A DNA stretch of 60,732 nucleotides, the filler included, from a candidate division WOR-3 bacterium (GTDB lineage: Bacteria; SDB-A): assembly GCA_016934535.1 (NCBI GenBank). It is 5 parts of 5 records of this genome, joined end to end, with 100 filler letters (N's around TTAATTAATTAA, not from the genome) between each part and the next. Parts side by side here need not be neighbours in the genome. Positions count along the whole stretch, not along the records: positions 1 to 13,879 come from JAFGSQ010000052.1; 4 more parts are not named here. The stretch is one strand, 5' to 3'. The notes beneath the pieces are model-generated. The model searched no databases, was not told the origin of the DNA, and saw nothing but the letters and a program-made list of their open reading frames with translations. The number at the start of each line of letters is the position of its first letter. Position 1 is the stretch's first letter. Below, piece after piece: positions 1 through 60,732 of this stretch. The position numbers and the translations under genes were made by a program.

Positions 1-51
1 AACCCCGCTGGATTTTGAGTCCAGTGCGTCTACCAGTTCCGCCACTCCGGC
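1..51 (-). tRNA. tRNA-Leu(CAA), 5' part only (truncated by window start)
   Basis: Reverse complement GCCGGAGTGGCGGAACTGGTAGACGCACTGGACTCAAAATCCAGCGGGGTT: Leu-type D arm, anticodon stem CTGGA/TCCAG around loop CT-CAA-AA, start of variable arm. Confidence 0.9.
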
Positions 52-97
52 AGGCAGAAAAAGGCAATTATAAACATCATTTTTTGACAAAGCAAGA

Positions 98-1399
98 ATG
101 AAAAATTTTTTTATAGATTTCAACGGATGTCAGAGAAACCACATAGACGCCGAACTGATATCGGCGGCGTTGAAGAAAAATTCCTTTGACGAAGTTCACG
201 CTCCGGAGAGAGCGGATGTTTTGATTTTCCTTGGATGCGGATTTACTGAAGATGCAAGAAAAGAGAGCATAGAAACAATACTCGAGATGTATCTTGCAAA
301 AAAGAAAAAATCCGTTCTCGTCGTCGGAGGATGTATTTTCAGAAGACACAAGGCAGAATTAAAAAAAAATCTGCCTGAAGTCGATCTTTGGGTGGACGGC
401 TCCAACCCGGCTTTATTCCTAAAAACTCTTAAAAACACCGAGCAGACGGATGATTTTTCTCTGCCTGAACTCGATGGACCGAGAAACAGAATGGGATTGT
501 TTCATGTCGGGCTCGTAAAAATTTCCGAGGGCTGTCTCAACAACTGCTCGTATTGCGCAATACCGTTTATTAGAGGACCTTTAAGAAGCAGAGAAATAAA
601 GCATGTCACAGACGACGTCAAAAGACTCCAGGACGAGGGATGCACTGAAATTATACTCGTGTCGCAGGATTCGACGGCGTACGGGAAAGACAAAGCAGGT
701 AAAAGTCTTATGCCGAAACTTTTGGGTAAAATGGAAAAATGCGTATATCCCGGGGTGAAATACAGGATACCTTACCTTCATCCTAATGGAATTGACGACA
801 GACTGGCGGAAAAAATCGCTGGAACTGAAAAAATGATAAAATGCCTCGATATACCGGTTCAGCATTTTTCCGACAAACTGCTTAAAAAAATGAACAGAAA
901 TTCAACCGGCGCAGAACTCGTGGATCTGTTTTCGAAACTTCGTCAAAAAATTCCGGGGTCGGCCTTCAGGACCACTTTTATAGTCGGATTTCCAGGAGAG
1001 ACAGACCGAGACGTCGCGAAAATTATAACCGCTTCCAGGAAAATCGGTTTCGAAAGATCCGGTGTATTTATATACAGCCGGGAAGACAACACACAGGCAA
1101 AAAGTTTTCAAAATATACCCGCTAGAAAAACAGCCAGAAAAAGATATTTCGAAGTAAAAAAAAACCTGGACGTGGTAATGCTCGGCAAAGACAAAATGCG
1201 GGAAGGTCTTAAAATCCAGGCGATAATTGACGGTTACGCGGGTTCTTACGCCGTCGCGAGAACCGATTGGGACATGCCTGATGTCGACAAGGCGGTTTTC
1301 ATTAAAGACGAAAAAAGAGAGTTACAGAGCGGAATATGGACAAACATAAAAATCGTGAAAGCGACAAAAAATGCCTTATACGCGGTCAAAGCGGACTGA
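98..1399 (+). CDS. rimO: MiaB/RimO family radical SAM methylthiotransferase (RimO-like)
   Basis: N-terminal GCxxNxxD and CGF motifs, KISEGCLNNCSYCAIP (CxxxCxxC), RTTFIVGFPGET, C-terminal TRAM-like region with PDVD. Confidence 0.8.
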   Translation: MKNFFIDFNGCQRNHIDAELISAALKKNSFDEVHAPERADVLIFLGCGFTEDARKESIETILEMYLAKKKKSVLVVGGCIFRRHKAELKKNLPEVDLWVDGSNPALFLKTLKNTEQTDDFSLPELDGPRNRMGLFHVGLVKISEGCLNNCSYCAIPFIRGPLRSREIKHVTDDVKRLQDEGCTEIILVSQDSTAYGKDKAGKSLMPKLLGKMEKCVYPGVKYRIPYLHPNGIDDRLAEKIAGTEKMIKCLDIPVQHFSDKLLKKMNRNSTGAELVDLFSKLRQKIPGSAFRTTFIVGFPGETDRDVAKIITASRKIGFERSGVFIYSREDNTQAKSFQNIPARKTARKRYFEVKKNLDVVMLGKDKMREGLKIQAIIDGYAGSYAVARTDWDMPDVDKAVFIKDEKRELQSGIWTNIKIVKATKNALYAVKAD

Positions 1400-2465
1400 A
1401 AAACTTTTTTTGTATCTTTTGGCGTCAATGTTTTTTGTCCTTAACTTCTGCGTTTCGTGCTCGAAAAATTCGAAAGAAATTTTTAGCAAGATAGATTCCA
1501 CAAATTATTTTGTATTGTTTTCGGATTCGATGGACGGTGAAATCACTTCGTGGGACGCGTCCGGAGATTCGGCTCTGATGATAGGGACTTCCACCGGAAG
1601 AATCGCGCTTTATTCACTGAAAAACGGCAAGATTCTCGACGATACTTTTTTCGACGGGTCCGTGTCTCAGATAAACTGCGTCAGTGAAGGGTGTGCCGTC
1701 CTTTTCAGCGACGCTTACGTCAGGCTTTTTGACGAAAATTGGTCCATGGTCAGGGAATTCAGGATTTCCAGAGGCAGATACATGCCTTCGGCGGAAGGCC
1801 CCGGAAAGATATTCTATCAGAAGCTTGACGGTGAGATATTTATATTCGACCACGAGGTCCTCTACGTTTCAGAAATAGACATAACACAAGCCAAGGGAGT
1901 CGGAATGAGAAGGCCTGTAAAAAACAGCGGAAAAATTCTGTTTCTGACGAGAAAAGCACTCTGGTGCCTCGATTCAAAAAGCGGAAATATTTTGTGGTTT
2001 TCTCCTTTCGAAGGTGCGGCAATTCCGGCTGATTTTGCCGTTTCTGACGACACGGTATTTGTCTCGTTTGACGACGGGACACTTCTCACCGTCGAAAGCT
2101 TCGACGGGAGAATACTGATGAGCCGTTCACTTTTCGAAGGTGAGGGGTTTGTCTTTGACGTCCAGTGCGAAGACATGTATTATATTGCAGAAAACGGTGA
2201 TATAGGTGTATATTTCAGGGGATCTGAAGAATTTCTCTGGAATCTCAGAACAGGCAATGTTTATTTGACCAAGCCTTTGACGGACAGCGAAAATGTCCTG
2301 TGCGTAAGTATATCAGGTCAATTTCTCGCCGTTGACAGGTGGACAGGAAGAGTGAATGAGGCTCTTATGCTGCCTTTGCAAAACGTGAAGTATTTTGAAA
2401 AATCGGGAGAAATTTTTATAGCCGCGGGAGGGAACGGTGTTTTTTGCGTCATCGGCAAAAAATGA
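1371..2465 (+). CDS. PQQ-like/BamB-like beta-propeller repeat lipoprotein
   Basis: Hydrophobic N-terminus ending CVSC; repeated 'LDxxSGxxLW'-type blades. Confidence 0.6.
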   Translation: MPYTRSKRTEKLFLYLLASMFFVLNFCVSCSKNSKEIFSKIDSTNYFVLFSDSMDGEITSWDASGDSALMIGTSTGRIALYSLKNGKILDDTFFDGSVSQINCVSEGCAVLFSDAYVRLFDENWSMVREFRISRGRYMPSAEGPGKIFYQKLDGEIFIFDHEVLYVSEIDITQAKGVGMRRPVKNSGKILFLTRKALWCLDSKSGNILWFSPFEGAAIPADFAVSDDTVFVSFDDGTLLTVESFDGRILMSRSLFEGEGFVFDVQCEDMYYIAENGDIGVYFRGSEEFLWNLRTGNVYLTKPLTDSENVLCVSISGQFLAVDRWTGRVNEALMLPLQNVKYFEKSGEIFIAAGGNGVFCVIGKK

Positions 2466-3555
2466 AAAGTGTTTGCATACAATCTTTTTTTTATTAACCG
2501 GTTTATTGGTTTTGTCATGCTCTTCGCTTCACGAAGCGAAATACGATTTTTCAATTTACGGCGGAAGCCGCGATCATTCTCCTTACAGAACAAAAGGCGT
2601 CGAAGAGTTCGGAAAAGAACTCTTTTTCGCCGTTCAGATAAGACCGGTCGGAGTTTTTATTCATGAAACCGGTTATGCTGTATTTGCATCAGACGGAGAA
2701 ATTTTATTTTTTGATCCCGCAGCGGGCACCTTGTCCGTAATTAAAGAGACCGGCCGATATTTTTCTTCGGTAATACAGTCCGGTCAATACTTTTTCGCGG
2801 TTTGCGAAGACAGCGTTCTGATCAAACTTGACGCCGGTTTTTCTTTGGTTTGGGAAGTATCACTTGAAGAAAAAATAATTTCCCTGCCCGTGCTAAATGG
2901 CGGCAATCTGATATTGATCACTGAAAACGGTGTGCGAGGTGTTTCCTCTTCGGACGGCTCTACCGAAGCCCGCGTCGAAGGGTTGAATTTCACGGGCTGC
3001 GGCAGAGTCTCTCCCCTTGTAAACGAAGGTAAAATGTACGTCCCTTCTGCCGGAGGAGAGATTTTATGTTTCGATCTCAAAAAATTCACGCTGTCCTGGA
3101 CTTATTTTACGGGAAGCTTTTTTCCAGTCAGATCGGTTCCTGTTATGACCGGATCGAGACCATCGGTTTTTGACTGCGCCGGAACATTCCACATCTTAAA
3201 TCCCTCGGACGGTTCTCTTTACGGAAAATTCAGATTGCTTCCTATCTCTTCTCCGTCTTTTGCCGCAGTTGACGGAGACGAAGTAGTAGTTTCTAGCCTT
3301 TTCGGAGACAAAATCGTTTTTTCATATTCTCTGAAGAATAGTGAGATGAACTGGATCAAAAAAGGATTTTTCGGACAGCCTTTCATTTTCAAAGACGCCC
3401 TTGTCGTGGCTTCCGACAGTTCATTAACTGTACTCGACAAAAACGGAAATGTTATCGAGAGCTATACTGAAAATTCAGGAGTAACCAGTTATTTCATACA
3501 TCCGCAAGCCTTTTTCATGTTTTCGGATGAAGGATTGAGAATTATATCAAAGTGA
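2437..3555 (+). CDS. PQQ-like/BamB-like beta-propeller repeat lipoprotein (start uncertain, see findings)
   Basis: Lipobox-like LVLSC; blades such as SPLVNEGKMYVPSAGGEILCFDLKKFTLSW. Confidence 0.6.
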   Translation: MFFASSAKNEKCLHTIFFLLTGLLVLSCSSLHEAKYDFSIYGGSRDHSPYRTKGVEEFGKELFFAVQIRPVGVFIHETGYAVFASDGEILFFDPAAGTLSVIKETGRYFSSVIQSGQYFFAVCEDSVLIKLDAGFSLVWEVSLEEKIISLPVLNGGNLILITENGVRGVSSSDGSTEARVEGLNFTGCGRVSPLVNEGKMYVPSAGGEILCFDLKKFTLSWTYFTGSFFPVRSVPVMTGSRPSVFDCAGTFHILNPSDGSLYGKFRLLPISSPSFAAVDGDEVVVSSLFGDKIVFSYSLKNSEMNWIKKGFFGQPFIFKDALVVASDSSLTVLDKNGNVIESYTENSGVTSYFIHPQAFFMFSDEGLRIISK

Positions 3556-3562
3556 GGAAAAT

Positions 3563-4060
3563 ATGCCCCAAGTTTTTCTGAGCGACCGAGCCGTGGTTGA
3601 AGGAGACGTGAGGCTTGGACAAAACGCCAACATCTGGCACTGCGCGGTTTTGAGAGCCGACATAAATCACATCGAAGTAGGCGAGAACACCAACATTCAG
3701 GACGGATGCATTGTTCACGTAACGCACGTACTTCCGGCTGTAATAGGAAAAAATGTAACAGTGGGACACGGCGCCATAGTACACGGGTGCAGGATTGAAG
3801 ACAACGTGTTGATCGGCATGGGGGCCGTAATACTGGACGGTGCCGTGGTCGGAAAAAATTCCGTCGTAGCGGCCGGTGCAGTCGTGCTCGAGAATCAGAA
3901 AATCGAAGAGAATTCGCTTGCGGCCGGAATACCCGCGAAAATTAAAAGGGCTGTATGCCAGGAAGAGGTGCTAAAGATTTCCGAATCCGCCGCTGAATAT
4001 GTTAAACTTGCACAAAAAAAATTAAAAGAGACGAATTTCGACAGGAGGATTGATGATTAA
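3563..4060 (+). CDS. gamma carbonic anhydrase family (hexapeptide repeat) protein
   Basis: VLRADINHIEVGENTNIQDGCIVH...VTVGHGAIVHGC with the three His ligands; RBS GAGGA. Confidence 0.9.
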   Translation: MPQVFLSDRAVVEGDVRLGQNANIWHCAVLRADINHIEVGENTNIQDGCIVHVTHVLPAVIGKNVTVGHGAIVHGCRIEDNVLIGMGAVILDGAVVGKNSVVAAGAVVLENQKIEENSLAAGIPAKIKRAVCQEEVLKISESAAEYVKLAQKKLKETNFDRRIDD

Positions 4061-5177
4061 AAAAATGATGCACGGCAACGAAGCCTGCGCGTATGGAGCC
4101 ATAATAGCCGGCTGCAGATTTTTTGCCGGTTATCCGATTACGCCATCGAGTGAGATCGCCGAAGAAATGGCGGTCATGCTTCCTCAAGTCGGAGGAAAGT
4201 TCATACAGATGGAGGACGAGATAGCTTCGATGGCCGCAATTATCGGTGCGAGCCTCAACGGAATAAAATCCTTGACCGCGACATCCGGACCGGGTTTCAG
4301 CCTCAAACAGGAGAACATCGGTTACGCGTGTCACGCCGAAATCCCGTGCGTTATAGTCAACGTTCAGAGAGGGGGCCCTTCGACGGGCAGTCCGACGATG
4401 CCTTCACAGGAAGATTTCATGCAGAGCAGGTGGGGAACTCACGGGGATCATTTCATAGTCGTGCTTTCTCCGAGCAGTGTTCAGGAAACTTTCGAACTGA
4501 CAATCAAATCGTTCAACATTTCCGAAAAATACAGAACGCCCGTGATTCTTTTGATGGACGAGATAGTCGGGCACATGACTGAAAAAATGATATTACCGGA
4601 ACCTGGAGAGGCGGAAATAATAGAAAGAAAAAAACCCGGCGTGGAACCCGAAAACTTCAAACCGTACGAGACCACTGATGACGGAGTTCCGCCCATGGCG
4701 GCATTCGGAAGCGGTTACAGACATCATGTCACGGGACTGATGCACGACGACACGGGTTTTCCCACAAACGACAACGCCAAAATAAAAGCGCTTAAAGACA
4801 GATGGAAAAAGAAATTTGACATGGCGCGTGATTCTATTGTGATGACGGAGCTGATAGATGCCGAGGACGCCGAGTATCTCGTTTTTTCGTACGGCAGTTC
4901 GGCCAGGTGTGCGAGGAAGGCCGTAAAAATGGCGCGTGAGAAAGGTGTCAAAATCGGACTTATGAAAGCTTTGACACTATGGCCGTTTCCCGACAAAGAG
5001 CTGGCGAAAGCCTCGGAGAAGCTTAAGGGAATAATCGTCGCCGAAATGAACATGGGTCAGGCGATACGCGAAGTGGAACGTGCAATACCGAAAAACGTCA
5101 AAGTTCTTGGTGCAAACAGGTACGACGGCGAATCGATGCACCCCAACGATATTCTAAACGTTATAGAAAAATTTTAA
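4053..5177 (+). CDS. korA: 2-oxoacid:ferredoxin oxidoreductase alpha subunit (KorA-like)
   Basis: GNEA, FFAGYPITPSSEI, QMEDEIAS, ATSGPGFSL, QRGGPSTG; ATG at 4053 after AGGAGG. Confidence 0.92.
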   Translation: MIKKMMHGNEACAYGAIIAGCRFFAGYPITPSSEIAEEMAVMLPQVGGKFIQMEDEIASMAAIIGASLNGIKSLTATSGPGFSLKQENIGYACHAEIPCVIVNVQRGGPSTGSPTMPSQEDFMQSRWGTHGDHFIVVLSPSSVQETFELTIKSFNISEKYRTPVILLMDEIVGHMTEKMILPEPGEAEIIERKKPGVEPENFKPYETTDDGVPPMAAFGSGYRHHVTGLMHDDTGFPTNDNAKIKALKDRWKKKFDMARDSIVMTELIDAEDAEYLVFSYGSSARCARKAVKMAREKGVKIGLMKALTLWPFPDKELAKASEKLKGIIVAEMNMGQAIREVERAIPKNVKVLGANRYDGESMHPNDILNVIEKF

Positions 5178-5190
5178 AAGGGGACAAGGA

Positions 5191-5745
5191 ATGTCTTTTC
5201 GTTACGAAATCAGATTGAGCGGCGCAGGCGGGCAGGGTTTGATATTGATAGGAAAAATCCTCGCCGAAGCCGCGGCTATATTCGCAGACCTGAACGCGAC
5301 CCAGAGCCAGTCATACGGACCTGAATCCCGAGGCGGAGCCAGCAGGAGCGAAGTAATAATATCGGATGAAGACATAGATTATCCGAAAGCCGGACAGGTG
5401 GATTTTCTGCTGGCGATGACACAGGAAGCTTTTGACAAATACTCGGGAATGACGAAAAACGGCGGCGTTATTGTCTACGACAAGGAACTCGTTCACTCGC
5501 CCAAAGAAGTCGAAGGAGTAAGAGTGTATCCTTCCGACATAACAAGCATCGCGGTCAGAGACCTTAAAAAACCTATCGTCGCGAACATGGTCGCCCTCGG
5601 GATAGTCGTGAATCTTTCGAACATACTTCCCGTTGAAACAGTAAAAGAAGCTATAAAGTCGAGGGTTCCGAGAGGAACCGAGGACATCAATCTTCAGGCT
5701 TATGAACTTGGTTACGAAAAAGGGAAAGAGCTTCAGGGGCTTTAA
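5191..5745 (+). CDS. korC: 2-oxoacid:ferredoxin oxidoreductase gamma subunit
   Basis: IRLSGAGGQG, QSYGPESRGGASRSEV, ANMVALG. Confidence 0.92.
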   Translation: MSFRYEIRLSGAGGQGLILIGKILAEAAAIFADLNATQSQSYGPESRGGASRSEVIISDEDIDYPKAGQVDFLLAMTQEAFDKYSGMTKNGGVIVYDKELVHSPKEVEGVRVYPSDITSIAVRDLKKPIVANMVALGIVVNLSNILPVETVKEAIKSRVPRGTEDINLQAYELGYEKGKELQGL

Positions 5746-5753
5746 GGCCATTC

Positions 5754-8717
5754 TTGAAAAGCGCCGAACTTAAACTTCTGACGCCTCTTCAGAGGAATTT
5801 GGAGGAGATTTCCGGATGGGGCAACCACATGCGGAAATACGCTTTTTTCATTGAAAGCAACTACGAATCTCTGATGGAAGAGCTGGCACGGAAAAATTTG
5901 TCCGACGAAATTCACCTTTCTCACAGCCTTCCGGATTTCGACAAACAGATATCGAGAGAGATGGCCGTAATAGCCGGACTCGAAATAGAATGCGCGGACA
6001 AAGTGAAGCATCTGGGGACTTATTATGCAATAAAACTTGTCCAGCTCAACGTCACTACTATAGATTTCATAAGACCCGCGGTCATCAAGTCGGATCCTCT
6101 GAAAGCATACGAGAATTTCATGCGCGAAATCGGATGGAAATTCAGATCCCTGACGTCAATATTTCTCGAGAATCTGATACCAATCCTTTCAGCAGACCTT
6201 AGAATCCCGCCATTTATAATAGCGAGTGTAGGCACAAGAACAGACATGGACGACATAGATGCCGCCGTAATAACCGTTGACAGCGACACAAAAGATCTCG
6301 ACAAACTGCTGAGCCGAGTCAACAAAGTGATGACCAAGTACGGAACCACGATGCATTTTCATCTGGCTGAAAGCATAGACAATGGCAAATACAGCGCGAC
6401 TGTAGCGGAATTCATCGGTTTTGCCGTTCAAAATGTTTCAAATTTTGTCTTCATAACCGAAATAATCGGCGCGAAGAGAATTTATGGGCCGCATAACCTG
6501 ATGGAAGAATTTGAAGAAGAGGTATTTCAGCTTTTTTATCCGGAATATTCTCCCGACGTCAGGTATCACGAAGCGTATCTCAGGATGATTTTGGGCGAGA
6601 TAAGAATTTATCTCAACAGAAAGATTGAATCGGAATACATAAATCCGAAAAACGACGCTCTGAGAATGATAAAAGCGCTGATAACAGTTCAAAAGACAAG
6701 ATACGGTATATATAAAAAAAATCCATGGGCAGTGCTCGATAAACTTAAATATTTTGATTCAAAGAACTGGGACATCTACAAAGCCATTGGAGAAAGTCTG
6801 GCTTTTGTCGAAACTCTGAGGTTTTTGTTCATGCTCTATGGAACACAGGAAGAACTGATCCAGCTCGATGTTCCTGAAAACGTGAACACGCTTAAGCAGA
6901 TAGCAGGGATAATGGGGATTGACTCCATCGGTGCTGTGTCTAGCTTAGAACACCTCCTTATAAGATATTACGACCATTTGAGGCGAGTCAAGAAAATCGT
7001 AGAATTCATGCTCGATGACTGCCGGGAATACCTGAAAAGGATAACTCTCATAAATGAGGTCCTCACGGAAAACAAGGGTAACCTCGCCGTCAATTTCGCG
7101 AAAAATTCTGACATTTTCAAGGGTTCCGATTTCTGGGACGACATACTCGAAGCCTTCTCACTGGACGATTTCAGGCTTTTGCGGGTATTCGCGAGAGATT
7201 ATCTCTCTCTTGATCCTAGGTTAAGGAAAGTCATCCTCAAAGGACTTTTTTCGCGCATCGAGTACACTTTTGACGGTCTCGTATCATTCATCGTCATGTT
7301 AGGAACTCAAAAAAACTACAAAGAGATGTTGCCGGTCAGGGATGAGTTTCTTTTGTACCTGACAAACAGCTTTCAAAACACACCGGATCTTCTTTTTTCA
7401 CTCGTCGGATTTTTCGAAAAAAACAATATAGGGCTCTGCCTTCTTCTCGAAAGTATTGACAGAGAAACTCTTCTAAAAATAAAAGAAACCTTCGCCAATC
7501 TCAGGGAAGATTCCTCTGAAAAGAAATCTAAAAAATCAAAAAACTACAATTTCAAGAATGTTCTCAACATTTACGCTGAAGGCAGCCGCTATTTCAGAAA
7601 ATATTTCCAAAAAATCCTTCTTTCCGACCCATGGATAGTAAAACTGATAGAATCCGAGGAAAAAATCGAAGACATATGCTCGGGAATATTTGCCGAGATA
7701 TCGAGAACTGTCAACAGACAGACTCAAAAGTCGCTTTTGACGCGATTTTACAATCTGAAATTCTTGAACATCGGCCTCGAAGCAATAGGAGGTAAATCTT
7801 ACGACGGGATTTCAAAGGATTTTATTGAGCTTAACAACGATTATCTGGTCACGCTTTTCGACGTGTGTTTTCTGGAATTGGAAGAGCAGAAATCTTTGAG
7901 GTTAAAAGGGGAAGACCTTTTTTTGTTTTTTATAGTGGGCAGTCTCGCCCGAGAAAGTTCATTCAACGATGACATAGACATACTCGTCATTATGGACACG
8001 GAAGAGACCGACCTATTTACTTCATACAATAAAATTCTTTCGAGAATGAGCAGAGAAATAGTAAAGACAGGCACCATTCCGCAGTTCAGACTGGCCGATC
8101 ATTTCGGCACATACGTGACTAAAATGAGCGATTTAAAGTCATTTTTCCAAAAAAACACATCTGACACTTTCATCGAAAAATCCCAGATCCTCGAGTCAAA
8201 ATTAATTACCGGCTCTGAAATGTTTTTGGAAAAATTCAAAAGCGAGCTGATAGAAGAAGAAATTTTCACCAAATGGGACATTTTCGCTAAAAAAATGCTC
8301 GATGAAATAACAGGCAGACACGAAAACAATTCCGATTTCATATACAATGTCAAAGAAAGCCCCGGTGGAATAAAAGACATCGAGATGATTTTTCTAATAT
8401 TGAAAGCCAAATACGGAGTAGTCTTCAAATACGGGGAAGAACTGGTCCAGGAGCTGGCGGAAAGAATGCCGGCAACATCGGATCTCGTCGCTAGAGCCGC
8501 CCTTTATCTCAAGCAATTGAGGGAAATAAGACAATTCATGAGATTAACAGTATCAAAAACGAATGTAATAGATACGACCGAACTTTCCAGAAATTTTAAA
8601 TCTTCTGTGATTCCATACAACGGCAGAAATTCTTCCGATTTTGAAGAATATTACCGCAGATTGATGTCAAATTCGAGAGAGAATCTCGAGAAATTAATAG
8701 GTCTCGTTTTTATATAG
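5754..8717 (+). CDS. GlnE-like protein with two pol-beta-type nucleotidyltransferase domains
   Basis: Two G-x(n)-DxD cores (VGTRTDMDDIDAAVI; VGSLARESSFNDDIDILVI), each followed by a GlnE/GlnD-type helical motif (INPKNDALRMI; YNVKESPGGIKDIE); TTG start 8 nt after korC stop. Confidence 0.65.
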   Translation: MKSAELKLLTPLQRNLEEISGWGNHMRKYAFFIESNYESLMEELARKNLSDEIHLSHSLPDFDKQISREMAVIAGLEIECADKVKHLGTYYAIKLVQLNVTTIDFIRPAVIKSDPLKAYENFMREIGWKFRSLTSIFLENLIPILSADLRIPPFIIASVGTRTDMDDIDAAVITVDSDTKDLDKLLSRVNKVMTKYGTTMHFHLAESIDNGKYSATVAEFIGFAVQNVSNFVFITEIIGAKRIYGPHNLMEEFEEEVFQLFYPEYSPDVRYHEAYLRMILGEIRIYLNRKIESEYINPKNDALRMIKALITVQKTRYGIYKKNPWAVLDKLKYFDSKNWDIYKAIGESLAFVETLRFLFMLYGTQEELIQLDVPENVNTLKQIAGIMGIDSIGAVSSLEHLLIRYYDHLRRVKKIVEFMLDDCREYLKRITLINEVLTENKGNLAVNFAKNSDIFKGSDFWDDILEAFSLDDFRLLRVFARDYLSLDPRLRKVILKGLFSRIEYTFDGLVSFIVMLGTQKNYKEMLPVRDEFLLYLTNSFQNTPDLLFSLVGFFEKNNIGLCLLLESIDRETLLKIKETFANLREDSSEKKSKKSKNYNFKNVLNIYAEGSRYFRKYFQKILLSDPWIVKLIESEEKIEDICSGIFAEISRTVNRQTQKSLLTRFYNLKFLNIGLEAIGGKSYDGISKDFIELNNDYLVTLFDVCFLELEEQKSLRLKGEDLFLFFIVGSLARESSFNDDIDILVIMDTEETDLFTSYNKILSRMSREIVKTGTIPQFRLADHFGTYVTKMSDLKSFFQKNTSDTFIEKSQILESKLITGSEMFLEKFKSELIEEEIFTKWDIFAKKMLDEITGRHENNSDFIYNVKESPGGIKDIEMIFLILKAKYGVVFKYGEELVQELAERMPATSDLVARAALYLKQLREIRQFMRLTVSKTNVIDTTELSRNFKSSVIPYNGRNSSDFEEYYRRLMSNSRENLEKLIGLVFI

Positions 8718-8728
8718 GAGGTCAAGTT

Positions 8729-8944
8729 TTGCAGACAAAAAAATTTAAGATCACGGTTGACGAAAAGCTTTGCAAGGGATGCGAAAACTGCGTCACTCAG
8801 TGTCCCAAAAAAGTTCTCGAACTCAACTTGTTGCAGAAAGCTTTCGGCGCAAGACAAAACGACTGCATAGGATGTCTCAGGTGCGAGTATGTCTGTCCTG
8901 ATTTCGCGATAACTGTAACCGAAATTGAAGGAGACTCAAAATGA
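8729..8944 (+). CDS. korD: 2x[4Fe-4S] ferredoxin, oxidoreductase delta subunit
   Basis: CKGCENCVTQCP and CIGCLRCEYVCPDFAI; TTG start, RBS AGGAGG overlapping the upstream stop codon. Confidence 0.9.
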   Translation: MQTKKFKITVDEKLCKGCENCVTQCPKKVLELNLLQKAFGARQNDCIGCLRCEYVCPDFAITVTEIEGDSK

Positions 8945-9807
8945 AAACCGAAATAGTCCTGTCCTATCTCAGAAGGAACAAGCTGCCTCACATCTGGTGC
9001 CCCGGATGCGGCCACGGCATCATCCTGGGTTCTCTCATAAGAGCCATACACAAGACAGGTTGGAAAAAAGACGACATAGCTCTCGTCTCCGGGATAGGCT
9101 GTTCGAGCAGAACTCCAGGATACGTCGACTTTAATACTCTTCACACCACTCACGGAAGATCACTCGCTTTCGCTGCCGGCATTAAATTTTCCAATCCGAA
9201 ACTCAATGTCATATCAGTGATGGGGGACGGCGACGCTGTAGCGATCGGCGGTAATCATTTCATCCACGCCGCGAGAAGAAACCTTAACATCACTGCCCTG
9301 GTGTTCAATAATTACATTTACGGAATGACCGGAGGCCAGTTTTCTCCCACGACTCCCCAAAAAGCCATAGCTTCGACGACTCCTTACGGCAACATTGACG
9401 GTAATTTCGACATTACGGCTCTGGCGACAGGCGCGGGAGCAGGTTTTGTCGCAAGAAGCACCGCGGTGCACGTTCCGGCCCTTGACGACATAATTTTCAA
9501 AGCGCTGACATACGACGGATTCGCTGTCGTCGAGATATTGAGCTTTTGCCACGTTCAATTCGGAAAAAGGAACAAGTTGAAAACATCTTTCAGCATGATA
9601 GACTGGCTGAAAGGTATGACATTACCCTTTACTGCCTACGAAAAACTCGACCCGGAGGCAAGAAAAGACAAAATACCGGTTGGCATTTTCAAGAATGAAC
9701 CGACTGAAGAATATTCAAAAAAATATGAAAAACTTATCGTTGAGCCAAATCAGTCGAAAAACAGTATTTTAAAGGAATATTGCAAAGCAAAGCTTTATGA
9801 TTTATGA
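8941..9807 (+). CDS. korB: 2-oxoacid:ferredoxin oxidoreductase beta subunit (TPP-binding)
   Basis: WCPGCGHG, VSGIGCS, HTTHGR, GDGD...NN, YGMTGGQFSPT. Confidence 0.93.
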   Translation: MKTEIVLSYLRRNKLPHIWCPGCGHGIILGSLIRAIHKTGWKKDDIALVSGIGCSSRTPGYVDFNTLHTTHGRSLAFAAGIKFSNPKLNVISVMGDGDAVAIGGNHFIHAARRNLNITALVFNNYIYGMTGGQFSPTTPQKAIASTTPYGNIDGNFDITALATGAGAGFVARSTAVHVPALDDIIFKALTYDGFAVVEILSFCHVQFGKRNKLKTSFSMIDWLKGMTLPFTAYEKLDPEARKDKIPVGIFKNEPTEEYSKKYEKLIVEPNQSKNSILKEYCKAKLYDL

Positions 9808-10735
9808 TATTTCTTTAAAAACTGTACTTGTTACAGGCGCTGATGGTTTCGTCGGAGGAATGGTTGCGTCAAAATTATCCCGCGACAAACGCTTTAAAAC
9901 AGTCGGAACTTCGCTTTCTGAAGTCTGTGATGAAAAAAAAGAGTTCGATCTTGTCACGATAGATATTACGGATTTCAAAGATGTCAGGAAACTCATCGAA
10001 GAAACCAGACCGGACATTGTCTATCATTTCGCCGCCCAATCTAGCGCAGGATATTCTTTTAGCGACGCTTCGACGACGTTTAAAGTCAATTTTGAAGGTA
10101 CTATTAATTTTCTTGAGACCATGAGGGAAACCGACATAAAATTCATTTACGTATCATCTTCAGAAGTATACGGCGACACGGGAGGAAGAAAAGCGACTGA
10201 AAACGATCTGGTCGCGCCTCTCAGCCCGTATGGAGCGAGCAAGGCCGCGGCTGAAATAGCTGTTTTGCAGTATTCGCGGTCATTCAACATGAATTGCTCG
10301 GTGATCAGACCTTTTCCCCAAGTCGGAAAGGGCCAGAACGGCAGGTTTTTTATCCCGTCAATGGCCAAACAAATAATGGACATTAAAAAAGGCATTCTGG
10401 CGCCAGAGATTAAAACAGGCAATCTAGGACCTGTAAGGACATACATAAGCGTTGAAGACGCAGTAGTTTTTTATCTGGCGATGATAGATAAAGCCCAAAA
10501 GGGAGAGATATACAACCTGGCGGGCAGACAAGACATCAGCCTTCTTCAAATACTTAACATGATGAAAGATATTGCGGGAGTGGAAGCCGAAATAGTTCAA
10601 AGCGACGATTTGCTGAGGGCTTCTGATCCGGAGTTCCAGCTCGGTTCACCGGAAAAAATAGAAAAGACGACGGGCTATACACCAAAAAGAAAAATAGAAG
10701 ATGAGATAAGGGAAATACTGGATAATTACAGATGA
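9797..10735 (+). CDS. NAD-dependent nucleotide-sugar epimerase/dehydratase (GDP-mannose 4,6-dehydratase/Rmd-like SDR)
   Basis: VLVTGADGFVG, HFAAQSS, SSSEVYG, SPYGASK (YxxxK). Confidence 0.85.
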   Translation: MIYDISLKTVLVTGADGFVGGMVASKLSRDKRFKTVGTSLSEVCDEKKEFDLVTIDITDFKDVRKLIEETRPDIVYHFAAQSSAGYSFSDASTTFKVNFEGTINFLETMRETDIKFIYVSSSEVYGDTGGRKATENDLVAPLSPYGASKAAAEIAVLQYSRSFNMNCSVIRPFPQVGKGQNGRFFIPSMAKQIMDIKKGILAPEIKTGNLGPVRTYISVEDAVVFYLAMIDKAQKGEIYNLAGRQDISLLQILNMMKDIAGVEAEIVQSDDLLRASDPEFQLGSPEKIEKTTGYTPKRKIEDEIREILDNYR

Positions 10736-11832
10736 AAATACTTCTTATAAATTGGGGAGACAGAAAAAATCCTTACGGCGGAGGCGCAGAGATACATCTC
10801 GAGGAAATTTTCTCAAGAATAGCACGATCGGGCAATGAAATATATCTTTTGTGTTCAGCATTCGAAGGTTCAAAAAAAGAAGAAGTGATTGACGACATAA
10901 ACATCATTAGGACAGGAAGAAGAGCCACTTTCAATTTTGACGCCAGGAACTTCTACTTAAAAAAATTGTCGAATGAAAAATTTGATCTCCTCGTCGAGGA
11001 TATTAACAAACTCCCGTTTTATTCACCTCTGTGGTCAAAAGTGCCGGTCCTGCCGGTTGTGCCTCATCTGTTCGGCACAACGGTTTTCAGGGAAGCTTCC
11101 GTTCCCCTCGCTTTCTACGTATATCTCTGGGAAAAAGGTCTTTTAAAAGTTTACGGAAAACTCGACATCGAAGTCATATCCGAATCCACAAAAGAAGATC
11201 TCGTCAGGCGCGGATTTGACGGAAACAGGGTGCACGTCATCCACTGCGGAATAGATCATAATGTATACAATCCCGGAGGAAGTAAAAGCGCGACACCTCT
11301 CATAGTCTACGTCGGGAGAATAAAAAAATACAAAAGAGTAGATCTTCCCATCAAAGCCGTAAGTATATTGAAAAAAGATTTTCCTGACATAAAACTCGTC
11401 ATAGTCGGAGAAGGAGACGCTTCGGCGGAACTTAAAAAACTGGCGTCGAAATTGTTGAGACCCGAAGATTACGAATTCACGGGCTTCGTGACCATGGAGG
11501 AAAAGATTTCCTGGATGAGGAAGTCTCACGTAGTCATGAACACTTCTGAAAAAGAGGGTTGGGGACTTACCGGCGTGGAAGCCAATGCGTGCGGCACGGC
11601 TGTCGTCGCGTCCGACTCGCCGGGCATAAGGGATTCAATAATTGACAATTACTCGGGGATTCTCGTAAAACACGGCGACTGCAATGCGCTGGCCGACGCG
11701 GCCGCGTCTTTTCTTAATAACGAAAAATTAAGAAAAACAACAGAAAAAAACGCACTCGAAAGGGTCAAAGAACTCACGTGGGAAAACGCCGCAGAAAAAA
11801 CATCGAAGTTAATTGAAAGAATTTTGACGTGA
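10732..11832 (+). CDS. glycosyltransferase family 4
   Basis: GGGAEIH, YVGRIKKYK, EGWGLTGVEANACG (E-x7-E). Confidence 0.9.
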   Translation: MKILLINWGDRKNPYGGGAEIHLEEIFSRIARSGNEIYLLCSAFEGSKKEEVIDDINIIRTGRRATFNFDARNFYLKKLSNEKFDLLVEDINKLPFYSPLWSKVPVLPVVPHLFGTTVFREASVPLAFYVYLWEKGLLKVYGKLDIEVISESTKEDLVRRGFDGNRVHVIHCGIDHNVYNPGGSKSATPLIVYVGRIKKYKRVDLPIKAVSILKKDFPDIKLVIVGEGDASAELKKLASKLLRPEDYEFTGFVTMEEKISWMRKSHVVMNTSEKEGWGLTGVEANACGTAVVASDSPGIRDSIIDNYSGILVKHGDCNALADAAASFLNNEKLRKTTEKNALERVKELTWENAAEKTSKLIERILT

Positions 11833-12848
11833 AAAAGAAAATAAAAAATCTCGCATTTTTCGCGCTTAAAATGATAATTTCTTCAGCTATCCTTTTTGTC
11901 GTTTTTTTTAAAGTCCAGAAAGATCAAGGCGCGTTGTGGGCTGAATCACACGGCGGGGAAAACCTCTGGCTCGGAATGATCGGTCTCGTCCTGTCGAGCA
12001 ATCCTTTTTTAGTTGCGGCGGCGGTTCTTTCGAACATTGCGGGTATAATGCAGTCCGTTATCAGATGGCACGTTCTTTTGACGTCTCACGGCAATAAAAT
12101 AAAATATTTCACGACAGTAAAAATCCAGTTCATCGGATATCTTTACAACAACATCCTTCCGGCTTCCATAGGCATGGACGCTATAAGAGGAGCCTACGCC
12201 TATTCGATAACAAAAAAGAAAGGCGAGGTTCTCAGTTCTCTTTTAGCGGACCGGTTTTTCGGACTGATAGGCATGATCCTCCTCGGAATAATCTGTTTTC
12301 CGTTTTACTTCAATGTCCATCTTGCTTTCCTTATATTTGCCGTAGAAGTCGGTGTTTTGGTTTGCATGGCGGCTTTTCTTATCCTTTTTTCAAACGACAG
12401 ATTTTTCGCTTTCATAACCGGATATTTCAAAAAGCTCCACATTTTCAAAATAGGATCGAGATTTGTCACGCTATACGAAGCTTTCAAAAATTACACAGAC
12501 AAACCTACAACAGCAGCCAAAGCAATATTCTTTTCGATGCTTCTTCAGCTTTTTCTGACTTTTAACATGTTCTTTCTGGCAAAGGCCTTGAATCTCACCG
12601 GTGTTTCTTTCGGATCTCTACTCGGCTATCTTCCTTTTATAAACATAGTTTCGATGATACCGACACCGGGGGGACTGGGTCCGAGAGAGGCGTCCGTTGT
12701 GCTCCTGCTCGGAAACGCCGGCTGTTCGTCTGCGGAAGCTCTTACGCTTTCTCTTTTTTATTACACAGTCTCACTGGCCGTCAGTCTCAGCGGTCTCGTC
12801 TTTTTGCCTATGATGAAGTTCGGCAAAGGAGGAATGGATGAAGTTTGA
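11829..12848 (+). CDS. lysylphosphatidylglycerol synthase TM-region / flippase-like membrane protein
   Basis: Multiple TM segments; RW, NNILPASIGMD, DR, PTPGGLGPRE motifs. Confidence 0.8.
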   Translation: MKKKIKNLAFFALKMIISSAILFVVFFKVQKDQGALWAESHGGENLWLGMIGLVLSSNPFLVAAAVLSNIAGIMQSVIRWHVLLTSHGNKIKYFTTVKIQFIGYLYNNILPASIGMDAIRGAYAYSITKKKGEVLSSLLADRFFGLIGMILLGIICFPFYFNVHLAFLIFAVEVGVLVCMAAFLILFSNDRFFAFITGYFKKLHIFKIGSRFVTLYEAFKNYTDKPTTAAKAIFFSMLLQLFLTFNMFFLAKALNLTGVSFGSLLGYLPFINIVSMIPTPGGLGPREASVVLLLGNAGCSSAEALTLSLFYYTVSLAVSLSGLVFLPMMKFGKGGMDEV

Positions 12849-13764
12849 TTACACGGTGATAATACCCGCCTGCAACGAAGAAGAAAATATGAATGAACTT
12901 TTTGCGAATCTCACTGCTCTCGAAAAAAAAAGCGAAATAAAATTTGAAGCCGTTATAGTAGACGACGGCAGTACTGACAACACTCCGGCTCTCGCCGACG
13001 AATTGGCTCAAGGAAAAGAATGGATAAAAGTAATACATCATCCGAGGAGACTCGGCATAACAAAGGCGCTCGAGGCGGGTCAGGAAGCCGCGGGGTCTGA
13101 CGTTTTCGTTTTTTTTCCAGCGGATCTTCAGTTCGACGTCGAAGACATTCCGAGAATGGCTGAGCCCGTGGTAAAAGGAATTTACGACATAGTCACCGGG
13201 GCAAAAATAGGAAAATACGAAAAGAAATTCGTATCGGGCATATACAACACGCTGGGCAAAATGCTGTTCAAAATACCGGTTAAAGACATGAATTCAGTCA
13301 AAGCCTACAACCGCAAATCAGTCCTTTCCATACCTTTGAGAAAGGAATGGCACAGGTACATAGTTATTCTCGCCCACGAATCGGGAGCAAAAATAGGAGA
13401 AATTGAAGTAAAACTCTATCCGAGAAAAAGCGGGAAATCTAAATTCACACCACTTAGAATACCCGTGGGACTTCTCGACCTTTTGGGTGTTTTTTCTGAA
13501 GTCAGGATAATGAAAAAACCGATGCTCGTCTTCGGTACGATGGGAATAATCTCGATGGCTTCAGGAGCCGTCGTCGCTTTAACCGCCCTTGTCCTGAGGA
13601 TTTTATCTCACGGCTACAGACCTCTTCTTTACCTCGTTATATTGCTTGTCCTCGGAGGTTTTTTGTCATTCATGCTTGGAATAGTCGGAGAAAAGCTAGC
13701 CGGTATTTCGAAGAGGCAGGAAATGATTCTCAAAAAGCTCGACCGGATCAGCAGAAAAGACTGA
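12838..13764 (+). CDS. glycosyltransferase family 2 (polyprenyl-phosphate glycosyltransferase-like, two C-terminal TMs)
   Basis: VIIPACNEEEN, VDDGSTD, ADLQ, two C-terminal hydrophobic helices. Confidence 0.85.
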   Translation: MKFDYTVIIPACNEEENMNELFANLTALEKKSEIKFEAVIVDDGSTDNTPALADELAQGKEWIKVIHHPRRLGITKALEAGQEAAGSDVFVFFPADLQFDVEDIPRMAEPVVKGIYDIVTGAKIGKYEKKFVSGIYNTLGKMLFKIPVKDMNSVKAYNRKSVLSIPLRKEWHRYIVILAHESGAKIGEIEVKLYPRKSGKSKFTPLRIPVGLLDLLGVFSEVRIMKKPMLVFGTMGIISMASGAVVALTALVLRILSHGYRPLLYLVILLVLGGFLSFMLGIVGEKLAGISKRQEMILKKLDRISRKD

Positions 13765-13792
13765 TAAATAAAATTTCTATATTTAAAAATAC

Positions 13793-13879
13793 AATTTCTA
13801 CCACGAAGTTATAAAATTTGTGATACAAATTTTATAAAGAAATATTTCTTTATGATTTTCTTCACTTCGTGAAGGAAAA
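13793..13879. repeat. Intergenic hairpin-rich element related to the 42484-42610 array, runs into contig end
   Basis: AATTTCTACCACGAAG, 13-bp stem TTATAAAATTTGT/ACAAATTTTATAA, palindrome ATAAAGAAATATTTCTTTAT, inverted CTTCGTG. Confidence 0.55.
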
Positions 13880-13979
13880 NNNNNNNNNNNNNNNNNNNNN
13901 NNNNNNNNNNNNNNNNNNNNNNNTTAATTAATTAANNNNNNNNNNNNNNNNNNNNNNNNNNNNNNNNNNNNNNNNNNNN
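13880..13979. other. Artificial contig-join spacer
   Basis: N44-TTAATTAATTAA-N44, identical at four positions; stop codons in all six frames. Confidence 0.97.
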
Positions 13980-14063
13980 AGGATCTGGTGGTCCAGCTGG
14001 TCTTCAAAACCAGTAGCGGCCGGATAAAACCGTCCGTGGCAGGTTCGATTCCTGCCCTCTCTG
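13980..14063 (+). tRNA. selC: tRNA-Sec (anticodon TCA), 5' end missing at contig start
   Basis: D stem GGATC-TGGT-GGTCC, 6-bp anticodon stem GCTGGT/ACCAGT with loop CTTCAAA, long variable arm, T arm GCAGG-TTCGATT-CCTGC; directly upstream of selA and selB. Confidence 0.92.
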
Positions 14064-14089
14064 TTTGTAAATCTTTAACCGGACGGTGT

Positions 14090-15502
14090 TTGATCAAAAA
14101 GGAAATATCAGAAATAAGAAGGATCCCGAGCGTCGAAGCGTTTCTAAAAACTCCAGAGTATGTAAAGATGTCTGAAAAATACGGGAGGAACGCTTTAGTA
14201 TATTCAGTCAGATCCGCTTTGGACGAAATCAAAAAAAGCGAAGATCCGGGTTTGATTGATGATATAGAAAAAGAAACGCTTGCAAGAACACGTAAAAAAC
14301 TCTTTAAAATCTTTGATTCCGGACTGCGTGAAGTGATAAACGCGACCGGTGTTGTCATACATACAAATCTCGGCAGATCCTCTCTCGGAGAGGAGGTCGT
14401 CAGAGAGATGTCGAGTGTTTTGACGGGATACTGCGATCTGGAATTTGATCTTTCCAGGGGAGAGCGGGGGAAAAGAACCGAATGTGTGGAAGAAGCTTTG
14501 AAATTCCTGACAGGCGCTGAAGCCGTCGCCGTAGTCAACAACAACGCGGCCGCTTTGATGCTTGTTCTAAGCGTGTTTGCCCGAAAAAAAGAAGTCGTTG
14601 TATCAAGAGGCGAACTTGTTGAAATAGGCGGATCTTTCAGAATACCTGAAATTCTAAACGCTTCGGGCGCAAAAATGGTCGAAGTCGGCACGACGAACAG
14701 AACCAGGATATCGGATTATTCACAGGCTATAGGTCCGAGAACGGCAATGTTATTGAAAGTGCATAAATCAAACTATGTTATAAAAGGCTTTACGGAAGAA
14801 GTTCCGCTTGAAAAACTGACAGAACTGTCAAAGAAAAAACAGGTTCCTCTGCTTTTCGATCTTGGATCCGGATGTGTCAACAACAGGATTCACAGGATAT
14901 TTGCTCAAGAACCGGACGTCAAAAGCGCTGTCCTTTCGGGAGCGGATTTTGTCTGCTTCAGCGGAGATAAGCTTTTCGGAGGTCCGCAGGCGGGAATTAT
15001 TTGCGGAAGAAAAGAGAACATAGACAGGCTGAAGAAGGCTCCGTTGATGAGAGCGTTGAGAGTCGGAAAACTGACACTTTCGGCACTCGGTTCAGTTTCG
15101 GTCAGGCATGCAGTAACTTCAAGCGTCCCTGAGGGCGTTCCGGTTTTGAGAATGATGACATCAGATCCTGAAGGCGTCAAAGCAAAAGCGACAAAATTGG
15201 CCGATTTGATCGTTCAGAGGGGTTTACAGGCGCGGATCGAGAAAAGCGCTGGCAAAAGCGGGGGAGGTTCCCTCGCCGATTTGGACATTGAAAGCTATTG
15301 CGCGATTGTAGAGTTTTCGGATAAAAAAGATAAGAAAAAAGCCCAGAGGATATATAATGGACTGATGGCGATGAAAAAACCTGTCGTCGCCGTTCTCAGA
15401 AAAGGGGAGCTCGCTTTCGACGTATTGACGGTCGAAGAAAAAGACCTGAAATACATAGCGGATTCCACAGGCTCGATATATGAAACGCTTCAAGAGATAT
15501 AA
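14090..15502 (+). CDS. selA: L-seryl-tRNA(Sec) selenium transferase
   Basis: VINATGVVIHTNLGRS, VVNNNAAA, SRGELVEIGGSFRIP, FSGDKLFGGPQAG, RALRVGK; start moved to TTG 14090 because the 13988 start lies inside the tRNA. Confidence 0.95.
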   Translation: MIKKEISEIRRIPSVEAFLKTPEYVKMSEKYGRNALVYSVRSALDEIKKSEDPGLIDDIEKETLARTRKKLFKIFDSGLREVINATGVVIHTNLGRSSLGEEVVREMSSVLTGYCDLEFDLSRGERGKRTECVEEALKFLTGAEAVAVVNNNAAALMLVLSVFARKKEVVVSRGELVEIGGSFRIPEILNASGAKMVEVGTTNRTRISDYSQAIGPRTAMLLKVHKSNYVIKGFTEEVPLEKLTELSKKKQVPLLFDLGSGCVNNRIHRIFAQEPDVKSAVLSGADFVCFSGDKLFGGPQAGIICGRKENIDRLKKAPLMRALRVGKLTLSALGSVSVRHAVTSSVPEGVPVLRMMTSDPEGVKAKATKLADLIVQRGLQARIEKSAGKSGGGSLADLDIESYCAIVEFSDKKDKKKAQRIYNGLMAMKKPVVAVLRKGELAFDVLTVEEKDLKYIADSTGSIYETLQEI

Positions 15503-15505
15503 AAG

Positions 15506-17434
15506 TTGAAACATTTCATCATGGGAACGGCGGGGCATATTGACCACGGAAAAACCCTGCTGGTCAAAGCCCTGACTGGGATTGACTGCGACACTCACGC
15601 CGAAGAGAAAAAAAGAGGAATAACCATACATCTCGGGTTCGCGCACCTGGATTTTGCATCAGGTGAAAAAGTAGGAATCGTTGATATGCCCGGGCACAAA
15701 GATTTTATTCACACTATGGTTTCCGGGGCAAGCGGTATTGACATAGCGCTTTTGGTAATTTCAGCCGACAGCGGCATTATGCCCCAGACCAGAGAGCACC
15801 TCTGGATAATGCAGACCCTGGGAATTGCAAAAGGTCTTGTCGCGATGACAAAGACGGACATAGTGGATGCGGAAACGGCCGAAATTGCGGAGGACGACAT
15901 AAGATCTTTCACCGCGGGAACTTTTCTCGAAAACTGCCCGGTTGTGCGGGTCTCTTCGGTTACAGGCAGCGGAATCGAAGCCCTGAGAAAGGAAATTCAC
16001 AGACTGATAGAGGGAACTGAACCGAGATCGGGTGAAGGTATTTTCAGGATGTACCCCGACAGAATATTCAGTGTTCCGGGTTTCGGAAGCGTACTCACCG
16101 GCTCCGTGATTGAAGGAAAAATCAGAAAAGATGCAAAACTGTTCATGCTTCCCGGCGCTAAAAAAGAATACAGAATAAGGCGTATGGAAAGGCACGGCTC
16201 TGAAGCCGATGAAATATACGCCGGCGACAGAGCTTCGATAAATCTGGCCGGATTGGAGCGGGAAGAATTCGTCAAGGGTAACCTTTTATCGGACAGGGAT
16301 CTGGCTCAGACTAAAATGCTGGACGCCAGGATTTCTTTGTTCAGGGACGGACGAAAGATTCATGTATGGTCTAACGCAATATTTCTTATAGGAACACATG
16401 AACAGCAGGCGAGAATTCACTTGCTCAGCGCGGACGTTCTGAAACCGGGAGACTCCGGAGACGTTCAAATGCACCTGTCAAAGCCGATAGCGGCAAGATA
16501 CGGCGACAGATTCATAATAAGGAGCACGTCTGACGACTGCACTTTAGGAGGGGGTTTCGTGGCTGATGTTTTCCCGTTACATCACAGGAGGAGGACGGCG
16601 AAGCTTAAGGAAAAAGCGGCAGAAATCGCCGCAGGCGGAGTGGCGTTTGCCGTTGTCGAAGAGATCAACAAAAAAGGCGGAGTCGCCAGATTGTCCGACG
16701 TCTCCAATTCAATGAACATTCACGAAAATCATATTTTAAAGGCTCTCGATTCGGGCAGGGGGAAGATCATGGTCTTGCTGCCTTATAAAAACGATTTCAT
16801 AATAATAAAAAAAGAAGAAGAAATTTCAGTCAGAAAAAGGATACCGTCCCTGATAAACGGTTTTACTGAAAAAAATCCTCTGCTGAACAGAGGTCCGAGC
16901 CTCGAGGAAATAAAAGGTGCGGCTTATGCGAGAAAGAATAATGTCTTTGCGGACCTTCTTGCCCTGATACTCGAAGACATGAGAAAAAAAGGTGAAATAG
17001 AGAAAAAGGGCGAGAACTGGTCCGTCACCGGCAAAAAGGACGGATTGGACCCCAGACTTTTGTCGCAGGTCGAGACAATGGAGAAATTTCTCGAAGAATC
17101 AGGCGTCAAAGTTCCTAGGTACGAAGAATTGGCCGAATACGGGGGACGGTTCAATATATCTGAAAAAGAATTGAAGCTCGTTTTGAATTATCTCGTGCAG
17201 ACCAAAAAAGCTCACAGAATAGAAGGCGAATATATTTCGGCTAAAATCGCGGACAAGGCCAAAAAGTTACTGAAAAAAGCGATGGAAGGCGCCGAAAACG
17301 GCATAACCGTTGCCCAGTTCAGGGACCTGATGGACGCAAACAGAAAACTGTGCCTTCTTCTCTTCGCACTGTTCGACAGTGAAGGTTTCACCGTCCGCAG
17401 GGGAGATGTTCGGTTTATCAAAAAAAATATCTGA
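15506..17434 (+). CDS. selB: selenocysteine-specific translation elongation factor
   Basis: GTAGHIDHGKT, EEKKRGITIHLGF, DMPGH, C-terminal winged-helix end FRDLMDANRK...FDSEGFTVRRGDVR. Confidence 0.95.
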   Translation: MKHFIMGTAGHIDHGKTLLVKALTGIDCDTHAEEKKRGITIHLGFAHLDFASGEKVGIVDMPGHKDFIHTMVSGASGIDIALLVISADSGIMPQTREHLWIMQTLGIAKGLVAMTKTDIVDAETAEIAEDDIRSFTAGTFLENCPVVRVSSVTGSGIEALRKEIHRLIEGTEPRSGEGIFRMYPDRIFSVPGFGSVLTGSVIEGKIRKDAKLFMLPGAKKEYRIRRMERHGSEADEIYAGDRASINLAGLEREEFVKGNLLSDRDLAQTKMLDARISLFRDGRKIHVWSNAIFLIGTHEQQARIHLLSADVLKPGDSGDVQMHLSKPIAARYGDRFIIRSTSDDCTLGGGFVADVFPLHHRRRTAKLKEKAAEIAAGGVAFAVVEEINKKGGVARLSDVSNSMNIHENHILKALDSGRGKIMVLLPYKNDFIIIKKEEEISVRKRIPSLINGFTEKNPLLNRGPSLEEIKGAAYARKNNVFADLLALILEDMRKKGEIEKKGENWSVTGKKDGLDPRLLSQVETMEKFLEESGVKVPRYEELAEYGGRFNISEKELKLVLNYLVQTKKAHRIEGEYISAKIADKAKKLLKKAMEGAENGITVAQFRDLMDANRKLCLLLFALFDSEGFTVRRGDVRFIKKNI

Positions 17435-19240
17435 TCACTCTTTTCTCAAATAATTGTCAATGTCGGAGGCGGCGTCTTTTGCGGCTCCCATGGCGAGAAT
17501 TACTGTAGCCGAGCCGGTCACGATGTCTCCGCCTGCCCAGACGCCCTCCAGAGAGGTTTTGCCGGTTTCCGGGTCAACATCAATGTAGCCCCATTTGTTC
17601 CTTTTCATGTCCTGAGTGCCCTGAAAAAGAACTTCATTGGGTCCCGTGCCTATTGCCATTATTACCATGTCGCAGCCAATTTCGTAATCGGATCCTTCCA
17701 AAGGTTCGGGTTTTCTTCTTCCTGAATCGTCGGGTTCGCCGAGTTTCATTTTTATACAGGTCAATCCGCTTACGTTTCCCCGTTTGTCCTGATTGATCGC
17801 TGTGGGATTTGTCAGGAGATGAAATTCTATTCCTTCGTGTTCTGCGTGGACGATCTCCTCTTTTCTTGCAGGCATTTCGTCTCTGGAACGTCTGTAAACA
17901 AGAGAGACTTTTTCGGTTCCGGGCGACCTGAGAGCCGTTCTCGCGCAGTCCATGGCGACATTTCCGCCTCCTACAACGGCGACCCTTCTTCCCCTCGGAT
18001 TGGGAGTGTCAAAACGCGGAAACATATATGCTTTCATCAGGTTCATTCTGGTGAGATATTCGTTTGCAGAAAATACGCCGGGTGCGTTTTCACCGGGTAT
18101 GTTCATAAACTTCGGCAGGCCTGCTCCTGTGGCTATATACACGGCGTTGAATCCGAGCTCGTCGAACAGTTCATTTATTGTGAATATTTTGCCAATAACA
18201 TGATTGGTTTTGAAAATGACTCCGAGTTTTTTCAAATAATCTATTTCCTGGCGGACGATTTCTTTCGGAAGACGGAACTCGGGAATTCCGTATACGAGAA
18301 CGCCTCCGAGTTCGTGAAGAGCTTCATAGACTACTACTTCGTGGCCGAATTTCACCATCTCGGAAGCCATTGTAAGACCGGACGGACCCGATCCGATGAC
18401 GGCGACTTTTTTTCCTGTTTTCGGGCATTTTGGCGGGATGTGAACTCCCATGGCTCTCTCGTAATCGGCTACGAATCTTTCGAGATTCCCTATAGCCACA
18501 GGTTCTTCGCTTCTTCCAAGTATGCATTTGGCTTCGCATTGTATTTCCTGGGGGCAGACTCTGCCGCAGATGGCGGGCAGCGAGTTGGTCTCCTTTATTT
18601 TCCTTATTGCGCCTATCATGTCATTTTCACGTATACAGCCTATGAATTCCTTAATGTCTATGTTTACAGGACAGCCTTCGATGCAGGTCGGCTTTTGACA
18701 TTGCATGCATCTGTAAGCTTCGAGTGCCGCCTGTTCCATTCGGAGACCAAGAGGAACTTCCTCAAAATTCTTTATTCTTATGTAAGGGTCCTGTTCTGTC
18801 ATTTTCTGCCTAGGTATGCGGATTTTAAGCCACCCTTCGTCCTCTTTTTCAAGTCCGTGCCAGGTACAGCCCTTTTTCGCGCAAATGTAAAAAGGAAGAA
18901 GGCGTGAATATGCCGAAACGAAGATTCTGGCAATTTTATGGTCTCCGAGCTCGCATTTTCTGGTCTCGACTATGAAAGATTGACTGCAATAAGGGCAAAA
19001 AATATCATCGGCTGTCGCTCCTTCCGGCATCTCTATCGTCAGCTCGACATCGAAAATATTGAGATAAGGGCTCAGTTTCAGTTTCCCTTTTTTACCTTCG
19101 TATTCGATCCCGACCTCAACGAATTCCGTTTGTTTCTGGGGATACTTCTTGTTAAGCCCTCTGTGGCAGTTCGGGCAGTAAGTCTGGAGTTTCGAGCCGT
19201 ATTTTATGTACTTAAAGTCAGTGATACTGTTCATAGACAC
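17435..19240 (-). CDS. NfnB/SudA-type (GltD-like) NADPH-dependent flavoprotein large subunit with an extra N-terminal Cys-rich domain
   Basis: RCMQCQKPTCIEGCPV, CGRVCPQEIQCE, VIGSGPSG, YGIPEFRLPK, VVGGGNVAMD, AGGDIVTG; ~135 extra N-terminal residues. Confidence 0.88.
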   Translation of the reverse strand: MSMNSITDFKYIKYGSKLQTYCPNCHRGLNKKYPQKQTEFVEVGIEYEGKKGKLKLSPYLNIFDVELTIEMPEGATADDIFCPYCSQSFIVETRKCELGDHKIARIFVSAYSRLLPFYICAKKGCTWHGLEKEDEGWLKIRIPRQKMTEQDPYIRIKNFEEVPLGLRMEQAALEAYRCMQCQKPTCIEGCPVNIDIKEFIGCIRENDMIGAIRKIKETNSLPAICGRVCPQEIQCEAKCILGRSEEPVAIGNLERFVADYERAMGVHIPPKCPKTGKKVAVIGSGPSGLTMASEMVKFGHEVVVYEALHELGGVLVYGIPEFRLPKEIVRQEIDYLKKLGVIFKTNHVIGKIFTINELFDELGFNAVYIATGAGLPKFMNIPGENAPGVFSANEYLTRMNLMKAYMFPRFDTPNPRGRRVAVVGGGNVAMDCARTALRSPGTEKVSLVYRRSRDEMPARKEEIVHAEHEGIEFHLLTNPTAINQDKRGNVSGLTCIKMKLGEPDDSGRRKPEPLEGSDYEIGCDMVIMAIGTGPNEVLFQGTQDMKRNKWGYIDVDPETGKTSLEGVWAGGDIVTGSATVILAMGAAKDAASDIDNYLRKE

Positions 19241-19243
19241 CGC

Positions 19244-20068
19244 CTATCTTATTGAAAAAAGAAGGGATTCCCGTTCCTGGATCATATAAGCTCTCAGCCT
19301 TTTCTCGAGTTCGTCGAAATCAACTTTGTGTCCGTCGAAGTCCGGTCCGTCAACACAGGCGAATTTCGTCTTTCCGTCCACCGTGCATCTGCACACTCCG
19401 CACATCCCGGTGCCGTCGAGCATAATGGGATTGAGGGAAACGAGGACCGGTATGTAGGGATTTTTTGCTGTTTCGACGCACGCGCGCATCATGGGTGTCG
19501 GCCCTATAGCGACAATCTGTTTGACGTCTTTTCTTTTTGAAATGACGTCTTTGAGGACATCGGTTACGAAACCTCTGATGCCGTATGAACCGTCGTCTGT
19601 GCAGGTGATAAGCTGGTGGCTGATCTGATTCATTTCTTTTTCCATTATTATCAGAGATTTTGTTCTGGCTCCGATAATTGAAATTATCTCGTTGCCCATT
19701 TCATATAATGCTTTTGTCAGATGGTGAAGGATTGCTATACCAGTTCCTCCTCCGACGCAGACGACCGTTCCGTACTTTTCGAGATGGGTCGGTTTGCCGA
19801 GAGGACCCACCACGTCTTTTATGTTTTCCCCAATTCCGAGATTCCGCAGTATCGCAGTCGTTTTCCCTATCACCTGAAAAATCAGCGTGATGGTGCCTTC
19901 TTCGACGTTTTTATCCGCAACGGTCAGTGGTATTCTTTCCCCTTCATTTGTGGCTTTGACTATTACGAATTGCCCGGGTTTCACTTTTCTAGCTATGTCT
20001 TGCGCCTTGACAGTAAACTGGCAAATCGTGTTCTCGGCCATGCTTGTCTTTTCGATAACAGGATACAT
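19244..20068 (-). CDS. NfnA/SudB-type FAD/NAD-binding [2Fe-2S] small subunit
   Basis: PGQFVI, ERIPLT, GPLG, GGGTG, TDDGSYG, DGTGMCGVCRC...CVDGPDF. Confidence 0.9.
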   Translation of the reverse strand: MYPVIEKTSMAENTICQFTVKAQDIARKVKPGQFVIVKATNEGERIPLTVADKNVEEGTITLIFQVIGKTTAILRNLGIGENIKDVVGPLGKPTHLEKYGTVVCVGGGTGIAILHHLTKALYEMGNEIISIIGARTKSLIIMEKEMNQISHQLITCTDDGSYGIRGFVTDVLKDVISKRKDVKQIVAIGPTPMMRACVETAKNPYIPVLVSLNPIMLDGTGMCGVCRCTVDGKTKFACVDGPDFDGHKVDFDELEKRLRAYMIQERESLLFSIR

Positions 20069-20077
20069 AAAGCTACT

Positions 20078-20926
20078 CTACCATTCCAGACTGTCTTCAA
20101 GTTCTATGAGTGCGAGATCTTCGTCGCTGACTCCGTGCCAGTGGCAGTTTTTTCTCGCGCAGAAAATGAAATCTACGAGTTTTGTCATTGCGGAAACCTT
20201 GAAAGACGCAGTTTTGGCTTCGCATTTTTTGCACGCAGTTTCGTCCAAGATCAATGTGTGACGGCAATGCGGACAGATGAGATCGGAAACTTCTTCGCCG
20301 TCGGGCAATTCTATTGTGGATTTGTGCGAAAACGAGTTAAGGTGGGGATCGAGAAACAGAAAACCTTCGGTGTTGTCCATGCCTTTGACCAAAAGCTTGA
20401 CCGTGTTCTTTTCATTCAGAGATCGTTCGCAGAACGGGCAGTAGCAGTAAAGGTATGCGCCGGAAGAAATAATCTCCTTATCGGGAGCAGGGTTGATGTT
20501 GTCTATCTTTATATCGGCGTTGCCGGCCCAACCGAATTTATCCTCGAACATTTTCGCGGCATGTTCCAGGTCCTTGAATTCGATGGAGTGGTTTTTACAA
20601 CCTCTTCTCGTGCAGAAATTTACAAGCCCCCCTTGTTCGAGAGCCACTGAACACAAAAGAGCCCCGCATGAAGAACAGGTGATTTCGTCGGCGAGATTTT
20701 CTCCGCAGTGAGGGCAGAAAAAATCAGCCGTTTTGCCGTGATTCATATCTACGCCAATTTCGTGAGAGTAATCTCCGTAAACTGAACTCAGCCGGACCCA
20801 CGATTTTTTCCCCTCAATTTTTACATCAAATAAAACACTCGGTTCCCCGTTTATTCTGTGAGCGGAATCCATCAGAGAAGCTCCGCACTTCGGACATTTT
20901 ACAGCAAGATTTATGTTGGTCAGCAT
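20078..20926 (-). CDS. hypothetical protein with two tandem Cys/His-rich modules
   Basis: Two copies of CPxC...CPxC...CxxC...Cx4Cx2H; RBS GGGAGG; first gene of the nfn operon. Confidence 0.8.
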   Translation of the reverse strand: MLTNINLAVKCPKCGASLMDSAHRINGEPSVLFDVKIEGKKSWVRLSSVYGDYSHEIGVDMNHGKTADFFCPHCGENLADEITCSSCGALLCSVALEQGGLVNFCTRRGCKNHSIEFKDLEHAAKMFEDKFGWAGNADIKIDNINPAPDKEIISSGAYLYCYCPFCERSLNEKNTVKLLVKGMDNTEGFLFLDPHLNSFSHKSTIELPDGEEVSDLICPHCRHTLILDETACKKCEAKTASFKVSAMTKLVDFIFCARKNCHWHGVSDEDLALIELEDSLEW

Positions 20927-21092
20927 ATCTTCCTCCCTTATTTGTCAAAAATATTTATGTGAACGGAATTTATAAGCCGGCAACATCTGAAGAAAATCGG
21001 CTTTTAAAGTATTTTTGTATTTCATATAAATTTAATCCAGAAAAAGTAAAACACTAAAAATCAATATTTTCAACTGAAAATTTGCTAATGCT

Positions 21093-22727
21093 CTAAGAGC
21101 GGAGGAAACCGCCTGTTTTGAAACATCTCCCCGAAATAAAAGATGTTACCGGAATTAATAAAATCCAGAAAATACACAAAAAAGTGAGAAATTGATTTGA
21201 GGGAGGCGAATTTGCTATCAAAGGTAAATTGAATATGAAAAGATCGCACAGGTAATGCGCCGAGACGACTGTGAGAAGATCGGTTTTCAGGTAAACCACC
21301 GACCAGAAAACTCCGATACATGTCATGACTAGTGCTCTGCCCCAAAAGGGTTCGGCGGGCGGGAGGAAGTTGAGAGTAGAATGAGTGAGGCCGTATACGA
21401 GTGAAGTAGCCAGAACTGCCGCAAAAGTGTTTTTGAACATTTTTTTGGTCAGCATGGTCCCGAAATGTCTGTAACCGGCCTCTTCGATTATGGCGATGAG
21501 CAGGAAATAAAGAGCCGAAGAAAGTGCGGGTATTCTGGAATTCAGTATGTAAAGATAAAATCCCCGGGGCTGGATGTCGTAGGAAGAGGGGAAAAAGGCC
21601 TTAAACCCAAGACACAGAAAAGCGTATATGCCGCCGCTTATCATCCCGATAAAAACCCCCTTGAGCAGGGAACGGCTTGCATCGGCGGACAAAATGTTTT
21701 TACTGAAAATTTTTTTGAAAGTTTCTTCCTTACGACTGTTTTCCGATACGGCCAGGATGTGTCCTGCAAAAAGTATGGAAATGAAAAGAACCAGAATCTG
21801 TATCTGTCCAATGACTTCAAAAACCGTCCATCTGACTGAAAAAAGAAACTTCGGCCAGAGGGGGTCCCATGAGGCGAAAATGATAGGGCTTTCGAGGAGT
21901 ATTGTGGCTAACCAGCAGAGCGACACGAGGATTATTACAGGTGAAAAAACAGGGACAAAATTGCCTGCTCCGTTCATTTTTCTGATGAGAGTGATAAAAG
22001 CGAAAATTCCTCCGGCGCTCATGGCTATGTAACCCAAAATCGTCAGCGACTCTCCTTTGCTTTGAACGGTTTTCAAAGAATCGGAAAAAGATGAAGGAAC
22101 ATACAGCCTCCTCTGAAATCCTGAAATATCTCTTCCCGCCATTGAAAAGACTGCGATTTCCCTGCAATTGTCGTCCGGAAACAAATATCTTTCGAAGATT
22201 ATTTCGTAATCGGTCCTGTTTATAAGGACGGTTCTGTTGATTCCTTTTTGCGTCCAACCTTCTGACGGAATGAATTTAACTGCAATTTCGACCGCTTCGT
22301 TTTCAGTGAGACTGTCGCCGGGCAAGTCGTCGTGTAGAATTCTTTTCCAGCTTATTACTCCTGAATCCGGGTGGCATGAGACGACAAAAAATTCACTGTT
22401 TCCCGGTTTTTTGAAATACAGGTCGTAGTAGTAAATTTTGGTACCGTTCCTTATGAGTCCCTGTGTCGTTTCTGTTCCGAGGGCGGATTCTGTGTATGAA
22501 AGGGCGTCTTCGTCGCATTTTAAAACGGCTTGGCATTCGTGCGAACTGAGGTCGTATCCGCAACTGCGCATGTGATTTCTTGCGGCAGATTCAATTTCGC
22601 CCGAAGGAATCGTCATATCTGCTATCGGGAAAAAGCGCGGCAGAGACCAGACAAAAAAAGAAAGCGAGAAAATTGAAATTGAAACGAAAAGAGTATTTTT
22701 TAGAAAATCAGAGTATTTTTTTTTCAA
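21093..22727 (-). CDS. CPBP/Abi family intramembrane metalloprotease with N-terminal soluble domain
   Basis: EEAGYR, YGLTH, SAHYLCD motifs in a multi-TM C-terminal half. Confidence 0.75.
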   Translation of the reverse strand: MKKKYSDFLKNTLFVSISIFSLSFFVWSLPRFFPIADMTIPSGEIESAARNHMRSCGYDLSSHECQAVLKCDEDALSYTESALGTETTQGLIRNGTKIYYYDLYFKKPGNSEFFVVSCHPDSGVISWKRILHDDLPGDSLTENEAVEIAVKFIPSEGWTQKGINRTVLINRTDYEIIFERYLFPDDNCREIAVFSMAGRDISGFQRRLYVPSSFSDSLKTVQSKGESLTILGYIAMSAGGIFAFITLIRKMNGAGNFVPVFSPVIILVSLCWLATILLESPIIFASWDPLWPKFLFSVRWTVFEVIGQIQILVLFISILFAGHILAVSENSRKEETFKKIFSKNILSADASRSLLKGVFIGMISGGIYAFLCLGFKAFFPSSYDIQPRGFYLYILNSRIPALSSALYFLLIAIIEEAGYRHFGTMLTKKMFKNTFAAVLATSLVYGLTHSTLNFLPPAEPFWGRALVMTCIGVFWSVVYLKTDLLTVVSAHYLCDLFIFNLPLIANSPPSNQFLTFLCIFWILLIPVTSFISGRCFKTGGFLRS

Positions 22728-23217
22728 AAAGACACCCTTTGAAGTTTGATTCGCACGTCGATAAAGCCCTCTTTTTAAGAGGGTGTTTCCAGTCAGGATT
22801 GATCTCCAACATGGCTATAACCGTAGCCGGTCTGGAGTCAAAACGCGGATGAGGAAGTATCAGCCTGTTGTCGGCGTAAATCCAGCCGTTGTAGTCGATA
22901 ATGTCAATGTCAATAATCCTCGGAGACCAGCGTTTAAGCCTGTCTCTTCCGATCTTGTTTTCAATTTCAGAAATTATGGAAAGCAGGGCAATCGGCGTGA
23001 GAGGTGTACGGACTTTTAAAACAGAAGTCAGGATTGACGGTCCTTCGGCTCCCAGAAATTCCTCTTCGTAAAGCGAGGATTCGGATTCGGCGAGGATTAA
23101 AGGCAGGGTTTTGAGAGCCGAAACCGCGAGCCGGTGATTAAATTCCCGCCATCCTTTATTTGAACCCACGCTAAGATAAACTTCTGCAGTAAACCGCATA
23201 GGTTCATATAATATCAC
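22708..23217 (-). CDS. folK: 2-amino-4-hydroxy-6-hydroxymethyldihydropteridine diphosphokinase (start possibly ATG 23199)
   Basis: YLSVGSN, SSLYE, IENKIGR...RWSPRIIDIDI, LILPHPR. Confidence 0.8.
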   Translation of the reverse strand: MILYEPMRFTAEVYLSVGSNKGWREFNHRLAVSALKTLPLILAESESSLYEEEFLGAEGPSILTSVLKVRTPLTPIALLSIISEIENKIGRDRLKRWSPRIIDIDIIDYNGWIYADNRLILPHPRFDSRPATVIAMLEINPDWKHPLKKRALSTCESNFKGCLFEKKIL

Positions 23218-23251
23218 GAATGAAGATTCGAGTCATCAGCACCCGGAATTT

Positions 23252-23653
23252 TCATCTCTCTATGTATATTCTGACTGTGTCTCCTTCCGAAGAAACCACG
23301 TTGACGAGGTCGTCATCCAAATCTTCCATTGATTCATCCAAGTTTAAAAGCAGTTCCTTGAGGTTTATTCCTTCTTCTTCCAGTTCGAGTGCAACATTTT
23401 GCGGCAACATTTTATCAATAGCTTTTACGAGTTTCAGGGGCACCGAAATCTTGACGTTGTCGCCGTCTGACGACACAACGTCAATCTTGATTTTTCCTTT
23501 GGCAGGATTGCCTGAAGGCATGATTTTTGCCTGTTTTTGTTTCTGAGACTCCGAAGATTTGGCTTCGCTGACTGCGTTTAGAAGTTTTTCGGCTTCCTCT
23601 GCCGTAATTTTGCCCTCGTTTAGCATTTCGAGTATTTTTGCTTTTTCGTTCAT
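23252..23653 (-). CDS. SHOCT-like domain protein (YvlB/LiaX N-terminus-like)
   Basis: EKAKILEMLNEGKITAEEAEKLL; VKISVPLKLV; DTVRIYIE; RBS AGGAGG. Confidence 0.75.
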   Translation of the reverse strand: MNEKAKILEMLNEGKITAEEAEKLLNAVSEAKSSESQKQKQAKIMPSGNPAKGKIKIDVVSSDGDNVKISVPLKLVKAIDKMLPQNVALELEEEGINLKELLLNLDESMEDLDDDLVNVVSSEGDTVRIYIER

Positions 23654-23662
23654 TTTATCCTC

Positions 23663-24103
23663 CTAAAATCTTATATTTACAACTACATCTTTTTTTGACA
23701 CCAGAGAAAAATTCAAGTCGTCTTTTATACCGAGAAGAGGCGCTTTTTTCACGAATAAATAAATATCGGCTGCCATCAGCAGAAAAGGTTTGAAAACCGA
23801 ATACCTGATTACGGCATGTTTGGATTTGACGAATACGTAAGAGTCGAAAATGCGCGAATTCGGTTCTAAACCGAAATTGAGAAGAACATATTCCAAAGCG
23901 CTTGCCGAAAGGTAAAACTGGATTATTATTAGAGCGGCGATGTTGAATTTTAAAGACGCCATGAAAAGCAGAACGAATAAAATGGCCGTCACTGCGTTGA
24001 GCGCCAATCCTGCCCATATGTTCTTTTTTATTATGACTCCTTTGACGACTCCGTAGAAAAACAGCGCCGGAAAGAAGTATAATGCCGCAAGCATTTTCGT
24101 CAC
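23663..24103 (-). CDS. hypothetical membrane protein
   Basis: Three N-terminal hydrophobic segments; 4-nt overlap with upstream gene. Confidence 0.65.
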   Translation of the reverse strand: MTKMLAALYFFPALFFYGVVKGVIIKKNIWAGLALNAVTAILFVLLFMASLKFNIAALIIIQFYLSASALEYVLLNFGLEPNSRIFDSYVFVKSKHAVIRYSVFKPFLLMAADIYLFVKKAPLLGIKDDLNFSLVSKKDVVVNIRF

Positions 24104-24999
24104 CTTATGGCTTTTATAAGTTTTTCTGCCGAGTCTGCGTCGAGTTTGCCCTGCGACACCATGTCGAGTATCTTTTCAATGTTTGCGGCGTTTTCATCTA
24201 TTTTAACTTCTTTTCTGTCGGGAAAATTGTCGAATTTTGAGAAGATCTTTCTGAATTTGGGTAGGTGAAAAGCGCTCATTTCGGCGAATTTATCGGAAAG
24301 TTTCGAAACATGGATTTTTTCTTTCGGATATTCACCTTCTATTTCGATTTCACCGTTGAGGGATTTTATGAACAATTCGGCTTCTCCGGAGTATTCATTC
24401 ACTGTCAAAGAAGTGTCTCCGGAAAGCGTCTTTATCTCCGAATTCTTTGAAAGTGAAAAAGATCCTTTTATGACTACGTCGCCTGAATAGCTTTTTAATT
24501 CGACGAAATTAATTGCCGCGTCCACTATCTCGATGTCACCGCTGTATATTTGTGTTCTCATGGAGCCCGAGTATGAATCGCATTTCAAATCGCCGCTGTA
24601 CACTTTGAAATCGGCGTCTGCTTTCGTCTTCCCTTTTAGGGACAGGTCGCCGCTGTAGACAAGAAATTTACCTTTAAAATTCATGTCTTTTGTCTCTACG
24701 TCGCCTCCGAAAGAAATCACGGATCCTTCGGTTTCCGTGAGAGACGGTATTTTTACGGTTACGAATTCGACGTCTGACGGCTCCCTGTGAAAGCTCCTCA
24801 TCCACGATTTCTCTTTTTTCTCTTTCAATTTCAGCTTTCCGTTTTCGAGGGTGACTTCAAATCTGTCTTCAGCGGCATTTTTTCTCAATTCATCGAATTC
24901 GACTTCAATGTCGTCTCTTTCTTCGAACGATATACTGAGATCGCTGTTTCTCAGGTTTATTTCTATTCCGAGGTTTCCCTCGGGTTTTGAGAAAGTCAT
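24100..24999 (-). CDS. DUF4097 (toast-rack) beta-strand repeat protein with C-terminal SHOCT-like motif
   Basis: Repeated 'YSGD' units; C-terminal NIEKILDMVSQGKLDADSAEKLIKAI; RBS AAGGAG. Confidence 0.75.
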   Translation of the reverse strand: MTFSKPEGNLGIEINLRNSDLSISFEERDDIEVEFDELRKNAAEDRFEVTLENGKLKLKEKKEKSWMRSFHREPSDVEFVTVKIPSLTETEGSVISFGGDVETKDMNFKGKFLVYSGDLSLKGKTKADADFKVYSGDLKCDSYSGSMRTQIYSGDIEIVDAAINFVELKSYSGDVVIKGSFSLSKNSEIKTLSGDTSLTVNEYSGEAELFIKSLNGEIEIEGEYPKEKIHVSKLSDKFAEMSAFHLPKFRKIFSKFDNFPDRKEVKIDENAANIEKILDMVSQGKLDADSAEKLIKAIR

Positions 25000-25023
25000 T
25001 TTTCGCTCCTTGTTAATTGCCCG

Positions 25024-25161
25024 TCAACGGACGGCTTGTTTGAGCAGGTTGTATTTATGTCCGAGATCAGCTCTTTTTCCCGAGAATAAAATTTCTCCCG
25101 TGATTGTTTTTCTGAAAAAGTTTCTCACGGCGCTGGATTGTCTTATTTTTTGAGATTTCAT
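25024..25161 (-). CDS. small ORF, 45 aa (MKSQKIRQSSAVRNFFRKTITGEILFSGKRADLGHKYNLLKQAVR)
   Basis: AAGGAG upstream of ATG; fills the gap within a co-directional operon; below the ORF-track cutoff. Confidence 0.5.
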   Translation of the reverse strand: MKSQKIRQSSAVRNFFRKTITGEILFSGKRADLGHKYNLLKQAVR

Positions 25162-25173
25162 TTTCGGCTCCTT

Positions 25174-25278
25174 TCACCAAATGAAAATTTTATTGCCGAT
25201 GAAGAATATTTCACCGTTTTTTATCTTTCTCGAATAAGTTCTCGAGAAAAATGATGTCCTGCCTCTTCTTGTTTTCAT
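25174..25278 (-). CDS. small ORF, 34 aa (MKTRRGRTSFFSRTYSRKIKTVKIFFIGNKIFIW)
   Basis: AAGGA right after the DUF2089 stop, then ATG; its stop abuts the RBS of the next small ORF. Confidence 0.45.
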   Translation of the reverse strand: MKTRRGRTSFFSRTYSRKIKNGEIFFIGNKIFIW

Positions 25279-25289
25279 TTTTTTTCCTT

Positions 25290-25646
25290 TCATTTTGATT
25301 TTTCAATTATTTCCATCGCCTGTTCGTAAGTGATCTTTCCTTCTTTGAGAAGATCGAGCACTCCGCCTACGTCGGTTCTTTCTTCGTCAGGGTTTTTATC
25401 GTCGACTCCGAGCGCGGATTTAGCTTCTCTCAAAAGGCTTTTGACTTTCGGATAGGAACAGTTCAAAATTTTTTCAACTTTTTTGATGTTTCCCTCGGTA
25501 AAAACAAATACTTTAATGAAATTAAAAATTTCTTCGGGAATGGACGGCGACGGATCGAAATCGCCTATAATGCGTATCTTACAATCAAGGCATTCGACCT
25601 CCTTTATTTTCATTTCTCTTTTGCAGTAAGGACATTTTTTTTCCAT
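25290..25646 (-). CDS. DUF2089 family protein (Zn-ribbon + HTH + SHOCT-like tail), probable regulator
   Basis: CPYC...CLDC, GNIKKVEKILNCSYPKVK, LDLLKEGKITYEQA; RBS AAGGAGG. Confidence 0.85.
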   Translation of the reverse strand: MEKKCPYCKREMKIKEVECLDCKIRIIGDFDPSPSIPEEIFNFIKVFVFTEGNIKKVEKILNCSYPKVKSLLREAKSALGVDDKNPDEERTDVGGVLDLLKEGKITYEQAMEIIEKSK

Positions 25647-25667
25647 GTTCGACCTCCTTTATATTCA

Positions 25668-25695
25668 AGTATAGCAAATATATTTATTTTGTCAA
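25668..25695 (-). promoter_or_regulatory. sigma70-type promoter of the DUF2089 operon
   Basis: TTGACA-N16-TATACT with extended -10 TGn, upstream of AAGGAGG. Confidence 0.6.
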
Positions 25696-25721
25696 GTAAA
25701 AATATTAATATAGTTAATATA

Positions 25722-25821
25722 NNNNNNNNNNNNNNNNNNNNNNNNNNNNNNNNNNNNNNNNNNNNTTAATTAATTAANNNNNNNNNNNNNNNNNNNNNNN
25801 NNNNNNNNNNNNNNNNNNNNN
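25722..25821. other. Artificial contig-join spacer
   Basis: N44-TTAATTAATTAA-N44. Confidence 0.97.
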
Positions 25822-25937
25822 ATATATTAAGTTAATTTATTTCCATTATTAAACTTTTTGGTCTGTAGATGAGATCCGGAGTCAGCCGGATATTATTTCA
25901 TTGCTTTTAGATGGATACAGAATTGGTAATTTATGAT

Positions 25938-28430
25938 TTAAGGTTGTTTGTGAAGAGTTTCCGTGGCGTGGAAAACCGCCTTTTTCAGATCGTCAAACCT
26001 GAATGGTTTGTAAAGTCTCGATTTGAAACCGTAAGACATGTATTCGGACAATATAGGATCGGTAGCGTAACCGCTGGAAACTATCAATATTGCTTCGGGG
26101 TCGATTGCGAGGATTTTTTCAGCGACTTCTTTTCCCCCTATGCTTCCCGGGATTGTCAGGTCGGTAATGACGACGTCGTATCCGGAATCTGATTTCATGG
26201 ATTTCTTGTATTCTTCAACGGCTTGTAATCCGTCGCTCAAACAGACTACGGTATGTCCCATTATTTTAAGCATGGATTCTATGATGTCTCTAAGAAATTC
26301 ATCGTCGTCCAGAACGAGTATTCTAAAACTCTTCATTGATACGGCTTCTTCAATTTTTCCGACGTTCTCTTTTTCGGCTTTTTCAACAATTTTTGCCGGA
26401 AGAGATATTGTGAATGTAGTTCCTTTGCCCAGGATTGAATTCAATGAGATCGAGCCTCCGTGTTTACTGATAATGGAATGTGTGATGGCCAGACCTAGAC
26501 CGTTTCCGTGCTGTTTAGTTGTGAAATATGGGTCGAAAACCTTGTCCTGGTACTTTTCAGGTATTCCTATTCCGGTGTCCTTGACGATTATTTCTATTCT
26601 TTTCCCATTGGTTGAGTCCCTGTTTCTCGCGGTTATGGATATAAGTCCGCCTGCAGGCATGGCTTGCTGGGCATTAATAATCAAATTGCTGATGACCTGG
26701 CTTATCTGGCTTTTATCCGCTTCAACCTGCCACAGGTCTTTCTGTATGTCCGGTTCAAGTTTGATATTGCTTCCCCTTAGGGAGAACGCCGCCGTTTCCA
26801 GAATGACTTCGCCGAGAGAAAGAGTCTCTTTGATCGGATCACCGCCTTTAGAAAAAGTCAACAGCTGATTTGTAAGGTTTTTTGCGTTTTCCATGGCTTG
26901 TTCGGCAATTTCCAAAAAAGCGTAAGCCTTATCTCCTTCCGGGGTAAGCATTTTTGCGATTTCAATGTTTCCGAAAAGACCCATGAGAAGGTTGTTGAAA
27001 TCGTGGGCGATTCCTCCGGCCAGTAGGCTGACGGACTCCAATTTTTGAAATTTGAGGCGTTCTTCTTCAGCCTTTTTTATTTCCGTGAGATCGAAAATTA
27101 CACCTCGTACTTTCCTTTGTTCATTCAAGCCCTTTTCAAAGCATCCGTGAAAAAGGGACGGAAAAAGCGATGAATCTTTCTTCATGGCTTTGTATTCGAC
27201 CGGTTCGATATTCTTAGTCCTGATCCGACGTGAAAAAGAATTTACCGCTTCTTCTCTCTGATCTTCGGCTACAAGGTCCAAAGCAAAAATCCCACTTTTC
27301 AGATCATCTTCATCATAACCGAATAGATCGAAGAATTTCCTGTTGGCGTATGATATCAAACCGTTTTGATCAAGCTCGACAATGGCTTCCGGAAGCATTT
27401 CGGTTATTTCCCTGAATCTTTCTTCGCTTTCTATCAGCATTTTTTCAATCCTGCTTTTGTCCAGGAATTCGATAATTGTTTCGCATAAAAATTTGAGAAA
27501 CCTAATGTCTTCGTCACTCGGGCAGCCATCACCCGGACTTTTTTCAAAGCATGCAAATCCTTTGACAAGTCCTGACGATTCGATAGGCAGAGCCAGAAGG
27601 GAATTGTTTTTATCGAAAATTCTCAGTATATCCGGGAAAAAATCTTTGAACGAATTTTCCGAGATATCCGACGTGAAAACTTTAACGGAATTTTTTAACG
27701 ACGTGAAAAAAGGCAAGTCGCTTTTAAAAGTGAATGATTTGCCGGGACAGGATTGTTCTCCCTTCTTTTTCCGGCTCCAGCAAATCAACACTCTGGCAGT
27801 TTGGTTCGGTTCGTTCAATTCAAAAATGACAATGCTTTTCGATCCGGTGAAAACCGCAATTTTTTCGAGAACGTCTCTGACAGTCACGTCGGAATTATCG
27901 CCGATCGAACTTGCAAGTTTTGAAGTTACGTCTGAAACAAGGCTTTCAAAATCAATTCGGCGGTTGAGACGACTTTCGATTTTTTGTCTTGCTGAAATTT
28001 CGTTTTTGAGTTCTTCGATTCTTATGCCCAGTCGGTCTATTGTCTCGTTATAGTTGAGCCAGGCGTTTTTAAGACTTAAATTTTCTCTCTTGATCTCTGT
28101 ATTAAGGTAAGCGTTTTCTTCGGTAAGTTTTTTTACGTGATCGATAAGTTCAAGAAAATACATGGAGATATGGTAGATGTCGTTCTTGTAACTGGAGGGA
28201 ACGAGGAAATGCCAAAGCAAGGGGTATATAGGATAAGCGGCAAACCTGTCGTTCAACGTTATGACAATTCCGCAAATCCGTTGAGTCAATTCCCCGTATT
28301 TCCCAAAGAATGATTCGAGCGAGTCGGCGTACACAGCCACTTGTTGCCCCAGTAAATCTCTTTTTGTCAACTCTCTGATTTCGAATTGTTGTGGCGGAGA
28401 AGAAGAAATACTGGCGAAGATTTTTTTCAA
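25938..28430 (-). CDS. hybrid sensor histidine kinase (GAF-PAS-HisKA-HATPase-REC)
   Basis: LAGGIAHDFNNLL, NLIINA, DTGIGI, FDPYFTTK, GLGL, receiver VLDDD...DLTIPG...KPF. Confidence 0.9.
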   Translation of the reverse strand: MKKIFASISSSPPQQFEIRELTKRDLLGQQVAVYADSLESFFGKYGELTQRICGIVITLNDRFAAYPIYPLLWHFLVPSSYKNDIYHISMYFLELIDHVKKLTEENAYLNTEIKRENLSLKNAWLNYNETIDRLGIRIEELKNEISARQKIESRLNRRIDFESLVSDVTSKLASSIGDNSDVTVRDVLEKIAVFTGSKSIVIFELNEPNQTARVLICWSRKKKGEQSCPGKSFTFKSDLPFFTSLKNSVKVFTSDISENSFKDFFPDILRIFDKNNSLLALPIESSGLVKGFACFEKSPGDGCPSDEDIRFLKFLCETIIEFLDKSRIEKMLIESEERFREITEMLPEAIVELDQNGLISYANRKFFDLFGYDEDDLKSGIFALDLVAEDQREEAVNSFSRRIRTKNIEPVEYKAMKKDSSLFPSLFHGCFEKGLNEQRKVRGVIFDLTEIKKAEEERLKFQKLESVSLLAGGIAHDFNNLLMGLFGNIEIAKMLTPEGDKAYAFLEIAEQAMENAKNLTNQLLTFSKGGDPIKETLSLGEVILETAAFSLRGSNIKLEPDIQKDLWQVEADKSQISQVISNLIINAQQAMPAGGLISITARNRDSTNGKRIEIIVKDTGIGIPEKYQDKVFDPYFTTKQHGNGLGLAITHSIISKHGGSISLNSILGKGTTFTISLPAKIVEKAEKENVGKIEEAVSMKSFRILVLDDDEFLRDIIESMLKIMGHTVVCLSDGLQAVEEYKKSMKSDSGYDVVITDLTIPGSIGGKEVAEKILAIDPEAILIVSSGYATDPILSEYMSYGFKSRLYKPFRFDDLKKAVFHATETLHKQP

Positions 28431-29593
28431 AGCTCCTTGTCTCCGAGAAGAAGAATTAAGAAGGTCATATTATGAAAAAGAGGCTTCGTGTATCCCGTTT
28501 TGTTTTTGACGCTTCCGAATTCGCCGAAGGAAGGGTATCCTGCCAAACCCTTAAGAGAAGGGCATTTTGAGGCAATTGTCTTCACTTCAATTTCAATGTC
28601 GTCGGCAAGTACTTTTTTTCGTCCCGCGCAACTTACAATAAGCGCCGCCGAAGGTTTGAAAGAAAGGTTGTTCATCGATTCCCCGATGTCTTTGATATCC
28701 TTGAGCATCATTTCAGGCGGGGCAAGACAAACCTGGACGTTGTCGCCTTCGTCAATCGCGCTGAAGAGAATTATGCTTTTGTCATCTTTTCTGTCTTTTG
28801 GCAGCATAACGGATCTTATTTTGTGACCGTGTTTTTGACCTGTTTCAGTTACTTTGAATGTGATAATTCCCTGGTCAACCACGTTCAGAGGCTTGCCTAT
28901 CTGTTTTTCCACGAAATTCATTGCCGGCATTCCGGATATTTCAGTAATTCTTGTACCTTCTGCGCACGTGACCCGGCCGATGGAACCTATGGGCTGGAGT
29001 TCGTGTGCTATTTTGATGTCGAATTCAAAATCTCCGTTTATTGCTACGGCAACAATGCTGTCGGTCAAAACTTCCCTGCCGTAGTAAAGAAAAGAGCTTG
29101 TGAATGAGTATTCATCTCCCGCGAAACCGCCGATAAGAGGTCCCCTGACGGTCTCGGATAATGCGTTTGTTATTTTTTTTGCGTCAGCTCGAAAATCTGA
29201 AGCCAGGAAATAAAGAACGGGAAACGAGAAGTTGCAGTTCCTGTTTACTTTTTCAATGCATGATTTTGTCGCTGAAAAAGGATCCGAGATCATGCCGTCA
29301 GCAGAAGCCGGATACCATTTGATTTTACCGCATGAGTTTACTGCCAGGGCTGAAACGCCGGAATTTGAAACCTTGTTTTTTTCGTAAAATCCTTCTCCTG
29401 TGTTTCCAACCAAAACCATGTCTTCTTTCCCGATGACGTCGAACATCGCTTCGGCCGTTTCAGGAGAGCCTTCATAATGAATAGTAGGGAATATAAAGAC
29501 AATTTCAGGATCTATGCGGGCAATCTTTTCGGCTATTTCAAGCCCGGCTTTGTAAGGATCGGGATTAAGGGAAAAGTGTGAAAATACTTTCAT
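28427..29593 (-). CDS. FIST N/C domain signal-transduction protein
   Basis: GGFAGD, IVSCAGR, GYPSFGEFG, FHNMT; 4-nt overlap with the kinase. Confidence 0.85.
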   Translation of the reverse strand: MKVFSHFSLNPDPYKAGLEIAEKIARIDPEIVFIFPTIHYEGSPETAEAMFDVIGKEDMVLVGNTGEGFYEKNKVSNSGVSALAVNSCGKIKWYPASADGMISDPFSATKSCIEKVNRNCNFSFPVLYFLASDFRADAKKITNALSETVRGPLIGGFAGDEYSFTSSFLYYGREVLTDSIVAVAINGDFEFDIKIAHELQPIGSIGRVTCAEGTRITEISGMPAMNFVEKQIGKPLNVVDQGIITFKVTETGQKHGHKIRSVMLPKDRKDDKSIILFSAIDEGDNVQVCLAPPEMMLKDIKDIGESMNNLSFKPSAALIVSCAGRKKVLADDIEIEVKTIASKCPSLKGLAGYPSFGEFGSVKNKTGYTKPLFHNMTFLILLLGDKEL

Positions 29594-29704
29594 AACCCTT
29601 CCTTTTTAGCACGTCAGATTTTACCTTTTTTTCATAAATACATAAAGTCCGGAATTATTTTTATTTGACCCGAAAAATGTTTTTCCTTAAAAATTAAAAT
29701 AGTT

Positions 29705-29733
29705 TGTCACACAAGAGGTAAAAATCAGTCTAA
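29705..29733 (+). promoter_or_regulatory. candidate ECF sigma promoter
   Basis: TGTCACA-N16-GTCTAA upstream of a two-gene operon ending in an ECF sigma gene. Confidence 0.45.
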
Positions 29734-29765
29734 ATATTTTAAAACGCAAACAAAAAGGAGAAATC

Positions 29766-31172
29766 GTGAAAAGATTATTTTTGGCTATGACGGTCATTCC
29801 ATCCGTGATATTAGGCGGGATAATAAACGTGCCCACTGACTATAACACCATTCAAGAAGCTATTAATGCGGCTCAGGATTTCGACACGGTATTAGTGGAA
29901 CAGGGGAGGTATTACGAAAACATAAGATTTTTCGGAAAAAAGATCAATGTAGCGAGCCGGTTTTTGACTACCGGAGACAATTCGTACATACTCAATACAA
30001 TTATAGACGGCAGCGCACCCTATCATCCTGACACCGCGAGCTGTGTGAGGTTCATAGACCACGAAGACACGAATTCAGTTCTATGCGGCTTCACTTTGAC
30101 GGGAGGAACAGGCACTGTGTGGCCTGACGTGCACTTCGGAGGTACTTTATTCAGAGAAGGAGGGGGTATATTCGTCGATTCGGCCTCTCCAGTAATAACA
30201 GGCAACTTTATTGTAAACAATCAAACGCAAGTGTCTACTGGTCTTCAAAGCGCGGGCGGAGGGGGTATCAGGATAGCCGACGCGAGCCCCAGAATAACAG
30301 GCAACATAATAATGCTTAACAATGGCAGATACGGCGCAGGCATATCTGAATTCTATTCGGGAAGTATTATAAGAAACAACTTGATAATGCTGAATGACGG
30401 AGGAGATGACTATGGAGGATCCGGTATATGGGTCTGGGGAGCGACCACAGACACAACTTTGATAGAAAATAACACTATTGTAAACAACACTTCATTTCAA
30501 AGAGGCGGGGGCGTAAGGGTTTACGCAAGTGTTGCACTGGTAAAAAACTGCATTTTATGGGGCAACGTCTCGCAAAACGGGGGTAATCCCAACATATATC
30601 TCACTTCAGGGGGAAGAGTCGTCGCCGAGTACAACTGCGTCGAAAATGGATACACAGGAACCGGTAACATCGGAAGCGATCCCTGTTTTGCCGACTCAAA
30701 CAAGCATTTGACGCCTGCTTCACCCTGCGTGGATTCAGGCGATCCAGCCTCACCGGGCGATCCTGAAGATTCACTGAATCCGGGGTACGCACTGTATCCT
30801 TCCATGGGATCTTTGAGAGCCGACATGGGAGCGTACGGTGGACCGGCAAGAATAGACTTTCCGGACATCACTTTCTTTGTCGGAATTGAAGAAAACACAG
30901 GAAAAGTGCCTGCAAATCCAAACGATGGCTTCAAAGTGTCTTTCCAGGGACAATCGCTCAGTGTTTTTTTTGAAGTGACGGAAAGAAAATTTATTTCAAT
31001 AAAGATATTCAGGATAAACGGGTCTCTGGTAGAGATTTTATGCGAAAGGGATTTCGAAGCCGGGAATTATTCATTTATTGTTGATACTGAGGAATTTCCG
31101 TCCGGTGTATATTTTTTGACTATGAACGGGGAAGAAGCGGTACAATCTAGTAAATTTGCTATAGTGAAATGA
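29766..31172 (+). CDS. secreted right-handed parallel beta-helix protein with T9SS-type-A-like C-terminal domain
   Basis: Signal peptide, INVPTDYNTIQEAI, repeated GGG-I/N-rich coils, SPCVDSG, ADMGAYGG, tail FPSGVYFL...KFAIVK. Confidence 0.75.
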   Translation: MKRLFLAMTVIPSVILGGIINVPTDYNTIQEAINAAQDFDTVLVEQGRYYENIRFFGKKINVASRFLTTGDNSYILNTIIDGSAPYHPDTASCVRFIDHEDTNSVLCGFTLTGGTGTVWPDVHFGGTLFREGGGIFVDSASPVITGNFIVNNQTQVSTGLQSAGGGGIRIADASPRITGNIIMLNNGRYGAGISEFYSGSIIRNNLIMLNDGGDDYGGSGIWVWGATTDTTLIENNTIVNNTSFQRGGGVRVYASVALVKNCILWGNVSQNGGNPNIYLTSGGRVVAEYNCVENGYTGTGNIGSDPCFADSNKHLTPASPCVDSGDPASPGDPEDSLNPGYALYPSMGSLRADMGAYGGPARIDFPDITFFVGIEENTGKVPANPNDGFKVSFQGQSLSVFFEVTERKFISIKIFRINGSLVEILCERDFEAGNYSFIVDTEEFPSGVYFLTMNGEEAVQSSKFAIVK

Positions 31173-32050
31173 CTGTTCAAAAAATGTCTGCCGGGGGAAA
31201 AAGCGATTTGAAAGAACCGGACGATTTCTTGTTGATAGACGAAGCTCTTGAAGGAAAAGCAAAATCTCTTGAAAAACTTGTAAAAAAGTATCAGAACTAC
31301 GTCTTCAATATATCTTTGAGAATGCTCGGCAGTCATGAAGACGCGAGAGACGCTTCTCAGGAAATATTTGTAAGGATCATAACTCACCTCAGGAGTTTTG
31401 AAAAAAAGAGTTCTTTTAAAACCTGGCTTTTCCGCATAATGATGAATTATCTTTTGGATGCAAAAAAAACACTGGCAGAAAATTATTTGGTCTCTTTTGA
31501 CAGATATTCCGAAGTAATCAAATCGACTCCGGATGCCAGACTTGAAGTTAATCCCGTGAAAGCAAAAATTTTGCGTGACGAGACAAGAGATCACTGCCTG
31601 ATGGGGATGATTATGTGCCTCGACAGAAGGCACAGGTTTGTATTTATTATTGGGGAACTTCTCGGTTTTGACGGAATTGAGGGCTCAGAAATAGTCCGGG
31701 TGACGCCTCAGAACTTCAGAAAAATGCTTTCGAGGGCGAGAAAAAAAATTTACGGCTTCATGAGGGACAACTGCGGCCTGTTCAGCGGTGACAATCATTG
31801 CAGATGTGAATTTAAGGCGCACGCGCTTTTAAGAAACGGACAGATAACTCCCGACAGAAAAAACTACCAGGGAACATTCGGCGATCTGAAGGGTGAATGC
31901 TCTGTAAAAGGGAAAGTGCTTGAAAAATGGTTCGAAGAAACAAGCGGTAAATTATTCGGGTGTCAGCCCGTGTACAAATCGCCTGATTTTTTTGCCGAAA
32001 TAAGGAAAATAGTGGATCAGAGAGAAGTAGATGCAATTTTTGACGGTTAG
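31169..32050 (+). CDS. ECF RNA polymerase sigma-70 factor with Cys-rich C-terminal extension
   Basis: Region 2 DARDASQEIF...FKTWLFRIMMN; region 4 NFRKMLSRARKK; extension CGLFSGDNHCRC. Confidence 0.85.
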   Translation: MTVQKMSAGGKSDLKEPDDFLLIDEALEGKAKSLEKLVKKYQNYVFNISLRMLGSHEDARDASQEIFVRIITHLRSFEKKSSFKTWLFRIMMNYLLDAKKTLAENYLVSFDRYSEVIKSTPDARLEVNPVKAKILRDETRDHCLMGMIMCLDRRHRFVFIIGELLGFDGIEGSEIVRVTPQNFRKMLSRARKKIYGFMRDNCGLFSGDNHCRCEFKAHALLRNGQITPDRKNYQGTFGDLKGECSVKGKVLEKWFEETSGKLFGCQPVYKSPDFFAEIRKIVDQREVDAIFDG

Positions 32051-33279
32051 ATTTCTGAAACTTCCATCTCCATGACGATGTATTGATCGGGTGAGTGGGG
32101 AGAGAATTTTTCTTCCGTGACGCCGAGAAATGATTTTCCGAACATTTCAAAAGCGTTGGATTTAATCTGGATAAGAGGAAGTCTGCCGGTTATCTTCCCT
32201 TTCTCTATCAGGTATGAAAGCTGAACCGGAGATCCGTAAAATCCGTCGGCGGAGAAGTCGCCTCCCATTTGCATATATGCGAAGACTGCTTTTTGATCTC
32301 CTATAATGTCTTCTAGTTTTCTGGCGGTTGTTGCGGCTCTGAAAGAAGGCGGAGAGAGGACCGGCGCGCCGTCGTAAATAAAGTTCGCGGAGCCGGTGTT
32401 TTTGAATCCGAATCTTGCTGAAGTGCGTTTGTCCGTGAAAGGTTGTTTAAAGATGCCGTTTTCGACGAGTGGATACTCGTAATCTGTGTTGACGGTGCCT
32501 TCCGAATCGAAAAATCTGCTGTAAGTCACCGCGGGATTATTTGTCTGATAAAGGGAAAAATTTTCGTGAAATATTCTCTCTCCGATTTTGGACGAAACAG
32601 ACGAAGTTTTCGTCCCGACTTTCAGGCCGCTGAGATGTTCGGAAAAAAAAGAAAATTCGGAAAGTGAACTTGTCAGCAAAACAACCGGATATTTTCCAGG
32701 CAATTTTATCGAAGTTTCTTTGAGAAAATTCGTGCACACAAGATCGGCCAGTCGGAGTATTTCGCCTTCCTGGAAAGATCTGCTGACAAAACCGACGTAA
32801 CCGTCCAGGATGTTGGATGAATTTTTTTGTTTAAAAAACAATACGCTCTGAAAAATATCGTCTGAGAAAAAAAGTCTGAGACCTGCGTCGTTTGTCATTT
32901 CGGTCGAATTCTTGGAATTCAATATCGAGTTTGAAAAAGCGAATTCAGGATGTTTTGTTTTGAGTTCGACAAGAAGAGAGTGAGTTTTTTCCAGCAGTTC
33001 TTCCCCAGTCGTTTCTTCGCCGGAGTGGTCCCATGTTTCTTCCCTGTCCGACGCAGGTTCGAAAGGGTATTCGACGGCTGTTTTTAAAGCGTCAACGGAA
33101 GCTTTTTTCAGTTCGGCGTCGTCCCGGATGCCAATGGCGCCGGCTATTCCGAGTTTGCCGTTTTCATATACCCGCATGCCCGTTTTTGTGTCTTTAACTG
33201 TTTTTACGCCGGATACGTCAGTGTTTTGTATTTTTATTGTGAAATTGTCCTGTTTTTCCGTGATCTTTTCGTAAATCAT
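32047..33279 (-). CDS. TldE/PmbA family protein
   Basis: GMRVYENGKLG, FFDSEGT, LVENGIF, GGDFS; paired with tldD; no HExxxH. Confidence 0.75.
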   Translation of the reverse strand: MIYEKITEKQDNFTIKIQNTDVSGVKTVKDTKTGMRVYENGKLGIAGAIGIRDDAELKKASVDALKTAVEYPFEPASDREETWDHSGEETTGEELLEKTHSLLVELKTKHPEFAFSNSILNSKNSTEMTNDAGLRLFFSDDIFQSVLFFKQKNSSNILDGYVGFVSRSFQEGEILRLADLVCTNFLKETSIKLPGKYPVVLLTSSLSEFSFFSEHLSGLKVGTKTSSVSSKIGERIFHENFSLYQTNNPAVTYSRFFDSEGTVNTDYEYPLVENGIFKQPFTDKRTSARFGFKNTGSANFIYDGAPVLSPPSFRAATTARKLEDIIGDQKAVFAYMQMGGDFSADGFYGSPVQLSYLIEKGKITGRLPLIQIKSNAFEMFGKSFLGVTEEKFSPHSPDQYIVMEMEVSEI

Positions 33280-33291
33280 TTTATCCTCCGT

Positions 33292-34641
33292 TCACTGAAC
33301 GTTCATTTTTGCGATTGTTGTGAATGGACCGCCGAAAGATACAGGCAGAGGATACTGGTCATTTTTGCCGCATCCCCCTCCTGTCGGCGAATAGAGAGTC
33401 AACTCGTCTGAAATATCTTCGACTTCTGACAGCGTCTCGAATACATTTCCCGTGATTACAGAGATGTTGAGCGGTTTTACCGGTTCTCCGTCTTTCAAAA
33501 GATAACTCCGGTTAGGCGCTATCGTGAATGTCGAGAGACCCGAGCCGTGCTTTACCGAGTCGACGAAAATTGCGTCGCCGGCTTTTTTGAAAAGTTCTTT
33601 TTTCGGCGTTTTTCCCGGCAAGATATAAGTGTTTGTCATCCTCACTATCGGTTCGAACATGTAGGAAACGGCTCTTGCGTTTCCGGTCGGTTCCTCATTG
33701 AGATCGGCGGCGGTTTCCGCACTGTGAAGCCTTCCCGAGAGGATTCCGTTTTTAATGAGATGTGTCTTTCGCGCGGAAGTACCTTCGTCGTCGAAAGGCG
33801 TATATCCGCCTTCAGTGAGGTTTCCGTCGTCAATAATAGAAAGCATATCGTTTCCCACTTTTTTTCCGATTTGCCATTCTTCGGCCATTTTTGTGTCGCC
33901 TAACATGAAGTCAGCCTCGCTTTTGTGCCCGAAACTCTCGTGCGCGAAAATCCCCGCCGCCAGAGGAGACAAAATGACTCTGTACGTTCCTGAAGCCACG
34001 GGAGCGGCTTTTTTGACGAAATCCGAACAATTTCCGAGAAGTTCTTCAAGTTCTCCCTGTTTGCCTCCGAGTTTGTCGAAATGAACGTTTCCGCGCGAAA
34101 AACTTTCGTTTAGTATGTTCGACCCGTCAATAAAGGTAAACCTGACGCTAAATCCGGAATTTTGAACGTCGAAGCTGAGTTCCGCCCCTTTGCTTGAATA
34201 AAAGCTTTTAACAATTCTGCGGTCCTGATAAATTCCGCTCCAATTTTTGATTTCCGGTTCCCCCTGGGCTATGTCGCAGTAACTTTGGAGAAGTTCGGCC
34301 TTTTTTTCGGTGCCAATGTCCGAAACGCTGTTTTCCTGAAAAGAAAAATAATTTCCGCGGTTCGTTTCAAACCTGCTGAAAGCTTCCGACTGCAGGCCGT
34401 TTTTTTCTTTTTTTTTCGAAACTTTTGAAAAACTTGCAAGAGAGTCTATTTCGGCCTGGATTCTTTTTATGTCGTCTATTGAGCTGTAATAACAGCTGAA
34501 ACCGTCGAAAAGCCTTATGAATGCGGCCCGGTATTGCCTTGTTTTGAATTCCTCGGTGACGGCGTTTTTTATGGTTATTTTTGTTTCGAAAACATCTTCG
34601 ATCCTTACATCAGTGTAATAGTCTTTCGGGAACTTGAACAT
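33292..34641 (-). CDS. tldD: TldD family metalloprotease
   Basis: HESFGHKSEAD, FDDEGT, TGNARA, PIVRMTNT, GCGK...VSFGGP. Confidence 0.88.
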   Translation of the reverse strand: MFKFPKDYYTDVRIEDVFETKITIKNAVTEEFKTRQYRAAFIRLFDGFSCYYSSIDDIKRIQAEIDSLASFSKVSKKKEKNGLQSEAFSRFETNRGNYFSFQENSVSDIGTEKKAELLQSYCDIAQGEPEIKNWSGIYQDRRIVKSFYSSKGAELSFDVQNSGFSVRFTFIDGSNILNESFSRGNVHFDKLGGKQGELEELLGNCSDFVKKAAPVASGTYRVILSPLAAGIFAHESFGHKSEADFMLGDTKMAEEWQIGKKVGNDMLSIIDDGNLTEGGYTPFDDEGTSARKTHLIKNGILSGRLHSAETAADLNEEPTGNARAVSYMFEPIVRMTNTYILPGKTPKKELFKKAGDAIFVDSVKHGSGLSTFTIAPNRSYLLKDGEPVKPLNISVITGNVFETLSEVEDISDELTLYSPTGGGCGKNDQYPLPVSFGGPFTTIAKMNVQ

Positions 34642-34688
34642 TAACCCTCCTCGTTTTCTGTCTTGAACCGGTTATTGTATGTTTTTTA

Positions 34689-34747
34689 TTGACTAAAATC
34701 AATGAGGGGATTAATATTGATGCGAAAGATTTGCGCGAATGATTTGC
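34689..34747 (+). promoter_or_regulatory. sigma70 promoter plus two tandem candidate Zur operators
   Basis: TTGACT-N17-TAATAT (34689-34717), then GCGAAAGATTTGC (34722-34734) and GCGAATGATTTGC (34735-34747). Confidence 0.55.
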
Positions 34748-35158
34748 ATGACTATGAAAAAGAAAATTACAAGAGATCTGATAGACATCATATTGAGGAA
34801 ATCCGAAATACCCCTGAAGGCGTCTGAAATAAGAGCCGGGTTTTCAAAAAAACCGGACCTGGCGACGGTTTACAGAAGCCTCGACAAAATGGAAAGAGAC
34901 GGTTCAGTTGGAGTTTTCACAGCAAAAGGAAGGAGCAGGCTGTATTACATTTCGGAAGAAAACGGAGGTCATTTTATTTCCTGTCAGATGTGCGAAAGAA
35001 TCGAAAAACTCGACCAGTGCGGTTTTAAGGAAATCAAAGCCCATATCGAAAAAATGAATAAGTTTAAAGTCACAGGACATATTTTATTCATCAAAGGGGT
35101 CTGCAATGAATGTATTCACGCCTTTAATTCAGAGAAAAAACGCAGTCCTCGTTCTTGA
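34739..35158 (+). CDS. Fur family transcriptional regulator (Zur-like); start may be 34748 or 34754
   Basis: LATVYRSL, HFISCQMC, GVCNEC; precedes a Zn/Mn ABC transporter. Confidence 0.8.
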   Translation: MICMTMKKKITRDLIDIILRKSEIPLKASEIRAGFSKKPDLATVYRSLDKMERDGSVGVFTAKGRSRLYYISEENGGHFISCQMCERIEKLDQCGFKEIKAHIEKMNKFKVTGHILFIKGVCNECIHAFNSEKKRSPRS

Positions 35159-36002
35159 AGCAGCCATATTTCTCTTTTTTACAGGTTGTTCCGTCAAAAC
35201 TGCAGACGTACAAAATGATATACTGGTCTGTTCGTCCGTTTATCCCATCTCTCAGATTGCCCAAAGCGTTCTTGGAGATTCGGGAGTCGCTTTCAATCTT
35301 GTCCCTCCAGGAGCTAATCCGCACGTTTTCGAACCGGCTCCTTCTGATGCGAGAAAACTCGCCGAAGCGGACATTATTTTGTGCGTATCTCCGGAATTGG
35401 ACGGCTGGATGGAAAAATTCGCCGGCAGTGAGACGAAAGTTTTGTATCTCGACAAATATTTTTCAGAAAAAAACATGGAACCCGGCGTTAATCCCCATAT
35501 ATGGCTTTCTCTCAAATATGCCCTGTTGATAGCATCCGCTGTGAGAGAAACTGTTTCCGAAATAAGACCGGACAGAAGAGATTATTACGAGGATAATTTC
35601 CGAAATTTCGAGCGCGAAATAAGCTCTCTCGACTCTTTCGCTTCCGAGAAATTCAGTGAACTCAAAGAAGTATATTTCATCCAATGGCATCCGGCGTGGA
35701 ATTATCTTGCGAATGATTACGGTTTGCCTGAACCTCTGTCCATAGAAACCGGCCACGGTGACGAACCGACTGCGGCAGAATTGAAAAAAATAACTGATTT
35801 CGCCGGGGAAAAAAGCGTCAGAGTAATTGTTGTAGAGGCGAATTCAGACATGAGACAGGCAGAAATAATTGCCGGTCAAATAAATGCAAATATCGCGGTT
35901 CTCGATCCGATTGGGGATCCCGACAATCCTGAAATAAGTACATACATTTTAAACATGAAAAAAAACATAATCACACTTGCGGAGGCTATGGAAATTGAGT
36001 GA
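35106..36002 (+). CDS. metal (Zn/Mn) ABC transporter substrate-binding lipoprotein (ZnuA-like)
   Basis: FTGC lipobox, NPHVFEP, NPHIWLS, HPAWNYL, LDPIG. Confidence 0.88.
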   Translation: MNVFTPLIQRKNAVLVLEAAIFLFFTGCSVKTADVQNDILVCSSVYPISQIAQSVLGDSGVAFNLVPPGANPHVFEPAPSDARKLAEADIILCVSPELDGWMEKFAGSETKVLYLDKYFSEKNMEPGVNPHIWLSLKYALLIASAVRETVSEIRPDRRDYYEDNFRNFEREISSLDSFASEKFSELKEVYFIQWHPAWNYLANDYGLPEPLSIETGHGDEPTAAELKKITDFAGEKSVRVIVVEANSDMRQAEIIAGQINANIAVLDPIGDPDNPEISTYILNMKKNIITLAEAMEIE

Positions 36003-36780
36003 CAAAGCCGTTTCACTGAGTGATTTAACCGTTGTATTGGGCGGGAACAGGGTTCTCGAAGACATAGACATGGAGATTGAACAAAGAGAAATAATCGCGG
36101 TTGTCGGCCCGAACGGAGCAGGAAAGACGACTCTTCTCAGAGCGATAATGGGATGCATAAAACCGACAAACGGCCGAATCAATATTTTTGGTGAGACTCC
36201 GGCTAAGGCACGAAGTAAAAGTTTTTTTGGATATGTTCCGCAGTCGTCTCAGTACGAAAAAAAATTTCCTCTCAGCGCTTTCGATGTTGTCTCGCTTTCA
36301 AGGTATGCGAAAAAAAGATATTTTGAAAAACTTGACGGCGCCGACAGGGAAATTATCTCGGATTCGTTGAACACCGTCGGTATGGCTGACAATGCCGTGA
36401 AACGCTTCGGAGATCTCTCCGGAGGGCAGAGGCAAAGAGTGTTGATAGCCAGAGCCCTTGCGGTTGAACCTAAAATACTCGTCCTCGACGAACCTTCGAC
36501 AGGACTCGACACCGTGGCTCAGGACGCGTTTTATAAACTGCTCGCCGAACTCAGAGAAAAAAAGAACCTCACTGTAATACTCGTCAGTCACGACATAGGA
36601 GCGGTGTCGTACTACATAGACACTGTGGCGTGCCTGAACAGAAAGATGCATTTTCACGGAAAGCTCGAAGGATGTCTCCAGGACGAGAATATTAGAAAAT
36701 TATTCGGTGACAACGTAAAGATACTAGTCCACGACGAGAATTGCGCGACATGCAGGAGAAGAAATGCCGGGAATCCTTGA
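35995..36780 (+). CDS. metal ABC transporter ATP-binding protein (ZnuC-like)
   Basis: GPNGAGKTT, LSGGQRQR, LDEP, VSHD; TTG start after GGAGG. Confidence 0.9.
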   Translation: MSDKAVSLSDLTVVLGGNRVLEDIDMEIEQREIIAVVGPNGAGKTTLLRAIMGCIKPTNGRINIFGETPAKARSKSFFGYVPQSSQYEKKFPLSAFDVVSLSRYAKKRYFEKLDGADREIISDSLNTVGMADNAVKRFGDLSGGQRQRVLIARALAVEPKILVLDEPSTGLDTVAQDAFYKLLAELREKKNLTVILVSHDIGAVSYYIDTVACLNRKMHFHGKLEGCLQDENIRKLFGDNVKILVHDENCATCRRRNAGNP

Positions 36781-37576
36781 TTATTCTTTTTTCAGACTCG
36801 CCCTTCTGACGGCTGTTTTTGCAGGAGTGCTTTTCGGAGTCCTCTCTTTTTTCATTTACTCGAGGAAAATGGCTTTTCTCGGTGTGGGAATTTCACACGC
36901 GGCTTTCGGCGGAGTTGCCCTGGGAGTGTTTTTTGGCATGAATCCTTTTGTTTCGGCTCTGATTTTTTGCGTTCTGACGGCTATAATTATTGGAAAAGTT
37001 TCAAAGAGCGCAAACATATCGGTTAACACGAGCGTCGGAATATTTTTTTCGCTGTCTATGGCCTTGGGCGCATTTTTCATATCCATGAAAAAGGGATACT
37101 CCTTCGATCTTTCGGGATACCTTTTCGGCAACATACTCGCCGTGTCTGAAAAAGATTTATTGCTCGTGATTCTTGCTGACATAACCATAATCCCTTTTGT
37201 ATTGTTTTTTTTGAGGAAAATAATTTATCTTTCTTTTGACGAAGAATCCGCATACATAAGCGGTGTAAAAACGGCTTTTCTGGATTATTCGCTTCTCGTG
37301 ATTCTCGCGGTTGTCATCGTGCTGACAATAAAAATTATAGGGATAATTCTGGTTTCCGCCCTGGTGATACTTCCCGGAAGTTTTGCTGTTCTCGTATCGA
37401 GGAGTTACAAATCCGTAATAGCTGTTTCGGTTATATTTTCGGTGGCGACTATGACTTCCGGGCTTTTTTTGTCATACCTTGCAGACACCCCTCCGGGTGC
37501 GACAATAACGATTTTTGCATCTTTTGTATATTTCCTGGCTCTCGGCTCGGTAAGATTGATAAAAAAAACCGTATAA
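36764..37576 (+). CDS. metal ABC transporter permease (ZnuB-like)
   Basis: ISHAAFGG, YLFGNILAV, SFDEESA, PPGATI. Confidence 0.9.
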   Translation: MPGILDYSFFRLALLTAVFAGVLFGVLSFFIYSRKMAFLGVGISHAAFGGVALGVFFGMNPFVSALIFCVLTAIIIGKVSKSANISVNTSVGIFFSLSMALGAFFISMKKGYSFDLSGYLFGNILAVSEKDLLLVILADITIIPFVLFFLRKIIYLSFDEESAYISGVKTAFLDYSLLVILAVVIVLTIKIIGIILVSALVILPGSFAVLVSRSYKSVIAVSVIFSVATMTSGLFLSYLADTPPGATITIFASFVYFLALGSVRLIKKTV

Positions 37577-37616
37577 ATTAATCGTATTTTAACAAATAAA
37601 GAGGATAATTGATGCC

Positions 37617-38066
37617 ATGAAAGAATTCAAGAATATCGCGCTCGTCGCGCACGACAACAAGAAAAAAGATCTCGTCGAATGGGCCGTGTGGAACAGGGAT
37701 GCACTGAAAGGACAGGTCATCATCTGCACGGGAACCACAGGCAAGCTCATAGAAAAAGAGCTTGAAAATGAGATAAAGGATTACACGATAGTAAAACTCA
37801 AATCGGGTCCTCTTGGCGGAGATCAGCAATTGGGCGCGATGATTGCCGAAGGGGGAGTGGATGTCGTCATATTTTTTTGGGACCCCATGCAGCCGCATCC
37901 GCACGATGTAGACGTCAAAGCTCTGCTCAGAATAGCTGTTTTGTATAATGTTCCGACAGCCTGCAACAGATCGACGGCGGATTTTTTGATTTCGTCGCCT
38001 CTTTTTAAAGGCGACTACACTCCGAAAGAGACGGATTTTGTCGATTACACGGAAAGAGATGTTTAG
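37617..38066 (+). CDS. mgsA: methylglyoxal synthase
   Basis: [43 protein letters not shown]. Confidence 0.96.
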
Positions 38067-40760
38067 TTAAGATTTTATCCTGTCAATCGAAACATTCTTG
38101 TCCAGAACCTCTCTTATCATCGCGGCGAGTTCACTTACCGGCACGGGTTTTGTCATAACTTTTGCGTTTGGAATGTGTTTTATCGTTTCCTGGATATCGG
38201 CGTTTAAAAAGCCGGAGCAGAAAATGACAGGAACATCAGGATGGAGTTCTCTCATCTTTTGCACCATCTCAGGGCCGGAAATTCCGGGCATTGTGTAGTC
38301 GGCGATGACGAGGTCGAAAGAGCTGGGGTTTTCTGAAAAAATTGACAGGGCTTCCTTTGCGTCGCTGACGGCTCTTATATTGTATCCGAGTCTTCGAAGT
38401 ATTACTTCCATTGTTTCAACGAACAAAGCTTCATCGTCTACGTAAAGAATGCTCTCTTCACCCGTCTTGACGGTAGTGGTTGCGGAGGATTCTTTTTCGG
38501 GCTTTTTCTCCAGGACGGGAAAAGAAATCTCGAAAACAGTCCCTTTTCCGATTTCGCTGTTGACTGTTATTTCTCCGTTTGATTTTTTGACCAGGCCGTG
38601 GACGATGGCAAGTCCTATGCCCGATCCTTCGCCGTCTTTTTTTGTCGTATAATAGGGCTCGAAAATGCGATCCAAAGAAGATTGTTCAATTCCTTCGCCC
38701 GTGTCGAGAAAGGTAAGTATTATTCTGTTGTCTTTCTTCTTGAGTCTGAGTTCAATTATTCCTCCGTTGTCTCTCATGGCGTACCGGGCGTTTGTAAATA
38801 AATTCAGAAGTATCTGATGTATCTGCGAAGGATCACCGAGGACAAGATCTTCCAGAGGATCTGTATCTATTTTGACGTCTATTGAGCCAGGTACAGATTT
38901 TTTTAGCAATTCAGCCGATTCTTTTACAAATTTTGAGATCATTATAGGTTTCAGCTCTTTTTCCTTGTCTTTGCTGAAAGTGAGAATTTCGCGGACAAAA
39001 TCTTTTGCCTTCGCAATGGCGGCTGAAATGTTTTCAATTTGGGGTACGGCGGGAGAACCAACCGGAATGTCCGATTTGGCCAGCTCGGCGAAAGTCGAAA
39101 TTGAGCCGAGTATGTTGTTGAAGTCGTGCGCTATTCCGCTGGCCATGGTCCCTATGGCGTGCATTTTCTGGTTTTGTCTGAGTTGGAATTCCACCTTTTT
39201 TCTTTCTGTAATGTCAATGAAAGAAGACTGAAGATACAGCGGTTTTCCCTGGCTGTCCTTTATGAGACCGGGATTGATGAGCGCTGAAAACTTCGTGCCG
39301 TCTTTTCTCGTCGCTATTACTTCGGCCGGTATTGCTGTTTTGGATAAAGTGAGAAGTGAAATAATTTTTTCAGGAGTGACGTCAGAGCCGGGAGGTTTGA
39401 AAATCGACAGGTTTTTGCCAAGAAGCTCTTCGTTTGAATATCCAAGCATGTTTAGAAGGCTGTTGTTGACGTAGATTATTTTACCGGTGCTGTCTGATAT
39501 CGCCGCACCGTATGCCGCCTCATCCGTCAGGGTCTTGAATTTCAGTATTTCTTCTTCAGATTTGATTCTTCTTTGGATTTCTTTTTTGAGCTCTTCGGTC
39601 CTCTGTTCGACGATGGATTCGAGGTTTTCGTTAGCTTCTATTTTCAGTCTGTATATTTCGTTCTGTTTCTCGATTTTTTCTTTTTCGTATTTCGACTGCA
39701 GTTCCAGAATCTTGATGTTGCTCTCTTCGGAAAACAATTTGTCCTTCAGTTCGTAATACATTTTGTTGTATTTCAGTGCGTTGAAATAATCGCCCGCGGC
39801 TTCATAAACCCTTGAAAATTCCTGGTACACAGTAAGAAGAATGGTCCTTAGATTGCCTTCACTCGCGATTTTCATGCTTTTTTCGAGATTTGCTGTGGCT
39901 CCGCGGAATTCGTTCATTGCTATATGCAGTCTGGCGATGTCTACGTGCGCCGAGGCGAGGCCGGATATGTTGTTGGATTCCTTCCTTATTTTAAGAGCTT
40001 CTCTCAGTATTTCTTTGGCGGATTCAAGATGGCGTCTGTCGTTGTTTTCTGAATAAAGTTCCAGATGTATGTTTCCTATGTTTGAAAGAGTGGTGGATAT
40101 GCTCAGTTTGTCGCCGAAAGTCTGTTTAATCGCCAGGGCTCTGTTATTTAATTCCAGTGATTTTTCATATTCTTTCATCTTGAAGTAGAGGTTTCCGAGG
40201 TTGTTCAGGGTGTGAGCCAGTTCTTCCGAAGGGCCGTTTTTTTCACGGATTGCCAGCAGTTTGAGATGATATTCCTCTGCTTTCTCAAATTTTTCCCAGG
40301 CGAGGTATAAATTGGCGAGATTGTTGAGAACATTGCCCTTGAGTTCTTCGTCGGAAAAGGATTCCGCGACAGAAAGCGCCTTAAAATAGTAATCTGCCGA
40401 TGATGCGTAGTCGCCTGTAATTTTATAAATAAGTGCTATTTTATTGCAAAGGGAAGCCGTTTTTTCATTGTTTTCTATTTCACGGGATTTATCGAGAGCT
40501 TGTATAAGCAGAGGAAGGGCGTCTTCCGGTTTTCCAAGAAATTTGTAGCAGGACGCCAGATTCATCAAGGCCTTGATGTAACCCAGAGAGTAGTCGATTG
40601 TTTTTGACAGGCGCAAGGCTTCGTTCGCCAGAATGAGAGATTTGTCAGGTCTTTTGTTGACTATTCTCGACGAAATCTCGTTCAAAGCGTCAATTTTTTC
40701 GACGCCCGACAAATCGCCCGTCTCTTTGTTCAGGCTCTCAGCTTCAAATGAAGATTCCAT
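38067..40760 (-). CDS. hybrid sensor histidine kinase with N-terminal TPR array (TPR-PAS-HisKA-HATPase-REC)
   Basis: Repeated 'LNNLGNLY'-type TPRs, PAS, GIAHDFNN, NLFTNA, DTGEGI, receiver VDDE...DYTMP...KP. Confidence 0.9.
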   Translation of the reverse strand: MESSFEAESLNKETGDLSGVEKIDALNEISSRIVNKRPDKSLILANEALRLSKTIDYSLGYIKALMNLASCYKFLGKPEDALPLLIQALDKSREIENNEKTASLCNKIALIYKITGDYASSADYYFKALSVAESFSDEELKGNVLNNLANLYLAWEKFEKAEEYHLKLLAIREKNGPSEELAHTLNNLGNLYFKMKEYEKSLELNNRALAIKQTFGDKLSISTTLSNIGNIHLELYSENNDRRHLESAKEILREALKIRKESNNISGLASAHVDIARLHIAMNEFRGATANLEKSMKIASEGNLRTILLTVYQEFSRVYEAAGDYFNALKYNKMYYELKDKLFSEESNIKILELQSKYEKEKIEKQNEIYRLKIEANENLESIVEQRTEELKKEIQRRIKSEEEILKFKTLTDEAAYGAAISDSTGKIIYVNNSLLNMLGYSNEELLGKNLSIFKPPGSDVTPEKIISLLTLSKTAIPAEVIATRKDGTKFSALINPGLIKDSQGKPLYLQSSFIDITERKKVEFQLRQNQKMHAIGTMASGIAHDFNNILGSISTFAELAKSDIPVGSPAVPQIENISAAIAKAKDFVREILTFSKDKEKELKPIMISKFVKESAELLKKSVPGSIDVKIDTDPLEDLVLGDPSQIHQILLNLFTNARYAMRDNGGIIELRLKKKDNRIILTFLDTGEGIEQSSLDRIFEPYYTTKKDGEGSGIGLAIVHGLVKKSNGEITVNSEIGKGTVFEISFPVLEKKPEKESSATTTVKTGEESILYVDDEALFVETMEVILRRLGYNIRAVSDAKEALSIFSENPSSFDLVIADYTMPGISGPEMVQKMRELHPDVPVIFCSGFLNADIQETIKHIPNAKVMTKPVPVSELAAMIREVLDKNVSIDRIKS

Positions 40761-40832
40761 AATATTTCCGACGTCAACACAATTTTAAACCTTTTATCTT
40801 TCAATTAAAAGGTTTATCTCATGTTATCGAAT

Positions 40833-41582
40833 TTATTCCAGACAAAGAACTTTTAAAAGCAACTTCATGGCCGAGGTGGCTTTATTTTCAATGAAGACAT
40901 CGGATATGGAACCTGTAAAGCTTGAAGGCTCGGTGTTGATCTCTATTATTCGCGCCCCCCTGCTTTTGGCCGCGAATGGGAATGAGCACGCCGGCATCAC
41001 TTCTCCCGAAGTTCCTATAACAAGAACAACATCTGATTCACCGGCTTCATAAAAGCTTTGTTTCATCGCTTTTACAGGTATGGGTTCGCCGAAAAACACG
41101 AAATCGGGTTTAAGCAAACCTCCGCATTTCATGCAAAGAGGAGGCAAAACTTTCAGATCGTCTTCTTGAAACTCAAACCTGCTCGAACATGACAGGCAAA
41201 CGAGAAATTTTGAATTCCCGTGGAATTCATAAACATTTTGCGATCCTGATTCCTGATGTAGGAAATCTATGTTCTGGGTGATTATTGTCTCGACGAGACC
41301 TTTTTTCTGGAGAAGCGTCACCCCGTCGTGGGCGAAGTTCGGTTTCTTGCCGCGGATTTTATCGTATAATATTTCTACTATCATTTTCCACGATTCTTCG
41401 GGATTGTTTTTAAAAAATTCGATGTCTATGAAATACGGATCGTACGTCTCCCAGAGCCCGCCCTTTCCCCTGAACGGAGGAATGCCGCTTTCGACAGAAA
41501 TGCCGGCCCCGGTAAAGACTGTCGTCCTCTTTGAATAGGACAGTATATGAGCGGCTTTTTCGACGTTTTCGTTAAAACTCAC
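40833..41582 (-). CDS. NAD-dependent protein deacylase (Sir2/CobB family)
   Basis: TGAGISVESGIPPFRG, TQNID, HG, two CxxC pairs, KPDFVFFGE, IGTS. Confidence 0.93.
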   Translation of the reverse strand: MSFNENVEKAAHILSYSKRTTVFTGAGISVESGIPPFRGKGGLWETYDPYFIDIEFFKNNPEESWKMIVEILYDKIRGKKPNFAHDGVTLLQKKGLVETIITQNIDFLHQESGSQNVYEFHGNSKFLVCLSCSSRFEFQEDDLKVLPPLCMKCGGLLKPDFVFFGEPIPVKAMKQSFYEAGESDVVLVIGTSGEVMPACSFPFAAKSRGARIIEINTEPSSFTGSISDVFIENKATSAMKLLLKVLCLE

Positions 41583-41685
41583 GCTGAATTATAACTTTCA
41601 TTCGGCGTAAAATGATAGTCGGAAAATGTGTTTATGCTTTTTCCCAATATGTTTATAATGTGATCACAAAATGATTTGAGGAACG

Positions 41686-42480
41686 ATGATTTTTAGACAA
41701 GTGATTTTAGGCTCTTTGAGAGAAGCTCTTGAGAATACAAAGTGGACAGCCTTATCCGGCGGGTGTTCAAAAAAGCGTGACCTGAAAAATCTCGATTTTT
41801 TGGTTTTTTCAAACAAAACGCCTCTTGAAAGAAAATTTGACATTCCTGACAAGAGACTCCTTCTCAACAAGAGAATAAACTTGTCCGTCGCCCTGCCTTT
41901 TCTCGACGGAGCCATGATTTTTCCAGGCGAAAAATTCTCTTTCTGGAGATTTTTGAAGAAGCCTTCAAAGGAAAAAGGCTACGTCGACGGCATGACTTTG
42001 TCGGGAGGCAGGATAATCAGCCAGACAGCCGGCGGACTCTGCCAGCTTTCGAACATGATTTTCTGGATGGCGCTTCACTCTCCCCTGCAAATCGCGATGA
42101 GGTGGAGGCACGGATACGATGTTTTTCCCGACGCAAACAGAAAAATACCTTTCGGGTGCGGCGCGACGGTCGCCTATCCGAAAATAGACCTCGTACTTTT
42201 CAATCCGACAAAAGATAAATTTCAGTTGAGATTCAAACAGGGAAGAAAATATCTGACTGGAGAAATCAGGTCGGACAAAGAACCTAACCGGACATACGAG
42301 ATTGTCGAAAAAAATCCGGCTTTCAGAAGTGACGGAACCGGGTGTTTCACGAGATCGAACGAGATATTCAGGAAGGTTTACGAAAAAAAGACGGGGAAAT
42401 TGATAGGCGAGGAGTTTTTATTCTCCAACTCCGCCCTGACCATGTACTCCCCTCTGATCGAGACTGACAGAGGGGAGTAA
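41686..42480 (+). CDS. VanW family protein
   Basis: IFPGEKFSFW, GGLCQLSN, RWRHGYD, GATV. Confidence 0.8.
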   Translation: MIFRQVILGSLREALENTKWTALSGGCSKKRDLKNLDFLVFSNKTPLERKFDIPDKRLLLNKRINLSVALPFLDGAMIFPGEKFSFWRFLKKPSKEKGYVDGMTLSGGRIISQTAGGLCQLSNMIFWMALHSPLQIAMRWRHGYDVFPDANRKIPFGCGATVAYPKIDLVLFNPTKDKFQLRFKQGRKYLTGEIRSDKEPNRTYEIVEKNPAFRSDGTGCFTRSNEIFRKVYEKKTGKLIGEEFLFSNSALTMYSPLIETDRGE

Positions 42481-42483
42481 GAA

Positions 42484-42610
42484 AATTTCCACCACGAAGG
42501 AAAAAATGCATGCATTTTTTCTTCACGAAGGATGAATTGCATACAATTCATCTACACGAAGTTAAGAGTTAGAACTATAACCACGAATTCACACGAATGA
42601 ACGCGAATCG
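42484..42610. repeat. CACGAA(G) direct-repeat array with palindromic spacers, runs into contig end
   Basis: CACGAAG at 42493, 42524, 42555 (31-bp period), then CACGAA at 42582, 42592 and CGCGAA at 42602 (10-bp period). Confidence 0.7.
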
Positions 42611-42710
42611 NNNNNNNNNNNNNNNNNNNNNNNNNNNNNNNNNNNNNNNNNNNNTTAATTAATTAANNNNNNNNNNNNNNNNNNNNNNNNNNNNNNNNNN
42701 NNNNNNNNNN
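42611..42710. other. Artificial contig-join spacer
   Basis: N44-TTAATTAATTAA-N44. Confidence 0.97.
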
Positions 42711-42837
42711 GCAAATACGTAAACATTGACCTGGATTGTGTTTTCTGTTAGAAATACTAGTCTTGATATATGAATAAAATTTCTTATCATATTTTAAAAT
42801 CGTATTCAATTTCTAAAACAAAGATAAAGGAGATTAG

Positions 42838-45800
42838 ATGAAATTGACTCTCTTTTCAACTTGCTTCCTGATTACAATGGGTATGAATGCTAACATTGAA
42901 TTTAATCAGATGCAAGATTTATTTTACGGAAACTCAGGCAGGTTCATCGACAAAGAGCTTGAATTGTATAGAGACAATCCTCTTGCTTCTTTTCATTTCA
43001 ACGCACCCGCGCATAAAGTTTTCAAGATGGGAGAAAATTTGTCGGGCGCCGACACGGTCAGGGTCCTTGTCCTGAGAGTTGATTTTGTCGAAGACAATTC
43101 TCCGTTGACTACCGGGAACGGAAAATTCAACTATCAGGGAAACGGAGAAGAGGAATACAACTCAGACAGCACCCACAACCTCAACTATGATCCGCCGCAT
43201 GACTCTTCATACTTCGATCACCAGATGGAAGCATTGAGAAATTACTATTTGAGCGACACAAAAAACGGTCTTTATGTTCAATACGATATTTTTCCAGTTG
43301 GAGATTCCGCATCATACACTGTTCCGCACCAGATGTTATACTACGGAGACCCGCAGAATATTGTCTATGGGCTTTTCTATCTTTTGAGGGACGCTGTTTA
43401 CGAAGCAGATAGAGACACAGTTGCAAATATTGATTTTTCAGATTATGACGCGATTGTTATGTTTCATGCTGGTTCTATGTGGCAGACAGACTACGGAGAC
43501 AGCCCATACGATTTGCCTGCGGTTTGGATTGGTGGTGCGGACGCCCTTTTCGGAGAGCCTATATACGCCAACAACAGAACCGACTCAATTTTTGAATCTG
43601 TTATGTATTGCGAGACGGGCTTTCAAGACGGAGGAGTAGCCTATCTTCAAGGCGGGTTGGCACATGAATTCGGCCATCAACTGGGAACATACGATCTTTA
43701 CGACGTATCCGGCAAGACTATGGGTTGCAACGGATGGTCACTCATGGGAACCGGCAACTGGAACCTCGACGGCCTTGTTCCTCCCCACCACGATGTCTGG
43801 AACGTCGGCTACATGAACTATCCGTATTGGGCTGTACCTAGAAGCATATCGAGAGACACAACCGTCGAATTGAGATGGAGGGGGTCTCTTGATTCTACGG
43901 CGGTATATTTCGTCAAAGTTCCAATAAACAACAGAGAACACTTTTTAATTTCATACAGGTATTCCGCTACTCCAGGAGACACATCACATGTTAATCCCGA
44001 TTCAAATGCGACGAGGGTCTGGAGGGACGGGGTAATGGTGAAATTTTTCGATTATGACTATAGTTTGCCTCAGAGCGACAGTTCGGGGGGGCTTGCTATT
44101 TGGCATATAGATAAATTTAAAATTGACACGACTATAGAATATAATAGCGTAAACGCGGGTTTTCCGAGAGGAGTAGACCTTGAGGAAGCCGACGGCATAC
44201 AGGATTGCGAGCTGAGTTATAATCAAATAGTCGATTGGAATTCTACTTTTTACGGAAACGAGTACGATCTTTTCAAACCAGGAGGTTTGACTAGGTTCGA
44301 CGCTTATACAAACCCCAATTCCAACGACAATTTCGGTTCTGTAACGCATATAAGGATCGACAGCTTGGTCATGATCGGAGACACTGTAGCGAGATTCAAC
44401 GTTAGATTCGACTGGCTGCTCGACAATTTCCCCTTTTTTATAACAGGAACATTTGACGTGAATTCTCCTGTGGTCTGTGATTTTGACTATGACGGTGAAT
44501 TGGAGCTTGCTACGCTGTCTGAAGACGGGACAGTTTACGCTTTTGAAAGAGATGGAACCGGCTACATGAGAACCACTACAAGCACCACGACCATTTTCTT
44601 CAGGACAAACTCCGAATCTTATTCATCCATTGCAATCGCAGAAGCAGACGGAGACACAACTAACGGCATGGAAGTTGTATGCGGAAACGAAAACGGGTAC
44701 ATCTATGCCTGGCACACCCTTCCTAACATGTTCCCACCTCAAGAAGTGACGGGTTTTCCCGTCAGGGTGAACGCGAGGGTAGCATGCAGCCCAGCCCTTT
44801 TGGATATTGACAAAAACGGCAAGAAAGAGATTTTGATAGGAGCCAACGACAATAAACTTTACGCTTTTATGTTCCAAGACGCGAATAAAGACGGCAGAGC
44901 CGATTCCGTAACCGGTTTTCCTATGGAGATGGGCAACTGGGTTTGGTCCACTCCGGCCATGGGAGACTCTTTTCTTTACGCTCTCGGTGGAGACGGAGTT
45001 CTTCACGCTTTCTCGGAAAACAATTCAGGTATATGGGAAGAAAACTGGAATGTGTTCGAACCTTCACTTGTTTTGACGACAGCTTCTCTCGCTTTGGGAG
45101 ATTTAGACAGAGACGGAGAAGAAGAAATAGTGGTTCTCCACGGAAACGGCGATCTTCATCTTGTGTCCTGGGACGGTCATACTATTTGGTCGAAATCAAT
45201 CGAGGGGAAATCATACGTCACATCTCCTTCCCTGGCTGATATTGACGGAGACGGGTTTTTGGACATAATTGTATCCTTCGGGAGTGATTTGACCGTTTTC
45301 AATTCCAACGGCTCTCTTTTTGAAGGTTTTCCGGTGAGCCTTGGCGACACCTTCAACGTTCAGTCTTCACCTGTAATCGCGGACTTGAATGGAGATTCAA
45401 GCCCTGACATTGTAATTGGAACTATTACAGGTTGGATCTGCGGGTTCGACAACAAAGGAAATGTTCTTGGAGGCTTTCCTCTCAGTTGCGGAGATTCAAT
45501 ATACAGCACCCCGACAGCTGTTGACATTGATCACGACGGGTATATTGATTTAATTGCTAATGTTGACAACGGGAAAATAGTAGGGTGGAGCCTGGGAAGA
45601 GACACAGGCAACAATCCCTGGCCGATGTTCAGAAGGTCCCCGTCTCATGATTTGAGACAGCTTTCTCCGTGGATTGAACCCAGGGATTACCTCGATTTTT
45701 CAGAGTTGTATGTTTGGCCAAATCCTGTCGAGGGTTCAGTCGCCTATTTGAGATACACACTTTCATCTGAAGTTGACCATGTGGAAGTTACTGTTTTCGA

Positions 45801-45969
45801 CATTGCCGGGGACAAAAAACTTTCTTTTGTTGCGGGAACATTTTACGGGGTCAACGAAACGAGTTTTGACGTGGGGCAGCTCGCGCCAGGCGTTTATCTT
45901 TTAAGGGTCGAATTGAAACATGGACAAAACTCAAATGTCAGATTTGTTAAAATGGCGGTGATAAAATGA
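42838..45969 (+). CDS. secreted M6-like zinc metalloprotease with FG-GAP/VCBS repeats and T9SS-type-A-like C-terminal domain
   Basis: LAHEFGHQLGTYDLYD, WSLMGTG, repeated DxDxDGxxD/E motifs, WPNP...PGVYLLRV...VKMAVIK. Confidence 0.8.
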   Translation: MKLTLFSTCFLITMGMNANIEFNQMQDLFYGNSGRFIDKELELYRDNPLASFHFNAPAHKVFKMGENLSGADTVRVLVLRVDFVEDNSPLTTGNGKFNYQGNGEEEYNSDSTHNLNYDPPHDSSYFDHQMEALRNYYLSDTKNGLYVQYDIFPVGDSASYTVPHQMLYYGDPQNIVYGLFYLLRDAVYEADRDTVANIDFSDYDAIVMFHAGSMWQTDYGDSPYDLPAVWIGGADALFGEPIYANNRTDSIFESVMYCETGFQDGGVAYLQGGLAHEFGHQLGTYDLYDVSGKTMGCNGWSLMGTGNWNLDGLVPPHHDVWNVGYMNYPYWAVPRSISRDTTVELRWRGSLDSTAVYFVKVPINNREHFLISYRYSATPGDTSHVNPDSNATRVWRDGVMVKFFDYDYSLPQSDSSGGLAIWHIDKFKIDTTIEYNSVNAGFPRGVDLEEADGIQDCELSYNQIVDWNSTFYGNEYDLFKPGGLTRFDAYTNPNSNDNFGSVTHIRIDSLVMIGDTVARFNVRFDWLLDNFPFFITGTFDVNSPVVCDFDYDGELELATLSEDGTVYAFERDGTGYMRTTTSTTTIFFRTNSESYSSIAIAEADGDTTNGMEVVCGNENGYIYAWHTLPNMFPPQEVTGFPVRVNARVACSPALLDIDKNGKKEILIGANDNKLYAFMFQDANKDGRADSVTGFPMEMGNWVWSTPAMGDSFLYALGGDGVLHAFSENNSGIWEENWNVFEPSLVLTTASLALGDLDRDGEEEIVVLHGNGDLHLVSWDGHTIWSKSIEGKSYVTSPSLADIDGDGFLDIIVSFGSDLTVFNSNGSLFEGFPVSLGDTFNVQSSPVIADLNGDSSPDIVIGTITGWICGFDNKGNVLGGFPLSCGDSIYSTPTAVDIDHDGYIDLIANVDNGKIVGWSLGRDTGNNPWPMFRRSPSHDLRQLSPWIEPRDYLDFSELYVWPNPVEGSVAYLRYTLSSEVDHVEVTVFDIAGDKKLSFVAGTFYGVNETSFDVGQLAPGVYLLRVELKHGQNSNVRFVKMAVIK

Positions 45970-46649
45970 AAAAATTAATCTTTTCGATTGTATCGGTTTC
46001 CCTTATCCTGAACGCAGCATTACAAAATTCAGCTTTGTATTCAACTCCTTCGAGAGCTAAAGTCCTTTTTGCGTCTCTTTTAATCCCCGGTGGAGGAGAA
46101 TACCTTCTAGGCAACAAAAAAGCCGCTTTGGGATTTTTTATTGCTGAAGGGCTTGTCTGGACGGGTTACCTTTCAATGAGGTGGAAAGGCAATTCAATTC
46201 AGAACAACTACAGAATATACGCCAGTGATATTGCCGGGGCTTATTACAGCGAGAGAAACGAGACTTACTGGGACGCAATAGAATGGTATCAAAGCGCTGA
46301 AAGTTACAACTTGAAGGTAAGAGAAGATGCGAGAAAATTATATCCAGACGACTACGACGCTCAGTTGAGATACATTCAAGAAAACAGCTACACAGGCTCA
46401 TATGCATGGGACTGGAACGGAAAACTTTCTCAGTACGACTACTACAGGGGAATGAGGAGAAATTCAAGAGAAGCCCTTCAAAACGCTTCGTACATCCTGT
46501 CCGGAGCAATTTTGACAAGGGTTGTTTCTTTTGCCTGGTCATTCAACAGCCTCAGGAGAATTTCCAACGAACGTGTAATTCTCCCCGAAATCGACTTCGA
46601 CTCTGAATCTTACAAAATAGGAATAAGCATAACCGGTCTTTACAGATGA
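45966..46649 (+). CDS. hypothetical membrane/exported protein
   Basis: ASLLIPGGGEYLLG motif followed by a hydrophobic helix; overlaps both neighbours by 4 nt. Confidence 0.7.
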   Translation: MKKLIFSIVSVSLILNAALQNSALYSTPSRAKVLFASLLIPGGGEYLLGNKKAALGFFIAEGLVWTGYLSMRWKGNSIQNNYRIYASDIAGAYYSERNETYWDAIEWYQSAESYNLKVREDARKLYPDDYDAQLRYIQENSYTGSYAWDWNGKLSQYDYYRGMRRNSREALQNASYILSGAILTRVVSFAWSFNSLRRISNERVILPEIDFDSESYKIGISITGLYR

Positions 46650-47983
46650 ATTTTGTGAGGAGCGTTTCCGGGCTCAGGGGAATAACGGGAAAAGGATTCG
46701 ATCCGGAAAAAGTTGTCGTATATTCAAACGCCATAGCGCAATTTCTCGGCGGAGGAACTGTTTGCCTGGGAAGAGATCCCAGAAAAACTGGAGAAGAATT
46801 TTCTATGGTGGCGGCAGGGTCTCTTATGGCTGCGGGAATGAATGTAGTTGACCTGGGAATTGTCACAACTCCAACTGTTTTGATCAATGTCGGTAGGGGA
46901 AACTATTCTGGGGGTGTGATTATTACAGCTTCGCACAATCCGGAAGAATGGAACGCAGTAAAATTCGTTAAAAAGGGAGGCGTTTTTTTCAACGCTGAAG
47001 ACGCCGAAGAACTTTTCAAAATTGTAGATTCTCACCGTCTGTCATGGGAGAATTTCAAAAAGAGAGGAACTTATACTAAAGACAACACTGCGGAAGAGAG
47101 ACACCTTGATATCATCGCCCAATCTAAATGGTATGAAAAATGCGAAGGGATGAAAGTCGTCGTAGACACCGCCGGAGGGGCATCCTCTTCAATTCTACCT
47201 GAGCTCTGCAGAAGGATGGGCTGCAAAATTGTTTCGGTTTTAGGCGGCTGCAAAGACGGAAATTTTACAAGAGGGCTGGAGCCGGTCCCAGAAAACCTTG
47301 AAGCTCTATCCAAAACAGTCAGAAAAAGCGAAAATACCATTGGGCTTGCCACGGATACAGACGGAGACAGACTCGCTCTCGTCGACGAAGACGGAAATCC
47401 CATTGGCGAGGAAAAAACTCTGCAACTTGCTGTTATGGCTGTACTGGAAAGGGAAAAGGGCGATGTCGTCGCGAATGTTTCGACGTCTTCCGCGGTTAAA
47501 AATATCACAGAAAACATGGGTTGTCATTTTTTCTTATCGCCTGTTGGAGAAGGAAAGGTAGTTGACAAGATGATGGAAACAAACGCGATAATAGGTGGAG
47601 AAGGCAACGGCGGAGTTATTTTTCCTTCTGTGCACCATGCAAGAGATGCTCAAACGGGCGCGATGCTCATTTTGTCCTATCTTCATAAAAAAGGTATCTC
47701 CCTGAAAGAAGCTGTCCGGAAACTTCCGTTGACATATATGATCAAGACAAAAATTGTCGATTTTTCGGGAAATTTCGACTCTGCTCTTTTCGAGGGAATA
47801 TTAAAAAATTCGCAACTGGTGGAAATAGACGGAATAAGATGGCAAAATGAAGAATCCTGGTTTCATGTCAGAAAATCAGGAACGGAAAACGCCCTCAGAA
47901 TCATTGTGGAGTCAAACGTTATAGGTGAAGACCAGAGAATTTTGGAAACTATCAGGAAAAGGCTTGAAAGATGTGCGGAATAG
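46646..47983 (+). CDS. glmM: phosphoglucosamine mutase / phosphohexomutase
   Basis: SVSGLRG, ITASHNP, DTDGDRL, GGEGNGG, RKSGTE; directly upstream of glmS. Confidence 0.8.
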   Translation: MNFVRSVSGLRGITGKGFDPEKVVVYSNAIAQFLGGGTVCLGRDPRKTGEEFSMVAAGSLMAAGMNVVDLGIVTTPTVLINVGRGNYSGGVIITASHNPEEWNAVKFVKKGGVFFNAEDAEELFKIVDSHRLSWENFKKRGTYTKDNTAEERHLDIIAQSKWYEKCEGMKVVVDTAGGASSSILPELCRRMGCKIVSVLGGCKDGNFTRGLEPVPENLEALSKTVRKSENTIGLATDTDGDRLALVDEDGNPIGEEKTLQLAVMAVLEREKGDVVANVSTSSAVKNITENMGCHFFLSPVGEGKVVDKMMETNAIIGGEGNGGVIFPSVHHARDAQTGAMLILSYLHKKGISLKEAVRKLPLTYMIKTKIVDFSGNFDSALFEGILKNSQLVEIDGIRWQNEESWFHVRKSGTENALRIIVESNVIGEDQRILETIRKRLERCAE

Positions 47984-49800
47984 TAGGTTCGATAGGCAAC
48001 GAGAACACAGTAGACATTTTAATTAAAGGTCTGAAAAGGCTTGAATACAGAGGTTACGATTCGGCGGGTATAGCCGTCATTGGAAAAGACGGTATTATAT
48101 CGATTGAAAAACGCGCGGGAAAAGTCAAAGATCTCGAGAAGGATTTGGCAAACTGGAAGCCGCAGACAAAAATCGGAATAGCCCACACTAGGTGGGCGAC
48201 ACACGGAGAACCAAACCAGATAAACGCTCATCCTCATACAGATTGTAAAAATAAAATTGCCGTCGTACACAACGGAATAATTGAGAATTATTCGGCTTTA
48301 AAAAAAATACTTATGGACAGAGGGCATGTTTTCAAAACAGTGACAGACACGGAAGTTCTCGCACACTTGATAGAAGAATTTTACGAAGGGAGCCTTTTCG
48401 AGGCTGTCCGTCAATCTCTGCAGGAAGCGGAAGGAACATACGGTATAGCGGTAATATCTTCTGAAGAACCAGACAAAATAGTCATAGCCAGACTTGGGAG
48501 TCCTCTCGCCATAGGTCATTCAAAAAAAGGAATGCTCGTAGCTTCGGACACGGCGGCGATAGTAGACCACACCAAAAAAGTCGTCTATCTCGATGACAAA
48601 GAAATCGCTGAAATACACAGGGACGAATACACGATAGAAACAATAGATAAGGTCAAGGTGACCCCTAAACTTCAGATAATTGAGACGGATATCAGAAAAA
48701 TTGAAAAGGGGGGTTTTGACCATTTCATGCTGAAAGAGATTTATGAACAGCCCCAGGTAATAGGAGATTCAATCAGGGGTAGAATTGACAGTGAAAACGG
48801 GACCACAAGATTAGACGGGCTCGACAGACATAGAAAACAACTTCAAAACACGGACAGCATTATTATTCTCGGATGCGGAACGTCATACTACGCCGGTCTT
48901 ATAGGAAGTTATGTAATTGAAAAAAATGCTGGAATATCAGTTTACGCTGAATACGCAAGTGAATTCAGGTATAAAAATCCGGTGGTGAGAAAAAACAGCA
49001 TTTCTTTCGCCATCAGCCAAAGCGGAGAGACGGCAGATACTTTGGCGGCCATGAGAGAAGCCTCGAGAAAAGGGTCTATTTGCCTTGGAATCTGCAATGT
49101 TGTCGGGAGCACCATCGCCAGAGAAAGCGAGGGCGGCGTCTATATACACGCCGGACCGGAAATAGGCGTGGCTTCGACAAAAGCTTTTTCAGCTCAGGTC
49201 ATGGTCCTGAACCTCATCAGCATTTTGATCGGCAGAATGAAAAACATGTCCTATGAAGAAGGCAAAATATACGTCGAAAACATAGAAGCGATTCCGGAAA
49301 AAATTAATTCTGTTCTCCAAAATTCGGAATACATCAAAGACATAGCAAAAAAATATTCTGATCGAAACAATTTTCTCTACCTTGGAAGAGGTTTCAACTA
49401 CCCTGTCGCTCTTGAGGGAGCGCTCAAGCTCAAAGAGATAAGTTACGTTCATGCAGAAGGTTATCCCGCGGCGGAAATGAAACACGGACCAATTGCCCTT
49501 ATTGACAAAGAGATGCCTGTGGTCGTGGTGGCGATTAAAGACTCTGTTTACACGAAGGTTTTAGGAAATATTGAAGAGGTAAAAGCGAGAAAAGGCAAAA
49601 TAATTGCAATTGCGACGGAAGGGGACAATGAAGTCAAAAAAAACGCGGATCATGTCATATACGTTCCCGCGACAATGGATTCTCTGTACCCTCTATTAAC
49701 TGTTTTGCCTATGCAGATTTTGGCTTACTACATAGCTGTTGAAAGAGGTTGCAGCATAGATCAACCTCGCAACCTCGCAAAAAGCGTCACAGTGGAGTGA
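47971..49800 (+). CDS. glmS: glutamine--fructose-6-phosphate transaminase (isomerizing)
   Basis: MCGIVG, LEYRGYDSAG, HTRWATHG, SQSGETAD, QPRNLAKSVTVE. Confidence 0.97.
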   Translation: MCGIVGSIGNENTVDILIKGLKRLEYRGYDSAGIAVIGKDGIISIEKRAGKVKDLEKDLANWKPQTKIGIAHTRWATHGEPNQINAHPHTDCKNKIAVVHNGIIENYSALKKILMDRGHVFKTVTDTEVLAHLIEEFYEGSLFEAVRQSLQEAEGTYGIAVISSEEPDKIVIARLGSPLAIGHSKKGMLVASDTAAIVDHTKKVVYLDDKEIAEIHRDEYTIETIDKVKVTPKLQIIETDIRKIEKGGFDHFMLKEIYEQPQVIGDSIRGRIDSENGTTRLDGLDRHRKQLQNTDSIIILGCGTSYYAGLIGSYVIEKNAGISVYAEYASEFRYKNPVVRKNSISFAISQSGETADTLAAMREASRKGSICLGICNVVGSTIARESEGGVYIHAGPEIGVASTKAFSAQVMVLNLISILIGRMKNMSYEEGKIYVENIEAIPEKINSVLQNSEYIKDIAKKYSDRNNFLYLGRGFNYPVALEGALKLKEISYVHAEGYPAAEMKHGPIALIDKEMPVVVVAIKDSVYTKVLGNIEEVKARKGKIIAIATEGDNEVKKNADHVIYVPATMDSLYPLLTVLPMQILAYYIAVERGCSIDQPRNLAKSVTVE

Positions 49801-49933
49801 AATGTTTTTTTGTGTTTTAAAAGAGAAAATGCAAGACCCTTTAAACTTATTATTGACATTTTATTTACTATATTTAAAAATAGTAATTCTAAATTGTGCT
49901 TGATTTAGAAGTGTTTCAAAAAAAGGAGGCAGA

Positions 49934-50080
49934 GTGAAAAGAACTCTTTCAGTTTTTTTCTGTCTTAGCTTCATTCTCGCCGGCGTTTCTTGGGGCTGGC
50001 AGGAGAGCATAGACGGGAGCTGGGGGGCGACTGGACTGACAATAGACAGGACAGACGCTCAAGGGCTGCAACTAAATTTA
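49934..50080 (+). CDS. secreted protein, N-terminal fragment (truncated by contig end)
   Basis: AAGGAGG then GTG; signal-peptide-like MKRTLSVFFCLSFILAGVSWG. Confidence 0.6.
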
Positions 50081-50180
50081 NNNNNNNNNNNNNNNNNNNN
50101 NNNNNNNNNNNNNNNNNNNNNNNNTTAATTAATTAANNNNNNNNNNNNNNNNNNNNNNNNNNNNNNNNNNNNNNNNNNNN
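50081..50180. other. Artificial contig-join spacer
   Basis: N44-TTAATTAATTAA-N44. Confidence 0.97.
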
Positions 50181-51674
50181 ACCGGTGTTATAGTCGCCAA
50201 CTTTTCGCTCCTTAACACGAACTGGTACATAAAACAAATCCACGAACAGGGATTCCCGATTTCATTTTCGAGAGCTTTCAGAGGATGGGCTGAAAAAGGG
50301 ATTCCTGTATTGAATTCCAACAACTTCTACAGGTTCGACAACCCCGCTTTAGAACCTTGGAATGACTACGTTTACAAAAAATACATAAAGGGAGACGCTG
50401 AAAAAGAGAGAATTTGGGTTTCTATGGGAGAATTGCAGAAGATGGAATACGCCATCGAAGTGGCGCAACAAAACGAGGACTCTTTCGAGGACTGGCTTTT
50501 AAACGAAATATCAATAGGAATGGCGGTAGAATTCATACCGGTAAGACTCGCGTCACGAGGCGGAGCTATAAGCCCAGTTGAAGTACTGCTTCCGAAGGAC
50601 ATGACAGTGAGGTCTATCGTCTGCGCCGTGAACGGCGTTGAATTCACTGACAGCGTCTTGTTTATGGACCAGCAGGAGTTCGCTGATTTCGCCGGATCTG
50701 TTACAGACCCTTTTGCAAGTCATTGTGTTTATTTTTCTTCGACCTGCAGCCAGGAAAACATGCTTAGGCTTGAACCCTGGATGGTCGCCGAAGGACTCGT
50801 CTACAGAGTAACGGACAAAAAGACGGAAGAAAACAAAATGATGTACCAGAGCGTCAACTATCCTTATACGGAAAGCCTTTACAACCAAGTATTCCGATTC
50901 AGAGGCATATTCGCCGGAGAAATGTTGGATGAAAAAGGACGGCTTGACACATCGAAAATTGAATATCAAGACATAAAGATAAGCCCCAACACTCTTTATG
51001 ACGATGAATTCGCGAGGCTCGCTTCGAATTACGCCGCGGGATTTTTCATGATGGGGACAAACGAGATAAGAAAATACGAAAATCGCGAGGTGTCGGATCC
51101 CCGAAAAGCTCTTTTATACATGAAAATTGGACATTTGATAAGCAGGGGCAACGAGATGCAGTTCACCTACTATCTCGTCGAAGCTTACAAGATTTCTGGT
51201 ATGAAAGAAGAAGCGATCTCCACCATAGAATGGTTTATCTCGGAGATGGAAAATAAGCTGAAAATGGAATACCTTCCCGCGGAAAGAGAAAGGGCGGTCT
51301 ATTCCCTGGGATTTTTTACTGCCAAAAAGGTTTATACTCTTTTGTATTTCGGAGAAGACCAAGAGGCCAGGAAAGTCTTTTTAGCCTCCGAAGAAATTCT
51401 CAGGGAAAACTCCCTGCAGGATTACATTATACTGCAAAGCCTTTTTTCCTTCAGAGAAAACGACAGGGAGACGGCAAAATCGGTTCTCGAAAATGCAGGT
51501 CTTTATTCTGTCGATTACGATTTCGTAAAAGAGTGGATAGACCAGGGCGTTTTGAAAGAGACAGGAGACACGCAATTCGCCGAATTCGTTTTGAACCTTT
51601 ATGTTCAAAACTCGGCGGTCCTTGACTCGATAATACAGGCCGATTCCTCCCTGGTCGACACGGCGGTGAGATAG
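50181..51674 (+). CDS. DUF2723/TMEM260-like protein, C-terminal part (5' truncated at contig start)
   Basis: Frame open from the contig start: TGVIVANFSLLNTNWYIKQI resembles TGVIVINKSLLNLKWYMDEI of the next gene. Confidence 0.65.
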   Translation, partial: TGVIVANFSLLNTNWYIKQIHEQGFPISFSRAFRGWAEKGIPVLNSNNFYRFDNPALEPWNDYVYKKYIKGDAEKERIWVSMGELQKMEYAIEVAQQNEDSFEDWLLNEISIGMAVEFIPVRLASRGGAISPVEVLLPKDMTVRSIVCAVNGVEFTDSVLFMDQQEFADFAGSVTDPFASHCVYFSSTCSQENMLRLEPWMVAEGLVYRVTDKKTEENKMMYQSVNYPYTESLYNQVFRFRGIFAGEMLDEKGRLDTSKIEYQDIKISPNTLYDDEFARLASNYAAGFFMMGTNEIRKYENREVSDPRKALLYMKIGHLISRGNEMQFTYYLVEAYKISGMKEEAISTIEWFISEMENKLKMEYLPAERERAVYSLGFFTAKKVYTLLYFGEDQEARKVFLASEEILRENSLQDYIILQSLFSFRENDRETAKSVLENAGLYSVDYDFVKEWIDQGVLKETGDTQFAEFVLNLYVQNSAVLDSIIQADSSLVDTAVR

Positions 51675-51684
51675 AGCGCTGACG

Positions 51685-53754
51685 ATGCGCTCGGTTAAAG
51701 AATCGGTATTCGGAGCTTCGGTTTTTTTATTTTTGTTTGTCGTATTCGGTGTCACATCAGCTCCTTCTATTTCATGGTGGGACAGTCCGGAATACGTCGC
51801 GGCGGCATACTGCTGGGGAGTCCCTCATCCGCCCGGCAGTCCTGTCTATGTGACTTTGGCGAGGGTGTTTTGCCTTTTTGCCAAAAGCCCAGAATCGGTC
51901 TCAAGAAGCGTGAATTTTCTCAGTGTGACTTCCGCCGCCTTTGCGGGGCTGTTTCTTTTTTTATCACTTGTCCGAATATTCAGATGCGGTTCCGCCCTTA
52001 AAAAAGCGTTTGTCGCGATCGCTTCCGTCTGCGGCATGTTGAGCTTTTCCGTCTGGGACAGCGCCGTGGAAGCAGAGGTTTACAGCCTTTCTACATTGAC
52101 TGTGTTTTTCTTGCTGTGGCTGTCTTTGAAAACGCTAAAAGAAGGGATGAAGTATTTCATCGCCGGAGCTTACGTTTTGGGAGTCTCATTTTCAATACAC
52201 CCCACTGCACTTGTCGCCGCTTTGCCTTTGTTTGTTTCTTTCATGGTTTCAAAGTTTGGGTTAAAAGTCAAAGCCGCCGCTCTATGCTTATCCGTTCTGT
52301 TTTTTTTGGCGGGGGTGTCCTCTTACGCCATACTGTATTTCAGGGCTCTTGAAAAACCGGTTTTAAACGAATCGGCGATACAAGATTTAAAAGATCTTGC
52401 TGATGTGGCTGCGAGAAAGCAATACGGCAGCGCAAACCTTCTCGCAAGGAGCACGGCAGAGAGGACTGGCTGGGGATTTTTCAGGGCTTTCGCTTACCAA
52501 AACGCTTCTTATTTCAATTATCTGTCATGGCAGTTTACCCCTTTTGTCAGGGAAGGGATTTCAGGTGTTTTCGGGATCTTTGTAAACTCTGCTTTCATGG
52601 TATTTTTCGCTGTAGTATTCATGTATTCTCTTTGGACTAAAATAAAATCCGGGGACAAAAAAGATATGTTGATTCTGCTTTCTTTTATTGTCTGCCTGAG
52701 TTTCGTCCTCATTTTTCTGTTCAATTTCAAATTCTGCTCGAGCGATCCCGACCCTTCACACATCCCAAAGGAAGCGAGGGCAAGGGACTATTTTTTTTCT
52801 GCTGGTTTCGCTTTGATGTATGCGTTTTCACTGGGAAGTTTAATTGAAATGAAAAAGGCGCTGGCGATTTCAATTTCTTTTTTGTGCGTTGTAACAGCTC
52901 TCTATAACGGTTTTTCCGGCCACGCGAACAGAATTGGAAATTACATGCCACAAAATTTCGCACGTAACATTCTGATGTCTGCGAAAGATAATTCGATAAT
53001 TCTCGTCCACGGCGACAACGACACTTTTACGCTATGGTTTATCCAAATAGTCGGCGGGGCAAAGATCTACGACGAAAACGCAGACACTGGCGTGATCGTC
53101 ATAAATAAAAGCCTTCTGAACCTTAAATGGTACATGGACGAAATCTCTGGGAAAATTCCTTTCAAGCTCGAAAAAGTCTACGGAGAATTTTTGAAAGAAC
53201 TCGATATAGAGAAAGAAAACGTGGAAGAATACTGCAGGGAAAATCCAATGGCAGTAAAGACCAAAGACGGCAGGATTCTATACCCCTCCGATGTTGTCAT
53301 CAGGTGCATCTTGGCTCAAATATACGAAATAGATTACGATATCGAAACAATCTCCCTTCCGGATTCCTCTTTCGCCGAATTGTTAGAAAAAAGGGGCAAG
53401 ACGTCTTTCAATTTCTACACCACCGAGGAGATACCTGAGCTTAAAAACATTTTGGTCAGGGGAGGGCTTTTACTTGAGGCGTTCGGAGACACATCGGAAA
53501 ACAGGAGGCTGTTGCTCGAATACGATTACAGGGGTATAATAGACAAAACATATCTCGAAGAGAATGGAAGATTGGCGACACTTGACAGACCGGCGCCCAG
53601 CGCGGCTTTTAAAAGAGACATCGACAACCAGGCGATGTTTTCGTTCTACGAAAGAGCAATAAAATCCCTGAGTTCCACGGACAGCCTTTTTACGGCCCTT
53701 TCGCCTTTTTTCACAGGCGGGGTAAGGGGGAATGAAGATGAATCTATCAGATGA
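51685..53754 (+). CDS. DUF2723 domain (TMEM260-like) multi-TM glycosyltransferase
   Basis: SWWDSPEY...GVPHPPGSP, AVEAEVY, RARDYFF, GDNDTFTLW. Confidence 0.8.
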   Translation: MRSVKESVFGASVFLFLFVVFGVTSAPSISWWDSPEYVAAAYCWGVPHPPGSPVYVTLARVFCLFAKSPESVSRSVNFLSVTSAAFAGLFLFLSLVRIFRCGSALKKAFVAIASVCGMLSFSVWDSAVEAEVYSLSTLTVFFLLWLSLKTLKEGMKYFIAGAYVLGVSFSIHPTALVAALPLFVSFMVSKFGLKVKAAALCLSVLFFLAGVSSYAILYFRALEKPVLNESAIQDLKDLADVAARKQYGSANLLARSTAERTGWGFFRAFAYQNASYFNYLSWQFTPFVREGISGVFGIFVNSAFMVFFAVVFMYSLWTKIKSGDKKDMLILLSFIVCLSFVLIFLFNFKFCSSDPDPSHIPKEARARDYFFSAGFALMYAFSLGSLIEMKKALAISISFLCVVTALYNGFSGHANRIGNYMPQNFARNILMSAKDNSIILVHGDNDTFTLWFIQIVGGAKIYDENADTGVIVINKSLLNLKWYMDEISGKIPFKLEKVYGEFLKELDIEKENVEEYCRENPMAVKTKDGRILYPSDVVIRCILAQIYEIDYDIETISLPDSSFAELLEKRGKTSFNFYTTEEIPELKNILVRGGLLLEAFGDTSENRRLLLEYDYRGIIDKTYLEENGRLATLDRPAPSAAFKRDIDNQAMFSFYERAIKSLSSTDSLFTALSPFFTGGVRGNEDESIR

Positions 53755-55066
53755 CGCAAAAATCTACGTACTCGACACGAACGTCATAATGTACGATTTC
53801 AGGTGTATTTATTCTTTTGAGGACAACAACGTCGTCATACCGATTACGGTGCTCGAGGAAATAGACAAATTCAAAAAAGGCAACGAGATAATAAACTACA
53901 ACGTCAGGGAGTTTTCCAGAGAACTCGATTCGCTTCTCGGGGACAGCTTGACTACGGAGGGTGTTAAACTTGACAGCGGAGGGTATGTCAGCGTAGAGAC
54001 GAACATGAAAAAAGACAAGTTTCTGTCGGAGACCCTTTTGGATGACAGTCCTGACCACAGAATTCTATCCGTGGCGTACAACCTGTCCAAAAAGCACGGA
54101 CAGGGAAAAGTCGTGCTCGTGACGAAAGACATAAACCTGAGAATAAAAGCGAAAGGAGTGGGCGTCAGGGCGGAGGATTACCTCACCGGTAAAATTCTCG
54201 ACTTGGATAAGCTTTATACGGGAAAAAATCTCATTGAAGATGTCCCCGACGAGACTATTGACGCCCTTTACGAAAGGAAAACACTGAGTCTATCCGAGAC
54301 GGGTTTTGGAATTTCTCCGCTTCCCAACGAATATTTCATACTTAGAAACGACCACAAGAGCATTCTCGGTGTATATAATTTTTCTTCTAAGTCTTTCAGA
54401 CTCGTGGAGAGAAAAAGCGCCTACGGCATACAGCCGAGAAACGCCGAACAGACATTTTCCCTTGACGCGCTGACGAATCAGGACATTCAGCTTGCGACCC
54501 TTTCAGGAAAAGCGGGGACTGGAAAAACTCTCATGGCTCTCGCCGCGGCACTTGAAGTCAGAAAGTATTACAGCCAGATTCTTCTGGCCAGGCCTATCAT
54601 CCCGCTTTCGAACAAAGAGATAGGATTTCTGCCGGGTGACGTCAAGAGTAAGATAGACCCTTACATGCAGCCCCTTTGGGACAACCTTTCGGTCATACAG
54701 AACCAGTATTCATCGGATTCTAAAGAGTATTCGAAGATAACAGAACTTTTGAACAACGAAAAACTGCTCATAATCCCTCTTGCTTTCATAAGGGGAAGGA
54801 GTCTTTCGAGGTTTTATTTCATAATCGACGAGGCTCAGAACCTGACGCCTCACGAGGTCAAGACTATAATAACGAGGGCGGGTGAAGGGACAAAAGTCGT
54901 TTTCACCGGCGACCCGCATCAGATAGACACTCCGTATCTCGACTCCAGGAGCAACGGCCTGACTTATCTCATTGACAAGATGAAGGGTCAGGAAATTTAC
55001 GCAAACGTCACACTCGAAAAGGGGGTCAGATCCCCTCTCGCTGAACTCGCATCGAACCTTTTGTAA
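53732..55066 (+). CDS. PhoH family ATPase with N-terminal PIN domain (PhoH2-like)
   Basis: YVLDTNV, DHRIL, TKDINLR, GKAGTGKT, RGRS, DEAQNL, GDPHQID. Confidence 0.92.
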   Translation: MKMNLSDDAKIYVLDTNVIMYDFRCIYSFEDNNVVIPITVLEEIDKFKKGNEIINYNVREFSRELDSLLGDSLTTEGVKLDSGGYVSVETNMKKDKFLSETLLDDSPDHRILSVAYNLSKKHGQGKVVLVTKDINLRIKAKGVGVRAEDYLTGKILDLDKLYTGKNLIEDVPDETIDALYERKTLSLSETGFGISPLPNEYFILRNDHKSILGVYNFSSKSFRLVERKSAYGIQPRNAEQTFSLDALTNQDIQLATLSGKAGTGKTLMALAAALEVRKYYSQILLARPIIPLSNKEIGFLPGDVKSKIDPYMQPLWDNLSVIQNQYSSDSKEYSKITELLNNEKLLIIPLAFIRGRSLSRFYFIIDEAQNLTPHEVKTIITRAGEGTKVVFTGDPHQIDTPYLDSRSNGLTYLIDKMKGQEIYANVTLEKGVRSPLAELASNLL

Positions 55067-55108
55067 AATCAACTTTACAAAAGGGATGAAAAGTAATAAT
55101 TACTATTT

Positions 55109-56059
55109 ATGCAAGAGGTGAGAGGGAATACCGACTACAGATTTATTTTCCCCGAAAATCCGGAAGATGTGTTAGATAGGGCTGTTGAAGCCATAAAAGT
55201 TTCTTACAAAAAAATCGACGTCACCGGCGTAAAAAAAGCTTTCAAAGACGTTGTGTCTCTTTTCGATGGAAACTATCCGGGATACAGAAAATGCACTACG
55301 CGCTATCACGATCTGTCACACTCAACCTCAGTATTTCTCGCATCGGCGAGGCTGATTGACGGAGCGGCGTCTTCAGGGCTCAAGTTCAAGGACGAACAAG
55401 TGAACCTCGCCCTGATTTCCTCTCTGTTTCACGATATAGGTTATATTCAAAAAAATGGAGAAAACAAAGGCACTGGGGCGAAGTTTTCCAGAGGCCATGA
55501 GGAGAGGAGCATCAGCTTTGCGTCTTCTTACCTCGGGGAAAGGGGTTACACTGATTTTGACAGAATGAAAGCTTCTCAGATCATAGCTTCTACTATCCTC
55601 GAACTGCCGTTGAAAGACATTCCTTTTCCTTCAGACGATTTGAAAATTCTCGGAAAAATAGTCGGAACGGCGGATCTCGTCGCGCAGATGGCTGACAGGT
55701 TTTATCTCGAAAAATTGCTGTTCCTCTTCAGGGAATTCACCGAAGCCGGGATACCCGGTTTTCCAAGCGAAATAGACCTTCTCAAAAACACTGAAACTTT
55801 CTACAGAACCGTTATGAAAAGCAAGATATACGGTGAATACGAAGGTGTTTTTGATTTTATGGAGCTGCATTTTTTGAATGCCGTAGGAGACAAATCAAAT
55901 CCGTATGCTGTTTATATGGACAAAAACATTGATTACCTAAACAGAATTCTCACCGATTGCGAAGAAGATTACCGTTCTCAACTGAGAAGAGGCGGAATAG
56001 TCCAATTGCTTAAAAGAGAAGAGAGCATAAACCCCATAAGGAGAGGTTTTAAAGTTTGA
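55109..56059 (+). CDS. HD-domain metal-dependent phosphohydrolase
   Basis: YHDLSH...LFHDIGY...HEERS...TADL. Confidence 0.75.
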   Translation: MQEVRGNTDYRFIFPENPEDVLDRAVEAIKVSYKKIDVTGVKKAFKDVVSLFDGNYPGYRKCTTRYHDLSHSTSVFLASARLIDGAASSGLKFKDEQVNLALISSLFHDIGYIQKNGENKGTGAKFSRGHEERSISFASSYLGERGYTDFDRMKASQIIASTILELPLKDIPFPSDDLKILGKIVGTADLVAQMADRFYLEKLLFLFREFTEAGIPGFPSEIDLLKNTETFYRTVMKSKIYGEYEGVFDFMELHFLNAVGDKSNPYAVYMDKNIDYLNRILTDCEEDYRSQLRRGGIVQLLKREESINPIRRGFKV

Positions 56060-56961
56060 CTCTCACCCTTAAAGATGTCTGCAAGAGTTATAAATCCGTG
56101 AAAGCCGTTGACGGTATTTCGTTTATGGTGAAACCCGGTGAACTCATGGGCCTTTTAGGTCCAAACGGCGCAGGAAAATCTACTACTATAAGGATGATAA
56201 TGAACATAATCGCCCCTGACTCCGGGGAAATTCTTTTTGACGAAAAAAAAATCTCGAACAATGATTTTGACAGAATAGGCTATCTTCCAGAGGAGAGGGG
56301 AATCTATAAAAAATTCAAGGTCTCTGCTGTTTTGAAGTATTTTGCTTCCCTCAAAGGCAAAGAAGGCAAGGATACAGAAAAGAGAATAGACCAATGGCTC
56401 GAAAGGTTTGATCTCGCCGATTGGAAAGAAAAAAAGGTAGAAGAACTGTCCAAGGGCATGAGCCAAAAAGTCCAGTTTATAGCCGCTGTCCTCCACGACC
56501 CTGAGATACTCTTTTTGGACGAACCTTTTGCCGGACTTGACCCTGTCAGCTCCGAGGTAATTAAAGACACTGTTCGGGATTTATCCAAGGAGGGAAAAAC
56601 GATAATATTTTCGACCCACATCATGGAACAGGCTGAGAAAATATGCGATTCAATCTTTCTCATAGACAAAGGCGTTGAAGTTGTCAAAGGTCCTCTGGAT
56701 AAGGTTAAGGAAAATTTGGGAAAGAATTCAGTGACGATGGAATTTGAAGGGGATATAAGTTTTTTGGAAAGCACGGGAATCGTCGCTGACATCATTTCCT
56801 ATCCGAGATGGGTTGAGATTGAGATTGCGCAGGGAAAGACGCCCGACGATCTTCTCAAAGCGGTCGCCGGGAGAATATCGGTTAAAAGGTTTGAAATCTC
56901 AAGGCCGTCCCTCCAGAAAATTTTCATTGACCTCGTCGGCGGAAAAAAGGCGGGAAAATGA
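56056..56961 (+). CDS. ABC transporter ATP-binding protein (ABC-2 type)
   Basis: GPNGAGKST, LSKGMSQK, LDEPF, STH. Confidence 0.9.
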   Translation: MTLTLKDVCKSYKSVKAVDGISFMVKPGELMGLLGPNGAGKSTTIRMIMNIIAPDSGEILFDEKKISNNDFDRIGYLPEERGIYKKFKVSAVLKYFASLKGKEGKDTEKRIDQWLERFDLADWKEKKVEELSKGMSQKVQFIAAVLHDPEILFLDEPFAGLDPVSSEVIKDTVRDLSKEGKTIIFSTHIMEQAEKICDSIFLIDKGVEVVKGPLDKVKENLGKNSVTMEFEGDISFLESTGIVADIISYPRWVEIEIAQGKTPDDLLKAVAGRISVKRFEISRPSLQKIFIDLVGGKKAGK

Positions 56962-58178
56962 GAAAATTTTTCTGCGTTCTCAAGCAGGAATTCAAGACAG
57001 TCGCCATGAACAAGAGCTTTATCGTCTTCACTCTTCTCGGACCCGTCTTCATGATAGGAATCACGGTTTTCCCCATGCTCTTGATGAAGGGAACCCAGGC
57101 GAAGAAAGTGACTGTATATGTCGTCACAGAAGACAAAAACCTCGCCGCGGCGATGGAGATCAGGCTTAAAAATTCAGGAATCGACATCGTCAAAAACAAC
57201 GACAGCAGGGAAGTCCTCGACTCTTTGGTTGGGAAAGGCGTTATATACGGCTACATAATAGTCCCCGAGAGCATACTGACTCAAGACACGTTCGAATTTG
57301 TGACAAAGGACATGGCTGACTATACAGTTGTCGCTTCCATAGAAGGAGTTCTTGGAAATTACATCATAACCCAGAGGATGATAGGAGAGGGAATCGACCC
57401 TTCAAAAATTGACGCTCTGACTTCGCCGCCGGTCATAAGCGCCGTAAAGCTGACCAAAGAGGGTGAGAAGGTGAAACAAGACTTTATGGCATCCTTTTTC
57501 ACGGCGATTACTTTCACAATGCTTCTTTACATGACAATATTGATATACGGGCAGTCCATAGGAAGGTCTGTCATTAACGAGAAAAAAACAAAAACCGTCG
57601 AAATAATTCTCTCCTCGGTCAAACCTTTCACTCTGATGTTAGGGAAAATATCAGGCCAGGCCGCGGCAAGCCTTCTTCAATACGGATTCTGGCTTTCATT
57701 GAGTTTTTTCTCTCTTAAAATTATAGGGAGCAGATTTCAGAACCTCAACGTGCCTGTTCTGCCGCACGGCATTTACGGCTATCTCATATCCTTTTACATC
57801 CTCGGTTTCCTGATGTATTCGGCTGTCTACGCCGCTCTCGGAGCGGCTTCTGAGGACGAGAACAACCTTCAACAGCTCGCGATGCCGGTCATATTTCTGC
57901 TCATACTTCCGATGATAAGCGTGTCGGCGATAATAATGAATCCGAATTCCGCCTTTGCCGTCTTTTTCTCGCTATTCCCCTTCACGGCGCCAATGGTCAT
58001 GTTTCTCAGGGCGACGATATCCTCCCCTCCTCTCTACCAGATCATAATAGCTTACGGTCTGATTGTTCTGACAATTTTCCTCCTGTTTTTCATTGCCGCT
58101 AAAATATTCAGAATCGGAATCCTGATGACCGGTAAAAAATTCAGCTTCAAAGACATAATGGTTTGGTTGAGATCGTGA
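56958..58178 (+). CDS. ABC-2 type permease (NatB/YhaP-like)
   Basis: N-terminal TM, large extracytoplasmic loop, EKKTKTVEIILSS, C-terminal TM bundle. Confidence 0.85.
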   Translation: MRKFFCVLKQEFKTVAMNKSFIVFTLLGPVFMIGITVFPMLLMKGTQAKKVTVYVVTEDKNLAAAMEIRLKNSGIDIVKNNDSREVLDSLVGKGVIYGYIIVPESILTQDTFEFVTKDMADYTVVASIEGVLGNYIITQRMIGEGIDPSKIDALTSPPVISAVKLTKEGEKVKQDFMASFFTAITFTMLLYMTILIYGQSIGRSVINEKKTKTVEIILSSVKPFTLMLGKISGQAAASLLQYGFWLSLSFFSLKIIGSRFQNLNVPVLPHGIYGYLISFYILGFLMYSAVYAALGAASEDENNLQQLAMPVIFLLILPMISVSAIIMNPNSAFAVFFSLFPFTAPMVMFLRATISSPPLYQIIIAYGLIVLTIFLLFFIAAKIFRIGILMTGKKFSFKDIMVWLRS

Positions 58179-58367
58179 AAATGAAAATAAACTATTCTTT
58201 ATAAAATTTAACCAGTAAATTTTGTGATTAGTTCAGATCTCTTATTTGAAATAGCAAATAAGATTAATCATTACTGATTCCATGCTTCGTGCAGGAGACA
58301 ATTTATTTTCTCTGGTCTCATGGTGTACATTTTCTTTATCATAAAATACACAAAAATTTGCATGGTA

Positions 58368-60287
58368 TCAAAACAACTCTTCGAGGACGAGTTCTATGTC
58401 GAGAATCTCATCCCCTCTTTTCAGTTTCAGCTGGATTTTTGTCCCCTCGTCGGATCTGAATATTTCACGTATTTCAGTCAATGTCTCAAAATCATTTATG
58501 TCTTTACCGTCAATGGATAGAATTAAATCGCCTTTTTCAAGACCTGCTCTGTCGGAGGGGGTTCCTGGCGAGATAAAAAACACCTCGACTCCTTCTTCGG
58601 TGTCCCATAACCCCATACCGCTTTTGTCTCTCGGGAAATCCCTGCTGAAATCATCGCCCTTTTCAAGTATGATTTGCTGTTTTTGGTAGTCGAGATACAG
58701 GATAAAATGCTTTAACACGCTGTTGCCGAGGTTTCCGGCGTAACGCTTGTCGGCGAAAGCGCCGATGCCCTCCTCTTCCGGTATGGATATGACGAGGTCC
58801 TCTACGACGAAATCCTCTATCCTGACAAAATCAAAAAGCGCTCTTCTGTCGGATATTTCTCCGTCTGCTCCGAAAGAGATGGACTCTATCCCTTTTATAT
58901 CAAGGAGGTCGTTTTCTTCGGCGAAGTGATGATGAAACGACAATCCTGTCGCGCCTATGTCGAGCCGCCACATACCCTGGTATTTGTCTTCCACGCTCAT
59001 CGGCACTGTGAACATGTTGCTTTCAAGAGGCGAATCTATTATTGTCCCATCTCCTTTGTATTCAAAACTTTCGGGGAGATAAAAAGAAATCCTTTCGTTG
59101 GCGTAGTCTATTTTGGTGACGAACCTTGACAGAAAATCATACCCAAGAATACCGTTGACCTTCATTCTTGAGAGTTTTTTCATAAAATCCTGAATCTCGA
59201 TCGCGACGACCCTCTGTTCTTTGAACTCCAGGCCTTCTAAACTGAAGGGTGGCAGAGTGGCAAAGGTGACATCCACCGTGCCACCGACACCCTGTCCTGT
59301 GAGTGTGCCCTCAAGTTCAAGGCCGAGTTCTTGTGCGTATTCAAGGCTTATGACTGATGCCGAAGCCCCGCAGTCTAAAATCCAAAGACCTTTTTCCCCT
59401 TCAATATCCACTTCGATATAGATGTGGTCTTCAACAAAATCAAATGGTATGTCTTCAGAGAATTTGCCGTTTGCGAAAACGAAATCCGGTGTGCCTTCTT
59501 CTGGCATGATGAAAATTTCATCTTCAATAAAAGGATTTATGTCGTATCTGGTTATTTCTATTATCTGTTTCTGTTTCAGCGGCATAATTTCAATTTCCTG
59601 TCGGAAAGAACAGAAAATTCCGTCTATTTCCCTGTAATCGGAAAATATGGTGTGAGTCTCGTAGGGATGCTTAAAATCGATTTTTTTTACGAGATAATAA
59701 CTTGAAGTGTCGAAATAGCGCCATTCCCTGTCTTCGTTTATGCTGTTTTTCAATTCTACAACGTAACAATACGCGCCGTTTGCGGTGTCCGCCCCGAGGA
59801 ATGTAAGTGTGAAAAAATCGGAGTTTTTATTCATGTGTTCGTAATCTGCTAAAAGTTCGGTGATTTTTCTCTCCTGGACGGTGTTTGGGTCCCTTTGAAT
59901 TTGAAGTTTTCCGTTCATGTCGACCTGCCAGCTGAATTGTCCGTCATCCCCGGAGGTCTGCGAGATAATGGTGAGGTCAACTTCTTCTTTTCTTTTAAGC
60001 GGATATTCGTTCCACTGCTTGAAAGTCCCTTCGAGCCCTGTTCCGACTACCGTTATATTTCCTTCTATGTAGTTTGATTTTTCCCTTCGGATATTTTCGA
60101 GTCCGCCCAAGGCTTCGTAGTGTTTTTCGAATATTTCATAAGGGTCCAGAAGTTCTCCCGACCAGGTCGGGCCGGTAGAGGCGGTGTCAATCACTTCGTT
60201 TTCAGTGCTTTTTTTAGAACAGCTCTGAAAAGCAAAAAAACAGAAATTAAATGCCAGAACTGCGGTGAAAAGCGTTGTTTTTTTCAT
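58368..60287 (-). CDS. lipoprotein with two retropepsin-like aspartyl protease domains and a C-terminal PDZ domain
   Basis: FQSC lipobox, ILDCGA and RLDIGA, GILGYDFL, GNLGNSVL, PSDRAGLEKGDLILSIDG. Confidence 0.75.
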   Translation of the reverse strand: MKKTTLFTAVLAFNFCFFAFQSCSKKSTENEVIDTASTGPTWSGELLDPYEIFEKHYEALGGLENIRREKSNYIEGNITVVGTGLEGTFKQWNEYPLKRKEEVDLTIISQTSGDDGQFSWQVDMNGKLQIQRDPNTVQERKITELLADYEHMNKNSDFFTLTFLGADTANGAYCYVVELKNSINEDREWRYFDTSSYYLVKKIDFKHPYETHTIFSDYREIDGIFCSFRQEIEIMPLKQKQIIEITRYDINPFIEDEIFIMPEEGTPDFVFANGKFSEDIPFDFVEDHIYIEVDIEGEKGLWILDCGASASVISLEYAQELGLELEGTLTGQGVGGTVDVTFATLPPFSLEGLEFKEQRVVAIEIQDFMKKLSRMKVNGILGYDFLSRFVTKIDYANERISFYLPESFEYKGDGTIIDSPLESNMFTVPMSVEDKYQGMWRLDIGATGLSFHHHFAEENDLLDIKGIESISFGADGEISDRRALFDFVRIEDFVVEDLVISIPEEEGIGAFADKRYAGNLGNSVLKHFILYLDYQKQQIILEKGDDFSRDFPRDKSGMGLWDTEEGVEVFFISPGTPSDRAGLEKGDLILSIDGKDINDFETLTEIREIFRSDEGTKIQLKLKRGDEILDIELVLEELF

Positions 60288-60414
60288 AGAAATCTTCCTT
60301 ATTTCTGTATGTTTGGTTTATTGATTTTTAAAGTATTTATCAAATCAATTTTAGTTCGCATATAAAAAATATAACATGAATAAAGGTTGTTTATAAAGGT
60401 TTATGAAATCAAAA

Positions 60415-60471
60415 ACAGTATGCATAATATAATGATTGATTATGCATAATACAGTATGTATAATATGCATA
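60415..60471 (+). promoter_or_regulatory. vapBC promoter with repeated palindromic operators
   Basis: TTGATT-N17-TATAAT (60436-60464); TATGCATA at 60419, 60441, 60464. Confidence 0.65.
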
Positions 60472-60483
60472 AGAGGAGGAAAA

Positions 60484-60675
60484 ATGAGGACGACTTTAGA
60501 CTTGCCCGAAGATCTTATAAAGGAAGCGATGAGGTTGACAGGGAGCCGAACCAAGACAGAAGTGATAAAATCAGCTCTGAAATTCTTAATACAAAGGGAA
60601 AAGATCAAGGATTTAAAAAGATATTACGGAAAAATTGATCTGGACATAGACCTGAACAGTTTGAGAAAAAGATGA
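60484..60675 (+). CDS. vapB: type II toxin-antitoxin VapB family antitoxin
   Basis: MRTTLDLPEDLIKEAMRLTGSRTKTEVI; RBS GAGGAGG; ATGA overlap with a PIN gene. Confidence 0.85.
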   Translation: MRTTLDLPEDLIKEAMRLTGSRTKTEVIKSALKFLIQREKIKDLKRYYGKIDLDIDLNSLRKR

Positions 60676-60732
60676 CCGGAGTTCTTGTAGATTCTTCTGT
60701 TTGGATTGAATATTTTCGAGGTCATAATGTGA
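60672..60732 (+). CDS. vapC: VapC PIN-domain toxin, N-terminal fragment (truncated by window end)
   Basis: MTGVLVDSSVWIEYFRG, a typical PIN N-terminal motif. Confidence 0.75.
   Translation, partial: MTGVLVDSSVWIEYFRGHNV

Follow-up and report, generated by a model that had tools for sequence, protein, structure and literature searches.

A GlnE-like double nucleotidyltransferase linked to the CoA-binding gamma subunit of 2-oxoacid:ferredoxin oxidoreductases as a candidate covalent switch

We describe NT2, a protein with two pol-beta nucleotidyltransferase (NTase) cores whose ORF is inserted between korG and korD in the operon of a 2-oxoacid:ferredoxin oxidoreductase (OFOR), and which is best read as a protein nucleotidyltransferase of GlnE-like build, with the CoA-binding gamma subunit KorG as its target or its controller. 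This reading draws on the predicted fold of NT2, on the invariance of its motifs, on the linkage of its gene to korG and on a predicted complex of the two proteins.

An unannotated gene within an OFOR operon

The window, that is, the whole 60,732-nucleotide stretch of DNA analysed here (filler included), comes from a candidate division WOR-3 bacterium (GCA_016934535.1). Pfam and NCBIfam matches identify the operon at NT2 as that of a four-subunit OFOR comprising korA, korG, korD and korB. The alpha gene korA (4050..5177, + strand) has POR_N and PFOR_II matches and scores 571 bits with NF006412 (cut-off 411). It is followed by korG (5191..5745, +), which encodes the gamma subunit, or domain III, the CoA-binding mobile domain, and matches PF01558 (POR), its 210.6 bits with NF006323 lying below the cut-off of 235. 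NT2 (5754..8717, +), recognized from its ORF, homologues, AlphaFold model and structure matches, is followed by korD (8729..8944, +), a delta subunit identified by a domain match as a 2x[4Fe-4S] ferredoxin, and by korB (8941..9807, +), the TPP-binding beta subunit, which matches PF02775 (TPP_enzyme_C) and reaches 335.7 bits with NF007207, below its cut-off of 364. As korA is the only subunit gene above an NCBIfam cut-off, and its model is the generic '2-oxoacid:acceptor oxidoreductase alpha', the initial annotation's assumption of 2-oxoglutarate as the substrate is not supported. A gene for a hexapeptide-repeat, gamma-carbonic anhydrase-like protein (3563..4060, +; Pfam Hexapep; 146.9 bits with the NCBIfam gamma carbonic anhydrase model, below the cut-off of 250) overlaps the start of korA and opens the conserved block in the window's clade, being kept 5′ of korA in three further loci (L001–L003).

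NT2 has 987 residues, and its ORF spans 5754–8717 (+) including the stop codon, with a TTG start. An alternative ATG at 5829 corresponds to M26, but N24, upstream of it, is invariant in 46 homologues, which supports the longer form. The korG stop codon (TAA, 5743–5745) is separated from the TTG at 5754 by 8 nt, and the NT2 stop codon (TAG, 8715–8717) overlaps the AGGAGG at 8716–8721 that forms the ribosome-binding site of korD, whose TTG lies at 8729. Both of these junctions had been reported in the initial annotation and were verified by position, as were, on the translated ORF, the two NTase cores and the motifs that follow them: GTRTDMDDID (residues 160–169, nt 6231–6260), GSLARESSFNDDID (residues 729–742, nt 7938–7979), INPKNDALRMI around K299–R304 (nt 6648–6665) and NVKESPGGIKDIE (residues 865–877, about nt 8346–8384).

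By sequence, NT2 is a distinct, unannotated family of proteins of ~990 residues. It has 155 representatives (50%-identity clusters) at E<1e-30, as against 1397 at E<1e-3; a relative is encoded in 185 species genomes, and all named relatives are called "hypothetical protein". The family is found in uncultured anaerobic phyla, among them WOR-3, Zixibacteria, KSB1, Calditrichota, Acidobacteriota and others, and its spread is patchy, with 4 of 81 sampled genomes positive in the phylum of genome G002 (the phylum of G001 contributed only two genomes to this survey). Our literature search, with subscription journals and supplementary files outside its reach, found no account of a GlnE-like protein with an OFOR, in agreement with the earlier impression that the arrangement is undescribed. 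In a 2026 PFOR review we found no NT2-like partner described, and the term "post-translational" has 0 occurrences in its main text (PMC13768988).

Fold, catalytic motifs and relation to GlnE and GlnD

The AlphaFold2 model of NT2 (mean pLDDT 84.3, pTM 0.64) resembles GlnE, as the motifs had led the initial annotation to expect: a central helical linker lies between two modules, both of which consist of an NTase and a helical domain behind it, with Z scores of 23–28 to GlnE and DrrA structures. The only Foldseek matches in the PDB at E≤1e-3 are the N-domain (1v4a, 1.4e-8) and C-domain (3k7d, 2.5e-6 and 6.6e-6) of E. coli GlnE, and DrrA (6yx5_B, 1.6e-4); the NT2 sequence itself has no PDB match at E≤1. 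In VIA-align superpositions, the C-terminal module (residues 549–987; 7398..8714, +), which also carries a weak PF08335 match (E 2.7e-10), aligns to 1v4a over residues 568–983 (Z 28.0, rmsd 4.1, 385 aligned) and to 3k7d_B over its full extent (Z 27.8, 374 aligned). The N-terminal module (residues 77–438; 5982..7067, +) superposes on the DrrA/SidM AMPylation domain (6yx5, 3nku; Z 23.1, rmsd 4.3 and 302 aligned with 6yx5_B), whereas the best unrelated structure reaches Z 8.3. Between the modules, a linker domain (residues 439–548; 7068..7397, +) is all-helical in the model, falls outside the GlnE and DrrA alignments and stands where GlnE has its central regulatory domain.

The two modules differ in their active-site motifs. 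The usual pol-beta superfamily NTase motif is G-[GS]-x9-13-D-x-[DE]. The C-module core is canonical (G729-[GS]-x9-D740-x-D742, nt 7938–7979; G729-S-x9-D740-I-D742 in the window) and is followed by K867-E-xx-G-G-x-R-D-x-E877 (nt 8352–8384). The N-module core is atypical (G160-T-x5-D167-x-D169, nt 6231–6260), its G-[ST]-x5-DxD hairpin fitting the superfamily motif loosely, and its second motif is degenerate (K299-x-D301-xx-R304, nt 6648–6665). Given the shortened hairpin and the pLDDT of 55 for modelled residues 161–170, the N-module may be without catalysis. In the C-module, hhalign against a real GlnE pairs the Asp of the GlnE D-x-R-L-R-P strand with H777, a Gln in the window protein. We take this Asp to be the third metal ligand of GlnE; if so, the C-module would have no third acidic ligand at the canonical place, and the nearby D782 or the extra invariant D739 could stand in for it.

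Across 46 NT2 sequences from many phyla, 28–76% identical to the window protein, G160, D166, D167, D169, G729, R733, D739, D740, D742, K867, G871 and D875 are invariant, as are H201, E206, E236, H272, R277 and R304 of the N-module. Invariance at this level of divergence indicates that the motifs are more than chance, and the DxD motifs proposed at the outset are indeed kept in homologues, both as DDxD clusters.

GlnE shares with NT2 two homologous NTase-plus-helical modules, a central helical domain and a length of about 950–1000 residues, and shares with the C-module a DxD core and the K-x-x-x-G-G-x-R-D-x-E motif. Both GlnE domains match the NT2 fold at Z 28, yet identity in the structural alignments is 11–12% (11–21% between NT2 modules and those of GlnE or GlnD), and the N-module has lost the GG that GlnE has in its helical motif and shortened its hairpin to G-x6-DxD. 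PF03710 has no match in NT2 at E≤1, hhalign with a real GlnE reaches 68.6% probability for one module only, and no NCBIfam GlnD model scores above 38 bits, their cut-offs being 519–1299 (1010 for the best-scoring model). The closest relative by sequence is GlnD, which has the PF08335 match and the NTase-plus-helical unit in common with NT2 (hhalign of residues 720–986, 94.4%, E 8.4e-8). However, GlnD carries HD and ACT domains, whereas NT2 has no Pfam match to either and has a second NTase module instead. Judged by these comparisons, NT2 is neither a canonical GlnE nor a GlnD, and the expectation that it would not group with canonical GlnE was borne out.

Gene content leads in the same direction. 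With queries taken from other NT2-bearing genomes (six glutamine synthetase (GS), one PII, one GlnE and one GlnD), tblastn of the window gave chance-level matches only for glnA and PII, as the initial annotation had it; the GlnE and GlnD queries weakly matched NT2 itself. This absence rests mainly on tblastn, as the Pfam scan covered 21 window proteins. Among four complete NT2 genomes other than the window's, three have no PII (the substrate of GlnD), GlnE or GlnD, and NT2 is their sole PF08335 protein; the fourth has a full PII-GlnE-GlnD-GS cluster 0.53 Mb from NT2. A PF03710 search found the true GlnE in G003 and matched NT2 in none of the four. GS genes are present in all four, but the pattern N[LIVM][YFH][DEK][LIVM]P, which we assume to describe the adenylylation loop, is absent from GS of the three PII-less genomes and occurs only in that of the fourth, as NIYDMP; by this pattern, a GS open to adenylylation, raised earlier as a check, occurs in one of these four genomes. 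NT2 is independent of PII, GlnE and GlnD: it is linked to korG rather than to glnA or glnB, some genomes that encode it have neither PII nor an adenylylatable GS, and one encodes a true GlnE as well. With no PII gene in three of the four genomes, any control there is not PII-mediated, and the proposed link to carbon/nitrogen status through 2-oxoglutarate and PII is not supported.

Linkage to korG and a predicted complex

The association with kor genes extends well beyond this genome. Of the best 80 NT2 loci, two lack an upstream flank; among the 78 that could be assessed, korG lies within 1 kb 5′ of NT2 on the same strand in 48, which span 14 taxon labels. These comprise 29 loci with korA/B and korG followed by NT2 and 19 with a lone korG followed by NT2; a further eight have kor genes elsewhere in the locus and 22 have none within about 7 kb. 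In 36 of the 46 loci measured, korG and NT2 are separated by no more than 150 nt. Adjacency is kept in three gene orders, korDABG-NT2, korA-korG-NT2-korD-korB (the window and L001–L003) and stand-alone korG′-NT2, and NT2 thereby shows the gene adjacency across distant lineages that would be expected of an OFOR partner. The adjacent korG is the sole gamma gene of the operon in the window and 28 other loci. In the complete genomes G002–G004, the lone korG′ is an extra paralogue: the divergent neighbour OFOR has its own korG, as does the best-matching OFOR elsewhere in the genome. Where NT2 lies away from kor, a full-length KorG is still encoded in five of five genomes (242–286 bits with the profile of NT2-linked KorG). 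Neighbours of NT2 in kor-less loci include an SdhA/FrdA-type flavoprotein, PEPCK with an enoyl-CoA hydratase, an FlpD/Fer4 protein and a symporter, and a DUF6036 small NTase gene lies directly 5′ of NT2 in 14 related loci. Other OFOR operons also hold an additional embedded gene, but NT2, at 110 kDa and with its two NTase cores, resembles an enzyme rather than a small subunit.

Complex prediction with the C-terminal half of NT2 (residues 439–987) and KorG gave an ipSAE, the model's own confidence, of 0.64 (0.64, 0.63 and 0.65 in separate runs), against 0.01 for the best of three controls. This passes a mark that 58 of 80 solved complexes attain, as do 2 of 110 mismatched pairs; these counts apply only approximately because our own alignments were used. 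At least 84% of contacts recur between runs, partner pLDDT is 86 or higher, and we know of no similar complex, which makes it unlikely that the pass reflects model memory. The predicted interface comprises NT2 residues 739, 759–787, 807, 851 and 854–855, including invariant D739, R779, E851 and R855, and KorG residues 22–66 (nt 5254–5388) and 157. Invariant or nearly invariant NT2 residues make up 9 of 27 interface positions versus 47 of 522 others (Fisher p 0.0007). NT2 is thus predicted to dock on KorG at the conserved catalytic face of its C-module; the central linker, present in the run, is not contacted. The initial annotation had named the oxidoreductase as one possible target, and the prediction supports this and makes its gamma subunit the best candidate for a target or partner. 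Residues that set NT2-linked KorG apart from 'type-2' KorG account for 7 of 22 interface positions versus 16 of 162 in the comparison over all positions (p 0.009), an enrichment; among conserved positions the counts are 7 of 16 and 16 of 47 (p 0.55), so with no enrichment there we do not count this test as support. We also rejected KorG Tyr42 as a mark unique to NT2-linked copies: other KorG paralogues in the same genomes have Tyr, and Phe occurs at this position only in 'type-2' KorG.

A candidate covalent switch and its alternatives

NT2 probably works with KorG or with the OFOR as a whole. Beyond this, we infer its catalysis, nucleotide, acceptor residue, reversibility and physiological signal. 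In the account that we favour, the catalytic face of the C-module would dock on KorG at a surface made up of residues 22–47 and 61–66, and the module would move an NMP to a hydroxyl side chain there. The NMP might be AMP or, given the NTase-plus-helical unit shared with GlnD, UMP. Known GlnE-fold enzymes modify tyrosines, which makes Tyr42, in the S-Y-G-P-E-x-R-G loop, the leading candidate acceptor. GlnE adenylylates and deadenylylates Tyr397 of GS, and DrrA of Legionella, also of GlnE fold, AMPylates a tyrosine in a protein other than GS, so the fold can be retargeted. DrrA nevertheless differs from NT2 in having only one module (G-x11-D-x-D), to which GEF and PI4P-binding domains are fused, and as a secreted effector that acts on a host GTPase it is unrelated in context and target. 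OFOR domain III is a peripheral, wing-like domain (PMC5020499) that binds CoA and moves about 7 Å on doing so (PMC13768988). Because closure of the active site requires this CoA-binding domain to swing, an adduct on it would turn the OFOR off or bias it. A 2025 review describes GlnE as combining a central regulatory domain with two homologous ones that write and erase the modification on a tyrosine hydroxyl, and names GS-ATase and SidM as examples of nucleotidyltransferase-fold AMPylases (PMC12409994). NT2 would share such opposing activities by analogy only, with the N-module taking the adduct off KorG.

We give the whole account, in which the C-module NMPylates KorG, the adduct switches or biases the OFOR and the N-module removes it, a probability of roughly 0.4. 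Covalent NMPylation of KorG by NT2 is, by itself, a tentative proposal. A reversible nucleotidylylation switch at Tyr (or Ser/Thr) of the OFOR gamma subunit, operated by two NT2 modules and in some lineages served by a dedicated stand-alone gamma paralogue, is more tentative still, and the role of the N-module as eraser is doubtful.

The most serious alternative, which we consider rather unlikely, makes KorG, and especially the KorG′ paralogue, a CoA- or acyl-CoA-sensing regulatory partner comparable to PII, the substrate of NT2 being some other protein, such as a different OFOR subunit, a ferredoxin or a metabolic enzyme from an unlinked gene. Predicted binding fits substrate and regulator alike, but the contact lies on the C-module catalytic face (D739 beside the DxD, R779, E851 and R855) and not on the linker. 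Similarly, the extra korG′ beside NT2 in 19 of 78 loci, although the neighbouring OFOR owns a korG, would suit a regulator, whereas an adjacent korG that is the only gamma gene of its operon, as in the window and 28 other loci, would not. The 22 loci in which NT2 has other neighbours from central carbon metabolism, among them SdhA/FrdA and PEPCK, are also consistent with it, as are the CoA binding of domain III (PMC13768988) and the control of GlnE itself by a small bound regulator (PMC12409994).

It is less probable that NT2 modifies no protein, and is instead an OFOR scaffold or assembly subunit or a small-molecule nucleotidyltransferase acting on a pathway metabolite or cofactor. The unusual hairpin of the N-module could be read in this way, as could the apparent lack of a third Asp at the canonical place in the C-module, yet both DDxD clusters, R733, R779, K867, G871 and D875 stay invariant in distant phyla, which speaks for catalysis. 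ANT(4′) and AAD(9), which combine an NTase with a helical domain, are among the weaker structure matches (Z 7.4–8.3), and a small NTase gene precedes NT2 in the 14 DUF6036 loci; against these, the top structures are the protein-modifying GlnE-N, GlnE-C and DrrA, at Z 23–28, and KorG is predicted on the catalytic face. Finally, an equivalent of GlnE or GlnD that acts on GS or PII, its kor linkage merely reflecting 2-oxoglutarate metabolism, is very unlikely: the fold and KExxGGxRDxE motif are of that type and GS genes are universal in the complete genomes, but PF03710 and the NCBIfam GlnD models fail to recognize NT2, PII and the adenylylation-loop pattern are missing from three of those genomes, the fourth has its own dedicated cluster, and the NT2 flanks examined showed neither a GS nor a PII gene.

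In anaerobes, and in carbon fixation by the reductive TCA cycle, the main flow of carbon between acyl-CoAs, CO2 and 2-oxoacids runs through OFORs, which include KOR, PFOR and their relatives, and to our knowledge little has been described of how cells turn these enzymes off or set their direction. If our favoured reading is true, no earlier description of post-translational control in the OFOR/PFOR family would precede that by NT2, and the mechanism, covalent switching of GlnE type at the mobile domain that binds CoA, would be direct and testable. It would also add to the few natural substrates on record for AMPylases of the nucleotidyltransferase fold, bring to three the natural target classes of protein NMP-transferases with a GlnE fold, and give a function to "hypothetical proteins" of ~1000 residues in at least 185 species genomes. 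Together with its predicted docking on KorG, the presence of korG-adjacent NT2 in many uncultured phyla hints that an enzyme central to carbon metabolism in anaerobes may be turned on and off in a way so far undescribed.

The korG–NT2 gene pair

NT2, a double-nucleotidyltransferase protein of 987 codons with a TTG start (window 5754-8717, plus strand), is encoded inside a four-subunit 2-oxoacid:ferredoxin oxidoreductase (OFOR) operon. It lies between korG (5191-5745, plus strand; PF01558), which encodes the CoA-binding domain III, and korD (8729-8944, plus strand; two [4Fe-4S] motifs); the remaining subunits are korA (4050-5177, plus strand; POR_N and PFOR_II) and korB (8941-9807, plus strand; TPP_enzyme_C). 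The layout proposed in the initial annotation was confirmed: a 987-aa frame opens 8 nt after the korG stop, and its TAG stop overlaps the AGGAGG preceding korD. Judged by conservation, the long TTG start is right: N24 lies upstream of an alternative ATG (codon 26) and does not vary across 46 homologues; the NCBI record of a close candidate division WOR-3 relative likewise has 987 aa. Only korA among the kor genes passes an NCBIfam cut-off (NF006412, 571 bits against 411), and the model it matches is generic, which leaves 2-oxoglutarate plausible as a substrate without establishing it.

A hexapeptide protein resembling gamma-carbonic anhydrase (3563-4060, plus strand), which scores under the NCBIfam threshold, shares 11 nt with the beginning of korA and keeps this position in loci L001-L003; such a CO2- or bicarbonate-handling protein, joined to the operon, could be a sign that the OFOR runs in the carboxylating direction. 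About 8 kb from the operon, a 601-aa protein with Fer4_20 and Pyr_redox_2 domains (GltD/NfnB/SudA-like; 17435-19240, minus strand) and the adjoining 274-aa ORF (19244-20068, minus strand) may form an Nfn-type ferredoxin:NAD(P) oxidoreductase. Side by side at 13988-17434 (plus strand) stand selA (selenocysteine synthase) and selB (Sec-specific elongation factor). Selenocysteine is therefore in use in this organism, and TGA codons that fall in frame in other parts of the genome may encode it. A 1043-aa FG-GAP repeat protein (42838-45969, plus strand) carries a C-terminal Por_Secre_tail, a type IX secretion sorting domain, which fits an organism related to the FCB group. Among named NT2 relatives the closest comes from candidate division WOR-3; the Desulfuromonadaceae label on L001-L003 seems to reflect a fault in binning or labelling.

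The kor linkage extends beyond this genome. The best 80 NT2 loci were searched by tblastn with the window's own proteins; two lacked upstream flank, leaving 78 to be assessed. In 29 of the 78, korA/B, korG and NT2 follow one another on the same strand with korG at most 1 kb upstream, and in 19 a lone korG precedes NT2 under the same limits; 8 carry kor genes elsewhere in the locus and 22 are kor-free. In 36 of 46 measured loci no more than 150 nt separate korG and NT2; in some seven the gap is about 750-850 nt, and in six of these it is filled by a small DUF6036 nucleotidyltransferase gene. Three gene orders preserve this adjacency: most often korD-A-B-G-NT2; in the window and L001-L003, korA-G-NT2-korD-B; and, third, a stand-alone korG (korG') ahead of NT2, often in divergent orientation to a second, more distant OFOR operon of type 2, whose korA and korG share 48-50% and 36-40% identity with the window genes. 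The korG-positive loci bear 14 different taxon labels, among them Stahlbacteria, KSB1, Zixibacteria, TA06, Calditrichota, Acidobacteriota, Gemmatimonadota, Zhuqueibacterota and Ignavibacteria, bearing in mind that labels of metagenome-assembled genomes may be unreliable. NT2 is patchily distributed, occurring in 4 of 81 sampled genomes from the phylum of G002, one of four complete genomes that encode it (G001-G004).

The lone korG' of G002-G004 is a genuine additional paralogue: the divergent type 2 operon and the best-matching OFOR elsewhere in the genome each possess a korG of their own. Directly 5' of NT2, korG' lies at about 6300-6950 in L019, L022, L023, L041, L045, L058, L061, L069, L074, L076, L077, L079 and L080, usually beside a complete divergent korD-A-B-G operon of the more distant type. 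Both full OFOR operons stand side by side in L071 and L072, which suggests that a first operon was lost and left the lone korG' behind.

Fold, motifs and relation to GlnE and GlnD

The only Pfam match in NT2 is PF08335 (GlnD_UR_UTase; residues 845-927, E 2.7e-10), NCBIfam GlnD models reach at most 38 bits against cut-offs of 519-1299, and a PDB sequence search with NT2 gave no match. Structure is more informative. When an AlphaFold2 model built from 14 homologues (mean pLDDT 84.3, pTM 0.64) was searched with Foldseek, both domains of E. coli GlnE, N- and C-terminal, and the DrrA AMPylation domain were the only hits at E<=1e-3. VIA-align placed residues 568-983 on the GlnE N-terminal domain (Z 28.0, rmsd 4.1, 385 aligned), 549-987 on the C-terminal domain (Z 27.8) and 77-438 on DrrA (Z 23.1, 302 aligned), the best unrelated entry scoring Z 8.3; residues 439-548 are modelled as a helical linker. 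GlnE itself consists of two homologous modules with a central domain between them (PMC12409994), and in the model NT2 has the same two-module, central-linker plan.

All four motifs quoted in the initial annotation are present in NT2 at the positions it gave. The core of the C-module, G729-S-x9-D740-I-D742, is canonical, and the module also has a K867-E-xx-G-G-x-R-D-x-E877 motif; the N-module has G160-T-x5-D167-I-D169, with a hairpin that is shorter than its counterpart (pLDDT 55 in the model), and a degenerate K299-x-D301-xx-R304. Across 46 sequences, 28-76% identical to the window protein, D166, D167, D169, D739, D740 and D742 are invariant, as are R733, R779, E851, R855, K867, G871 and D875. 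A caveat is that, in the hhalign alignment with genuine GlnE, the Asp of D-x-R-L-R-P, the presumed third metal ligand, pairs with H777 (Q in the window).

A profile search over 1.84 billion representatives found 155 proteins at E<1e-30, 312 at E<1e-10 and 1397 at E<1e-3; a relative is encoded in 185 species genomes, and all named family members are called "hypothetical protein". By hhalign the family profile matched true GlnD (94.4% probability, E 8.4e-8) and true GlnE (68.6%, E 4.6e-5), in both cases only through the C-module. Each of the four complete NT2 chromosomes encodes a glutamine synthetase (GS). PF03710 (GlnE) occurs in G003 only, and the PF08335 matches in the other three are NT2 and nothing else. 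An adenylylation-loop pattern was found only in the G003 GS, which lies within a PII-GlnE-GlnD-GS cluster. NT2 is thus found both in genomes that lack the nitrogen cascade and in one that has it in full, independently of PII, GlnE and GlnD, which argues against its being the GlnE of these organisms. The initial annotation had noted that glnA and PII are absent from the window, and tblastn likewise found neither GS nor PII there. Its reading of NT2 as a GlnE-like double nucleotidyltransferase tied to the oxidoreductase is supported; the proposed link to C/N status through PII is not, PII being present in only one (G003) of the four chromosomes.

Predicted contact with KorG and a possible modification cycle

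We predicted the complex of KorG with NT2 residues 439-987 (linker and C-module), using alignments of 46 rows each from the same loci in the same order. The ipSAE was 0.64 (0.64, 0.63 and 0.65 by run), against 0.01 for the best of three controls; 58 of 80 solved complexes reach the ipSAE mark used, as do 2 of 110 mismatched pairs, a calibration that is rough for custom-made alignments such as these. At least 84% of contacts agree between runs, and partner pLDDT is at least 86. The predicted interface takes in NT2 residues 616, 620, 739, 759-787, 807, 851 and 854-855, that is, the helix and strand after the DxD strand plus the invariant D739, R779, E851 and R855, thus placing KorG on the catalytic face. 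Invariant or nearly invariant residues make up 9 of 27 interface positions against 47 of 522 others (p 0.0007). KorG contributes residues 22-47 and 61-66, including S39, Y42-G43-P44, R47 and D63-Y64-P65-K66. Two cross-checks lent the contact no further support: residues specific to NT2-linked KorG copies were not enriched at the interface after correction for conservation (p 0.55), and Tyr42, considered as a mark of NT2-linked KorG, was set aside, as unlinked KorG paralogues have it too.

GlnD and DrrA modify tyrosines. GlnE acts on a GS tyrosine hydroxyl, and its second module removes the adduct by phosphorolysis (PMC12409994). According to a 2026 PFOR review, CoA binds to OFOR domain III (gamma), which moves through about 7 Å and so closes the active site (PMC13768988); in a solved OFOR the domain is peripheral and wing-like and also flanks the modelled ferredoxin site (PMC5020499). 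From a moving, CoA-binding domain and a removable tyrosine modification we derive a three-step proposal, inferring that NT2 is catalytic and answers to a signal. The C-module would place AMP or UMP on a hydroxyl in the KorG loop region, with Tyr42 the first candidate and S39, S41 and Y64 alternatives; the adduct would hamper CoA binding or domain closure; and the N-module would take it off. The main rival, which we consider unlikely, has KorG or KorG' act as a sensor while another molecule is modified. KorG sits in a substrate-like position in the predicted complex, which would fit a substrate or a regulator alike.

Loci beyond the operon and novelty

Directly 5' of NT2 in 14 loci (L008, L013, L014, L016, L020, L026, L033, L034, L036, L038, L043, L054, L070 and L071) is a gene of about 245 aa, at about 6200-6970 where NT2 starts at 7001, with a weak match to Pfam DUF6036 (nucleotidyltransferase of unknown function). 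The window lacks an equivalent. In some loci the gene lies between korG and NT2, and in Stahlbacteria, TA06 and Cloacimonadota it may supply the system with a third component. Proteins of 580-643 aa are encoded directly 5' of NT2 on the same strand in L007 (74-2005), L040 (4913-6766), L046 and L047; they have no Pfam or NCBIfam match, and that of L040, L046 and L047 appears low-complexity or repetitive.

Among the 22 kor-free loci, five (L057, L062, L063, L065 and L075) carry a divergent SdhA/FrdA-type succinate dehydrogenase/fumarate reductase flavoprotein cluster (minus strand, about 3200-6800), together with a conserved 207-aa protein 3' of NT2 (about 10009-10630) that has no Pfam or NCBIfam match. 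In two others (L060 and L064) PEPCK and enoyl-CoA hydratase precede NT2; further neighbours include a FlpD/Fer4 protein, a symporter and unknown proteins. A full-length KorG is encoded elsewhere in all five searched genomes of kor-free loci (242-286 bits with the NT2-linked KorG profile). The tie to central C4/C5 metabolism persists without kor.

In the literature searched, supplements and subscription journals aside, we found no description of a GlnE-like protein with an OFOR, and the word "post-translational" does not occur in the main text of the 2026 PFOR review (PMC13768988). The nucleotidyltransferase-fold examples named in a 2025 review of AMPylation are GS-ATase and SidM (PMC12409994). 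NMP-transferase chemistry by a GlnE-fold protein is known; what is new is the NT2 family, the details of its architecture and its apparent target.
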